The translations under genes were made by a program, and so were the position numbers. Source: Octopus sinensis (lineage: Eukaryota). Taken from it: DNA of 64,000 nt. The notes under the pieces are model-generated. The model saw only the letters and a list, made by a program, of their open reading frames with translations. It was not told the DNA's origin and did not search any database. Positions 1 to 64,000 of this stretch are shown here, piece by piece (positions within the stretch are counted from its first letter, which is position 1; every line of letters starts with the position of its first letter). The stretch covers positions 20,956,001-21,020,000 of the forward strand of contig NC_043018.1 in the NCBI RefSeq assembly GCF_006345805.1, read 5' to 3'.

Positions 1-189
1 TCGCTATTATATAAGGGAAGTAACTCTCTAAAAATGTCTATGATGAGTCAACGATTTAAAAAAAAAATTTACCATCTTTTTTTTCCATTTTTAATGCATT
101 TTTTTGCTATTTTTGGGCTATAACTCTCTAAAAATGCTTACATAGTTATTTCCCTTACAAACCCGAGCAATGCTGGGCGATACTGCTAG
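1..189 (+). mobile_element. Helitron-like element, 3' part
   Basis: Matches the 15109-15507 family; ends ...gatactgCTAG|T. Confidence 0.7.
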
Positions 190-655
190 TACATACTATT
201 TAGAGTTTTCTTTGTGGGAGCTGTCAGTGTCCATGTTACCAAACCACAAACTGAAATTCGCTCAGTTGCAATCTCTGAGGAAATCTATTTTAATCTTTCA
301 TGGAAGATTAGATTTCCATATCTTATCCAAACTGTGTTACTAATCCTGGTTTCCAAATTCACTCTTGAATTTGGAGATTTGACTTCCAAAATATTTGTAA
401 TTATCTACTTTCTTGAAGTATATCTATATCCAAGGAATCTAATGCTCTTAGCTTAGTTTTTCCTTGGGGCTGGCCGGATTGGACCAATCTCAAGATTAAT
501 CAGCCGAAATTGTGAAGATAATCTGGTGCTTGACTGAAGAAAGAAAACTTCGAATGGCCCGTTCTTGTTTTCTTTGTATCGTCAACCTGGATGTTTTGCG
601 TTCTTGTCCCATTTTGTATTTATATATATATATATATATTTTTTTTTTCATTTAG

Positions 656-835
656 TTGTTGACGGAAGGTCTGTTGACATACGGCTATGTTACTAATGCA
701 GAGAACGTGAACTTGGAAATAGCATTGCCAAAAGGTTTAACAGGAATCGTAAATGCTACGAACATATCTCCAGCCTACACAAGTTATCTGAAATCTCTTG
801 TTGAAAATGACAACAAAAAACATTTTGCCCAACTG
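656..835 (+). CDS. PDCD11: RRP5 exon 1 in window (S1 domain; [12 protein letters not shown]...HFAQL)
   Basis: tttag acceptor, gtaaga donor, 180 nt, phase 0/0. Confidence 0.9.
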
Positions 836-3800
836 GTAAGATTTGCTTATATTTTACTTCTACAGATTGTTTTTGTTTTGTTTTCTTGTGTTTTTAGTTT
901 TCCTCCGTTAATCCGTCACCACCCTCCACTTTGTTTCTTTTAGCGCCTATGGCTGTTTTTTTTTCATCTTTCTTTGTAAGTGTTTCTATTACTTCTTTTT
1001 GTCTCTTCAAATAAATTATACCAATTTTAAGAAACGGCATCCATTTTCTTTTTGGGGATACTCTTTTACTTGTTTCAGTCATTTGACTGCGGCCATGCTG
1101 GAGCACCGCCTTTAATCGAGCAACTTGACCCCGGCACATTCTTTTGTAAGCCCAGTACTTATACTATCGGTCTCTTTTGCCGAACCGCTAAGTAACGGGG
1201 ACATAAACACACCAGCATCGGTTGTCAAGCAATGCTAAGGGGACAAACACACGCATATATATATATATACATATATACGACGGGCTTCGTTCAGTTTCCG
1301 TCTACCAAATCCACTCACAAGGCTTTGGTCGGCCCGAGGCTATAGTAGAAGACACTTGCCCAAGGTGCCATGCAGTGGGACTGAACCTGGAACCATGTAG
1401 TTGGTAAACAAGCTACTTACCACACAGCCACTCCTACGGGATGGTCATAATTTTTCGCCAATTAACCACAAGCACTATATATTCGTTCTTCAGTTCAGCT
1501 TCTTTATTATTCTCACCAGTTGGTCCCGTGCCATCAAAAATGGCAGTTAATTGTAGTATTTTATATATAAATATGAAAGATGAATCAAATTAATACACTT
1601 GTCAATGTTCACACACACTCACATATTTCCCTTGTACACGCACACACATACACACATGTTCGCCATCCTTCACCCCTTCCTTCCTTATTCATCTATCACC
1701 CCTTCCTTCTTCATTCATATGTTGTGACAGAGAAAAACACAAGAGTATTATTATAGTAGATTTTAGTGTCCTTTGTCTGAAATCTTTCGTCACACATCCC
1801 TGTGACCTCTTCAGTAACTCTCCATCCCTAGTGTCTCCTCCTGTTCTGTTTAGTCCATTCTGTCTTTCTGTAGTGCATATTCTTATCTGCACAAGTATTT
1901 GCAACTGTGTGTGTGTGTGTGTCCATGTGTATATGCATGTCTATGTGCTTGCTATGTGTGTTTCCTTACTACACAGTCTGTTCCTGTGTCTTTAGGTTGT
2001 TTTTTTATGTGTTTATTTTTCATTCTGTCTTTAGTATGTGTATTTTTTATTTAGTTTTTTTATATTCATTTATTTTTTACTGATTTATTCATTTTTCATT
2101 CCATCTTTAGTTTATGTATTAAAAAAATTTTTTTTTGTATCGACAGGCTGATCACACGCTCTCCGACCTATTTCCAAAAGGTTCTCTCATCGTTGGCAAG
2201 GTTATATCCACTAAAAAAGACACATTTAACTTGTCTTTATCTCCCGAGGATATCAACAGCTACTTGGAACAAGTTCAGATTAAAAATAACATGGTGAGTA
2301 TCACTTTTTTTGCCTTAATTTCTCTCTTGTTTCAAAGAAAGTTATCTTTATATTGTAACTATTTCCTTTATGTTATTCAGAATTGGCATGACATTATTGT
2401 GGGTAGTCTTATTCTTGACTTGTGCTGGTATCCAAGTCAACCAAACAGTAGACAAGTAACATCATCATCATCCTTTAGCAATCAGATTACTCTGTCAGAT
2501 GTAATATTTATTTATCCATATAGTTTTGAAGTCATCATGTATTATCTTGTGGCTTTGAGACTTCAGTGATGTGATTGTTTATTTTTAGTGTGATATTGTA
2601 CTATAGGTGTGAGGGGCTGGATCTGGCCAGCTTCAACATAAAACTGGTTGAATATTTGGGCTGGATGTGGCCGGTTTAAATGCTAAAGGGTTCACTCTTC
2701 CATGCTTGCATGAATCAGGTGGATCTGAGCTAAGGATACATCATCATCATCGCTATCTGTTTTCCATTCTTGCATTGGTTGGACTGTTTGACCGGAGCCT
2801 GGTCAGCTGAAGAGCTACCTGGGTTCCATGTCTGTTTTCGTTTAATCTCTATACCTGGATGCATTTCCTAATGCCAAGGAGGCCCTTCCTAACACATTCA
2901 CATAAACTGTATAAAATTTGTCACTGGTTTTTGTTTTTTAGATCCTTGTAGGGAGTGTAAAAAGTGTTGAAGACCATGGGTATATAATTGATATTGGTCT
3001 CAAAGACGTCAACGCGTTCCTCAGTAAGGAAAATGCAAGCAAGTATAACGATGGTAAGAGAAACTTTGTGTTTTGCCTTTCTTATTCTCTGTTTGTGACA
3101 ACTTTGGTTACATTGCTTAAGTCTTAACCCTTTAGCGTTCAGACTACTTTGTCAAATGTAATGTTTATCTGTTCACATCATTTGAATTAATCAAGCATTA
3201 TCTCGTGGCTTCGAAATTTCAGTGATGTGATTTTTTTAATGATACTGAAGGCGCCAAGCTGGCAGAAATGTTAGCACGCCGGGTGAAATGCATAGCCATA
3301 TTTCGTCTGCCATTACGTTCTGAGTTCAAATTCCACTGAGGTCAACTTTGCCTTTCATCCTTTCGGGGTCGATAAATTAAGTACCAGTTACGCACTGTGG
3401 TCGATATAATCGACTTAATCTGTTTGTCTGTCCTTGTTTGTCTTCCCTGTGTTTAGCCTCTTGTGGGTAATAAAGAAATAGATATTGTAGGGTAAGTGTA
3501 AGAGGCCAGTTCTGGCTAGTTTAAACATAAAACAGAATATTTGGGCCAGATATGGCCAGTTTGAATGCTGAGGGGTTATGGTTCTGTATTACAGATAATT
3601 GCAACTGCCACCGAGTCTGAACCACATGTAACAGTAATTTAAATTATGTTTTTGTTTAGGGGTTGAAAAACAAAATAAGTACTCTTCTGTGTGAAACAAA
3701 AGAATTTAGTCTTATCTTAAAAAGGACTTCCTGTTTATACCCCAATGTTTGTATTAGATTTTTATTCAGGGATTTGTAGGGTTTTTCTTCAATTTTCAAG

Positions 3801-6340
3801 CATCATGGTGGGATACCTCAAGTGGTGGGTTAGAATTCAGCGAGCTGGCAGAAACGTTAGCACACCGGGCGAAATGCTTAGCGGTATTGCGTCTGTCGTT
3901 GCGTTCTGAAAGGCGGCGAGCTGGCAGAAACGTTAGCACACCGGGCGAAATGCTTAGCGGTATTGCGTCTGTCGTTGCGTTCTGAGTTCAAATTCCGCCG
4001 AGGTCGACTTTGCCTTTCATCCTTTCGGGGTCGATAAATTAAGTACCAGTTACGCACTGGGGTCGATGTAATCGACTTAATCCGTTTGTCTGTCCTTGTT
4101 TGTCCCCTCTATGTTTAGCCCCTTGTGGGCAATAAAGAAACAGATATTATTCTTTTCTACTCTAGGCACAAGGCCCGAAATTTTGGGGCATGGGGCCAGT
4201 TGATTAGATTGGCCCCAGTATGCAACTGGTATTTAATTTATTGACCCCAAAAGAATGAAAGGCAAAGTCGACCATGGCAGAATTTGAACTCAGAACATAA
4301 AGACAGATGAAATACGCTAAGCATTTCGCCCAGCATGCTAACATTTCTGCCAGCTCACCACTTTAATTTGGTGATATTATTAATGGTTTAATTAGTTAGA
4401 GACTCGGAGAAGATAATCAACGAACTATTTCTGTGTCATCTTGAATGCATCATTGATTCAAGTGTTTCTGGATTCAAAGTCGATTCTGAGAGAAGTGTCA
4501 TAATCACATAACTGATCACTACATTGATATTTTCCTTAGTGATGCTGGCTCTGTAAAGCTTTCGAATTTAGAAGCAAAGCTCATTGAGCATTTACCTGAG
4601 GAAATGTTTCTCAGGAAGAATGATGAGACTACAAAATATGTTCATCAACAGGCCAACATGGCTTTCGTTACATCAAACGAGGAGACGAAGACATATTTTG
4701 CAATGCTTTTTCTGATGAGAGCCGTGCAGCTTCTAAGTTAACAAAAACTATGGAAGCGCAAATTCAGCTCTGAAACAGGAAATCAATGCCCAGGAATCAA
4801 TATCTTGTAAATACATCATCATCATCATCGTTTAACGTCCGTTTTCCATGCTAGCATGGGTTGGACGGTTCGACCGGGGAGCTGGGAAGCCAGAAGGCTG
4901 CACCAGGCTCCAGTCTGATCTGGCAGTGTTTCTACGGCCGGATGCCCTTCCTAACGCCAACCACTCCGTGAGTGTAGTGGGTGCTTTTTACGTGCCACCT
5001 GCACTGGTGCCAGGCGAGGCTGGCATCGGCCACAGTCGGATTGGTGCATTTTACATGCCACCGGCACGGAAGCCAGTTGAGGCGGCATTGGCTCTCTATA
5101 CAAATTACCTGGGCAGGTGACAATGACATGACGACAGGTAACAATCAACAAAAATTAAAAATCTCATAACGTACACTTACAATCATTACACCTGATCACC
5201 AATCATCATCATCGTTTAATGTCCATTTTTCATGCTATCATGGGTTGGATGGTTTGACCAAGGTCTGGGAAGCCAGGAGGCTGCACCAGGCTCCAGTCTG
5301 ATCTGGCAGTGTTTCTACAGCTGGATGTCCTTCCTAACGCCACATCCAAATTCATGCATCGTTATATTTTTGTGATTTTTAATCCTGGAATAACTGACTC
5401 AACCAATTATTGCTTACCTTTTTTTTTATATCTGTGTCCCCTTTTGTGATTTTTCTACAGGGAAACAAATCAAAATGGGTCAGCAGCTACATTGTTTAGT
5501 TGTCGATGTTACACACATAAAAAGGAATGTGATACGATCTGTGATTCTCTCGGCTGATCCTTTTAAAATTGCAACTCAAATGGTACGTAATTAACCCCTG
5601 TTTTATGCACGCACACACACTCACAGACTGAGAGAGCAATGGTGAGAGAAATGTTTGGCGTGAAGCTGTTTGATAAGAGGAGGACTGGGGATGCTGGGGT
5701 TGGAGGAATCAGTGGAGTGGTTGTCAAGGGTGAATGGAGTTCAGTGGTATGGGCATGTGTTGAGGAGGGATGAGGAGCATGTTCTGATGACGGTGCTAGA
5801 GTTTGAGGTAAATGGACAGCGAAAGCGAGGTAGACCGAGGAAAATTTGGAGGAGACATTTGGGGGAGGAAATTGAATTGGGAGGGTTGGCTTGAGAAATG
5901 AGGACACCCAGAACGAGACGAGATGGTGTGATAGTGGTTGCTATGGCATTGGGGTAGATCTAGCCATCCCTGTTAACGGGGACAAAACCCGGATTTGAAA
6001 TGATGGATGGATATATCATCATCATTTAATGTCCATTTTCCAAGCTGGCATGGGTTGGATGGTTTGATAGGAACTAGCTAGGGTGGGAGCTATGTCAGGC
6101 TCCAATGTCTGTTTTGGATTGGTTTCTACAGCTGGATGCCCTTCCTAAGGCCAACCCCTTTACATTGTGTACACTGGGTGCTTTTTACATGGCACTGTCA
6201 CTGACATGGTCACCAAGCACCTTTTTACTCTTGTGTAACCCTTAAAATAAATTACATGTCTCAAGGAACCCCTGCACAAAAAAAAATTATATACCATATC
6301 TTACTCATATATTTTCCATTGTAGTTCACGTGGTAAATAT

Positions 6341-6391
<51 letters not shown>

Positions 6392-8281
6392 TAAAGACTC
6401 CGCCGGTTACGACGACGAGGGTCCCAGCTGATACGATCAACGGAACAGCTTGCTTGTGAAATTAACGTGCAAATGGCTGATCATTCCACAGACACGTGTA
6501 CCCTTAACGTAGTTCTCGGGGATAATCAGCGTGACACAGAGAGTGACAAGGCTGACCCTTTGAAATACAAGTACAACTCATTTTTGCCAGCTGAGTGGAC
6601 TGGAGCAACGTGAAATAAAGTGTCTTGCTCAAGGACACAACGCATCGCCGGGAATCGAACTCACAACCTTACGATCATGAGCCGAATGCCCTAACCACTA
6701 AGCCACGTGCCCTCACTATATATATATAGGGTGTCCATAAATTACAGACATCACTAAATATGTCCCCCAATGGTTGTTATATTTTTTTGATAACATGATA
6801 GGTTAGATAGGAGGATGTCTATATTACAATATTACAATAACCAATAATATGTTGTTGTTGTGCATGTATAGTAATATTACAATCATGAAATTAGAATTAC
6901 CTTACCTCACTCTTTTTCGCGGAACCCCTGTTGAGAAACGCTGGCTTATTGTATAACTTTTTGTATTTTTTTTTTCCTTTCTTAACCAGATAAAAGACCC
7001 CCTGCCTGTGCCTCTCTCATGTATCTGTCCAGGCCTGCAAGCTGAAGCCACTATTGTCAAAGTAAGTAACAACTATAGAAGTTGGTATGTATTTATGTGA
7101 TGATGGAAATTGACTTTCTGTCGTTACTATTTTATCCTCATTAACACCACTACCAACAGCATCATCATCATCATCTCTGACTTAAATCTGTCACAAGTCT
7201 ACACACAGACTGGATCTTATTCCAGTTTCCATGCTGTATCAGTGACCAAGAGTACAATACTCCAGTTCATCACAGAGTTAGCACTCTCCCCTCCACACCC
7301 TGGACAGGATGGCCAGTTCATCACAGAGTTAACACTATCCCATCTACCCACTGGACAGGATGGCCAGTTCATCCCAGAGTTAACACTCTCCCTTCTGTCC
7401 TCTGGACAGAATGGCCAGTTCATCACAGTTAACACTCTCCCTTCTGCCCCCTGGACAGGGTGACCATTCCATCACAGAGTTAACGCTCTCCCCTTCTGCC
7501 CCCTGAACAGGATGGCCAGTTCATCACAGAGTTAACACTCTCCCTTCTGCCCCCTGGACAGGATGGCCAGTTCATCACAGAGTTAACACTCTCCCTTCTG
7601 CATCCTGGACAGGGTGACCATTCCATCACAGAGTTAACACTCTCCCCTTCTGTTCCCTGGACAGAATGGCCAGTTCTTCACAGTTAACACTCTCCCTTCT
7701 GCCCCCTGGACAGGATGGCCAGTTCATCATAGAGTTAACACTCTCCCTTCCACCCCCCTGGACAGGATACCCAGTTCATCACAGAGTTAACTCTTCCCTC
7801 CACTCAACTGTTGTTTTGGTACTCATTTTCAGCTGAATCAACTGAAGCAATGCTCAAGAACACAATATGTTACCTGGACTGAGGACTGAAACCATGACCT
7901 TACTGTCATGAGTCCAACATTCTAACTACTAGGCCACATACCTTCATATATGTGTGTGTGTGTGTTTATGTATGTAATCCCAAATTTTATTTAATTTGCT
8001 TTGCGGGAAGGACGGTTTCAATGTAGTTGTGTATTGTCCTTGCCTTTGAAACGTGGAGTAGATGAAACAGGGGACAACTGATGAAGGGGAATATTCTTTA
8101 TGTTGTATGTCTTGTTTCTCTGTTTGTTTCTTTTGTTGTTCGAAAACAATGTTCGTTATCTACGTTTTTGTTTTTATGTTTTCGTTTCTCATTGTGTTCA
8201 ACGTTCTTTTGATGTCCTGTACCCATATATGCATGTATATATACAAATATATGTAGGTATATACATATATGTATGTACGTG

Positions 8282-8347
<66 letters not shown>

Positions 8348-8399
8348 GTATATATATATATATAATAGTATTATATGGTATATATATATATTATATGTG

Positions 8400-8430
<31 letters not shown>

Positions 8431-8510
8431 GTATGTAATGTACGTGTATTATATATATATAGTATATATGTGGATATATATATATATGTATAATATATAT
8501 ATGTATGTAC

Positions 8511-8594
<84 letters not shown>

Positions 8595-8751
8595 TGTATA
8601 TATATATATGTATATATATATATTGTATTATATATATATATAGATATTATATATGTATATATATATGTATGTATAATATATATATATATGATATATATAT
8701 ATATGTATATATATATAGTATATAGATATATATATATATATATATTATATG

Positions 8752-8789
<38 letters not shown>

Positions 8790-8799
8790 TATATGTATT

Positions 8800-8852
<53 letters not shown>

Positions 8853-11800
8853 TATATGTAGGTATCTACATATATGTATGTATATATGCATATATTTATA
8901 TATTATTTATATTAATATATGTAAAACAATGAGCACAAGAGAAACAAATTTTAACAATGCTGTATTAGTTCAATGTGTGTGTTTGTATAAACTATTATTT
9001 GTTGTTTTCCTTTTATTGCAGTAAAATCTCACTGTTTTTGTGATTTGTTTTCATTATTCATTGTTTTGTCTGGCAATACAAGAAATTATTATTATTATTA
9101 TTATTATTACACCACCAAGGTTGACTTTGCCTTTCATCCTTTCGGGGTCGATAAACTAAGTACCAGTGGAACACTGGGGTTGATGTAACTGAATACGCCC
9201 CTCCCCCAAAATTTCAGGCCTTTTGCCTATAGTAGAAAGGATTATTATTATTACATCACCAAGGTCAACTTGCCTTTCATCCTTTCGGGGTCGATAAATT
9301 AAGCACCCGTTACGCACTGGGATCGGTATAATCAACTAGCTCCCTCCCCCAAAGTTTCAGGCTTTGTGCCTATAGTAGAAAGGATTGTTATTATTATTAT
9401 TCTAGCAGCACCAAATTGACAGAATTGCTAGAACATCAACCAAAATGTTTAGCAGCAGTTCTTCTAGTTTTTTTTTTTTAGCGGGGTGGGGGTGGGGTCA
9501 ATAAATTAAGTACAGTTGAACACTGAGGATGATGTAATCAAATTCCCTTCCCTGAAAATGGCTGGCCTTTTTCCAAAATTTGAAGCCAGCAGTGTTATTA
9601 TTGTTAATGTGACATCGCCTGTCTTCACGATCTGAGTTCAAATTCCACCGATGTCAGTTTTGCCTTTCATCTTTTCAAGGGTCGATAAAATAAGGTACCA
9701 GTTGCATACTGGGCTTGATCTGATCGACTGGCACCCCCCCCCACCAAATTTCAGGCCTTGTGCCTATAGTAGAAAGGATTATTGTTAATCATCATCATCC
9801 TGTGTTTTAAATCCGGGTTTTGTCCCCGTGAATGGGGGTGACCAGATCTACCTCAGTGCCATAGCAATCAAGATAGGCAGGTGCACCTCACCGCAACCTT
9901 TGGGCTGGGTGTTGCCCTTTCTCCTTTGCTATCATGAGGCTTTTTTGGAGCTGAATTTTCAACAGGGAGCATGTCATTGCTTACCCGTAACCTCAGTTTC
10001 TTGAAATGAGTGGTCCCAAGACCAAGGCCTCTACCACAATTTTTAAGAAATGTGGTGGAAAACTAGTTTAGGAAGGCGGTGACCCTATTCCCTGAGACCC
10101 CTTTTGGAACACCCCTACTGAATGCGATATATATTTTTTTTCCTTATCAGCAGAAATAGTTGAGTATTATTCTAATACACACATGTATCTTAACATATCT
10201 TTCTGTATCATAGGATGAAGGTTCTTACTTGAAAGCTAAATTCCTGACATATGACGCTGTGATACCAAAATGTTATTGCAATCCCGATGAACAGGGACAT
10301 AAAGCAAATTCACAGGTACAGTAATATTTTCTTTAGTCAAAATTAATTATTAACCTTTACCCTGCATATACTCAGTTCTGTGCATGTGCTCTTGAAGCAT
10401 GGGAACCAAATTAACTTGTCCTTGATAGGAGAGTACACTCCAGAATTCTCCACACTTCATGACATTGTACATCATCATCATCAACGTTTAGCGTCCGCTT
10501 TCCATGCTGGCATGGGTTGGATGGTGCAACTGGGGTCTGGGAAGCCAGAAGGCTGCACCAGGCCCAGTCTGATCTGGCAATGTTTCTACGCCTGGATGCC
10601 CTTCCTAATGCCAACCACTCCATGGGTGTAGTGGGTGCTTTTTACGTGCCACCGGCACAGGTGCCAGACGAGGCTGGCAAACGGCCACGATTGGATGGTG
10701 CTTTTTACATGCCACCGGCACGGGGGCCAGGCGAGGCTGGCAAACAGCCACGATTGGATGGTGCTTTTTACATGCCACCGGCACGGAGGCCAGGCGCGGC
10801 TGGCAATGGCCACGATCGGATGGTGCTTTTTACGTACTACTGGCACTTCGTTTTTACTGGCCAATGGAAAGAGTTTGTGAGGACTGGTTTGCATATGATG
10901 ATCTGCATGTTATCACCATCCTCCATCATTTAACATCCATTTTCCATGCTGGCATGGGTTGGACAGTTTAACAGGAGATGGCAAGCCGGAGAGCTGCACC
11001 AGGCTCCAATTGCCTATTTTGGCATGGTTTCTACAGCTGGATGTCCTGAGTTCAAATTCCGCCAAGGTCAATTTTGCCTTTTATCCTTTCAGGATCAATT
11101 AAGTAAGTACCAGTTATGCACTGGGGTCAATGTAATCTACAGCTGGATTTCCTTTCTAACACCAACCACTTGTACTGGGTGCTTTCTATGTGTACCAGCA
11201 TAGGATCTTTTTTATGTGGCACCAGTCCAGGTGCTTTTTACATGCAAGAACTTAATCAGTACAGTGAAGGTTAATTATTAAAAAAAACTTCACCCATTTT
11301 ACATATTTCTCTTCTTTTATAATGTTTTTTCCTTATGTTTGTAGCAGAAACAATTTCTTTCCTTCTTGTAGAGAAACCTCTGGCCTTCTACTGATTTCTA
11401 TCTTCTATATTGTTTAGCAGCTAAGTTGTTGGCAACTGGATTAATATTCAAAGAGTCAGTAGTTTGTATCCTGTCCGTGTAACTCAATCATGTTTTGGGG
11501 TCAATACAGTTCTTTGCTAGATGCAAACTTCTGTGAAAACATATCCAGCCATTGTTCAAAGGACATGGGGAAATATTTACCTGGCTTGGAAACTGATGAA
11601 GGTTGACAACAGGAAGAGCATCTGGCTGTAAATAGTCTGCCTAAATGAATCTTTTTCATTTGACCCATGCCTGCATAGAAAAGTGGATGGCAGCAGCAGT
11701 GAGGATGATGATCATCATCACAATTGCATGGATTACTTAATTCACCAACATTATATTTCTATTGTTTTTAATTTACAGAAAGTTTCAAAAGTTACAACGG

Positions 11801-14800
11801 AAAGCTGCAAAATACTTTAACCCTTTAGTGTTCGCATTATTCTGCCAAAATTAATGCTTCTTCATCTACATTGTTTTGAACTAATCATGCATTATCTTGT
11901 AGCTATGAGATTTTGATGAGGTAGCTGTTAATTTTTTAAATAATATTGTAGGGTTGGTGTGAGAGACCAGATATGACTAGTTTAAACATAAAACAGGTAG
12001 AATATTTTTGGCCAGATATGGCCGGTTTAAATGCTAAAGGGTTAAGTGCAAAATTCTTTTATAATTTTCTGCCAATTAAAAATAAAATAATTGCAGCGTG
12101 GAAGGTGTTTATAAGCCATTTAAGAAACACACAAAACCGTTAGATTCACGTCAACATTTAAATTTAATTTGTCAAAATATCTTCGTTGCTTTGAGGCTGC
12201 GACTTGTTCACTGACAAAGCTTCGTGCTCCCAAAAATGTATATACTCACATATTGAGTTCTATAGCAATCCATATCCGTCACAGCACTGTATTGCATCTG
12301 TCACGAAGTACCACAGGGTTAGAACAGTTTAGAACTGTGATAGTAAGTGTTGCATTAGCTTGCAACAGTGTAGTCAATACCTTGATGTTGATTTATGGAG
12401 AGATGTGCTCAGCAAAATCGATTTATTGTAATATACTTTGTAAGCAGTTTTTTTTCTTTCTCATAATTGACAGGTCCGAGCCACTGTTCTTCAATACCAT
12501 CCTGAAACAAAGGTTATTACTCTGACTCTGAGAATGGTCTACAGCAGTGAAGTGTCTGAGATTTTCCCTGACATATTTATTGGTAAAATTATTAAAGGTG
12601 TTGTAAAGTACATCAGCTCAGAAAAGGAGATATATCTTCACCTTTCAAATGGACTTTGGGCAATTGCACATGTGAGTACACGGTTTTTTTTTATAATGAT
12701 AATATACATATTTGAAACAAGCCTTCCCTCTCTCTCATGCTCTTACTTCTTGACATCTGGTATAAGCCACCTTCTTGAATACCCATCCACCTCACCACTC
12801 AATCAAGAGGTTTTGTCTTACAAGCTACTTGGTTACCTCACTGGTGCTGGTGCTACAAAGAAGCACCCAGCACACTATAAAGTAGTTGGCATTGTCCTGG
12901 GGTTGATTTGTTCAACTAAAAACCCTTCAAAGCTGTGCTCTAGCATGGCCGCATTCAAATGACTGAAACAAGTAAAAGGTAAAAGATATAATAGATTCTC
13001 CCATTGGCTTCAACATGTGAGAGTGTACCAACCAATGTTTTCGCTGTTAGACGGTGAGTTGGCAGAAACGTTAGCACACCTGGTGAACTGCTTAGCAGTA
13101 ATTCATCTGCCATTCTGTTCTGAGTTCAAATTCTGCCAAGGTCAACTTTGTCTTTCATCCTTTCAGGGTCGATTAAGTAAGTACCAGTTATGCACTGGGG
13201 TCAATGTAATCGACTTAATCCCTTTCTCTGTCCTTGTTTGTGCCCTCTACGCTTAGCTCCCTGTGGGCAATAAGGAAATGAATATTTTTGTTGTTAGATT
13301 ACCCACACTGATGATTTGTGATAAACAGTGCATGACCTTGCAGGTGGGGCCCAGTTAGAATTTTCTTCAGGTCCAGTAGCCCATCCCACTCAAAAGGTCC
13401 CTGAATAAGAGTTATTTAAGGATGACAAATGAAACCCCTATGTTCCCGGAAGTGAATTACTCAAACCCCAAAATTCCCCTCAACACATGGCTATGGTCCT
13501 CCCCTACTACTACTTGTGGTCAGAAATGCACATATCGTCAGCCACTAAGGGACATGCTCAACTGGTCAAGCAACTATTGAGCAAATCTGTGGTATTGGTC
13601 ATGATAACACTTCATTATTATTTACATAATTTACATAGGCGCAGGAGTGGCTGTGTGGTAAGTAGCTTGCTAACCAACCACATGGTTCCGGGTTCAGTCC
13701 GACTGCGTGGCATCTTGGGCAAGTGTCTTCTGCTATAGCCCCGGGCCGACCAATGCCTTGTGAGTGGATTTGGTAGACGGAAACTGAAAGAAGCCTGTCG
13801 TATATATGTATATATATATATGTATGTGTGTGTTTGTGTGTCTGTGTTTGTCCCCCTAGCATTGCTTGACAGCCGATGCTGGTGTGTTTACATCCCCGTC
13901 ACTTAGCGGTTCGGCAAAAGAGACCGATAGAATAAGTACTGGGCTTACAAAGAATAAGTCCCGGGGTCGATTTGCTCGACTAAAGGCGGTGCTCCAGCAT
14001 GGCCGCAGTCAAATGACTGAAACAAGTAAAAGAGTATATCAGAATTGTTAATCCGCAACATTTTTTCCTTCTTCTCCAGCCTCCAGATCCCACTGCTCAA
14101 AAAAGATCTGCATTATTGAAAGCATACCCTGTTCTCTCCAAACACCGGTTAGTGTTGTATTTTTTTCCTGATATCTCGTTTCTTTTTTTTTCCTTTGATT
14201 GGCAGACCCGTTAGAGCATCACACAAAATACCTTGTGATATTTGTTCCTGTCCTTCACATTCTCAGTTCCAATGCCACTGCGGTCTACTTTGTCTTTCAT
14301 CTTTCTGGTTGGCTGTTGCTGTCAGAATAGGTATCTGACCCATGTAAGCATTGGGAAAATTGGTGTTAAAACAGTTTTGGTGATGGTGGTGACAGCGCAA
14401 TCAATTTAAACCTCTCCACCTAAAAAATGCTGGCCTTGTGCCAGAATTTGAAACCATTATTATTATTATTATTATTGGCGTTAGGAAGGGCATCCAGCTG
14501 TAGAACCACTGCCAGATCAGACTGGAGCCTGGTGCAGCCCCTGGCTTCCCAGACCCCGATCGAACCGTCCAACCCGTGCTTGCGCGGAAAATGGACGTTA
14601 AACGATGATGATGATGATTATTATTATCATCATCATTTTTATTATTATTATTATTAAGGTGGTCAGCTGGCAGAATCATTAACATGCCAGGTGAAATGCT
14701 TATTGGTCTTTATGTTCTGAGTTCAAATTCCACTAAGGTCAGCTTTGCCTTTCATCCTTTCGGGGTTGATAAAATAAATACCGGTGAAACACTGGGGTTG

Positions 14801-17800
14801 ATGCAATAGACTAGTCCTCTCTCACCAAATTTCAGGCCTTGTGCCTTAAGTAGAAAGGATTATTATTATTATTATCATCATTAAGGCAACGAGCTGGCAG
14901 AACCGTTAGCATGCTGAGCAAAATGCTCAGCAGCATTTCATCCATCTTTAGATTCTGAGTTCAAATTCCACCAGGATTAACTTTGCCTTTCATCGCTTTT
15001 GGAATTGATAAAATTAAGTACCAGTGGAACACTGGGATCACTGTAATCAACTGGTCCCCTCACCCAAAATTTCAGGCCTTGTGCCTGTAATAGAAAAGAT
15101 TATTATTATCTTTATATATAAAAGTAAGGTTGTGTGTCTGTCTCCTACGATTTAGATTCCTAACTACTCCCACATTTTGCGGTGCAGTTTAACCAAAACC
15201 GGGTATCTTATAGTCGTGATTCATATCGAGCCCTTCTGGGTATTAGCGCGCGTCTACGATGAGTCTACGATTTAAAAAAAAATTTACCATCATTTTTTTT
15301 CCATTTTAATGCATTTTTTCGCTATTATATAAGGAGAGTAACTCTCTAAAAATGTCTACGATGAGTCAACGATTTTAAAAAAAATTTACCATAATTTTTT
15401 TTCCATTTTTAATGCATTTTTTTGCTATTTTTTGGGTATAACTCTCTAAAAATGCTTATATAGTTATTTCCCTTACAAACCTGAGCAACGCCGGGCGATA
15501 CTGCTAGTTATTATTAAATTAATAATATTATATATGTGTATATAATTATATTATATGGTAGTTTTTTTTAAGGTATCAACGCTTCAAGCTTGCTGGGGAT
15601 AGGTCGTTTTCGCCCTTGCTCCCTTAATTTAATTATCTACATATGTGTATTATTATTAATTTAATGTATAAATTGCCTATAAAGTTTTATAGCATGCTGA
15701 CTACTGATAAAAATCATTAACGTGATTTTTATCCTTATATTCTGTTATTATTATTATTATTATTATTGTTGTTGTTATTTTTTAAAAATAAAATATGGTC
15801 CATTGTCTTCTGCTAAACTGGGATCATCCTTGACTCTAGGGTCACAGCAGGTCCTCATCTCATGGAGAGTACATGGCGTAAAATGTGTGCAGAACCTAGC
15901 AGCACTATTTTCTGAAGTTCTCCCACGTTAACACTGCAAGGGAGTTTGTTGAGCTGCTTATCAAGGCCCTTTTTAATTAGCCCTAATGCTCCAATCACCA
16001 CTGGTGCTGTGCTGCTTTTCATTCCCCACATCTTGGTCACTTATATTTCTAGGTCTTTGTACTTAAATAACTTCTCAACTTCTTTAATGGACACATTTCT
16101 CTCTGATGGTTCTGTCACATCTATCATTAAACATTTCTTATTCTTCCCATCTTTGATGATTATGTCTGGCCTGTTTTCCTTGATTTCTTTATCGGTATTG
16201 ATTGGCATGTCCCAGAGTACTGTTACATCATCTTTTCTGGTCACAGTTTCAGGTTTATGCTGGTAGTGTTTACATATCTTCCAATGGATGTATTGCGCTA
16301 CTCTATCATTTCTATGAATATATTCGGTGTTTTTTATTATTATTTTTCTATTATCTTTTTCAGATGCTGTGTAATGAAATTGTTACCTCTTGAAAATTTA
16401 GTTGAAGTTTGTCTCAGCTGGTTGGTATTAAAACAAATTACAGTTTAAGAAATTAATTATTTTTTCTTTTAGATTTATTTACTTTTATCTTTTCTTAACC
16501 ATTTTCTCAACTATCACCCTTTCTTTAAAAGAATAGTTTTTCACTATTTCTCTGGCTGTTTTTTTTTTCTCTCTTTCTCTCTTTTTTCCTTTCTGTCGAA
16601 GAGCATTGACTCGAAATCTAAAAGACTTTCTCACTTCCCCGCATTAAACTAATACATCTGTTTGTTTATACACCCGACTTCATCTTTTGTTTTTTTGTAA
16701 ATTCTCCCTATGTATGTATATATATATATATGCATACACGCGAAATATATCTATCGTGTATATAGTATATACAAATGTATCTTTTTTGACATAGGAAACC
16801 CAATAAACCAAATTCAGAATCTTCAGCTCTGAAAGACACTCTCCCAGCTGATGAATCAAAGGTATGTGGTACTTACTTTATTCCCTCCTACTTTTAATTT
16901 CTTTGAGTGGTTTGTGGTGTACATCTCACTGGCATCATATCTCACTAGCCTTCCTCCACACTTGACCCCACCCCTTCTGTTAACTATTAAAAAAAATATT
17001 GTGATAATCTTTAACCCTTTCGTTACCAACCCACTTGAAATTGCCTCTGGCTCTGTAGTACAAATATCTTGTTTTCATAAGTTCTGAATCAAGATATTCC
17101 TAACACTAGCTGAATGTTATATTTAAAAGAAGTGAAAGAAACACAGCATCTCAAAATAAATATGGTAACAAAAGGGTTAAGCAGCCTTTAGAGAGGGTGT
17201 ATGTTCTTTGTCTCCCTTTTATATTCTACTCTTCTCTCCTCTTGATTTGCACATCGGGCAGATGCTTAGTAGAATTTCTTCCAGTTTTTCACATTTTGAG
17301 TTCACATCCTGCTATGGTTAACTTTGCCTTTCATCTTTCCAGGGTCGATAAAATGAAGTGCCAGTCAAGTAATCGACTTGTCTCTTCTCCTCAAAATTGC
17401 TGGCCTTGAACTATGCAATAGAATGACATCCTATTCAGGAGTATTTTAGTGATCTTATTTCTTTACTGCCCACAAGGGGCTAAACACAGAGAGGACAGAC
17501 AAACGGATTAAGTCGATTATATCGACCCCAGTGCATAACTGGTACTAAATTTATCGACCGCAAAATGATGAAAGGCAAAGTCAACCTCAGCGGAATTTGA
17601 ACTCAGAACGTAGCGGCAGGTGAAATACCGCTAAGCATTTCGCCCAGTGTGCTAACGTTTCTGCCTGCTCGCCGCCTTATTTTAGTGATCTTGGTCATTT
17701 GTATGCACGGGAAGTATGCAGCCAGCCTTATGGATCCTTATGCGGGGTGAAAAGTTATACAAATCACAAATTTCCTCAGAGTCTAAGTTTAACCCGAAAT

Positions 17801-20800
17801 TATTTTATAATGTATTGCTTCACCCTATGTTGTAAGTTCTGGTCTCTCATACATTAGTTAAATAAATCCCGATAGTATAATAGTCGACCATCATCATTTA
17901 ACATCCGTTTTCCATGCTGGCATGAGTTAGATGGTTTGACTGGAACTGGTAAGCCAGAGAACTGCACCAAGTTCCAGTCATTTGTTTTGGCTGGGTTTCT
18001 ACAGCCTGATGCCCTTCCTAATGCCAACCACTTTACAGAGTGTACTGGGTGTGTTTTATGTGGTGTCAGCACAGGTGCCTTTTACCTGTTACCAACACAG
18101 GTACCTTTTGCAAGTGGCCACAACCATGATTTCAGCTTGTCTTCCCAAGCACAGCAGATCACCAGAGGTCTCAGTCACTTACAATAATAATTATATTGGT
18201 TTGTTACAGACAAAAGTGCCAGAAATACAGAAAGAAGTCAAATCAAAAAAAAATGCTGACATTGCTAAGCCAGAAGTGGAAGAGGTGAGTTTTGCTGTTA
18301 AATTCTGTAAAATATCGAGTTTATGAGATTTGCTTCTTTTATTTTTTTTAACCAGCTGCTTATTTACACTCCGTTAATTAGATAAGCTCCTTTTTTTATT
18401 TGATGTCTGCATATTTTCCGTGGTATCATAAGTTTGGTTGGAGGTTTACTTGAGGCGGAATTTTCAGTCAGATGCTCTTCCTGTTGCCAACCCTTACATG
18501 TTTTTTTCTACATGTCTTTGAATGTGTAGAGCAGTGGTTTTCAACCAGGGTTCCGCCAGTACAGTTCAGGGGTTCCGCAAGAAGTTACAAAACTGCTAAA
18601 ATCGGCAGTAATTTTTAATTCTCCTGTGCAGATATGTGTGCATAAGACTATTAAATTATTGCACAGGGGTTCCTCGAGCCAGTGGAATGTTTCCTTGGGG
18701 TTCCACTCCAGCAAAAAGCTTGAAAAGCACTGGTGTAGAGCAACCAGTCATAATATCAATAAGGAACATCAACATCACCATTGTTTCCTTGAAACAGAAG
18801 CAAAGATGAACATGGAATACATGTTTACATTGATGCTCATTTGCAAGCATGCACGAACGCATATATGCACATAGGTGCTTCGTGCAGTTTCTGTCTTGTA
18901 GATTGCCCATCACAATGGTCAAACCTATAACACTATGGTAGAAGACACAGCTATTGCAAAGACATTTATCCAGTGTGTTATGCAGTGGGACTGAACCCAA
19001 AACCATGTGGTTGTCATGCGGGTTTCTTAACCTTGCAGCAATGCCTGTAAATCAGTAAATTAATCACTTAGCTCTGGATTTGTACCTGAAAACATATATT
19101 GCATACATCGACACTAGTATAGTGGGGGCGGGGCATCCACCCTGGGTAGCACTTTTAAAGGGGTACCACTTTTAGGTCTGCTGTTGATAATATGTGCTTC
19201 TTGTGGTGTCCGGAGGTGGCACACACTCTAGCTACCCCAGTGCACAACGAAAATGTACAGAAAATAGACTCCATCAACTGCCAGACAGGCCTCCGTGCCG
19301 GTGGCACGTAAAATGCAACATTCGATTGTGGCCGTGTGCTAGCCTTGTCTGGCACCTGTGCGGGTGGCACGTAAAAAGCACCCACCACACTCACGGAGTG
19401 GTTGGCATTAGGAAGGGCATCCAGCTGTAGAAACACTGCCAGATCAGACTGGGCCTGGCACAGCCTTCTGGCTTCCCAGACCCCAGTTGAACCATCCAAC
19501 CTATGCTAGCATGGAAAGCACACATTAAACACTGATGATGAATTCAATATTATATTGTAGGTATTTATTTAAGCAATATGAGGGGACCAGAACCTACATC
19601 ATCACCAACCCATGGATGTTACTCTCACAAGTCCTGCTTAACCTATTCTTATTCTCATAGCTATGCTCTCGGAGCATCCACCTCTGCTACTAATTTGGTC
19701 ACCTAGATAACAGAAGCTATCTACTACATCATCATCATACATCCGTTTTCCATGCTAGCATGACTAATAATATTGATTTTTTTTATGGTTTGTTGCAGAC
19801 AAAACCCCCCAAAACACGGAAAGAAGCAAAGTCCAGAACTGTTGAGATTGTTAAACAGGAAGTGGGAGAGGTGAGTCTCGGTGTTAAATTCTATGACATT
19901 TCCAGTTCACAACTCTATCCTGTCATAAGATATCAGTTGCTTTGATGGTTAAGAGATTTCAGGAATTATAAATCATTGAAATATTAAAATGACATGTTTA
20001 TGAGATTAGAGAGGGGGGAGGGGGTCAGACTTAGCTTTGTCTTGTCGCTTGCTTTCAGTTGATTGACCAATTGCAAAGACTTGTGGAATATAAAATTCCA
20101 TTACCTGAAAAAATAGGTTGATGATTGGTGGCCAACAGAGAGTCTGACCCTAAGACGTTGCCTTATAATCAATTCCCACTGAAGTCTTGCTAGCATGGAA
20201 AAACGGACATTAACCCTTTAGTATTCAGTTTACTCTATCAAATGTAAAACTTATTTATTCATATTTTTTTTAGAATGACAGGGTTGATGTGAGGGGCTGG
20301 ATCTGGCCAGTCTTAACATAAAATGCGACCAGATATGACCATTTCAAATGTTAAAGGGTTAAACAAACTGTAACCCATGGTCTTTCATAGAGTTTCTATC
20401 TACCAGTTTCACTCACAAACTATTGGTTAGCTCAAGGTGCCACGCAGAGAGATAGAACTCAGGTCCTCTTGGTAGCAAATCCAACTCCATGTCCACACAG
20501 TATTGCCCTCACCCTATCTATATTATTTAGTTTCAACCTACATTCTAGAATTAGCCCTCTCCATTCTCCTCTATGGAACAGAAACGTAGCCCCTCTCAAT
20601 GATCCTTGTTTTCTTTACTGCCCACAAGGGGATACACACAGAGGGGACAAACAAATTAAGTCGATTATATCGACCCCGAAATGATGAAAGGCAAAGTGGA
20701 CCTCGGTGGAATTTGAACTCAGAACATAACGGCAGACGAAATACGGCTACACATTTCGCCCAGCGTGCTACTGTTTCTGCCAGCTCGCCACCTCAATGAT

Positions 20801-23800
20801 CCTGGCAAAGAAGATCCATGGCTTTGATAGCAGATCCCTGGGAACCATTGAGAACATCAGATGGTACCATCACGCTTCCAACAAAGAACTGCATGCATGC
20901 ACGCATCAATGCACAGCCTCCCACCTGGTAACTATCTGTCACGTGCTGGTACAGACATGTCCTCCATCTCCCGTGGGATCATAGTACCAGGGCTTTACTC
21001 TCATACGACACAGCAGTTGCAGACTGGAAGAAGCCTCATGGCAGGCCCTGCACCAAATGGCTGGAAGTGATTAAGGAAAATCTCCAAAGGCTTGACGTCA
21101 CCTTGGAGGATGCAGAGGGGCTGGCACGGGACCACCAGCAATGGAGAGCACTGCTGAACCTGGGACTACCCCAGCCCCATGAAGCAGCAGCAGCTACATT
21201 CTAGAGCAGTGCTTTTCAGACTTTTTGCTGGAGCAGAACCCCAAGGAAACATTCCACTGGCTCAAGGAACCCCTGTGCAATAATTTAATAATTTAATAGT
21301 CTTATGCACGCATAAGGAGTGGCTGTGTGGTAAGTAGCTTGCTAACCAACCACATGGTTCTGGATTCAGTCCCACTGTGTGGCATCTTGGGCAAGTGTCT
21401 TCTGCTATAGCCCCGGGCCGACCAATGCCTTGTGAGTGGATTTGGTAGACGGAAACTGAAAGAAGCCTGTCGTATATATGTATATATATATATATATGTG
21501 TGTGTGTCTGTGTTTGTCCCCCTAGCATTGCTTGACAACCGATGCTGGTGTGTTTACGTCCCCTTCACTTAGCAGTTCGGCAAAAAGAGACCGATAGAAT
21601 AAGTACTGGGCTTACAAAGAATAAGTCCCGGAGTCAATTTGCTCGACTAAAGGCGGTGCTCCAGCATGGCTGCAGTTAAATGACTGAAACAAGTAAAAGA
21701 GTAAAAGAGATATCTGCACAGGAGACTTTAAAATTTCTGCCGATTTTAGCAGTTTTGTAACTTCTGGCAGAACCCTAAGGTTCCGCAGAACCCTGGTTGA
21801 AAACCGCTGTTCTAGAGTTTTGATCCCTCATGTTTCACTTAACTAAGCACCTGTGCTATACTATGCAATTCATCAATGTTACTTTTATTGGTTTGTTGCA
21901 GACAAAAATACCAGAAATAGAGGAAGAAGAAACATCTACCAAAAATGGTAATGTGGTTAGCCATGAAGTGGAAGAGGTGAGTGTTGGGGTTAATTGCTCT
22001 AAAATTCATACAATATTCTTTGTATTAACCCTTTCATTAACGTATTTATTTTGAGATGCTCTCTGTTTCTCTCAATTATTTTAAATATAACAAAAAAATT
22101 TAGCAAAATAACTTAGTTATCATTAAGTTAGTGTTAGGAACATAAATTGTGACTAAGATTTGGTGGAAGATTAATTCAAAACTTATGAAAACAAGACATT
22201 TGTACTACGGAGCCAGAGCTGGTTTCAGCCGGGTTAATAACGAAAGGGTTAATGATAGCTCCTTGTTGACACTTTCCAATGCATTGTAGACTTCTAATTA
22301 CAATAGGGCTTTCTGGGTCTGTGTTATATGATTATGCTAAAGGGGTACACATGCTACAGCAAAAAACTTAGATGATTTCACACACTGCAAACATGCATAG
22401 ATACATACATGCGCACACATATACACGCACACACATACATACAAAAATTATGTCCTTGCTCAAAGTAAGATATCATCAATGTCATCTTTACTACTACTAC
22501 TTTTACCATCACCATCACTACTACTACTGGTTTTGATCTGTTGCAGGCTGAAGAATCAAGAAGTGAAATAACGGAATTGGCAAATCTAAGTAAAATTGGA
22601 AAGGTGAGTTTCAGTGTTTTGTACAGCTGTAGTTTCCATGGCGTATATATTCCCCACCTGGATGGGACACTAGTCCTTCACAGGATTACTCACTTTTGCC
22701 AGCTGAGTGGACTGGAGCAATGTGAAACGAAGTGTTTTTGCTCAAGGACATAAAGCATCGCCCGGTCTGGGAATCGAAACCACAATCTTACGATCATCAG
22801 TTCAACACCCTATTCACAGAGTAGAATAAAACAAACCAATATTCTTGTTTTATTTATGTATATATATATATATATATATTTTTTTTTTCTTTCAACAGGT
22901 ATCTCGTGCTACTATACACAAGAAACTGGAAGACAGCTTCACAGTGCTTTTGGCATCATCAGGGAAAGTTGGTGTGCTACCCAAGATGCATCTGTCTGAT
23001 TTTCAAAGCCATTGTGATATGTTATGGGACATCTACAGCGAAGGGGACATGATGCGAGTTGTCAACTTTAAACACCTTAACAAAACCACTGTATCCTTTT
23101 TTTTCTTTTCTTTTCTCTTTTTGTTTTTTTTTAAGACTAGTGAGGTGTAAACATAAATGTTTGGTATTTATGTTTTTATTTATATAGACTAAGGAGGAAC
23201 AGGATGGTCATGGTGGGGATCATTGTGGCTATCATCATCATCATCATCATCTAACATCCATCTTTCATGCCGGCATGGTTTGGATGGTTTGACAGGATCT
23301 GATAAGCCAGCAACTATGCCAAGCTCCACTCTCTCTTCAATTACTGCTTCCCATTTGCTTGGCAGACGGTCAGACTATCATTTACTCTTACTCTTTTACT
23401 TGTTTCAGTCATTTGACTGCGGCCATGCTGGAGCACCGCCTTTAATCGAGCAACTCAACCCCGGGACTTATTCTTTTGTAAGCCCAGTACTTATTCTATC
23501 GGTCTCTTTTGCCGAACCGCTAAGTGACGGGGACATAAACACACCAGCATCAATTGTCAAGCAATGCTAGGGGGACAAACATACACACATATATACATAT
23601 ATACGACGGGCTTCTTTCAGTTTCCATCTACCAAATCCACTCACAAGGCCTTGGTCGGCCCGGGGCTATAGTAGAAGACACTTGCCCAAGGTGCCTCGCA
23701 GTGGGACTGAACCTGGAACCGTGTGGTTGGTAAGCAAGCTACTTACCACACAGCTACTCCTGTGCTTATAATGAACAATTTCGTAAGATAACATTGTCAT

Positions 23801-26800
23801 TATTACTGATATTAGGCGGCAAGCTGGCAGAATCATTAGCACGCCAGGCAAAATGCTTAGCAGCTTTTCATTTGTTTTTACTTTCTGAGTTCAAATTCCA
23901 CCAAGGTTGACTTTGCCTTTCATTCTTCTGGGGTCGATAAAATAAGTACCAGTTGATCACTGGGGCTTGATGCAAAATTTGAAACCATTATTAAATGGTG
24001 TTTGGAAATATATTAACACAAAATTTGGATGAAAGGTTTTGATTTAGAGATCTTTAAAACAGGAAATTTGTATCAATAATCCAAAGGTGGCTTCTGGTGG
24101 GTTGGTACCAAAAGGGTTAAATTTTAACGGGTCAAGTGAGTTTCCTTTCAGATTAATTTCAAAATATAGAATTCCTTAACCATTTCTTAAGATATGTAGC
24201 AGTAAGCTTAGTCTGCGGCTAACAGCTAAAAAGGGAAACTTTGTACAAACATTCAAGGATATTTACGTAAGTTACTTTTTTCTTATTCTTGTTTCAGTTG
24301 TTTCACTATGGTCATGTTGGGGCAATGCCTCAAGGGATTTTTAATCAAATGGATCGACCCCAGTACTAATTTTTAAGTCTGGTGTTTATATTATTGGTCT
24401 CTTTTGCCAAACCACAGAGTTACTGGGATGTAAACACACCAACACTGGTTGTCATGTAGTGATGGGGGACAAACAGATACACATATACATGCATATATAT
24501 ATACATATATATCACATGATCACATGACTGACCAGACCATCAGATGTAGTTACACATCGCTGGTCACAATGCCTTCGCATTGTTTTAGCCTTCAAATGAT
24601 GCCACCCCACTGGCTAAGCGAGCAGGCCAACAGAAGAAAGAGTGGTGAAAGAGTATAGCAGGGATCACCACCCCCTGCCGGAGCATTGCGGAGCTTTTAG
24701 GTGTTTTTGCTCAATAAACACTCACAACACCCGGTCTGGGAATTGAAACCACGATCCTACGACCGCGAGTCCGCTGCCCTAACCACTGGGTCATTGCGTC
24801 TCCACATATACATATATATATATATAAAAACATACATACATACATATATATATATATATCATCATTGTTTAACATCCATCTTCCATGCATGCATGGGTTG
24901 GACGGTTTGTCAGGAGCAGGCCAGGCAGATGACCACCCCAGGCTACTGTGTTGGTTTTGGCAGTGTCTTTACAGCTGGATACCCTTCCTAACCCCAACCA
25001 CTCTGCAGAGTGGACTCAATGCTTTTTTACATGGCATCACTGTAGGTGATCTTGAGTATTCTGTGTAGACAGAATTGGTGGAATGCTTGAAAATGAAGAA
25101 CTTGTATAATAATAATAATAATAATAATAATAAATGCCCTGATGCAGTATCAGGCAGTGGCTCTCATGGCTTCTGATCTTAACTGATTGGAAGTGTTATC
25201 ATGTACATTGTTTTGTCTTGGTTTAAAAGATGGGCTACAGCAAATATTCTGCTCAATACCACAGATTTGCTTGTCAGTTGTTTGACCTTAACCAGTTGAG
25301 CATGTCCCTTAGTGGCTGACGATATGTGCATCTCTGATCACGAGCAGAAGTAGTGGGGGAGCATCATAGCCATGTGTTGAGAGGGATTCTTTAGGGTTTG
25401 GATAATTCACCTCCGGAAACATGGGTGATTCGTTCAACATCCTTAAACAATCCTTATTCAAGGACCTTTTGAGCGGGATGGTTACTCTACCAGAAGAAAA
25501 TTCTAACTGGGCCCCACCTGCAAGGTCATGTGCTGTTTATCTTGATATGAGATCACCATGTCGCGCACATATGGTTGTGATGCATGTGCCTAGTGTACCC
25601 TTATCAGACGGGTAGTCATGATGGGTATACTGGGCTTCGTATATTTTACCCCAGTGTCACTTTGATGGCATTCACTGCTCTCTCACTCATAATAATAATA
25701 ATAATAATTTTAATAATGAACTTATTGTGTACAGTGCTCAGGTGCTCTACAACTCATAAGAGAAAGTAAGCAAAACTGGATTAACAGTACATAGAATACA
25801 CACAGGAAGTAAACAGTGAATAAATCTTAAAAATAAAAAGATGAGGTGAGGGACATCAGGTGTACTGTTGGTGAATTTCAGGAAGCATGGGAGTTTTGAA
25901 GGATGTAGGGTTTCGACAGCTAACTACTGATGTGGGTAGTTTATTCCATGCTTCAGCAATTGTGTGTGAAAAATTTTTTTGTCCGTATTGAGCTGACATA
26001 ATATATTTTAATGTGACTTCGTGTGTACCATTTGCGATTTTTTTCTTTTTTTTTTTTTTTTTCTCTGTCTTCCCTTCTCCTATGTTTCCGACGAAGAGCT
26101 CCGCTCGAAACGTTAAACCCTCCTTTCCTCAGCGTCCAATAATACTATATTTGTTCCACATCCTCGCGTTGTCGTGTTTTTTTGTGCTTTCTTGTTTGGA
26201 TTAACAATAATATATTTTATTCCAGGTTGGTCAGAATTTGATTGGAATTGTTAAAACAGTTGTTGATTATGGTATATTTGTTGAATTTCCTGGAGGTCTT
26301 CTCAGTTTTGCAGTCACTAAGGTAAGATGGCATCAATAATCACCATTTTACAGCTGCTTTTGATATCTTTGTTTGTGTGTGTGTGGATAATTTGGTCATT
26401 AAGGGGAACATTTGAAACACTTTGCTTTCCAGCAGTGTTTAAAAGCAGGTTAATTTTCATTAAATTATGCCCACAGCAATGTGGCAGAATGGCAGAACAT
26501 TTATCAGCTTCATGCTGGATTGGATTCCTTCCTATCACTAATCATTCTCAGTCTTCAAATTTGTTAATCTTTATATATAAAACTGAAGTTGTGTGTGTGA
26601 GAGTCTGTCTCCTCCGATTTAGATTCCTAACTACTCCCACATTTTGCGGTGCAGTTTAACCAAAAGCGGGTATCTTATAGTCGTGATTCATATCGAGCCC
26701 TTCTGGGTATTAGCGCGTGTCTACGATGAGTCTACGATTTTAAAAAAAATTTACCATCATTTTTTTGTTTTTTTAATGCATTTTTTGCTCGGTTTATATA

Positions 26801-29181
26801 ATGCAAGTAACTCTCTAAAAATGCTTATGTAGTTATTTCCCTTACAAACCCGAGCAACCCCGGGCGATACTGCTAGTAATGTATATAAACATACAAGGGG
26901 GTGCTAAAAAGTTCCTGGCCTTACGGGTATTGCAAAAGACTTGGTTAGAGGCCCAACCTTCCAAATTCTTTTACAGAGCTTAGAATTTCTAAGCTCTGTA
27001 AGGGCTGCTGCAATAAGTGTATGAACCTGAGAGGGGAATATGTTGAATGAAATCATAATTAACTGATCCTGGTTTTTCTTTTACCAGAAACAAGAATCTT
27101 TTCAGCGCCCCCTTGTATGTACCTTTATGCACCCTTGTATATAACACCAACCATTTTACAGAGTACCCTGGGTGCTTATTACATAGCACTGGCATAGGGG
27201 GTGAGGGGCATGGCCGTAAAGGACATGCCTGTATGTATGTGTGACCATGATTTTACTTAGCTTACATCAATATTCTTTTACTTGTTTTAGTCATTTTGAC
27301 TGGGACCATGCTGGAGCACCGCCTTTTAGTCGAACATATCGACCCCTGGACTTAATCTTTGTAAGCCAGGTACTTATTCTATCGATGTTTTCTGCCGAAC
27401 CACTAAATTACAGGGACGTAAACACACCAACATTGGTTGTCAAGTGATGGGGTGGGAGACAAACACAAACACATACGTATATACATATATATATATACGA
27501 CAGGTTTCTTTCAGTTTCCGTCTACCAAATCCACTCACAAGGCTTTGGTCGGCCCAAGGCTATAGTAGACAACACTTGCAGAAGGTGCTGCACAGTGGGA
27601 CTGAACCTGGAACCATGTGGTGGGATTACTTGCAGCTTTTCTTGAACAGTTTCATTTCATGTCTAATATCTATTTTTTGGGGTTGAATCAAATAAATGGA
27701 GTTTTTGAATCCATTTTCAGGAGATAGCAGCAGGTCCAGACATGAATCTACACAAATATTTTAAAGAAGGCATGACCGTTTCCACTCATGTGTGTGAAAT
27801 TAATCAGAAAAAGCGGCAATTCAGAGTCAGCTTGAAACTCAAGAAAACTGACATTGACTCGGATTTTCAGCTAACCTACTTTCGCAATTACTTTAAGGAA
27901 AAAAATATCATTATAGACCATCTAAAATCTACGAAAGGTAAGTGTGGGTTTGGAGGGTTTTTTTTGTTTGTTTCTCTAGTTTGTATTTTATTATTAATTG
28001 ATTAAGGTGGCGAGCTAGCAGAATCGTTAGCACACCGGGCGAAATGCGTAGCCGTATTTCGTCTGTCGTTACGTTCTGAGTTCAAATTCCGCCGAGGTCG
28101 ACTTTGCCTTTCATCCTTTCGGGGTCGATAAATTAAGTACCAGTTACGTACTGGGGTCGATGTAATCGACTTAATCCGTTTGTCTGTCCTTGTTTGTCCT
28201 TTCTGTGTTTGGCCCCTTGTGGGTAGTAAAGAAATATGTATTTTATTAATTGATTGTGGTCTTCCATAAGAATGTGAATCTGAGAATTATATGACTCCCT
28301 AAGAGGCAATTTGTGACCTCTACTCTCTTTCTCCCTTTCTCCCCATATATATATATATCACCGTGATCACCGTGACCAACCAGGCTATCAGATGTTGCTA
28401 CACATCGCTGGTCACAATGCGTTACGCATTGTTTTAGCCTTTAAATGATGCCACCTCGCTGGCTAAGCGAGCAGGCCAACAGAAGAAAGAGTGAGAGAAA
28501 GTTGTGGTGAAAGAGTACAGCAGGGATCGCCACCATCCCCTGCCGGAGCCTCGTGGAGCTTTAGGTGTTTTCGCTCAATAAACACTCACAACGCCTGTTC
28601 TGGGAATCGAAACTGCGATCCTACGACCGCGAGTCCGCTGCCCTAACCACTGGGCTATTGCGCCTCCACATATATATATATGATGGACTCACATATGAGG
28701 GTTTGACAATTTCTTACCAAACAACCACACAGATGATTTGTTTATAGTGATCAAATGTTTGCGTTGATATAAGCTCACTCCCTCCATCAGATCAATATTA
28801 CCTGTACAGGTGCAACAAGTGCCACATGTCAAATGTCAAAATGATTGCAGAGGAACGTGAAATGAAGTACTTTGCTCAAGAACACAATACAAGGCCTGGT
28901 CTGGGAATCGAACCCACGATCTCGCAATCGTGAGTGCAACGCCTTAACCGCTAACCACTATATATATATATATATACTCTTTTACTTGTTTCAGTCCTTT
29001 GACTGCGGCCATGCTGGAGCACCGCCTTTAGTCAAGCAAATCGACCCTGGGACTTATTCTTTGTAAGCCCAGTACTTATTCTATCGGTCTCTTTTGCCGA
29101 ATCACTAAGTGACGGCGACGTAAACACACCAGCATCGGTTGTCAAGCATGCTAGGGGGACAAACACAGACACACAAACATG

Positions 29182-29231
<50 letters not shown>

Positions 29232-32200
29232 TATATACGACGGGCTTTCTTCAGTTTCCATCTACCAAATCCACTCACAAGGCTTTGGTCGGCCCGAGGC
29301 TATTGTAGAAGACACTTGCCCAAGATGCTACGCAGTGGGACTGAACCCGGAACCATGTGGTTGGTAAGCAAGCTACTTACCACACAGCCACTCATCGGAG
29401 ATGCTTTACCCCATGCAGAAAGTATAGGAGCTCTTTAGGGGTTGTGCAAACTCTTCTCAATTCATTGTAATGCTGGAAACCCTTCTGTATTGTCGGCAGA
29501 TATTGCAGGGTCACAAGCATTTCATCCCTTAACCTGTATGCTTTGTCTGAGTGGGGCATTGAGGACCGAACTAGCATTCAGCTATGGTGGGATTCCATTT
29601 GTGGTCTCTTGTCAACCATTGCCACCTTGAGCTTGTTTCAGCTGCCATGCCCATCTCTTTGATGGCATTCTTCAGTTATTTTGGGTTCCAGACCTATCTT
29701 CTTCAGGAAACCTCATATCTTCTGCCCACTAAACCTCATTTCTGACTTATGTTAAATTTCATGTGATTAAATAGATGGTACATGTCATATATTAGATCTG
29801 CCTAACCTGTGTCGGCACGTAAAAGCAGATATCAAATTGATAGGCGCGGGCATGGCTGTGTGGTTAGGGAGCTTGCTTCCTAGCTACATGGTTTCAGGTT
29901 CAGTCCCACTGCGTGGCACTTTGGGTAGGTGTCTTCTGCTATAGCCCCGAGCCGACTGGAGCTTTGTGATTGAATTCGGTAGGCGGAAGTTACTGCCGTG
30001 TGTGTATGTGTGCGTGTAGATGCTTGTGCCTCTCCGAAAGAGAGAGAGAGATGATGGTGCTAATAACATTTAATTTCTTTATTCCTACCTAGATTTTCCT
30101 TGGTTGTTTGAAGATTTACACACAGGAGACTTGTGTAATGTAACTGTTACCAAAGTGGTTAAAGAAGGTGTGCACTGTACACTGGAATCAGGCACTAAAG
30201 GTTTCATTGCCACACACCACAGAAAGGGTAAGTTTAAGCCATATTTTTTACAGGAGTATTACTGGTATTTTTTGTTTCGTAAGTGTTTGACTACAATGGT
30301 ATTTGAGCTTTTACTTTTTACATCAGATCAGGATTTCAGTGACGAATGACCGAGACCTTTGCCAATATGCCATGCTTGAGTAGAAGACCCATCAGGCCAA
30401 GTGAAATTATAGTCGTGGCACATACTGGTGTCATGCAACTGGCACCTGTGACGGTGGCATGTAAAAGCACCCATTACACTGTCAGTGTGGTTGGCATTAG
30501 GAGGGGCATCCAGCTGTATAAACATTGCCAGATCAGACAAGTCAGGTGCAGTCCCTCATCCTACCAGCTCTTGTTAAACCATCTAACCCATGGACAACGG
30601 ACATTAGGTGATGATGATCATGATGATATCTATACACAAGTTTGCTTGTCCCTCTAATTATTCAGCCAGTAATTTGTTTGAAAGTCCATTCGTGAAACTG
30701 GCTATCTACTTAGATGTCTATCCATCCAGCCTGTCTACCTATAATTGCTCATCTGCATTATCGTGTGTCCATTTTAAGTTTGTCATCATGAAAATCAAAA
30801 TCTAAATTGATCAGCATCAATGGAAATTGCAGCTGTGATACCAGTGCCGGTGGTACGTAAGAGAATCCATCCGAACGTGGCCATTGCCAGCGCTGCCTCG
30901 ACTGGCCTCATGCCGGTGGCACATAAAAAGCACCATCCGATTGTGGCCGTTGCCAGCTTTGCCTGGCCCCTGTGCCGGTAGCACGTAAAAAGCACCATCC
31001 GATCGTGGCCGTTTGCCAGCCTCATCTGGCACCTGTGCCGGTGGCATGTAAAAAGCACCCACTACACTCACGGAGTGGTTGGCGTTAGGAAGGGCATCCA
31101 GCCGTAGAAACACTGCCAGATCAGATTGGGCCTGGTGCAGCCTCCTGGCTTCCCAGACCCCAGTTGAACCGTCCAACCCATGCTAGCATGGAAAGCGGAC
31201 GCTAAACGAAGATGATGATGTCTCAGATAGATTTCTTTCTCATCAAGAAACATTAATTATTCAGCTGATTACAAATGCCAAGTGTTTTCTCTATGAAGAA
31301 TATACCTCTCAACATAATCTAGTAAATTAGCAACCTCAGGAAATGAGCTTTAGTTTTACAGAAACAGTTACACAACCTTCTACTCGGCAGGCAAAAATGA
31401 GTTGTACCTGTAACTCAAGAGGCCAGCCTCGTCACATTCTGTGTCACGCTGATACTCCCTGAGGACTAGATTAACCCTTTCATTACTGTATTTATTTTGA
31501 GATGCTCTGTGTTTCTTTCAATCATTTTAAATATAACAAAGGATTTTGTAAAATAACTTAGTCATCATTAAGCTAGTGTTTGGAACATAAATTGTGACTA
31601 AGGTTTGGTGGTATATTTTAATGCAAAACTTATGAAAGCAGGACATATTACCACAGAGCCAGAGCCAGTTTTGGCCGGGTTAGTAACAAAAGGGTTAAGG
31701 ATACACGTGTCTGTGGACTGCTCAACCACTTGCACATTAACCCTTTCATTACTGAATTTATTTTGTGATGCTCTGTGTTTCTTTCAATTATTTTAAATAT
31801 AACAAAGAATTTAATAAAATAACTTTGTTATCATTCAGCTAGCGTTAGGAACATAAATTGCAAATAAGGTTTGGAAGATTTTAATTAAAAACTTATGGAA
31901 ACAAGACATGTATATTAAAGAGCCAGAGCCAGTTTCAACCGGGTTGGTAACGAAAGGGTCAATCTCATGAGCAGGCTGTTCTGTTGATGGGATCAGCTGG
32001 AATTTTCCTTGTAACCAACGATGTACGTTCTTTACGAAATAGTCTCTCCTTATGGTTTTTGTTTTCTTGTAGGTCTCACTGTTAAAAAAAGCATGACAGT
32101 CCCAGCTGTTATTCTGGATCTGGATCTCTTGCAAGGAATTATCCAGCTGATTGCATCACCTGTAGTTGTCAAACAGGTGATGAAAATGCAGAAAAAACCA

Positions 32201-32267
32201 GAAAAGGTGCAGTAAATGACTTTCTTTTTATATATGTGTTTTTTCTTTATTGTTCTCAGTATTTTTG

Positions 32268-32302
<35 letters not shown>

Positions 32303-35300
32303 GGTGGTGAGCTGGCAGAATTGTTAGCATGGCAGGCAAAATACTTAGCAGCATTTCATCTGTCTTTATATTCTGGGTTCAAGTTCCGCGGAGGTCGACT
32401 TAATCTTTCATCGTTCCGGCATCGATAAAATACCTAATTCTCTTTTACCCACAAGGGGCTAAACACCGAGGGGACAAACAAGGACAGACATAGGTATTAA
32501 GTCGATTACATCAACCCCAGTGCGTAACTGGTACTTAATTTATCGACCCCGAAAGGATGAAAGGCAAAGTCGACCTCGGCGGAATTTGAACTCACAACGT
32601 AACACAGACGAAATAACGCTAAGCATTTCGCCCGGCGTGCTAACGTTTCTGCCAGCTCGCCGCCTTAAAATACCAGTTGAATACTGGGTTCAATGTAATC
32701 AACTTACCCCCTCCCCCAAAATTTCAGGCCTTGTGCCATTTGTAGAAAGGATTATTATTGTTAAGGCGGCAGACTGGCAGAATCTTTAGCAGGCTGGGCA
32801 AAATGCTGCTAAGCATTTTGTCTGTGTTTCTACTTTCTGAGTTCAAATACTGCCGAGGTCGACTTTGCCTTTCATCTTTTCAGAGTCAATAAATTAAGTA
32901 CCAGTAAAACACTGGGGTCAATATAATCAATGAGTCCCCCCACAAGAAAAACAAAATTCAGGCCTTGTGACTTTAGTAGAACAGGTGGTGGTGGTTGCTG
33001 ATGATGATGATGTTGTTGTTGCTGTTGTTGTTGTTCACATTGCAACCACATGGTTTCAGGTTCAGTCCCACAGTGTGACACTTTGGGCAAATATCTTCTA
33101 GTACAGCCCCAGGCTGACTAATTCACTTGACACAAACCACGTGCAAGCCCCATCATGTATGTGTGTCTGTGTATATATATATATGTGTGTATTTGTGTTT
33201 GTGCCTTCTCTACCACTTGACAACCAGTGTTGGTTTGTTCACATCCCTTTAACTTAGTGATTTGGCAAAAAGAGACTGATAGAACACAAGACTTAAAAAT
33301 GATAAGTAATTGAGTTGATTTGTTTGACTAAACACTTGAAGGGTGGTGCTCCAGCATGGGCGTAGTCAAATAACTGAAACAAGTGAAAGATAAAAGATAG
33401 AAAGATATGGGAGTGTTTGTGTCTCTCTGTCTCAACATCACATTCCAATATTCAATTCCGTTATTCTACAAAACCAGGTAATGTGGTGGAGGTCTTAAAA
33501 CTAATTCTTTTAATTTAGTTTCGAACATTAATATTTGAAATTTGTTTATTTTTAGATTCCAAAGAATAAAAGACTCAAGTCACATGTGCTGCTGGTCCGA
33601 AAGGAGTTTGTTATCGTTTTGTTAAAGATGAAAGGAAAGGCAAAATTAGCTTACCTGTCTCCTAAAATGGTAATATATATATATATTTATTTAATTTTCA
33701 TTCAAATTAATGTTTATTTTATCATTTACAAAAAAAAAAAAGAGGCAGTTATAACTGTCTTCGATTATTGTAATTTTAGTATATCATTACTATACAACTA
33801 ATAAGCTGACTTACCAACTGTGACAAGAGTCCTTGGACATGTTCACTTTGGAGGTTAAAATTTTATGCTTCTTTGAAATAAATGTCTCTTCTCCTGAAAA
33901 AATCCCAAAACTTCTGGAATGTACCTTGTATATATCATCATCATCGTTTAACGTCCATTTTCCATGCTAGCATGGGTTGGACGGTTCAACTGAGGTCTGG
34001 GAAGCCAGAAGGCTGCACCAGGCCCAGTCTGATCTGGCAGTGTTTCTACGGCTGGATGCCCTTCCTAACGCCAACCACTCCGTGAGTGTAGTGGGTGCTT
34101 TTTACGTGCCAGGCGAGGCTGGCAGACAGCCACGATCTGATGGTGCTTTTTACGTGCCACCAGCACGGGGACCAGACGAAGCTGGCAACGGCCACGGTTG
34201 GATGGTGCTTTTTACGTGCTACTGGCACGGATGCCAGTCGGGCGGCACTGGCTACGGCCACGTTCGGATGGTTCTCTTACGTGCCACCGGCACTGGTATC
34301 ACAGCTACAAATTTACAAAAAAGAAAGAAGAAGAAATAATTGGTAAAAACTGAATAATTTAGGCACTTAGTCCATTCTGCAAGATGATTGATGTTAGAAA
34401 GGGCATCCAACTGTAAAAACCATGTCCGAAACAGACACAGTAGCCAGGTGTAATCTTCTACTGGCCAGCTCCTGTCAAACTGTCCAATCCCATGCCAGCA
34501 TAGAAGGCAGACTTTAAATGATGGTATCGGTGGCGGAAGCATAGTTAACCCTTTTGCTGCCAATTTTCTGAGATCATTCCTGCTTCTGTGATACATTTGC
34601 CATGTTTGAAAGTGATCTAAATTAAAACCAGCCATCAAAATGTTAATTTATGTTCCAAACTAGCATTTAAACTGGACATATCCAGTCAAAATATTCTACT
34701 GGTTTTATGTTTAGACTGGCCAGATCAGGTATCTCACACTTACCATACAATATTATTCTCAAAATATACAATCATGTCTTTGAAATCTGAGTGGCTGTGT
34801 GGTAAGTAGCTTGCTTACTAACTATATGGTTCCGGGTTCAGTCCCACTGTGTGGCATCTTGGGCAAGTGTCTTCTGCTATAGCCCCGGGCCGACCAATGC
34901 CTTGTGAGTGGATTTGGTAGACGGCAAGTGAAAGAAGCCTGTCATATATATGTATTTGTGTGTCTGTGTTTGTCCCCCTAGCATTGCTTGACAACCGATG
35001 CTGGTGTGTTTATGTCCCCGTCACTTAGCGGTTCGGCAAAAGAGACCAATAGAATAAGTACTGGGTTTACAAAAGAATAAGTCCCGGGGTCGATTTGCTC
35101 GACTAAAGGCAGTGCTCCAGCATGGCCGCAGTCAAATGACTGAAACAAGTAAAAGAGTTATAAAGTAATGCATGACTAATTCAAAACAATGTGAATAAAT
35201 AAGTAATCTGAATGCTAAAGGGTTAAGACGGACAAACCCATATCAATTAATTCTTTCTTATTTCCAAAATTAATTCAAACAAAGGCAGTGGATTTCAACT

Positions 35301-38134
35301 GAAATATGGTAAGAAAAGGGGTTAAGAAGTTCACTTCATAATCACATGATTTCAAGTCCAGTCCTATCATGCAGCAAGTAAATGTCTTCTACTAGAACTC
35401 TGGGCTGACCAATGTCATGTGAGAAAATTTGGTAGACAGAAACTGTGAGGAATCCTGCTGTGCATTCTGGAAGTTTTGAGACTTTTTTTTTTTAGGAGAG
35501 GCAGTTATAACTGTCTTCGATTATTGTAATTTTAGTATATCATTACTATACAACTAATAAGCTGACTTGCCAACTGTGACAAGAGTCCTTGGACATGTTC
35601 ACTTTGGAGGTTAAAATTTTATGCTTCTTTGAAATAAATGTCTCTTCTCCTGAAAAAATCCCCAAACTTCTGGAATGCACCTTGTATATATCATCATCAT
35701 CATCATTGTTTAACGTCCGTTTTCCATGCTAGCATGGGTTGGACGGTTCAACTGGGGTCTGGGCAGCCAGGAGGCTGTACCAGACTCCAAACTGATCTGG
35801 CAGTGTTTCTACGGCTGGATGCCCTTCCTAACGCCAACCACTCCGTGAGTGTAGTGGATGCTTTTTACGTGCCACCTGCACAGGTGCCAGACGAGGCTGG
35901 CAAACGGCCACGATCGGACGGTGCTTATATATATGTATATAGATATATATGCATGTGTATATGAATATTGATATCTTACAGCTTTGCTCATCATTGCTGC
36001 TGCTGCTGATGATGATGATGATAAGGTATTTACATAGATGCAGGCAAGGCTGTGTGGTTAAGCAGTTTCGGAAATCTACCTGAAGCATGGAAAAGTAAAC
36101 ATTAAAACAATGATGATGATGATGTCAACTGCTGTTTTTATTTATTATTATTATTATTATCATCATCATCAGCATAATAATAATAAAAAGTGGCAAGCTG
36201 GAAGAATCGTTAGCACATTGGGCAAACGCTTAACAGTATTTCGTCCATCTTTATGTTCTGGGGCACTGGACTGGGGTCAGTGTAATCAACACATCCTCTC
36301 CCCCTCCAAAATTGCAGCTCTTATGGCAAAATTTCAACCATTATTTATATATAGGCGCAAGAGTGGCTGTGTGGTAAGTAGCTTGCTAACCAACCACATG
36401 GTTCCGGGTTCAGTCCCACTGCGTGGCATCTTGGGCAAGTGTCTTCTGCTATAGCCCTGGGCCGACCAATGCCTTGTGAGTGGATTTGGTAGACGGAAAC
36501 TGAAAGAAGCCTGTCGTATATATGTATGTGTTTGTCCCCCTAGCATTGCTTGACAACCGATGCTGGTGTGTTTACGTCCCTGTCACTTAGCGGTTCGGCA
36601 AAAGAGACCGATAGAATAAATACTGGGCTTACAAAGAATAAGTCCCGGGGTCGATTTGCTCGACTAAAGGCGGTGCTCCAGCATGGCCACAGTCAAATGA
36701 CTGAAACAAGTAAAAGAGTATTATTAATGCAGCAAGCTGGCAGAATTGTTAGCACGCCAGGTGAAATGCTTAGCAGCATTTTATCCATCTTCACATTTTG
36801 GGTTCTAATTCTGCCAGGGACAACTCTGCCTTCCATCCTTTCAGGGTCGATAATGTAATCAACTAGTCCCCTCTCTTAAAATTTCAGGCCTTGTGCCTTT
36901 AGTAGAAAGGATCATCATCATCAGCATTTAACGTCCGTTCTCCATGCTAGCATGGATTGGATGGCTCGACCGGGGAGCTGGGAAGCCAGGAGGCTGCACC
37001 AGGCTTCAGTCTGATCTGGCAGTGTTTCTACAGCTGGATGCCCTTCCTAACGCCAACCACTCCGTGAGTGTAGTGGGTGCTTTTTACGTGCCACCTGCAC
37101 AGGTGCCAGGCGAGGCTGGCAATGGCCACGATCGGATTGGTGCATTTTACGTGCCACTGGCATGGAAGCCAGTCGAGGCTCATTATCATAATAATAATAA
37201 TAAATTAAAAAAATTTTTTTTTAAGGCCGCAAGCTGGCAGAATCATTAGTGTACAGTGCAAAATGATCAGCAACATTTCATCAGTCTTTTATGTTCTGAG
37301 TTCAAATTCCACTGGGGTCAATAAAGTAAGCACCAGTTGGTACTTACTTTATCGAAAGGCGGCGAGCTGGCAGAAACGTTAGCACGCCGGGCGAAATGCT
37401 TAGCGGTATTTCGTCTGCCGTTACGTTCTGAGTTCAAATTCCGCCGAGGTCGACTTTGCCTTACATCCTTTCGGGGTCGATAAATTAAGTACCAGTTATG
37501 CACTGGGGGTCGATGTAATCGACTTAATACCTATGTCTGTCCTTGTTTGTTCCCTCTATGTTTAGCCCCTTGTGGGTAATAAAGAAATAGGTACTTACTT
37601 TATCGACTTACTAATCAAGTTACCCCCACCTGCAAAACTGCTACCTTTGTGCTAAAATTTGAAACCATTATTATTGTTGTTGTTATTATTATTATTAACA
37701 TACGTGTTGGCTCGATTAAATATACACTTTTCCCAACAAATATCTCACCTTGCTTGTTATTTCCATTGCAGCACATGAACGATGTCTTCAATTGGGATTA
37801 TTACAAAGTTGGTGACACACTGTTTGTCCAGTATGTTCGGTAAGTCAGAACTACTTTCTCTTCTCTTGTTTGGGTAATGATGGCTCATTAATATATTGCT
37901 TTATGTTACAGAGATCAAATACCTCAGCCAAATAGCCACAATGTTGAAACATACGTGGGGAATAGAATATATAGAGCTGTGTTTGCCATAATTTCTCCTA
38001 CATTTGCTCTGTATATCATAACTAGTAATACTTAAGTAGTAATAACTTAACCACTATACTGGAAGCAGATAGGATGGGGATAATCTGTAACCTCAACAGT
38101 AGCAGTCCTACATCTAACTTTTCACACACAATAT

Positions 38135-38175
<41 letters not shown>

Positions 38176-41100
38176 CATCATCATCAAACATTCATTGTCC
38201 ATGCTAGCATAGGTTGGACAGTTTGTCATTTTTTTTTTCTTTTTCTGACTAAGTATATCTAGGACTACATTATCCAATATGTTTTTATTAAAAGATAAAA
38301 TGACGTATTCAATGTTCAATTCATTCATTTATTTTTTTTTGTTTTTTTGTTTTCTATTCTTTCTGTTATTTTAGACGTATCAATTGTAAAAATATTGTCA
38401 AACTGTATGAGCCAGTCACACAAATCGCACGGCTTACAAAAAGGTTACAGGAAACTACTAGGTTAGTACCTTCTTTGTCCATTTGATATAGTTTTGACAT
38501 ATACGAGGGTGTAATAAAAAGTTCCTGGCTTTGGGTATAGAAAATACTGGAGAATCAGTTAATGATGATTTTATTCAACACATTCCCCTCTCAGATTTAC
38601 ACACTTATTGCAGCAGCCCTTCAGTTTTTCTAAGACTCAGAAGGCTGGGCCTTAAACCAGGCCTTTCGTGACACCCTTAAAGCCAGGAACTTTCCAGCAA
38701 CCCCACGTGTGTGTGTGTGTGTATATCATATATATTTCTTTACTGCCCACAAGGGGCTAAACATATAGGGTACAAACAATAACAGACAAAGGGATTAAGT
38801 CGATTATATCAACCCCAGTGGGAAACTGGTACTTATTTATCGACCCTGAAAGGATGAAAGGCAAAGTCGACCTCGGCGGAATTTGAACTCAGAACATAAC
38901 GACAGACGAAATACCTATTTCTTTATTACCCACAAGGGGCTAAACACAGAGGGGACAAACAAGGACAGACATAGGTATTAAGTTGATTACATCGACCCCC
39001 CCCCCCCCCCCCCAGTGCATAACTGGTACTTAATTTATCGACCCCGAAAGGATGAAAGGCAAAGTTGACCTCGGCGGAATTTGAACTCAGAAGGTAACGA
39101 CAGATGAAATACCGCAAAGCACTTCGCCCGGCGCGCTAACGTTTCTGCCGCCTATATATATCGCCGTATATATATCATATAGATAAATGTATGTATTTTG
39201 TATACTCTGGAGAATTTCATTAATATGGATGGAAAGAATATACACATCGACCTTTGAATTTGTCTTCTCTCTTTAATTTTATATTCCTGAAGCTCCATCA
39301 GAGCTTTAATTGGTTGAGCTGTATAAAGTGGATATCTATATCACTTATTTTTTTCACATTCATTGAAATTTTGAAGCTATGATTAATTCAAAACTATGTG
39401 AATAAACAGACACAGGCATGGCTGTGTGGTAAGAAGCTTGCTTCTCAACCACATGGTTCCAGGTTCATTCCCATTGTGTGGCATCTTGGTCAAATGTCTT
39501 CTAGTATAGCCTCGGGTCAACCAAAAGCCTTGTGAGTGGATTTGGTAGACGGAAACTGAGAGAAGCCCATTGTGTGTGTATGTATGTGCGTGTGTGTATA
39601 TTTATGTGTGTGTCTGTGTTTGTCCCACTGCCGTTGCTTGACAACCAATGCTGGTTTGTTTTTGTCCCCGTAACTTAGTGGTTTGGCAAAAGAGACCAAT
39701 AGAATAAGTACTAGGCTTACAAAGACTAAGTCCTGACTAAGTTCTTCGACTAAACCCCTTTAAGGCAGTGCTCCAGCATGGCCGCAGTCAAATGACTGAA
39801 ACGAGTAAAAGAATAAATAAATAAGGATTGTATTTGAAAGAGTAATCTGAATGCTAAAGGGTTAAACCAGCTCCCTTTTTTAAACCATCAAAATTTCATG
39901 TTTAATTTATGTTCCAAAGACCAGCCTAAATGATGACAAAATTATTTTACAGAATTTTTCATTATTTTCAAAATCCATTAGAAAAAAAAAAGTGTTTCAA
40001 CAGAAATATGATAGCGACCAGATTCAGCCCAAATATTCTGTTTTATGTTTAAAACCAGCCAGATCTGGCCTCTCACACCTCCCCTACAATGTCATTCTAA
40101 AAGTTAGCAATGATGCTGTTAGCATCTCAAAGTTACGAGATAATGCATGATTAATTCAAAGCAATGTGAATAACTAAGCGTTACATTTAACCTTTTCATT
40201 ACCAACCCGGCCAAAACCGCCTCTGGATCTGTAGTACAAATGTCTTGTTTTCATAAGTTTTGAATTAAAATTTTCCACCTATCCTTAGTCACAATTTATG
40301 TTCCTAACACTAGCTTAATGGTAACTAAGTTATTTTACTAAATGCTTTGTTATATTTAAAATTAATTGAAAGAAACACAGAGCATTTCAACAGCAACATG
40401 GTTACAAAAGGGTTAAAATATACAATAGAGAAACAATTCTTAACCCTTTCGTTACCAACCCGGCCAAAACTGCTTCTGGCTCTGTAGTACAAATGTCTTG
40501 TTTTCTTAAGTTTTGAATTAAAATTTTCCACCTATCCTTAGTCACAATTTATGTTCCTAACACTAGCTTAATGGTAACTAAGTTATTTTACTAAATGCTT
40601 TGTTATATTTAAAATAACTGAAAGAGACACAGAGCATCTCAAAAGAAATACGGTAATGAAAGGGTTAAACAGAGTAACCTGAATGCTAAAAGGTTGAGGG
40701 TACATATGTCTGTGGAATACTCAGCCAGTAACATGTTAATTTCACTGTATTGATCAGACTATTGGATGTTGTTATACATACCTAGTAGCAATGCACTTCC
40801 TTTTATTGTTGCAGTTTTTGAATGGTGTCACCCTTCTGGCTGGAGTGGGGGGAAGGTCAATATCCCCCAGCCCCGAACAGAATGCTGGTCTCTTGCAGGG
40901 TTCCCATTTACAGCTGAGTGGACAGGATAAAGGATAAAATGCCTTCCCTTGTCATAGTCACAGGGCCGGTTTCTGCCATCATCATCATCATTATGTAACA
41001 TCTGTTTTCCATGCTGGCATGGGTTGGACGGTTTGACTGAAAAAATAAGGCGGCGAGCTGGCAGAAACGTTAGCACGCCGGGGCGAAATGCTTAGCGGTA

Positions 41101-44100
41101 TTTCGTCTGCGTTACGTTGTGAGTTCAAATTCCGCCGAGGTCGACTTTGCCTTTCATCCTTTCGGGGTCGATAAATTAAGTACCATTTACGCACTGCGGT
41201 CGATGTAATCGACTTAATACCTATGTCTGTCCTTGTTTGTCCCCTCTGTGTTTAGCCCCTTGTGGGTAGTAAAGAAATAGGTTTGACTGAAAACTGGTAA
41301 GCCGGGGAACTGCACCAGGTTCCGATCTGACTTGACAAGGTTTCTACAGCAGGATGCCCTTCCTAACACCAACCCCTTTTTTTATGTGCCACCAGCATGA
41401 CACTGGCATCGACCGCAACTATGGTCTCACTTGACTTCACAGGTCTATACAAACACAGTATATTGCCAAAGGTCTCAGTCACCTGTCACTGCTTCCATGA
41501 GGCCCAACACTTGAACAGTGCTTATTAGGTGCCACCCGCGTGTGACATTTTTGTTACCCCCTTGATGGGATGCCGGTCCCTTGCAGTAATACTCAACTTC
41601 TGCCAGCTGGAGCTACATCAAATAAAGTGTTTTGCTCAAGAACACAATATATTACTCAGTCTGGGAATTGAAACCACAATCTTGCAATCATAAGTGCAAC
41701 ACCCTACCTACTAGACCAGTGGTTTCCAACCTGGGATCTGCGGACCCTGATGGTCCACAAAGGCAGTACTGGGGGTCCATGAACTAAATTCAAAATTTCA
41801 TATATACATCAAAATCAAATGGTAATGGTAGTTGTGGATGATGCCAGTGCCGCCTGACTGGCTCCCTCTGTTGGTGGCCCGTAAAAAGCACCATTTGAAC
41901 GTGGTTTGTGCCAGCCCCCTTGCCCCAACAGGCTCCTGTGCCGGTGGCACATAAAATGCACCATCTAAACGTGGTCGATGCCAGTGCCGCCTTGACTGGC
42001 TCCCATGCCAGTGGCACATAAAAAGCACCATCCGAACGTGGTCAATGCCAGCCCCTCCTGGCCCCTGTGCCGGTGGCCCGTAAAAAGCACCATTTGAACA
42101 TGGTTTGTGCCAGCCCCCTTGCCCCAACAGGCTCCTGTGCCGGTGGCACATAAAATGCACCATCTAAACGTGGTCGATGCCAGTGCCGCCTTGACTGGCT
42201 CCCATGCCAGTGGCACATAAAAAGCACCATCCGAACGTGGTCAATGCCAGCCCCTCCTGGCCCCTGTGCCGGTGGCCCGTAAAAAGCACCATTTGAACAT
42301 GGTTTGTGCCAGCCCCCTTGCCCCAACAGGCTCCTGTGCCGGTGGCACATAAAATGCACCATCTAAACGTGGCCGATGCCAGTGCCGCCTTGACTGGCTC
42401 CCATGCCAGTGGCACATAAAAAGCACCATCCGAACGTGGTCAATGCCAGCCCCTCCTGGCCCCTGTGCCGGTGGCCCGTAAAAAGCACCATTTGAACGTG
42501 GTTTGTGCCAGCCCCCTTGCCCCAACAGGCTCCTGTGCTGGTGGCACATAAAATGCACCATCCGAACGTAGTCAATGCCAGCCCGTCCTGGTCCCTGTGC
42601 CGGTGGCACGTAAAAAGCTCCCACTACACTCTCGGAGTGGTTGGTGTTAGGAAGGGCATCCAGCTGGATAAGCACTGCCAGATCAGATTGGAGCCTGGCA
42701 TGGCCTCCCGAGTTCCCAGACCCCAGTCGAACTGTCCAACCCATGCCAGCATGGAAAATAGACATTAAACGATGATGAGGAGGATATATACACATATGGA
42801 TAAGCATATTAACCCTTTAGTGTTCAGATTATTCTATCAAACATAATGCTTATTGATTCACATTGATTTGAATTAATCATGAATTATCTCATATCTTCAA
42901 GATCTTGATGGTGTAATTACTTAATGTAGAATAACATTGTAGGGCAGGTGTGAGAGCCTGGATCTGGTCAGTTTGAACATAAAACAGATTAACTATTTTG
43001 GCCGGATATGGCCGGTTTAAAGGCTAAAGGGTTAAAAGGGGTCCATGGGAAAACTCATTTAAATAAAAGGGTTGGGAACAACTGTACTGAAGCACCCGCC
43101 TTCACACATGTTGCTTTGATAAGTAGAAATCCAGTTGATCAGACAACTAAATGCTCATCATTAAAATTTACTTTCTGTGTTTTTCCGCTGAGTAAATGCA
43201 TCGAAAATGGATTTCGTTCTGAATGTTTTCAGTGAACCAAAAACTGCAAGAATTAGTGATAAAGGTAGTCAGCTGTTTGAAGCAATGGATGTTGATACTA
43301 CAGACCCCACACTCCCGGAAAGCTCAAAGTCGAGGAAGAAGAAGAAAACAGCAATGAAACGAAAGTCTAATGGTTACATTGGTAGTGATGATGATGATGC
43401 TGCCGGTACTGGAAAGAAGTGCAAGCTGGACCTGAAAAGGTAAATTCTGTTTCAAAAAAATAAGAAAAGGTGGTGAGTGAGTGCAAAGCATATTCTTATA
43501 TTGCATGTGCCTGGCTGTGTATGCTATAAAATTGAATATCTTTATATATAAAAGTCAAGTTGTGTGTCTGTCTCCTACGATTTAGATTCCTAACTACTCC
43601 CACATTTTGCGGTGCAGTTTAACCAAAACCGGGTATCTTATAGTCGTGATTCATATCGAGCCCGTCTGAGTATTAGCGCGCGTCTACGATTTTAAAAAAA
43701 ATTACCATCATTTTTTCCATTTTAATGCATTTTTTTTGCTATTATATAAGGGAAGTAACTCTCTAAAAATGTCTACGATGAGTCAACGATTTAAAAAAAA
43801 ATTTACCATCATTTTTTTTTCCATTTTTAATGCATTTTTTTGCTATAACTCTCTAAAAATGCTTATATAGTTATTTCCCTTACAAACTCGAGCAACGCCG
43901 GGCGATACTGCTAGTTTCATATAATCTAGTGGTTCTCAACCATATTTTGCCCATGCACCCCTTTAATCTCTGTCTCACTCTACGAGACCCCCCACATTAA
44001 AAAAAAATCCTATTAAGAAGCTTGCTTCCCAACCACATGGTTCTGGGTTCAGTCCCACTACGTGGCACCTTAGACAAGTGTTTTCTACTATAGCCTCGGG

Positions 44101-47100
44101 CCAACCAAAGCGTTGTGAGTGGATTTGATAGATGGAAACTGAAAGAAGCCCATCGTGTGTATATATATATATATGTATGTATGTGCTTGTCGTTTGTGTC
44201 TGTGTTTGTCCCCCCGCCACCATCACTTGACAACCAATGTCAGTGTGTTTACGTCCCTGTCGCTTAGTGGTTCGGCAAAAAGAGACCGATAGAATAAGTA
44301 CTAGGCTAACAAAGAATAAGTCCCGGGGTTGATTTATTTGAACAAAGGTGGTGCTCCAGCATGGCCGCAATCAAATGACTGAAACGAGTAAAAAAGTAAT
44401 TAAGTATTATCAGGAATTATGCTGCGCTGCATAAAATACACTCTGTAAAATGGTTAACAACCAGCCACAGAAACCATGCCGAAACAGACAGCTCCAGCTG
44501 GCCAGCTCATGCCAATATGGAAAATGGGCGTTAAATGTTGATGATGATGATGATGTATTAAAAAATTGTTAAAATATTTTGTGTATTGTGTATAGGCGTA
44601 GGAGAGGCTGTGTGGTAAGTAGCTTGCTTACCATCCACATGGCTCCGGATTCAGTCCCACTGCGTGGCACCTTGGGCAAGTGTCTTCTACTATAGCCTCG
44701 GGCCGACCAAAGCCTTGTGAGTGGATTTGGTAGACAGAAACTGAAAGAAGCCCGGCGTATATGTGTATATATATGTGTGTGTGCGTGTATGTTTGTGTGT
44801 CTGTTTGTCCCCCTAGCATTGCTTGACAACCGATGCTAGTGTGTTTATGTCCCCGTAACTTAGCGGTTTGGCAAAAGAGACCGATAGAATAAGGACTGGG
44901 CTTACAAAGAATAAGTAAGTCCCGGGGTCGAGTTGCTCGATTAAAGGCGGTGCTCCAGCATGGCCGCAGTCAAATGACTGAAACAAATAAAAGAGTATTT
45001 ATGGAATTTTGATTTACTGTCGGCTGACTTTTGGCCAACCCTGTATTAATCTCCTTCAGACCTGTCCTTTATGATTATTCATTATACTTTATTTTCTACG
45101 TTTAATCCAAAGCACAGATATGACTGTGTGGTTAAGTGTTCACTTTGTAACCATGTGGGTTTGGGTTCATTCCCACTGAGTAACACTTTGGGCAAAGTGT
45201 TTTATAATGTATTTCCTTCCCCTACATAATTATTTGTGTGTGTGTGTCGTGTGTGCATCCTGTAGTGATGGGCATCAACTTAATGTCAACAAATACTCAG
45301 ATCTTGTGTTTTTTCTCTTTTTTTCCTTTCTAAAGCCAATTGAAGTTATGCCTCCTGTCTTCTTCAACTGGGATAATGAAGCCGTTGCCCCAACAACCCA
45401 GAACGGTCATGTCAGCAGCAGTGATGACGACGTTGAAATGAGCGAAGACAAGGATGAAGAATCATCTACAGGTGTAAGTATTTTTGATTTGTTTTCTTCA
45501 TATGCTAAGCCTCACTGAGGGTATGGCAAGGGACCAGGACTTATGGCGCTAAGCCTCACTGAGGGGATGGCAAGGGACCAGGACTTATGGTGCTAAGCCT
45601 CACTAAGGAGATGGCAAGGGACCAGGACTTATGGCACTAAGCCTCACTGATGAGATGGCAAGGGACCAGGACATATGGTGCTAAGCCTCACTGAGGGGAT
45701 GGCAAGGGACCGGGACTTATGGCGTAAGCCTCACTGAGGGGATGGCAAGGGACCAGAACTTATGGTGCTAAACCTCACTGAGGGGATGGCAAGGGACCAG
45801 GACTTATGGCGCTAAGCCTCACTGAGGGGATGGCAAGGGACCGGGACTTATGGCGCTAAGCCTCACTGAGGGGATGGCAAGGGACCAGGACTTATGGCAC
45901 TAAGCCTCACTCAGGGGATGGCAAGGGACTGGGACTTATGGCACTAAGCCTCACTGAGGGGATGGCAAGGGACCGGGACTTATGGCACTAAGCCTCACTG
46001 AGGGGATGGCAAGGGACCGGGACTTATGGCACTAAGCCTCACTGAGGGGATGGCAAGGGACCGGGACTTATGGCACTAAGCCTCACTGAGGAGATGGCAA
46101 GGGACCAGGACTTATGGCGATTTGCTGTATTTGAGAAGACACATCAAGCTAAGAAAAATTGCAGCCCTCCATACATACAGGCATGTCCTTTATGGTCACG
46201 CCTCCACTCCCTCTCCGAGCTGAGAGGTGTTTGTCTTGCAGGGGCCAGTACCACATAAAACGCACTTCTGCCAATGCCACATAAATTGCAATTGGACCAG
46301 TGTCATGTAAAAAGCACCCAGCACATTTCGTAAAGTGGTTGGTATTAAGAATGTCATCCAGCCATAGAAACCTTCCCTAAACAGACAATCAGAGCCTGGA
46401 CAGTGTTCCAACTGGCCAGCTCCATGCCGAACCGTCTGACCCATACATACACACATATAAAGTGTTTGTAAAGTTATTGTGATGTTAACTTGATAAATCA
46501 GGACAGACTGACTCCTAACCAAATCTCTTACCTGTTCCTACCTCTAATTGCATCTTCTTCATTTAAATCAATTATTGATCGTTTATACACATCTCCTGTA
46601 CAAATTATTGTTTTCTTATCTACCTGCAATATTCTTAATTTTACAGAAACTTCTCAAGAAAAAGAAAGCTGCTAGGAAGCTTGAAAAAAAACAGGAAGAA
46701 GAAAGGTTATATGAAGTAAGTACATAGGTTGTTTCTCCCTCATGAACCCTTTCTATTCCATTATCTCATAGCTTTCAGATTTCAGTTATGTCATTGTATA
46801 CTTATAGAATGACATTGTTGGGTAGGTATGAGAGGCTGGATCTGGCAGCTTTGAACATAAAACAAGTAGAATATTTGAGCTGGTTCAACCCTTTAGCATT
46901 CAGTGTTTTGAATTAGTCATACATTATCTCATAGCTTTTGATATTTCAGTTATGTGATTGTATAGGCGCAGGAGTGGCTGTGTGGTAAGTAGCTTGCTAA
47001 CCAACCACATGGTTGCGGGTTCAGTCCCACTGTGTAGCATCTTGGGCAAGTGTCTTCTGCTATAGCCCCGGGCCGACCAATGCCTTGTGAGTGGATTTGG

Positions 47101-47135
47101 TAGACGGAAACTGAAAGAAGCCTGTCGTATATATG

Positions 47136-47168
<33 letters not shown>

Positions 47169-49513
47169 TTGTGTTTGTCCCCCTAGTATTGCTTGACAAC
47201 CGATGCTGGTGTGTCTACGTCCCCGCCACTTAGCGGTTCGGCAAAAGAGACCGATAGAATAAGTACTGGGCTTACAAAGAATAAGTTCCGGAGTCGATTT
47301 GATCGACTAAAGGCGGTGCTCCAGCATGGCCGCAGTCAAATGACTGAAACAAGTAAAAGAGTATATTTTTAGAATGACATTGTAGAATAGGTGTGAAAGG
47401 CTGGATCTGGCTGGATAGAACATGAAACGAGTAGAATATTTGTCCCAGATATGGTTGGTTTAACCCCTAGCTTTCAGATTATTCTGTCCTTGTAGAATGT
47501 TTTTATTGACATTACTTTGAATTAATTATGCAACATCTTTTAGCTTTGAGATTCTGATGATGGGATTGTATGTTTTTAGAATGACAGTCAAGGGTAAGTG
47601 TGAAAGGCTAGATCTGGCCAGTTTGAACATAAAACAAAAAGCATATTTGGGCCCTGAAATGGCCAGTTTCATCATCATCGTCGTTTAGCGTCCGTTTTCC
47701 ATGCTAGCATGGGTTGGACGGTTCTACTGGGGTCTGTGAAGCCAGAAGGCTTCATCAGGCCCAGTCAAATCTGGCAGTGTTTCTACAGCTGGATGCCCTT
47801 CCTAACGCCAACCACTCCGTGAGTGTAGTGGGTGCTTTTTACGTGCCACCCGCACAGGTGCCAGACAGAGCTGGCAAACGGCCACGAACGGATGGCACAA
47901 GGGCCAGGCAAGGCTGGCAACGGACATGAAACGGGGCGGTGCTGGCAACGGTCGCGAAACGGAAGGTTCTCTTACATGCCACCGGCACTGGTAACACATC
48001 TGCAATTTCCATTGATCGATTTCCATTCTGATCAAGTTAAACATGGCCCTCTCTCAGCTTCTGTTTCTGTTTCATCTCATATTCATTCCAGCTGTAACCA
48101 CTTTACATTAGTTTATAATTTGAATTTACTGGCTGCGAAGGTAAATGCTATGTGGTGTGTGTGGTTCCCATTTGCTTGGCAGATTGCCAGACCGTCATTT
48201 AAAGATGTTTTTGTTGAATAAAATTTGTTGAAAATAGCCGCAATAATTATGCACCAACCCAATATTATTATTAAGATGGCAAGCTAGCTGAATCGTTAGC
48301 ACACCGGGCAAAATGCTTATCAGTGTTTCATCTGTAGCTACGTTCTGAGTTCAAATTCCGCTGAAGTTGACTTTACCTTTCATCCTTTCAGGGTCAATAA
48401 AATAAGCACCAGTGAAACACTGGGGTCGATGTAATTGACTCATCCCCCTCCACCAAAATTTCAGGCCTTGTGCCCATAGTAGAAAGGATCATCATCATCA
48501 CCATCATCACCATCATCATCATTATCATCATTATTATCATTATTATTATTAAGGCAGTGAGCTGGCAGAATCGTTAGCACGCCAGGCAAAATGCTTTGCA
48601 CCATTTCATCTGCCCTTATGCTCTGAGATCAAATTGCACTGTGGTTGAATGTGCCTTTCATCCTTTCATGGTCAATAAATTAAGTACCAGTGAAATACTG
48701 GGGTCGATATAATCAGCTTACCCCCTCCTCTTAAAATTGATAGGCTTGTGCCAAAATTAGAAATTGTTTATAGTATTAATAAAAACAATGATGATGATGA
48801 TGACCCTTTCTAATATTGGCACAAGGCCTGAAATTTGGGGGTGGTGGGTAGTCAGTTTCATCAAACCCAGTACTCAAGTGGTACTTATTTTATCGACCCC
48901 AAAAGGATAAAAGGCAAAGTCGACCTCGGCAGGATTTGAACTCAATAATAATAATAATAATATCGTCAGAAATTGCTGAGCACTGATATTTAGTTTTGTT
49001 CTTTTATGTTCCTGAAATCAAACATTGACTAATCATTGTTGCTATCTTCATTATTATTATCCTTAATGCTGTTATCTTGATGACTTCCTTCAGATTGAAC
49101 GTCAACGGGTCATTGGAGAAAAACTGCCTGAAACTGCTGATGATTTTGACCGTCTTCTCCTCCATTCACCAAATAGTTCTATGTTGTGGCTACGGTATAT
49201 GGCTTTCCATTTGGAAACAGCTGAGATTGACAAGGCACGATCCATCGCAGAGAGAGCTCTGAAGACCATCTTATTCCGGTGAGATTTTTAGTAGTTCTTT
49301 GTACGTTTGTAGCCTATGGTAAGCATTTTAAGGAAGCTGTCCATACTCATAGACAGATTAATACATACAGGCATGATAAGAAGCTTGCTTCCTAACCACA
49401 TTGTTCCGAGTTCAGTCCCACTGCGTGGCACTTTGGGTGTCTTCTGCTATAGCCTTTGGCTGACCAAAGCCTTGTGAGTGGATTTGGTAGATAGAAACTG
49501 AAAGAAACTCATC

Positions 49514-49557
<44 letters not shown>

Positions 49558-52500
49558 GTTTACACACACCATTGCTTGACAACCGGTGGTGATGTATTTA
49601 TGTCCCTGTAACTTAGCTGCTTGGCAAAAGACACTGATAGAATAAGTCCTGGGGTAGATTTCTTCAAATAAAAGACTTTAAGGCAGTGCTCCAGCATGGC
49701 TGCAGTCAAATGCCTGAAACAGGTAAAAAAAAATAAAAGAATATATTTTTGTGTGTGTGTGGGTGTAATCTTGGGTACGACTTTAAACTGCATCCCTAGT
49801 TTGGGAGTTCCAGAATTTTGAGAAGTGCAGAAGCACGTGTTAGCCACTATTGATCCCAGGTCTATTCTGACCTGTAATAGTAGCACCTGTCAAGATCCCA
49901 GCTGTGGGTTAGTTAGCATATTAGGGCTTACCTGCCCCTATGTATGTAAAAACTGGATCCGGTGGACTCTGCAAAAGAAACCTCCATGTTTCAACATCAT
50001 CATCATCATCATCATTTAGCGTCCGCTTTCCATGCTAGCATGGGTTGGACGGTTCAACTGGGGTCTGGGAGGCCAGAAGGCTGCACCAGGCCCAGTCTGA
50101 TCTGGCAATGTTTCTACGGCTGGATGCCCTTCCTAACGCCAACCACTCCGTGAGTGTAGTGGGTGCTTTTTACATGCCACCAGCACAGGTGCCAGACGGG
50201 GCTGGCAAACGGCTATGATCGGATGATGCTTTGTACGAGCCACCGGCACGGGGAGAAGTGCAAAACAAGTACAGCCATGCATTGTGGAGTGCAGAGAGCA
50301 TGATGTGGCAAGTAAGACATCTTGATCATCCACTGCATCAGTCTCCATCCCGGGTTGTCTTGACCCGGGGTCTTGTCACTGGACTGAAGATGACCATGAA
50401 TGAGAGAGCAAGGTTGATGGTGTGCAACCCTTTTTCACTTTAAATGAATTCACTACGCAAGTCATCAGCCATCCTAGGATGACTAGATGGCCCTTGTTGC
50501 TCCAACAAACATCTGCTTTCCATGCCAGCATGTGTTGTCCTTATCCATTGTGAGTTCAAATCCTGCTAGGGCTCACTTTGATTCCCTTATCCTTCAAAAG
50601 TGAACAGAGCATATACTTGTGTTTATTCAATCATGTCATCAGCCATCCTTGGATGACTAGATGGCTCTTGTCTCTCCAACAAACATCACATATGTATGCA
50701 TCTATGTATAAGACAGGCTTCCACATAGTTTCCATCTACCAAATTCACTCGCAAGGCAATGCTCAGTCCAGGTCTGTATAGTAGAAGGTGCTGTACTGTG
50801 GGATTGAACCTGAAACCATGTGACTGCAAAGCAGGTTTCTTAACCACATAGTCATACATATGTCTAATAGAATTTTTTTTTTCACTTCGGGCATAAGGCC
50901 ACATGTTTGATTGACCAGACACATGTATCATCATCATTTAACGTCCGTTTTCCGCGCTAGCACGGGTTGGACGATTTGACCAGGGTCTGGGAAGCCAGGA
51001 GGCTGCACCAGGCTCCAGTCTGATCTGGCAGTGTTTCTACAGCTGGATGCCCTTCCTAATGCCAACCACTCCGCGAGTGTAGTGGGTGCTTTTTACGTGC
51101 CAGGGGAGTCTGGCAGTGGCCACAATCGGTTGGTGCTTTTAACGTGCCACCGGCACCGGCGCTATGCTTAGTAAATGCCTATTTTATTCATTTTTGAAGG
51201 ATACGGGAATCAAAGTGAGCCCTAGCCGGATTCAAACTCACAATGGATAAGGACAAAACTAATTATTGATTACTAATTTATAGCTTCATTCCTGATTTTT
51301 TTTTTTTTTAGGGAAGAGCAAGAGAAATTTAATGTTTGGATTGCTTACCTGAACCTTGAAAACTTATATGGAAACAAAGAGAATCTAAATGCAGTTCTGC
51401 AGAGAGCGCTACAGCAAAACCAGCCTCTGAAGGTTTACCAACAACTTGTGAATATATACATAAAATCAGGGAAAATTCAAGTAAGAAATCTTTGGTTTGA
51501 CTTTTTCGTTACTGAATTCTTGCTAAAATACACTGCCTTTTGCTTTAATTCATCATCGTCGTCATCATTTAGCGTCCACTTTCCATGCTAGCATGGGTTG
51601 GACGGTTCAACTGGGGTCTGGGAAGCCAGAAGGCTGCACCAGGCCCAGTCTGATCTGGCAATGTTTCTACGGCTGGATGCCCTTCCTAATGCCAACCACT
51701 CCGTGAGTGTAGTGGGTGCTTTTTACGTGCCAGACGGGGCTGGCAAACGGCCATGGTTGGATGGTGCTTTTTACCTGCCACTGGCACGGGGGCCACCAAA
51801 CTCTAATTGTGGAGGGAACTTGTGGAAGGGGTAGATCCAGGAAGACATGGGACAAAATGGTGAGAAAGGATCTTCAGATGTTGTGTCTCACTGAGGAGAT
51901 GAAAAGGGATTGGAACTTGTGGCAATTTACCCTATGTGAGAAGACAGGTGAATCTCAGTAAAATCATCCATACATATTGGCATGTCCTTTGCTGGTGCTG
52001 GTGCCATGTAAAATGCTCTTGTGTCGGGACCATGGTGAATGCACTCATACTACTACTACTACTACATAAATGTTGGTGGCACGTAAAAAACACCCAGCTC
52101 TACTCTGGAATGTGGTTGGCATTAGGAAGGGCATCTGGCTATAGAAACCATGCCAAAACAGACAATTGGAGCTTGGTGCAGTTCTCTGGCTTGCCATCTC
52201 CTGTCAAACCATCCAACCCATGCCATCTTGGAAAACAGACATTAAGCAATGACGATGGGGAATTTTAATAAAATAACTTCATTAAACTGGAGTTTGGAAA
52301 TATAAATTAATATGAAGTTTTTATGGAATGTTTTAGTTTAGTTCACTTTAAGATTGGAAGTCTGTATCATAGATCCATGAGTGGTCTTGGGCAGTTTTGC
52401 TATAAAAAAGGTTGAAAAACCCCTGTCTGTCTGCCTCTCTCGCTTTCTCTTATGCATACTAGTATATAGTTACTATGTGGAGGCGCAATGTCCCAGTGGT

Positions 52501-55500
52501 TAGGGCAGCGGACTCGCGGTCATAGGATCGCGGTTTCGATTCCCAGACCGGGCGTTGTGAGTGTTTATTGAGCGAAAACACCTAAAGCTCCACGAGGCTC
52601 CGGCAGGGATGGTGGTGATCCCTGCTGTACTCTTTCACCACAACTTTCTCTCACTCTTACTTCCTGTTTCTGTTGTATCTGTATTTCAAAGGGCCGGCCT
52701 TGTCACTTTCTGTGTCACGCTGAATATCCCCGAGAACTACGTTAAGGGTACACGTGTCTGTGGAGTGCTCAGCCACTTACACGTTAATTTCACGAGCAGG
52801 CTGTTCCGTTGATTCGGATCAACTGGAACCCTCGTCGTCGTAACCGACGGAGTGCTTCCAAAACAGTTACTATGTCTTCATTTCATGTTGATCCCACCAT
52901 ACGTCACTTCATAAACCTTGCATTAAATCATTATCATCATGATCCAGCGTCCATTTTCCCATGCTTGCATGAGTCAGGCGGAATTTGTAGAGGCAGGTTT
53001 TGTTTTGGCCGGATGCCCTTGCTGTTGCTAACCCTCACCTATTTCCAAGCAAGGTAACATTTCTCTCATGGCCAAATACATTATTGCAGAATATTGGAAA
53101 TAAATAATACAGCTTGTGTGGCTGTCACACTCATTTTACTCAGTTACAACTATCACGTGATGTCAAGCCAAGAAGATACAAACATGGGCTTCATTCAGTT
53201 TCTGTTGGCTGAAACAGTCACAAGGCCTTGGTCAGCCCCAGAACTCTAGTTGAAGACACTTGCTCAAAGCAAAGCACCATGCAATGAGATTGAACTTGAA
53301 ACCATTTAGTTGGGGAAAAAAGCTGCTTAACCACATGGCTTATGTCACAACCCTTGCTTGTGTCACAGCTCCTCAGTTTACTGTAGTCCAGATCATAACC
53401 CTGCAACAACAGCATACACACACATCCAACACAAACTTCCTGTGAAAAACATAAATCATCATTCATCATCATCGATTAACGTCCTCCTTCCATGCGAGCA
53501 TGGGGTGTACTGTTCGACAGGAGCCAGCCGGGCAGAAACCTGCACCACATACTTCTGTGTCTGTTTTTGGCAGGGTTTTTATGGCTGGATGTCCTTCCTA
53601 ACACCAACCACTCTGCAGAGTGGGCTGAATGCTTTTTACATGGTGCCAGCACTGGCCAGGTCTGTTTTGGCATGGTTTTTACCTCTGGATGCCCTTCCAA
53701 ATGCCAACCACTTTACAGTGCGGACTAGATGCTTTTTAAGTGGCACCAGCACAGGCAGGGTCACCAAATATCTTTGCAAAACAAGGAATCTTTGAGAGGA
53801 GTGGAGGCATTGAAATAAAGAGTCAATAAAAATACAAATAAGAAAATGAGATATCAAAGGAGTAAACGATTGTCTTATGAGCTAATGAAGTTCATAAGAT
53901 AATCGTTTATTCATTTGGCTTAGTGGTTAGAGCATTCGGCTCACGATTGGTAAGGTCATGAGTTCAATTCCCGGCGACGTGTTGAGTCCTTGAGCAAGAC
54001 ACCTTATTTCACATTGCTCCAGTCCACTCACCTGGCAAAAATGAGTTGTACCTTTATTTCAAAGGGTCGGCCTTGTCACGCTGAACCTCTCTGAGAACTG
54101 TGTTAGGGGTACACATATCTATGGATTGCTCATTCACTTGCACGTTAATTTCATGAGCAAGCTGTTCCGTAGATCATATCAGCTGGGACCCTTGTCGTCG
54201 TAACCGAAGGAGTGCTCCCTTTTTTTTCCCTTATTAACACTTTGTTCTGAAGCCTATGTATATTTATTTCTGCACAAGGTTATTAGCCATGCAATGCCTA
54301 AACAAAATGTTGACATCCAAATATGTAGACATGTATATAGAGACAGAGACAGAGACAGGTGTGTGCTGTTGTAACTGTTGTTGTCAATGGTAAATGTAAC
54401 AAAAATGTTTCCACTTTTTCAGGCAGCAAAGGATGTTTATGATATTTTACTGAAGCGGTTCCGTAAAGAGAAGGATGTCTGGATTCACTTTGCCATATTT
54501 TGTTACAAAAACAGTTTCTTGGAGCAAGGAAGGGAACTGATTGAGAAAGCTGTACAAGTCATCGACAAGAAAAATCGTAAGTCTTGACATTTCAATCTCA
54601 TGCATTTTTATTTAGACACACACACACATACACATATATATCATCATCATCATCGTTTAACGTCCGTTCTCCATGCTAGCATGGGTTGGACTGTTCGACC
54701 GGGGATCTGGGAAGCCAGAAGGCTGCACCAGGCTCCAGTCTTATCTGGCAACGTTTCTACAGCTGGATGCCCTTAGAATATATATATATTTCTTTACTAC
54801 CCACAAGGGGCTAAACACAGAGAGGACAAACAAGGACAGACAAACGGATTAAGTCGATTATATGGACCCCAGTGCGTAACTGGTACTTAATTTATCGACC
54901 CCGAAAGGATGAAAGGCAAAGTCGACCTCGGCTGAATTTGAACTCAGAACGTAACGGCAGACGAAATACCACTAAGTATTTCGCCCAGCGTGCTAACGAT
55001 TCTGCCAACTCGATGCCTTCATTGATATATATATATCATTTAACATTCACTTTTCCGTGTTTGCATGAGTCAGACAGAATTTATTAAGGTGGATTTTCTA
55101 GAGCTGAGTGCCTTTCCTGTCACCAACCCTCACGTGCTTCCAAGCAAGGTGATGTTTCCCAATGGCCAGGCATGCTTTACACAACAGACTGGATGTTCAT
55201 TTACAGCTATCACACAATTTCAAGACAAGGGAAAACAAGCATACACACACCTACATATACACACATTCACACAATCACACGCACATGCAAATCCGCTCAC
55301 GAGGCTTTGACCAGCCGAGGACTATATTAGAAAACACCTGCCTGCTCATTGGGATTGAACCCAAAACTCTCCGGTTGGCAACCAAACTTCTTAACCACAC
55401 AGCCACGTCTCCTTACATTCATTACAAATACAACCGACTTCACTAAAGTACTAACAACAACTTCCACATCTCTCTTCACTATAAGATAAAAAGAAATTTT

Positions 55501-56544
55501 TTTTTTAAATTCACTCAAACATCAAAAGAAAAAATAAACTTTTGGTTCTTCTTCAGATGTAACATTGGTTTCTAAAATTGCACAGCTGGAATTTAAATAC
55601 GGAGACACCCAGCGTGGTACGACGATATTTGAAAATATCATCAGTAATTACCCACGAAGAACAGACCTCTGGTCCATTTATATCGATATGGCAATGTCAC
55701 TGGACGATAAAGAACAAATCAGGTTTGACATATTTTGCTCTTTATTTGTTGTTTAATCTTTAAATATTTAATCCGACTATATCCAGTTCGAATATTCTTG
55801 TTTTATACTTTAACCCTTTAGTGTTCAGATTATTCTGTTAAATGTAATACTTTTTCACTCAAATTGTTTTGAATTAATCATGCATTATCTTATAGCTTTA
55901 AGGTTTCAATGATGTGAATGTTTATTTTTAGAATGTCACTGTAGGTTAGGTGTGAGAGGTTGGATATCGCCAGTTTGAATATAAAACATGTATAATATAT
56001 TGGGCCGGATGTGGCCGGTTTAAACACTAAAGGGTTAATTAATGAAGTTAACATTTTCGTAAACAATTTGACTTTTAAGTTAACTTCAGAAATAATTATT
56101 GGACTAATTAACTTCAATTGAATTGAAGTTAACAGATTTTATAGTTTTGGTACTTTTTAAAGGTGTTTAGATGTGGTTTAAAAGCAAAAACTGATTTCTA
56201 AATTTTTTTCTATAATAAAAATTAACGTTAACGGTTTATCCATAACTTCCGTTACATTAGGAAATAATTAACTGATTAACAGTTAACTTTTTAGTGAACA
56301 GATTAACAGTTAACTTTTCAATTAATGGCATCCACCTTTGGTTATTTTACATTAATTTCTCTTTTTTTTTTCTGACAATTCTTTCAGGCATCTCTTTCAA
56401 CGAGTAACAAACTTGAGGCTTTCCTCTCGTAAAATGAAATTTTTCTACAAACGTTATTTAGACTTTGAAGAGAAGAGCGGTGACCAAGAAAGCCAAGAGG
56501 CTGTGCGCGAGAAAGCAAAGCAATACGTGAATGAACTGGGTTGA
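656..56544 (+). CDS. PDCD11: Protein RRP5 homolog (rRNA biogenesis; S1 RNA-binding repeats + C-terminal HAT/TPR repeats); 31 exons in window, N-terminal exon(s) upstream of window
   Basis: Hand-spliced GT-AG exons give S1 motifs ([19 protein letters not shown]; [20 protein letters not shown]) and the diagnostic RRP5 C-terminus ([48 protein letters not shown]; [20 protein letters not shown]; [17 protein letters not shown]). Phases are consistent at all junctions except 24/25. Confidence 0.97.
2147..2293 (+). CDS. PDCD11: RRP5 exon 2 ([12 protein letters not shown]...IKNNM)
   Basis: cag / gtgagt, 147 nt, phase 0/0. Confidence 0.9.
2942..3053 (+). CDS. PDCD11: RRP5 exon 3 ([19 protein letters not shown]...)
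   Basis: tag / gtaaga, 112 nt, phase 0/1; canonical S1 motif. Confidence 0.95.
4570..4800 (+). mobile_element. piggyBac-like transposase relic
   Basis: [17 protein letters not shown]...[25 protein letters not shown] resembles the PGBD N-terminal consensus (ETNxYA...T.EE.K.F.G.L.LM...LP....YW); internal stop. Confidence 0.5.
4815..5075 (-). mobile_element. RTE 3'-UTR-only copy (more than 15 similar copies, e.g. 10470-10850, 30790-31220, 33935-34290, 36910-37180, 47670-48030, 59760-60078)
   Basis: (CAT)n followed by the reverse complement of the 3' UTR of the RTE copy at 60938-61472. Confidence 0.8.
5461..5582 (+). CDS. PDCD11: RRP5 exon 4 ([17 protein letters not shown]...ATQM)
   Basis: cag / gtacgt, 122 nt, phase 1/0. 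Confidence 0.9.
5620..5995 (+). mobile_element. RTE LINE ORF2 3' fragment
   Basis: [11 protein letters not shown]...KRGRPRKIW motifs in ORF 5670-5894. Confidence 0.8.
6990..7061 (+). CDS. PDCD11: RRP5 exon 5 ([24 protein letters not shown])
   Basis: cag / gtaagt, 72 nt, phase 0/0. Confidence 0.85.
7262..7800. repeat. About 50-bp minisatellite, about 11 units (CCAGTTCATCACAGAGTTAACACTCTCCCTTCTGCCCCCTGGACAGGATGG)
   Basis: Direct inspection of the tandem units. Confidence 0.95.
8230..8920. repeat. Long interrupted (TA)n microsatellite
   Basis: Direct inspection; source of the many spurious YIYI ORFs. Confidence 0.98.
10214..10315 (+). CDS. PDCD11: RRP5 exon 6 ([18 protein letters not shown]...ANSQ)
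   Basis: tag / gtacag, 102 nt, phase 0/0. Confidence 0.85.
11821..12041. mobile_element. piggyBac-type MITE family 1 (similar copies at about 20217-20358, 42813-43031, 55814-56034; interrupted copies near 3130-3590 and 34550-35223)
   Basis: TTAA|CCCTTTAG...CTAAAGGG|TTAA. Confidence 0.75.
12474..12671 (+). CDS. PDCD11: RRP5 exon 7 ([20 protein letters not shown]...WAIAH)
   Basis: cag / gtgagt, 198 nt, phase 0/0. Confidence 0.9.
13637..14034 (+). mobile_element. tRNA-derived SINE family 1 (about 400 bp; other copies at 1061-1435 -, 21312-21708 +, 23391-23765 -, 28977-29392 -, 34787-35157 +, 36353-36718 +, 44594-44995 +, 46963-47361 +, plus older copies)
   Basis: A-box-like TGGCTGTGTGGTAAG, B-box-like GGTTCAGTCC, internal (TA)/(TG) microsatellite, ...AAGTAAAAGAG end. 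Confidence 0.85.
14080..14147 (+). CDS. PDCD11: RRP5 exon 8 ([23 protein letters not shown])
   Basis: pyrimidine tract + cag / gttagt, 68 nt, phase 0/2; the nearby alternative AG gives a stop. Confidence 0.75.
15109..15507 (+). mobile_element. Non-autonomous Helitron-like element
   Basis: 5' TC, 3' CTAG, inserted between A and T, subterminal hairpin (C)CG-N8-CGGG, no TSD; four copies in window. Confidence 0.7.
15745..16270 (-). mobile_element. 3' end of an R4/Dong-like non-LTR retrotransposon (restriction-like endonuclease domain)
   Basis: NRPDIIIKD...LMIDV..P...EK..KY.DL (PD-D/ExK) and PVVIGALG...[14 protein letters not shown]; ends in an (AAT)n array on its own strand. Confidence 0.8.
16364..16420 (+). 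CDS. PDCD11: RRP5 exon 9 ([19 protein letters not shown])
   Basis: tttttcag / gttggt, 57 nt, phase 2/2; ends an S1 domain. Confidence 0.75.
16795..16861 (+). CDS. PDCD11: RRP5 exon 10 ([22 protein letters not shown]; linker)
   Basis: tag / gtatgt, 67 nt, phase 2/0; the open phase-2 reading fits exon 9, the phase-0 reading has an immediate stop. Confidence 0.75.
17015..17176. mobile_element. piggyBac-type MITE family 2 (copies at 31475-31694, 31741-31959, 40191-40412, 40444-40664, about 22012-22248)
   Basis: TTAA|CCCTTTCGTTACC...GGTAACAAAAGGG|TTAA. Confidence 0.75.
18210..18284 (+). CDS. PDCD11: RRP5 exon 11, duplicated exon A ([25 protein letters not shown])
   Basis: ttggtttgttacag / gtgagt, 75 nt, phase 0/0. 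Confidence 0.75.
18532..18732 (+). mobile_element. hAT MITE (201 bp)
   Basis: CAGTG...CACTG ends; perfect 8-bp TSD GTGTAGAG (18524-18531, 18733-18740). Confidence 0.85.
19799..19870 (+). CDS. PDCD11: RRP5 exon 12, duplicated exon B ([24 protein letters not shown])
   Basis: atggtttgttgcag / gtgagt, 72 nt, phase 0/0. Confidence 0.7.
20796..21190 (+). mobile_element. RTE-like LINE ORF2 3' fragment
   Basis: WYRHVLHLP...[11 protein letters not shown]...[11 protein letters not shown] across frameshifts. Confidence 0.7.
21207..21809 (-). mobile_element. Same hAT MITE in opposite orientation, with a nested tRNA-SINE (about 21312-21708)
   Basis: Reverse-complement match to 18532-18732; perfect 8-bp TSD TTCTAGAG. 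Confidence 0.85.
21902..21976 (+). CDS. PDCD11: RRP5 exon 13, duplicated exon C ([25 protein letters not shown])
   Basis: ttggtttgttgcag / gtgagt, 75 nt, phase 0/0. Confidence 0.75.
22547..22603 (+). CDS. PDCD11: RRP5 exon 14 ([19 protein letters not shown])
   Basis: ttgcag / gtgagt, 57 nt, phase 0/0. Confidence 0.8.
22899..23090 (+). CDS. PDCD11: RRP5 exon 15 ([18 protein letters not shown]...LPKMHLSDF...NKTT)
   Basis: cag acceptor; U12-type donor GTATCCTTT; 192 nt; LPxxHLSD motif typical of RRP5 S1 repeats. Confidence 0.9.
23091..24191 (+). other. U12-type (minor spliceosome) GT-AG intron
   Basis: 5' site GTATCCTTT at 23091; branch site TTCCTTAAC at 24172-24180, 11 nt before the end of the AG acceptor (24190-24191); no polypyrimidine tract. 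Confidence 0.9.
24192..24266 (+). CDS. PDCD11: RRP5 exon 16 ([25 protein letters not shown])
   Basis: follows U12 branch site; gtaagt donor; 75 nt, phase 0/0. Confidence 0.85.
26084..26118 (+). ncRNA. Minimal hammerhead-ribozyme-like motif (variant core CCGACGA)
   Basis: Stem I GTTT/AAAC, stem II GAGC/GCTC, GAAA-CG-TT palindromic stem III. Confidence 0.5.
26226..26321 (+). CDS. PDCD11: RRP5 exon 17 ([32 protein letters not shown])
   Basis: ccag / gtaaga, 96 nt; canonical S1 motif. Confidence 0.95.
26568..26876 (+). mobile_element. Helitron-like element (single internal unit)
   Basis: A|TC...CTAG|T, same family. Confidence 0.7.
26894..27115. mobile_element. Tc1/mariner-type MITE (second copy at 38504-38707)
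   Basis: TA|CAAGGGGGTGCT...AGCGCCCCCTTG|TA; the second copy begins TA|CGAGGG. Confidence 0.65.
27721..27937 (+). CDS. PDCD11: RRP5 exon 18 ([20 protein letters not shown]...HLKSTK)
   Basis: ttttcag / gtaagt, 217 nt, phase 0/1. Confidence 0.9.
30093..30227 (+). CDS. PDCD11: RRP5 exon 19 ([26 protein letters not shown]...HHRK)
   Basis: tag / gtaagt, 135 nt, phase 1/1. Confidence 0.9.
32073..32206 (+). CDS. PDCD11: RRP5 exon 20 ([22 protein letters not shown]...KKPEK)
   Basis: tag / gtgcag, 134 nt, phase 1/0. Confidence 0.85.
33556..33669 (+). CDS. PDCD11: RRP5 exon 21 ([21 protein letters not shown]...YLSPKM)
   Basis: tttag / gtaata, 114 nt, phase 0/0. Confidence 0.85.
37356..37589 (+). mobile_element. 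tRNA-derived SINE family 2 with Nin/Deu-like core (copies at 3911-4141 +, 17457-17678 -, 28004-28236 +, 32440-32668 -, 38735-39150 -, 41047-41279 +, 54789-55005 -, 63858-64000 +)
   Basis: B-box-like GAGTTCAAATT; core GCCTTTCATCCTTTCGGGGTCGATAAA; perfect 17-bp TSD GGTACTTACTTTATCGA for this copy. Confidence 0.8.
37772..37839 (+). CDS. PDCD11: RRP5 exon 22 ([23 protein letters not shown])
   Basis: gcag / gtaagt, 68 nt, phase 0/2; resembles the HLND(T)F motif of RRP5. Confidence 0.85.
38375..38461 (+). CDS. PDCD11: RRP5 exon 23 ([28 protein letters not shown])
   Basis: long pyrimidine tract + tag / gttagt, 87 nt, phase 2/2. Confidence 0.75.
41840..42620 (+). repeat. 199-bp higher-order tandem repeat inside an RTE 3' UTR
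   Basis: Unit starts at 41977, 42176 and 42375, with a shortened unit at 41840; each unit has four subunits of about 50 bp. Confidence 0.9.
43233..43439 (+). CDS. PDCD11: RRP5 exon 24 (charged linker with basic NLS-like runs [13 protein letters not shown])
   Basis: ttttcag / gtaaat, 207 nt, phase 2/2, open frame. Confidence 0.8.
43539..43914 (+). mobile_element. Helitron-like element
   Basis: A|TC...CTAG|T, same family. Confidence 0.7.
45336..45473 (+). CDS. PDCD11: RRP5 exon 25 ([17 protein letters not shown]...[20 protein letters not shown])
   Basis: pyrimidine tract + aag / gtaagt; FxW motif followed by an acidic tract as in RRP5; 5' phase conflicts with exon 24 by 1 nt. Confidence 0.8.
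45504..46118 (+). repeat. 44-bp minisatellite, about 14 units, RTE-derived
   Basis: GCTAAGCCTCACTGAGGGGATGGCAAGGGACCAGGACTTATGGC; the last unit runs into RTE ORF-end sequence. Confidence 0.95.
46647..46715 (+). CDS. PDCD11: RRP5 exon 26 ([23 protein letters not shown])
   Basis: cag / gtaagt, 69 nt, phase 0/0. Confidence 0.9.
49094..49278 (+). CDS. PDCD11: RRP5 exon 27 (start of HAT region; [27 protein letters not shown])
   Basis: cag / gtgaga, 185 nt, phase 0/2; highly conserved RRP5 motif. Confidence 0.97.
51312..51480 (+). CDS. PDCD11: RRP5 exon 28 ([20 protein letters not shown]...GKIQ)
   Basis: tag / gtaaga, 169 nt, phase 2/0. Confidence 0.97.
52476..52854 (+). mobile_element. tRNA-headed SINE family 3 (related: 6395-6715 -, 24525-24805 -, 28360-28670 -, 53915-54215 +, 61849-62126 +)
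   Basis: tRNA-like head with A box (GTGGTTAG) and B box (GTTTCGATTCC). Confidence 0.75.
54423..54576 (+). CDS. PDCD11: RRP5 exon 29 ([23 protein letters not shown]...)
   Basis: cag / gtaagt, 154 nt, phase 0/1. Confidence 0.95.
55557..55722 (+). CDS. PDCD11: RRP5 exon 30 ([17 protein letters not shown]...[14 protein letters not shown])
   Basis: cag / gtttga, 166 nt, phase 1/2. Confidence 0.97.
56388..56544 (+). CDS. PDCD11: RRP5 terminal exon 31 ([27 protein letters not shown]...VNELG*)
   Basis: cag acceptor, phase 2; TGA at 56542-56544. Confidence 0.97.
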
Positions 56545-56716
56545 GCTGCTGTCACAGTAATTCCATTCATTGTTTGTAGATATTTCATCACAGCAACAAA
56601 GACATGAAAAATAAGTGTTGCTCGAAGCAGGATGGAGGGGAAGGATCTGATGCTGTTGGTATGGACATTTGGCACCAGATTTAAAAAAAAAAACAGACAC
56701 AAAACAAAAGAAAAAG

Positions 56717-56727
56717 AATAAAATAAA
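56717..56727 (+). terminator. Probable polyadenylation signal of RRP5 (overlapping AATAAA hexamers)
   Basis: AATAAA at 56717 and 56722, about 170 nt after the stop, followed by a T/GT-rich tract from about 56741. Confidence 0.6.
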
Positions 56728-57144
56728 TATCTGAAGTCAAATTTTTGTTTTTGTTTTTTTTTGAAAACAGGTATGGTTTAAGGGTGGGAAGGGCATCCAA
56801 CAGTAAAACAGCTCAATAATGTATATTGTGTGTGTATGTATATATATAAAAACACACACACACATAGGTGCAGACATGGTTGTGTTGTAAGAAGCTTGCT
56901 TGCTTCCCAACCACATGGTTCCAGGTTCAGTCCCACTTCATGGCACCTTGAGTGTCTTTTACTATAACTTTGGGCTGGCCAAAGTTTTGTGAGTGGATTT
57001 GGTAGATAGAAACATATCTCTGGGACATGCTCAGAGATATGTGCCACTAAGGGACATGCTCAACTGGTTACAGTCAAACAACTGACAAGCAAATCTGTGG
57101 TATTGAGCAGAATATTTGCTGTAGCCCATCTTTTATACCAAGAC

Positions 57145-57420
57145 ATTATAATTATTATTCAGGTCACTGCCTGGGGCATATGGCGTAGTGGTTAAGAGCA
57201 TGGGCTACTAACCTCTGAGTTCAATTCGAAGCAGTGATCTGAATAATAATTATAATAACATCGAAAAATTCCTTAGGAATGAGAACCTAAGTTCAAACTT
57301 TCCTCAAGACACCTGATGAAGGCTGGAGGGTATATCAGCTGAAACGTTGTATTAACAACAAACAAGATGAGGAGAAATATCTGTCAAATGTAAATAATGT
57401 ACATAATTCCTCATCTCTTA
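57145..57420 (+). mobile_element. tRNA-headed element with (AAT)n spacer and Penelope-type minimal hammerhead motif
   Basis: A/B-box-like head at 57173-57230; 26-bp inverted repeat; CTGATGA-stem II-GAAACGTT core at 57313-57348. Confidence 0.55.
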
Positions 57421-57439
57421 AATATAGAACTGTACTGAT

Positions 57440-59330
57440 TGTCTGTTTCAGATAATCTCCCTGACGTAAGTTGTTATTCAACTTGGATATTTTGAGGGAA
57501 TGAATTGTACCTGATGGACAGAACCAGACAAAGATTTTTGGTGTGGAACAGAGGAGTAAAGGCTGATCTCGAAATGTGGAACCTTATGAAGGAGATGATA
57601 GGGTACTTGAGAAGACTGCCCACGGCAACATAATTGAGATTCTAAACCAAGGTTCCATTCAAAAAGCATGGTGTGGCTGCTGGTGCCATGTAAAAAGCAC
57701 CCAGTACACTCTGTAAAGTGGTTGGAATTTGGAAGGGCATCCAGCCATAGAAACCAAGCCAAAACAGGCAATGGAACCCGATGTGGCCCCTGGCCTTGCT
57801 AGTTCCTGCGTATGTCAACCATACAGATCACAGCTTTGTGGTCTGTGTAGCTCAGAACTTTGAGCTGTGGACAACTTATATTACTTCTATCTACAGGCCT
57901 ACAAAATATTCTATCCAGATATGATCTGGAAAACCCTATGTGGTTTGCCCATGTCCACATAGGTGCATTTGAGAAATCCAGTTGGTACCTGTCAAGCAAC
58001 TGAGCAGATTTGTGAGGCTTTTACACCTCCCTCTATCAGCTAGCCCCACCCTGCCTAGGCATGTGCCCAAGATGGCCTTCCATTTGCCCACTAGCACTAA
58101 AGAGCGTGACATCCCAAAGAAAACCTTCAAACATCTGAAGAAATCTGGCTGCCCCACCCCTGTTGAAGTGTATACAGGGACTAGTTTGAAGGCACCACTT
58201 TTGCTGTTGCTCACATCCAGGACCACCAACTTGCCCTCTAATTCCAAGAAGACCATCCATACTTTGAGATCCAGTCCTTTCCTAAACATTACTGTCACTT
58301 TGCTGCCTATTCCAGGCCAACTAAGAGATGCATAGTTCACAAAATATTCAAAAATGGGGACTAGTTTGTGTGCTTTAGAAATCCTGGTCTCACTGGCTTC
58401 TATCACATATCCAACCCTAGTGACCTGAGTTCATTGAGCAAGCGACCTTGCTTCCAGGGTGACCTCAGGCCACAGACATTTATGCAAATCACTCTGATAA
58501 CCACATTTTGGCCTGAAAGTGTTGAGAGAGAAGAAAAAGGAGCAGGACTACTTACCTTTCCGGTACTGTTAGCAGCTCAGTGCCCCAGGCTCCATATCTG
58601 GTTGTGGTTTCTCTACGAAACCCTGCAAAAGTCTATTAGGGTTTCCCACATCATTGGGGGAAGTTGCCCTGATGCTTATGTAAGTCTTTACTGGCATTTG
58701 TACCAACATTAAACTTTCCAGGACCCTAAGAGTGCTGGTGTCATATATTGCACCGCCTTTCACAATTTCATTATTTCTGGCTGTGAGCCATCAAATTTTT
58801 GTTGGCTCTGTGGTTGACTGTTGTGTGTGCTTTCTTTATGGGGCAAGGTGGGGTTGCAATAGTGTTGGTGGGTGTGGTGTTGTTTCAGACATGTCTGTGT
58901 TCTTTACACTGGAGCTTTCAAGTATTGATGTAGGGGCAAGTCCTTTTGTTTTGCATTGTCTTTTTTTTTTTTGTGGTCCCTCGTCTTTGCTACAGGATGT
59001 GGAGGAACCAGTGTCTGGGGTCCGTCTCAGGGGTGCATAAGTGTACTTGTGTTTGTGTGAGCATGTGCTTGAGAGAGGGGTAGATGGAGTGCTGGTTTGG
59101 GAGAGACCCTGGGTGGTTATCTCTATTGTCTTTGTGTTTCACCTGATGAGGCTGCATGTGTGGCATATTATCTCTGTTGTTGAGGGTTTGTTTAGATAGT
59201 GGGATTGGCTTCGTGCCTCCTATCTTTTGGGGGCAGAAGGCTCTGAGGAGGCTTGTGACCCCACAAATGTTGCATTTAGGCTTGAACATGCAGTTCAACC
59301 CCTGTGTGTGTGTGTATTTATGAATGTACA
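57440..59330 (-). mobile_element. Degenerate L1/Tx1-like LINE: ORF1 zinc-knuckle remnant + APE endonuclease; RT absent
   Basis: CNICGVTSLLRAFC (degenerate CCHC); SETR, LVPVYT, SYLDRIF and YTDHKAV endonuclease motifs; multiple frameshifts. Confidence 0.7.
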
Positions 59331-60100
59331 TATATATGAAAGATAACAGATGTACATGTGAGCGCCCACAAAGTTAAACAGAGGGTAGCATGCACACATA
59401 CACACCCATGTACACCCATTGTCTTTCAGGTGCGGTCCCAGGAAGTTTTTGAAGGGAGGGCACAAGGTCAGAAGGGAATACCATTCCAGGAGAAAAGGGT
59501 TAATAACATTATTTAGAAGGACACACTTCTTTTCTAGAGGGGAGGGCACGTGCCCCTCAGGCCACCTCTTAAGTCCGTCCTTGTCTTTCATATACACGTA
59601 CATACATAAATACATACGCGGTGTGGGTGAGCTTTACTATTCAAGTCATGAATATGGAAGTCACCAAAGTAAATATATAAAAAAATTTCATGGAAATTAC
59701 CAATTATTACAAGTCAGACCGAAAACGAGGGATTGCCATATATATATATATATATATATATCATCATCATCATCATCGTTTAGCGTCCGTTTTCCATGCT
59801 AGCATGGGTTGGATGGTTCAACTGGGGTCTGTGAAGCCGGAAGGCTTCATCAGGCCCAGTCAGATCTGGCAGTGTTTCTACGGCTGGATGCCCTTCCTAA
59901 TGCCAACCACTCTGTGAGTGTAGTGGGTGCTTTTTACATGCCACCCGCACAGGTGCCAGACGAGGCTGGCAAAAGGCCACGAACGGATGGTGCTTTTATG
60001 TGTCACCGGCAATGGGGGCCAGGCGACGCTGGCAACGGACACGAACGGATGGTGCTTTTTACGTGCCACCGGCACGAGTATATATATATATAGATATATA

Positions 60101-61472
60101 TCCTAATAAGTAGGAAGGTAGACAAGTCACAAACGCCTTCAGGTAGATGGCCTTGCTCGATCTGTAGGAAAGGCGTAGGTAGAAACTCTATAAGATGCAC
60201 CAAGTGTAAGCTATGGACACACGAGGTGCAGCAACGTCAAGGGAAGGCTAACTAGGAAGATAGTTTTTGTATGTGGCAGATGCTCAGGAGCAATAAACAC
60301 TGAAAATGCGCAGAGAGCAACTTAAGCCATATTCCAGGGAGAAAAACTAGAAATAGTTGATAGCTTCCGTTACCTAGGTGACCAAGTCAGTAGCGGGGGC
60401 GGGTGTGTTGAAAGTGTAACTGCTAGAGTGAGAATAGCTTGGGCAAAGTTCAGAGAGCTCTTACCTCTGCTAGGGACAAAAGGCCTCTCGCTCAGAGTAA
60501 AAGGTAGACTGTATGATGCTTGTGTACGAACAGCCATGCTACATGGCAGTGAAACATGGGCCGTGACTGCTGAGGATATGCGTAAGCTCGCAAGAAATAA
60601 AGCCAGTATGCTCCGATGGATGTGTAATGTCAGTGTTCATACTTGACAGAGTGTAAGTACCTTGAGAGAGAAGTTGTACCTAAGAAGCATCAGTTGCGGT
60701 GTGCAAGAGAGACGTTTGCGCTGGTATGGTCATGTGGCGAGAATGGATGAAGATAGTTGTGTGAAAAAGTGCCAAACCCTAGCTGTCGAGGGAACCTGTG
60801 GAAGAGGCAGACCCAGGAAAACCTGGGATGAGATGGTGAAGCACGACCTTCGAACTTTAGGTCTCACTGAGGAAATGACTAGTGACCGAGACCTTTGGAA
60901 GCATGCTATGTGTGAGAAGACCCGGCAGGACAAGTGAGACCATCACCCATGGCCTCAGTCCACTTATGCATACCTTTCCTTCTTGGGACACAAAACCCTA
61001 CTTGTGAAGACCTGTTGAGGCAAGTGAAAATCAAAAAATCAAAAATCAAAATCGATCAACATGAATGGAAATTGTAGCTGTGATACCAGTGCCGGTGGCA
61101 CATAAGAGAACCATCCGAACGTGGCCGTTGCCAGTGCTGCCCCGACTGGCTTCCATGCTGGTGGCACGTAAAAAGCACCATCCGATTGTGGCTGCTGCCA
61201 GCTTCGCCTGGCCTCCGTGCCGGTGGCACGTAAAAAGCACTATCCGACCGTGGCCATTTGCCAGCCTCGTCTGGCACCTGTGCCGGTGACACGTAAAAAG
61301 CACCCACTACACTCATGGAGTGGTTGGCGTTAGGAAGGGCATACAGCCATAGAAACATTGCCAGATCAGACTGGGCCTGGCGCAGCCCTCTGGCTTCCCA
61401 GACCCCAGTTGCACCGTCCAACCCATGCCAGCATGGAAAGCGGACGCTAAACGATGATGATGATGATGATGA
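60101..61472 (+). mobile_element. 5'-truncated RTE-clade LINE: ORF2 C-terminal part + 3' UTR + (GAT)n tail
   Basis: WPCSICRKGVGRNSIRCTKCKLWTH zinc-finger segment; FRYLG RT-end motif; LHGSETW; RRLRWYGHVARM; RGRPRKTW; some stops and frameshifts; 3' UTR ends in gatgatgat. Confidence 0.9.
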
Positions 61473-61579
61473 TATATACGCTTATGAATTTGTGTCGCAA
61501 GATTCCTGATGTAGAGTCGTGTGTTGGAACAGATATTGTTGTATTTCGGGATGGTCGGTTTTTTGGGGGGTTTTTTGCC

Positions 61580-61799
61580 AAATAAACACACACACTATAT
61601 TCGTTCTTCACCCGTTTATTACTGTTCTTATTCTAACTCCGACAATGCATTAAACTGATCAGGATCACACACGAAGACGGAAAGTGTCGCCGAGGAGGTC
61701 ACAGATGCGTGACAAAAGATTTCCGGACAGTAGACATGAGGTAGAATAAGAACAGTAATAAACGAGTGAAGAACGAATATATAGTGCGTGTGTTTATTT
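61580..61799. mobile_element. Foldback/MITE-like element with about 55-bp terminal inverted repeats
   Basis: AAATAAACAC...CTGTTCTTATTCTA versus TAGAATAAGAACAG...GTGTTTATTT; no clear TSD. Confidence 0.55.
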
Positions 61800-62252
61800 A
61801 CCCTCCTCCCTAACGACCGTCTCGAAATACAATATATGTGTGTGTGTGTGTGGAGGCGCAATGGCCCAGTGGTTAGGGCAGCAGACTCGCGGTCGTAGGA
61901 TCGCAGTTTCGATTCCCAGACTGGGCATTGTAAGTGTTTATTGAGCGAAAACACCTAAAGCTCCACGGGACTCCGGCAGGGGATGGTGGTGATCCCTGCT
62001 GTACTCTTTCGCCACAACTTTCTTTCACTCTTTCTTCTGTTGGTCATTAGAAGGCTAAAACAATGCGAAACGCATTGTGACCAGCGATGTGTAGCAACAT
62101 CTGATAGCCTGGTCGGTTACGGTGATATATATATATTATATTTGTAGAGCTATCTTTTTGAACATCGCGATGGTGGTGAGGTTTTCTTTTTTTCTCTTTC
62201 GTTTCTAATTAAGAGTCAATTTCGTAATTCCTTATTTACTTCCCTTGTTAAC

Positions 62253-62341
62253 ATGGCGAAGTTCCTCGATTCCCGGTTTTTACCAATTTTCTGTCGTTTA
62301 TCTCACAGAATTTATCGAAACTCCTTCAAATCTGTCTTACA
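62253..62341 (+). CDS. Probable first coding exon of a downstream gene (MAKFLDSRFLPIFCRLSHRIYRNSFKSVL), mitochondrial-presequence-like
   Basis: AACATGGCG start context, consensus gtaagt donor at 62342, locally CpG-containing non-repeat sequence; no second exon identified. Confidence 0.5.
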
Positions 62342-64000
62342 GTAAGTATCAGTTTTTCCCCCAGGTATATACTAAATATAGGCCTACCTGTCGTCTTGAC
62401 ACGCCTTTCTCAATTTCTTGATGTATTTCAAATGTAAAACCATAATTAACCTTGAAAATGTTTTTGCTTAACAGAGAAAGTTGTCTTTAATTATATCCGA
62501 TGCTTTCTCGTTTAAAATTTTGATATTTTTTAAAAATTTAACGTTTTAAGGAATAAAATATAAACAAAATTTGATTCTATCTGTATGTCCTGTTAATTTT
62601 AGCAAATTTTACCTGAAATATAACTCAATTATTTTACCTGTTAAACTTATCGGATGAACTGAGCCAGACTTTGTTTCCTCATAAGATGCAGAAAAATAGA
62701 GATTTTATAATGAAAATTTTTACAAATACCTTTCAAATAGTGTAGATTACAATTATAGCGGAATTTAATGTAAAAAGAAAATTGGTGGGGACTTATATAT
62801 ATACTGAAGATTTCATTTGAATGAAACAGTTCTAGTCCTGTAGAAGCTCCTTCTATAAAATAAATTAATTTACTCTGCTATGTATTGAGTACCTTATTTA
62901 CTGTGGTTAACCCCGACTCAACCCGGGACCTACATATATATATATATATATATATATATACTGATACACATCACTTAATTTTTGTGTTGATATATATGTG
63001 ATGTGTGTCAGTAAGAATGTCTATGCGCCTATTAATTTTCCGCATTAAAATCCGATACCATCGTAATATACACTATCTGAAAGGTATTAGTAGAAAATTT
63101 CATTAAAAAGTATCCGTTCTTATAAAAGTTATGAAGAAACGGAATCAGCGGGGCACACTTGTGTATGTATGCCAATGTTTAGATTTCTTTGTGTGTGTGT
63201 TTTCCTTTTAAAATAGAAAAAAAAAATGTATTTTTATTATTATTATTATTATTTATTATTAAATGAAGAGAGTTAAATATACTTTATGCTTTATATTTGA
63301 GACAGTATTTGAGGTGCAACACATCTTTATTTGGTCGCTAGATATCTCAGATTTGTACAACGTTTATCCGAATAAAAGACACGTGTTTTCTGCAGGGTTT
63401 TTAATATTACGATAATGTCTATAATATTTCTTTATTTTCCATTATTTTAAAGTCGAATACTTTAAAAGAAAACACCTAATTTTATATAACATTTGATTAA
63501 GTTGCTGAATCCATAAGTAAACAACGTCTTCCTTCCATAGAAGCGACAAATTATATCCTTCACCCAATTAACAAAATACTACGATTAATTAAACCGCGTT
63601 AATTACTATGTTATTGTATATTTTATACTAGACATAAAGCTGCTCACCTCAGTATTTTTGTAGACGTTTAGTTATTTATTCTATTCATAAAAGTGTAAAT
63701 AATAATAATATGTTATGGGAGACAATGAGGGAACCTGTGGTTGCTGAGACTAATGGAATAAACTTAATTACCTTTTTTTGTGCTATATTTTATAAAAATA
63801 TTAGACTTAGAATTTTTGTGGAGTTCAGCATGTTTGTATATGGTCCCTCTTTGGCGGAGGTAAGCTGGCAGAAACGTTAGCACGTTTCGGGGTCGATAAA
63901 TTAAGTACCAGTTACGCACTGGAGTCGATATAATCGACTTAATCCGTTTGTCTGTCCTTGTTTGTCCCCTCTGTGTTTAGCTCCTTGTGGGTAATAAAGA

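What the first reader, a model, noticed from the sequence alone, without database searches (positions are those of the whole stretch)
18195..22010. Three tandemly duplicated symmetric exons inside RRP5
Seen: exons 11, 12 and 13 (75, 72, 75 nt; all phase 0/0) share TK.P....E....EV(E/G)E peptides. They also share homologous acceptors (tggtttgtt(a/g)cag|ACAAAA) and donor-side intron sequence (GAG|gtgagt...gtta), which shows they arose by genomic duplication of one exon with its flanks. Their net charge differs: A is mixed, B is basic, C is acidic. I do not recall such a repeat in RRP5 orthologues. Inference: a lineage-specific cassette or mutually exclusive exon array could tune the charge and length of a disordered linker in an essential ribosome-assembly factor.
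Basis: partly seen in the sequence, partly recalled or inferred. Interest (0 to 1): 0.75.

Follow-up and report, generated by a model that had tools for sequence, protein, structure and literature searches.

The report
Triplicated small linker exon in RRP5
A small protein-coding exon of the ribosome-assembly gene RRP5/PDCD11 has been copied three times in a row, splice signals included. This lengthens a flexible, charged spacer between two RNA-binding domains; it is a real but fairly ordinary tandem exon duplication, with no sign of a one-of-three splicing switch.

Summary
Three exon-like units lie at 18210-18284, 19799-19870 and 21902-21976 (75/72/75 nt, phase 0/0). They share the acceptor TGGTTTGTTRCAG|ACAAAA and the donor GAAGTGGRAGAG|GTGAGT. 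Each motif occurs exactly three times in the window, against 0.06 expected by chance.

Across the three copies, 35 of 37 splice-proximal positions are invariant, against 28 of 57 in the exon cores (p=2e-6). Introns beyond about ±30 nt are unalignable. This indicates an old DNA-level exon duplication in which each copy has kept working splice signals.

My spliced model reads in frame from an RRP5-type S1 domain, through exon 10, A, B, C and exon 14, into the next S1 domain. A profile of the three units also picks out exon 14 (22547-22603) as a probable diverged fourth copy (E=0.02).

The cores evolve almost neutrally (dN/dS 0.4-1.3), so the charge differences (0, +3, -6) look like drift in a disordered, K/E-rich linker.

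Mutually exclusive splicing is not supported. The introns are 1.5-2 kb, all splice sites are U2-type, all lengths are multiples of 3, and no docking/selector complementarity exceeds shuffled controls. Cassette use is possible but untestable here, because no cephalopod transcripts or orthologues could be reached. The finding is a new member of a known kind and of modest interest.

The parts
12474..12671 (+). Exon carrying the end of one S1 domain and the first half of the S1 domain that precedes the linker (tentatively S1-5).
   Evidence: Open frame, acceptor ttgacag| and donor CAT|gtgagt. Spliced to the next two exons it matches Pfam PF23459 S1_RRP5 over positions 4-72 of 72, E=2.9e-5.
14080..14147 (+). 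68-nt exon, the middle of the same S1 domain.
   Evidence: Strong polypyrimidine acceptor and donor CCG|gttagt. It is needed for the full-length S1_RRP5 match.
16364..16420 (+). 57-nt exon, the end of the same S1 domain (...[10 protein letters not shown]).
   Evidence: Only the donor at 16420 (CTG|gttggt) keeps exon 10 open, and the Pfam match ends here.
16795..16861 (+). Exon 10, the first linker exon ([22 protein letters not shown]). It ends in phase 0 and is not homologous to the repeat.
   Evidence: donor AAG|gtatgt, 8 of 9 consensus positions.
18182..18209 (+). Conserved acceptor-side intron flank of copy A. The last 13 nt are TGGTTTGTTACAG.
   Evidence: 12 of 13 positions invariant across copies.
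18210..18284 (+). Copy A: 75-nt exon, phase 0/0, [25 protein letters not shown], net charge 0.
18285..18313 (+). Conserved donor-side intron flank of copy A (GTGAGTTTTGCTGTTAAATTCTGTAAAAT).
19771..19798 (+). Conserved acceptor-side intron flank of copy B (TGGTTTGTTGCAG).
19799..19870 (+). Copy B: 72-nt exon, phase 0/0, [24 protein letters not shown], net charge +3. It has one in-frame 3-nt deletion relative to A and C.
19871..19899 (+). Conserved donor-side intron flank of copy B (GTGAGTCTCGGTGTTAAATTCTATGACAT).
21874..21901 (+). Conserved acceptor-side intron flank of copy C (TGGTTTGTTGCAG).
21902..21976 (+). Copy C: 75-nt exon, phase 0/0, [25 protein letters not shown], net charge -6.
21977..22005 (+). 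Conserved donor-side intron flank of copy C (GTGAGTGTTGGGGTTAATTGCTCTAAAAT). A repeat element is inserted from 22021.
22547..22603 (+). Exon 14: 57 nt, phase 0/0, [19 protein letters not shown]. It is the last linker exon, leads into the next S1 domain, and is a probable diverged and shortened fourth paralogue.
   Evidence: The nhmmer profile hit 22521-22618 has E=0.021, aligns to profile positions 3-118, and is the only hit below E=1 besides the three copies. A pairwise score test was only marginal (p about 0.03).
22899..23084 (+). Exon carrying most of the next S1 domain (VSRATIHKK...LPKMHLSD...). The 3' end is approximate.
   Evidence: The S1-like pattern was read by eye; the hydropathy falls on the folded side. 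The donor was not fixed.

Best explanation
This is an old tandem duplication, at the DNA level, of one small symmetric (phase 0/0) coding exon together with about 30 nt of intron on each side. It produced three clear copies (A, B, C), and the neighbouring exon 14 is probably a fourth. The array lies in the linker between two S1 RNA-binding domains of the RRP5/PDCD11 gene, roughly the 5th and 6th.

Shown: each copy has kept an intact reading frame, a canonical AG acceptor and a near-consensus GAG|GTGAGT donor. The positions next to the splice junctions are almost invariant, while the exon cores and the rest of the introns have diverged.

Inferred: all three are recognised by the spliceosome and are mostly spliced in series. 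Together they add 74 residues of K/E/T/P-rich, probably disordered spacer to a linker of about 115 residues.

The peptide cores drift almost neutrally. The different net charges are therefore more likely a by-product of relaxed constraint on a permissive linker than a tuned property.

Because every exon from A to exon 14 is symmetric, skipping any of them keeps the frame. Cassette-type variation is therefore possible. Nothing in the sequence enforces a one-of-three choice.
For: Homology and chance: (3 hits each against 0.06 expected).

Conservation pattern: 35 of 37 splice-proximal positions are invariant against 28 of 57 core positions, Fisher p=1.7e-6.

Introns versus exons: unique intron segments beyond ±30 nt show no similarity (z<=1.2). 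The exon cores remain similar for A-B (z=5.5) and A-C (z=8.2).

In-frame model: the chain from S1 through exon 10, A, B, C and exon 14 to the next S1 reads in frame with no stop (855 nt). The upstream S1 is validated by PF23459 S1_RRP5 over 4-72/72.

Gene identity: several S1 matches plus C-terminal HAT repeats, and a 44%-identical hit to crocodile 'protein RRP5 homolog'.

Splice-site strength: A-C fall in the range of the other exons of the gene, with donors matching 8 of 9 consensus positions and polypyrimidine content 0.61-0.72.

Other points: the only length difference is an in-frame 3-nt indel. The linker composition is on the disordered side of the charge-hydropathy boundary, whereas the flanking S1 exons are on the folded side. 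Yeast Rrp5 can be physically cut between S1 domains 4/5, 5/6, 6/7 or 7/8 and still complements almost fully (PMC6800521), so this part of the protein tolerates changes in its connections. About 10% of animal genes carry tandemly duplicated exons (PMC9013439).
Against: No transcript evidence was reachable, so inclusion of each copy in mRNA is inferred from sequence only.

Retention of the open frame is weak evidence on its own: a crude neutral simulation leaves all three open in 17% of runs.

dN/dS near 1 would also fit non-coding sequence, if one ignores the conserved splice signals.

Copy A has the poorest polypyrimidine tract of the exons examined (0.61, longest run 3).

The B-C core similarity is not significant by itself (z=1.6).

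Inverted repeat-element pairs bracket exon A, exon B and the whole array, and could promote skipping.
Confidence: 0.6

Rival explanations
1. Regulated cassette exons. One or more of A, B, C are alternatively included, giving up to eight linker isoforms that differ in length (0-74 residues) and net charge (-6 to +3). This would modulate how the N-terminal and C-terminal S1 blocks of RRP5 are spaced or interact.
For: All exons from A to exon 14 are phase 0/0, so every combination is in frame. The exons are short (72-75 nt), sit in 1.3-2 kb introns, and have modest polypyrimidine tracts. The invariant purine-rich blocks (AAGAAG, GAAGTGGAAGAG) and the conserved intron element about 20 nt past the donor look like splicing enhancers. 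Inverted repeat-element pairs bracket exon A (17853-18079 / 19351-19577), exon B (18527-18739 / 21200-21814) and the whole array (17007-17180 / 22025-22256). Such pairs are known from Alu-mediated looping-out to favour skipping or back-splicing (my own knowledge).
Against: There are no transcript data. The splice sites are as strong as those of the other exons of the gene. The cores evolve near neutrally, which argues against isoform-specific protein function. Inverted repeat pairs are expected by chance in a window that is 54% repeats.
Confidence: 0.25
2. Mutually exclusive exon cluster: exactly one of A, B, C is included per transcript, as in Dscam exon 6 or 14-3-3zeta.
For: These are tandem homologous exons of near-equal length and identical phase, with conserved intronic flanks that could in principle act as selector sequences (concept in PMC6071210).
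Against: The introns of 1514 and 2031 nt rule out steric exclusion. All sites are U2-type GT-AG. All lengths are multiples of 3, so joint inclusion would not trigger NMD. The best common docking window is -18.3 kcal/mol, against a mean of -15.1 and a minimum of -18.2 for shuffled selectors; it lies inside a repeat element within intron B-C, not in the flanking introns. The segment is a domain-free linker where nothing requires exactly one copy.
Confidence: 0.04
3. One or more copies are dead relics (pseudo-exons) that are never spliced into mRNA. The real linker is shorter.
For: dN/dS is about 1 and there is no third-position bias. Frame retention is not statistically compelling (p about 0.17). 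No database protein contains the A-B-C peptide, although the database lacks this organism.
Against: A dead copy should lose its splice signals at the same rate as its core. Instead, 35 of 37 junction-proximal positions are invariant in all three copies while half of the core positions have changed, and the surrounding intron is unalignable. The only indel is in frame.
Confidence: 0.1

Closest known systems
Tandem exon duplication in animal genes (Letunic et al. 2002, as summarised in PMC9013439)
   Same: Adjacent exons of one gene are homologous at the DNA level, splice-site flanks included, and have the same phase and nearly the same length. The copies have diverged since.
   Different: This is a short exon in a disordered inter-domain linker, not part of a folded domain. 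The junction-proximal nucleotides are far better conserved than the coding core.
Repeat-encoding symmetric mini-exons of elastic or disordered regions, such as the titin PEVK exons (from my own knowledge, not tested)
   Same: Small exons of about 75-84 nt with lengths that are multiples of 3. Each encodes one P/E/V/K-rich unit of about 25-28 residues in an unstructured spacer, multiplied by exon duplication. The length of the spacer can be set by how many are included.
   Different: There are only 3-4 copies. The gene is a nucleolar ribosome-assembly factor. Differential inclusion is not shown here.
Mutually exclusive exon clusters controlled by docking/selector RNA pairing (Dscam exon 6, 14-3-3zeta, MRP; PMC6071210)
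   Same: Origin by tandem duplication of an exon with intronic flanks. Short conserved intronic elements sit next to every copy.
   Different: No docking site was found. The exons code for a linker rather than an interchangeable part of a fold. Nothing enforces exclusivity.
Exon looping-out by inverted repeat elements in the flanking introns (Alu-pair mediated skipping or circularisation; from my own knowledge)
   Same: Repeat-element copies 75-92% complementary, in opposite orientation, in the introns on either side of exon A, exon B and the whole array.
   Different: This is purely a sequence observation. The window is 54% repeats, so such pairs are expected by chance. No skipped or circular RNA evidence exists.

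Membership tests
Tandemly duplicated exons | Neighbouring exons of the same gene with sequence similarity beyond chance. | tested here: met
   A-C 79% over 134 nt and A-B 76.6% over 111 nt. Both motifs occur 3 times against 0.06 expected. nhmmer E=4e-37 to 9e-36 for the three copies, which built the profile and so match it by construction.
Tandemly duplicated exons | Similarity extends into the intron flanks, indicating duplication of genomic DNA rather than convergence of peptides. | tested here: met
   12 of 13 positions upstream and 6 of 6 plus 11 of 18 downstream are invariant. The blast hits run from -28 to +29.
Tandemly duplicated exons | Same phase and compatible length, fitting the reading frame of the flanking exons. 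| tested here: met
   Lengths 75/72/75 nt, phase 0/0. The spliced model is open from S1 to S1.
Mutually exclusive exon cluster | Exactly one exon of the cluster is present in each transcript. | not testable with these tools
   No transcript or orthologue data were reachable.
Mutually exclusive exon cluster | A mechanism that enforces exclusivity: an intron too short to splice, U2/U12 incompatibility, or a frameshift with NMD on double inclusion. | tested here: not met
   The introns are 1514 and 2031 nt. All donors are GTGAGT and all acceptors are YAG. All lengths are divisible by 3.
Mutually exclusive exon cluster | Competing RNA structures: one docking site complementary to a selector next to each variant. 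| tested here: not met
   The best common duplex is -18.3 kcal/mol for the donor-side flank (shuffled selectors: mean -15.1, minimum -18.2) and -14.3 for the acceptor-side flank (shuffled: mean -12.9, minimum -15.9). The candidate sites lie inside repeat elements in intron B-C. The scan was coarse (40-nt windows, 20 shuffles).
Cassette (skippable) exons | Symmetric exon whose omission keeps the frame. | tested here: met
   A, B, C and exon 14 are all phase 0/0.
Cassette (skippable) exons | Observed transcripts with and without the exon. | not testable with these tools
   No RNA data.
RRP5 / PDCD11 gene | Long N-terminal array of S1 RNA-binding domains. | tested here: met
   PF23459 S1_RRP5 (25 bits against a cut-off of 27, full-length 4-72/72) and PF00575 S1 (25.7 bits against a cut-off of 22) on spliced exon models. 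Further S1-like exons were read by eye.
RRP5 / PDCD11 gene | C-terminal HAT/TPR repeat domain. | tested here: met
   HAT_PRP39_N, Suf, HAT_Syf1 and TPR_14 lie above their cut-offs on the exons at 49-56.5 kb.
RRP5 / PDCD11 gene | Best database relatives are RRP5 orthologues. | tested here: met
   The only hit was crocodile 'protein RRP5 homolog', E=4e-35, 44% identity over 90% of the C-terminal query. The database is poor in eukaryotes.

The most novel reading that the evidence does not exclude
The three (or four) symmetric linker exons are independently regulated cassettes of an essential ribosome-assembly factor. Their inclusion would be governed by competing long double-stranded RNA stems formed by the inverted repeat elements that bracket exon A, exon B and the whole array. 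The result would be a set of RRP5 isoforms whose inter-S1 spacer varies from about 41 to 115 residues and from acidic to basic, a lineage-specific way of modulating pre-rRNA processing.
Probability: 0.1. Interest if true: 0.55.

Novelty: new member of a known kind. Interest (0 to 1): 0.27.

Why it matters
If the exons are simply included together, this is a clean, datable example of how a disordered inter-domain linker grows by exon duplication. Selection is visible almost only on the splicing signals and not on the peptide. That is useful as an illustration but does not change any view of RRP5.

It would matter more if RNA data showed regulated inclusion. An essential, normally invariant ribosome-biogenesis factor would then have lineage-specific isoforms differing in linker length and charge, at a junction where the yeast protein can be cut without much loss of function.

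Tried and rejected
1. Protein database search with the concatenated A-B-C peptide found no hit. The C-terminal HAT exons found only a crocodile RRP5 fragment. The database therefore lacks this organism and its relatives, and the negative result says nothing about expression.

2. PDB sequence search with the spliced S1-linker-S1 model found only weak bacterial S1 hits and no PDCD11/Rrp5 alignment. The linker could not be placed on the human or yeast protein.

3. Two metagenome scans were empty: a DNA pattern spanning acceptor to donor, and the S1 exon peptide.

5. Docking/selector search by duplex folding did no better than shuffled controls.

6. RNAalifold on the three units gave only a weak consensus (-11.3 kcal/mol). 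It showed an invariant small hairpin over the acceptor, and one exon-intron helix with two compensatory pairs from only three sequences. This is not interpretable.

7. ORF retention as evidence of coding is not significant (17% under a crude neutral model).

8. A shared SINE head upstream of A and B was considered as evidence of a larger duplication unit. I rejected this: by my own count on the sequence, the two fragments are about 89% identical (33 of 37 nt), more alike than the exons, as expected of independent insertions of one family.

9. Rfam search of the whole window found nothing, including no intronic snoRNA.

10. The pairwise score test for exon 14 as a fourth copy was marginal (p about 0.03). 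The profile search was clearer (E=0.021).

11. The exact ordinal of the S1 domains flanking the linker was not settled. The exons between 7 and 12.4 kb could not be modelled with confidence.


Full report
**What is there**

Reading 17800-22400 shows three exon-like units on the + strand:
- A at 18210-18284 (75 nt)
- B at 19799-19870 (72 nt)
- C at 21902-21976 (75 nt)

They translate without stops to [49 protein letters not shown] and [25 protein letters not shown]. Each is preceded by TGGTTTGTT(A/G)CAG and followed by GTGAGT plus a partly conserved stretch of about 20 nt (GTTAAATTCT).

The 19-nt acceptor motif and the 18-nt donor motif each occur exactly three times in the 64 kb window on both strands, even allowing three mismatches. 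About 0.06 matches are expected by chance.

A self-comparison of the window finds A-C at 79% over 134 nt and A-B at 76.6% over 111 nt, and no further copy. The net charges are 0, +3 and -6.

**Gene context**

The + strand carries an RRP5/PDCD11-type gene.
- S1-domain exons start at about 656, and HAT-repeat exons lie at 49-56.5 kb.
- The C-terminal exons hit only one database protein, a crocodile 'protein RRP5 homolog' (E=4e-35, 44% identity). They match HAT/Suf/TPR Pfam families above their cut-offs.

I built the local exon chain by hand: 12474-12671, 14080-14147, 16364-16420, exon 10 at 16795-16861, then A, B, C, then exon 14 at 22547-22603, and the next S1 exon from 22899.
- The chain is 855 nt and is open throughout.
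- Its first 106 residues contain a full-length match to Pfam S1_RRP5 (positions 4-72 of 72, E=2.9e-5), which validates the upstream part of the model.
- Exon 10 ends in phase 0, and A, B, C and exon 14 are all phase 0/0.

The repeat therefore lies in a domain-free linker of about 115 residues between two S1 domains. These are roughly the fifth and sixth, counted from the S1-1-like exon at 656-835. The count is tentative, because the exons between 7 and 12.4 kb were not resolved.

By charge and hydropathy, the linker exons fall on the disordered side of the Uversky boundary. The flanking S1 exons fall on the folded side.

**A probable fourth copy**

A profile built from the three units with their flanks was searched over the whole window on both strands. 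It gave only one further hit below E=1, and that hit is exon 14 with its flanks (22521-22618). The hit has E=0.021 and aligns end to end with gaps summing to 18 nt. A simple pairwise score test was marginal (p about 0.03). I regard exon 14 as a probable diverged and shortened paralogue, possibly the ancestral exon, since it leads directly into the next S1 domain.

**Are the copies live exons?**

The strongest evidence is the pattern of conservation.
- Across the three copies, 35 of the 37 positions next to the splice junctions are invariant. These positions are 13 nt of intron plus 6 nt of exon at the acceptor, and 12 nt of exon plus 6 nt of intron at the donor.
- Only 28 of 57 core positions are invariant (Fisher p=1.7e-6).
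- Unique intron segments beyond about ±30 nt show no residual similarity (z<=1.2). The exon cores are still recognisably related for A-B and A-C (z=5.5 and 8.2), but not clearly for B-C (z=1.6).

A dead copy would lose its splice signals as fast as its core, so each copy appears to be under selection to be spliced.

Further points agree with this. The single length difference is an in-frame 3-nt deletion in B. Splice-site quality is within the range of 16 other exons of the gene: donors match 8 of 9 consensus positions and polypyrimidine content is 0.61-0.72.

Against over-reading:
- Retention of the open frame alone is not significant (17% in a crude neutral simulation).
- The cores show no coding-type constraint. 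dN/dS is 0.41, 0.83 and 1.26, with no excess of third-position changes.

The invariant internal blocks (AAGAAG, GAAGTGGAAGAG) are purine-rich. They may be conserved as splicing enhancers as much as for the K/E residues they encode. This last point is an inference.

**How it most likely works**

The best-supported reading has four elements:
- An old tandem duplication of a small symmetric exon with its splice signals.
- All copies are still spliced, usually in series.
- Together they extend a flexible, highly charged spacer between two S1 domains.
- The peptide is under weak constraint, so the differences in charge are most simply drift.

[quoted passage not shown] This fits a junction that tolerates insertions. 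Domain numbering between yeast and animals need not correspond.

Tandemly duplicated exons are common; about 10% of animal genes have them (PMC9013439).

**Alternative splicing**

Mutual exclusivity is not supported by anything in the sequence.
- The introns between the copies are 1514 and 2031 nt.
- All sites are U2-type.
- Double inclusion does not shift the frame.
- A duplex scan of the whole exon 10 to exon 14 interval, run separately for the conserved donor-side and acceptor-side flanks, found no common docking site better than shuffled selectors gave. The best donor-side candidates also lie inside repeat elements in intron B-C.
- RNAalifold on the three units gives only a weak, mostly invariant consensus.

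Cassette-type skipping is possible because all the exons are symmetric, but it cannot be tested here. The protein database contains no cephalopod RRP5 and two metagenome scans were empty.

One feature could bear on skipping. Repeat elements in opposite orientation bracket the exons:
- exon A: 17853-18079 against 19351-19577
- exon B: 18527-18739 against 21200-21314 and 21710-21814, 90-92% complementary
- the whole array: 17007-17180 against 22025-22256

Such pairs can loop out exons in other systems. In a window that is 54% repeats they are also expected by chance.

**Verdict**

- The genomic duplication and the linker location hold.
- The mutually exclusive idea fails the testable criteria.
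- Cassette use and lineage specificity remain open.
- 'Charge tuning' is weakened by near-neutral evolution of the cores.

This is a new member of a well-known kind of event and deserves modest interest unless RNA data show regulated inclusion.

Noticed in passing
window 17007-17180 vs 22025-22256; 17853-18079 vs 19351-19577; 18527-18739 vs 21200-21314 and 21710-21814: Inverted pairs of repeat elements (75-92% complementary, arms of 30-98 nt in several blocks) lie in the introns on either side of the whole A-C array, of exon A and of exon B. In pre-mRNA they could form long duplexes that loop out exons (skipping, circular RNA, editing substrates). In a window that is 54% repeats they may equally be chance.
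   Followed up: partly
window 18527-18745 and 21200-21814: A roughly 220-nt element with terminal inverted repeats (TAGAGCAGTGGTTTTCAACC...GCACTGGTGTAGAGC), MITE-like, sits in intron A-B. A copy in the opposite orientation in intron B-C is split by a nested insertion of about 400 nt of another repeat.
   Followed up: partly
window 18197-18221 (and the same positions in B and C): The invariant acceptor region can form a small hairpin, GG-UUGUU-RCA-GACAA..CC, that holds the 3' splice-site AG at the loop/stem boundary and uses the CC of the conserved proline codon. All positions are invariant, so covariation cannot test it.
   Followed up: partly
window 19853-19870 (copy B, IVKQEVGE) and 18264-18284 (copy A, IAKPEVEE): The conserved C-terminal end of the repeat resembles a SUMOylation consensus followed by acidic residues: psi-K-x-E is perfect in B, weaker in A and lost in C. 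This is recalled from general knowledge and was not tested.
   Followed up: no
window 45504-46119: A tandem array of a 44-nt unit, 14 copies at 93% identity, lies in an intron of the C-terminal linker region of the gene.
   Followed up: no
window 41857-42618 and 7262-7799: Two further intronic tandem arrays: a 199-nt unit (3.6 copies, 97% identity; about 70-nt sub-repeat) related to the abundant SINE-like repeat of the window, and a 51-nt unit in 10.6 copies.
   Followed up: no
window 8225-8920: About 700 nt of degenerate (AT)n / (TATG)n microsatellite inside an intron, which accounts for the GC dip to 0.29 at 8-10 kb.
   Followed up: no
window 57900-61000: Downstream of the last RRP5 exon (stop near 56.5 kb) lie several long open frames on both strands. 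They include reverse-transcriptase-like text (60326-60934 +) and a 164-residue frame at 57939-58430 (-). These are probably retroelement remains and not part of the gene.
   Followed up: no
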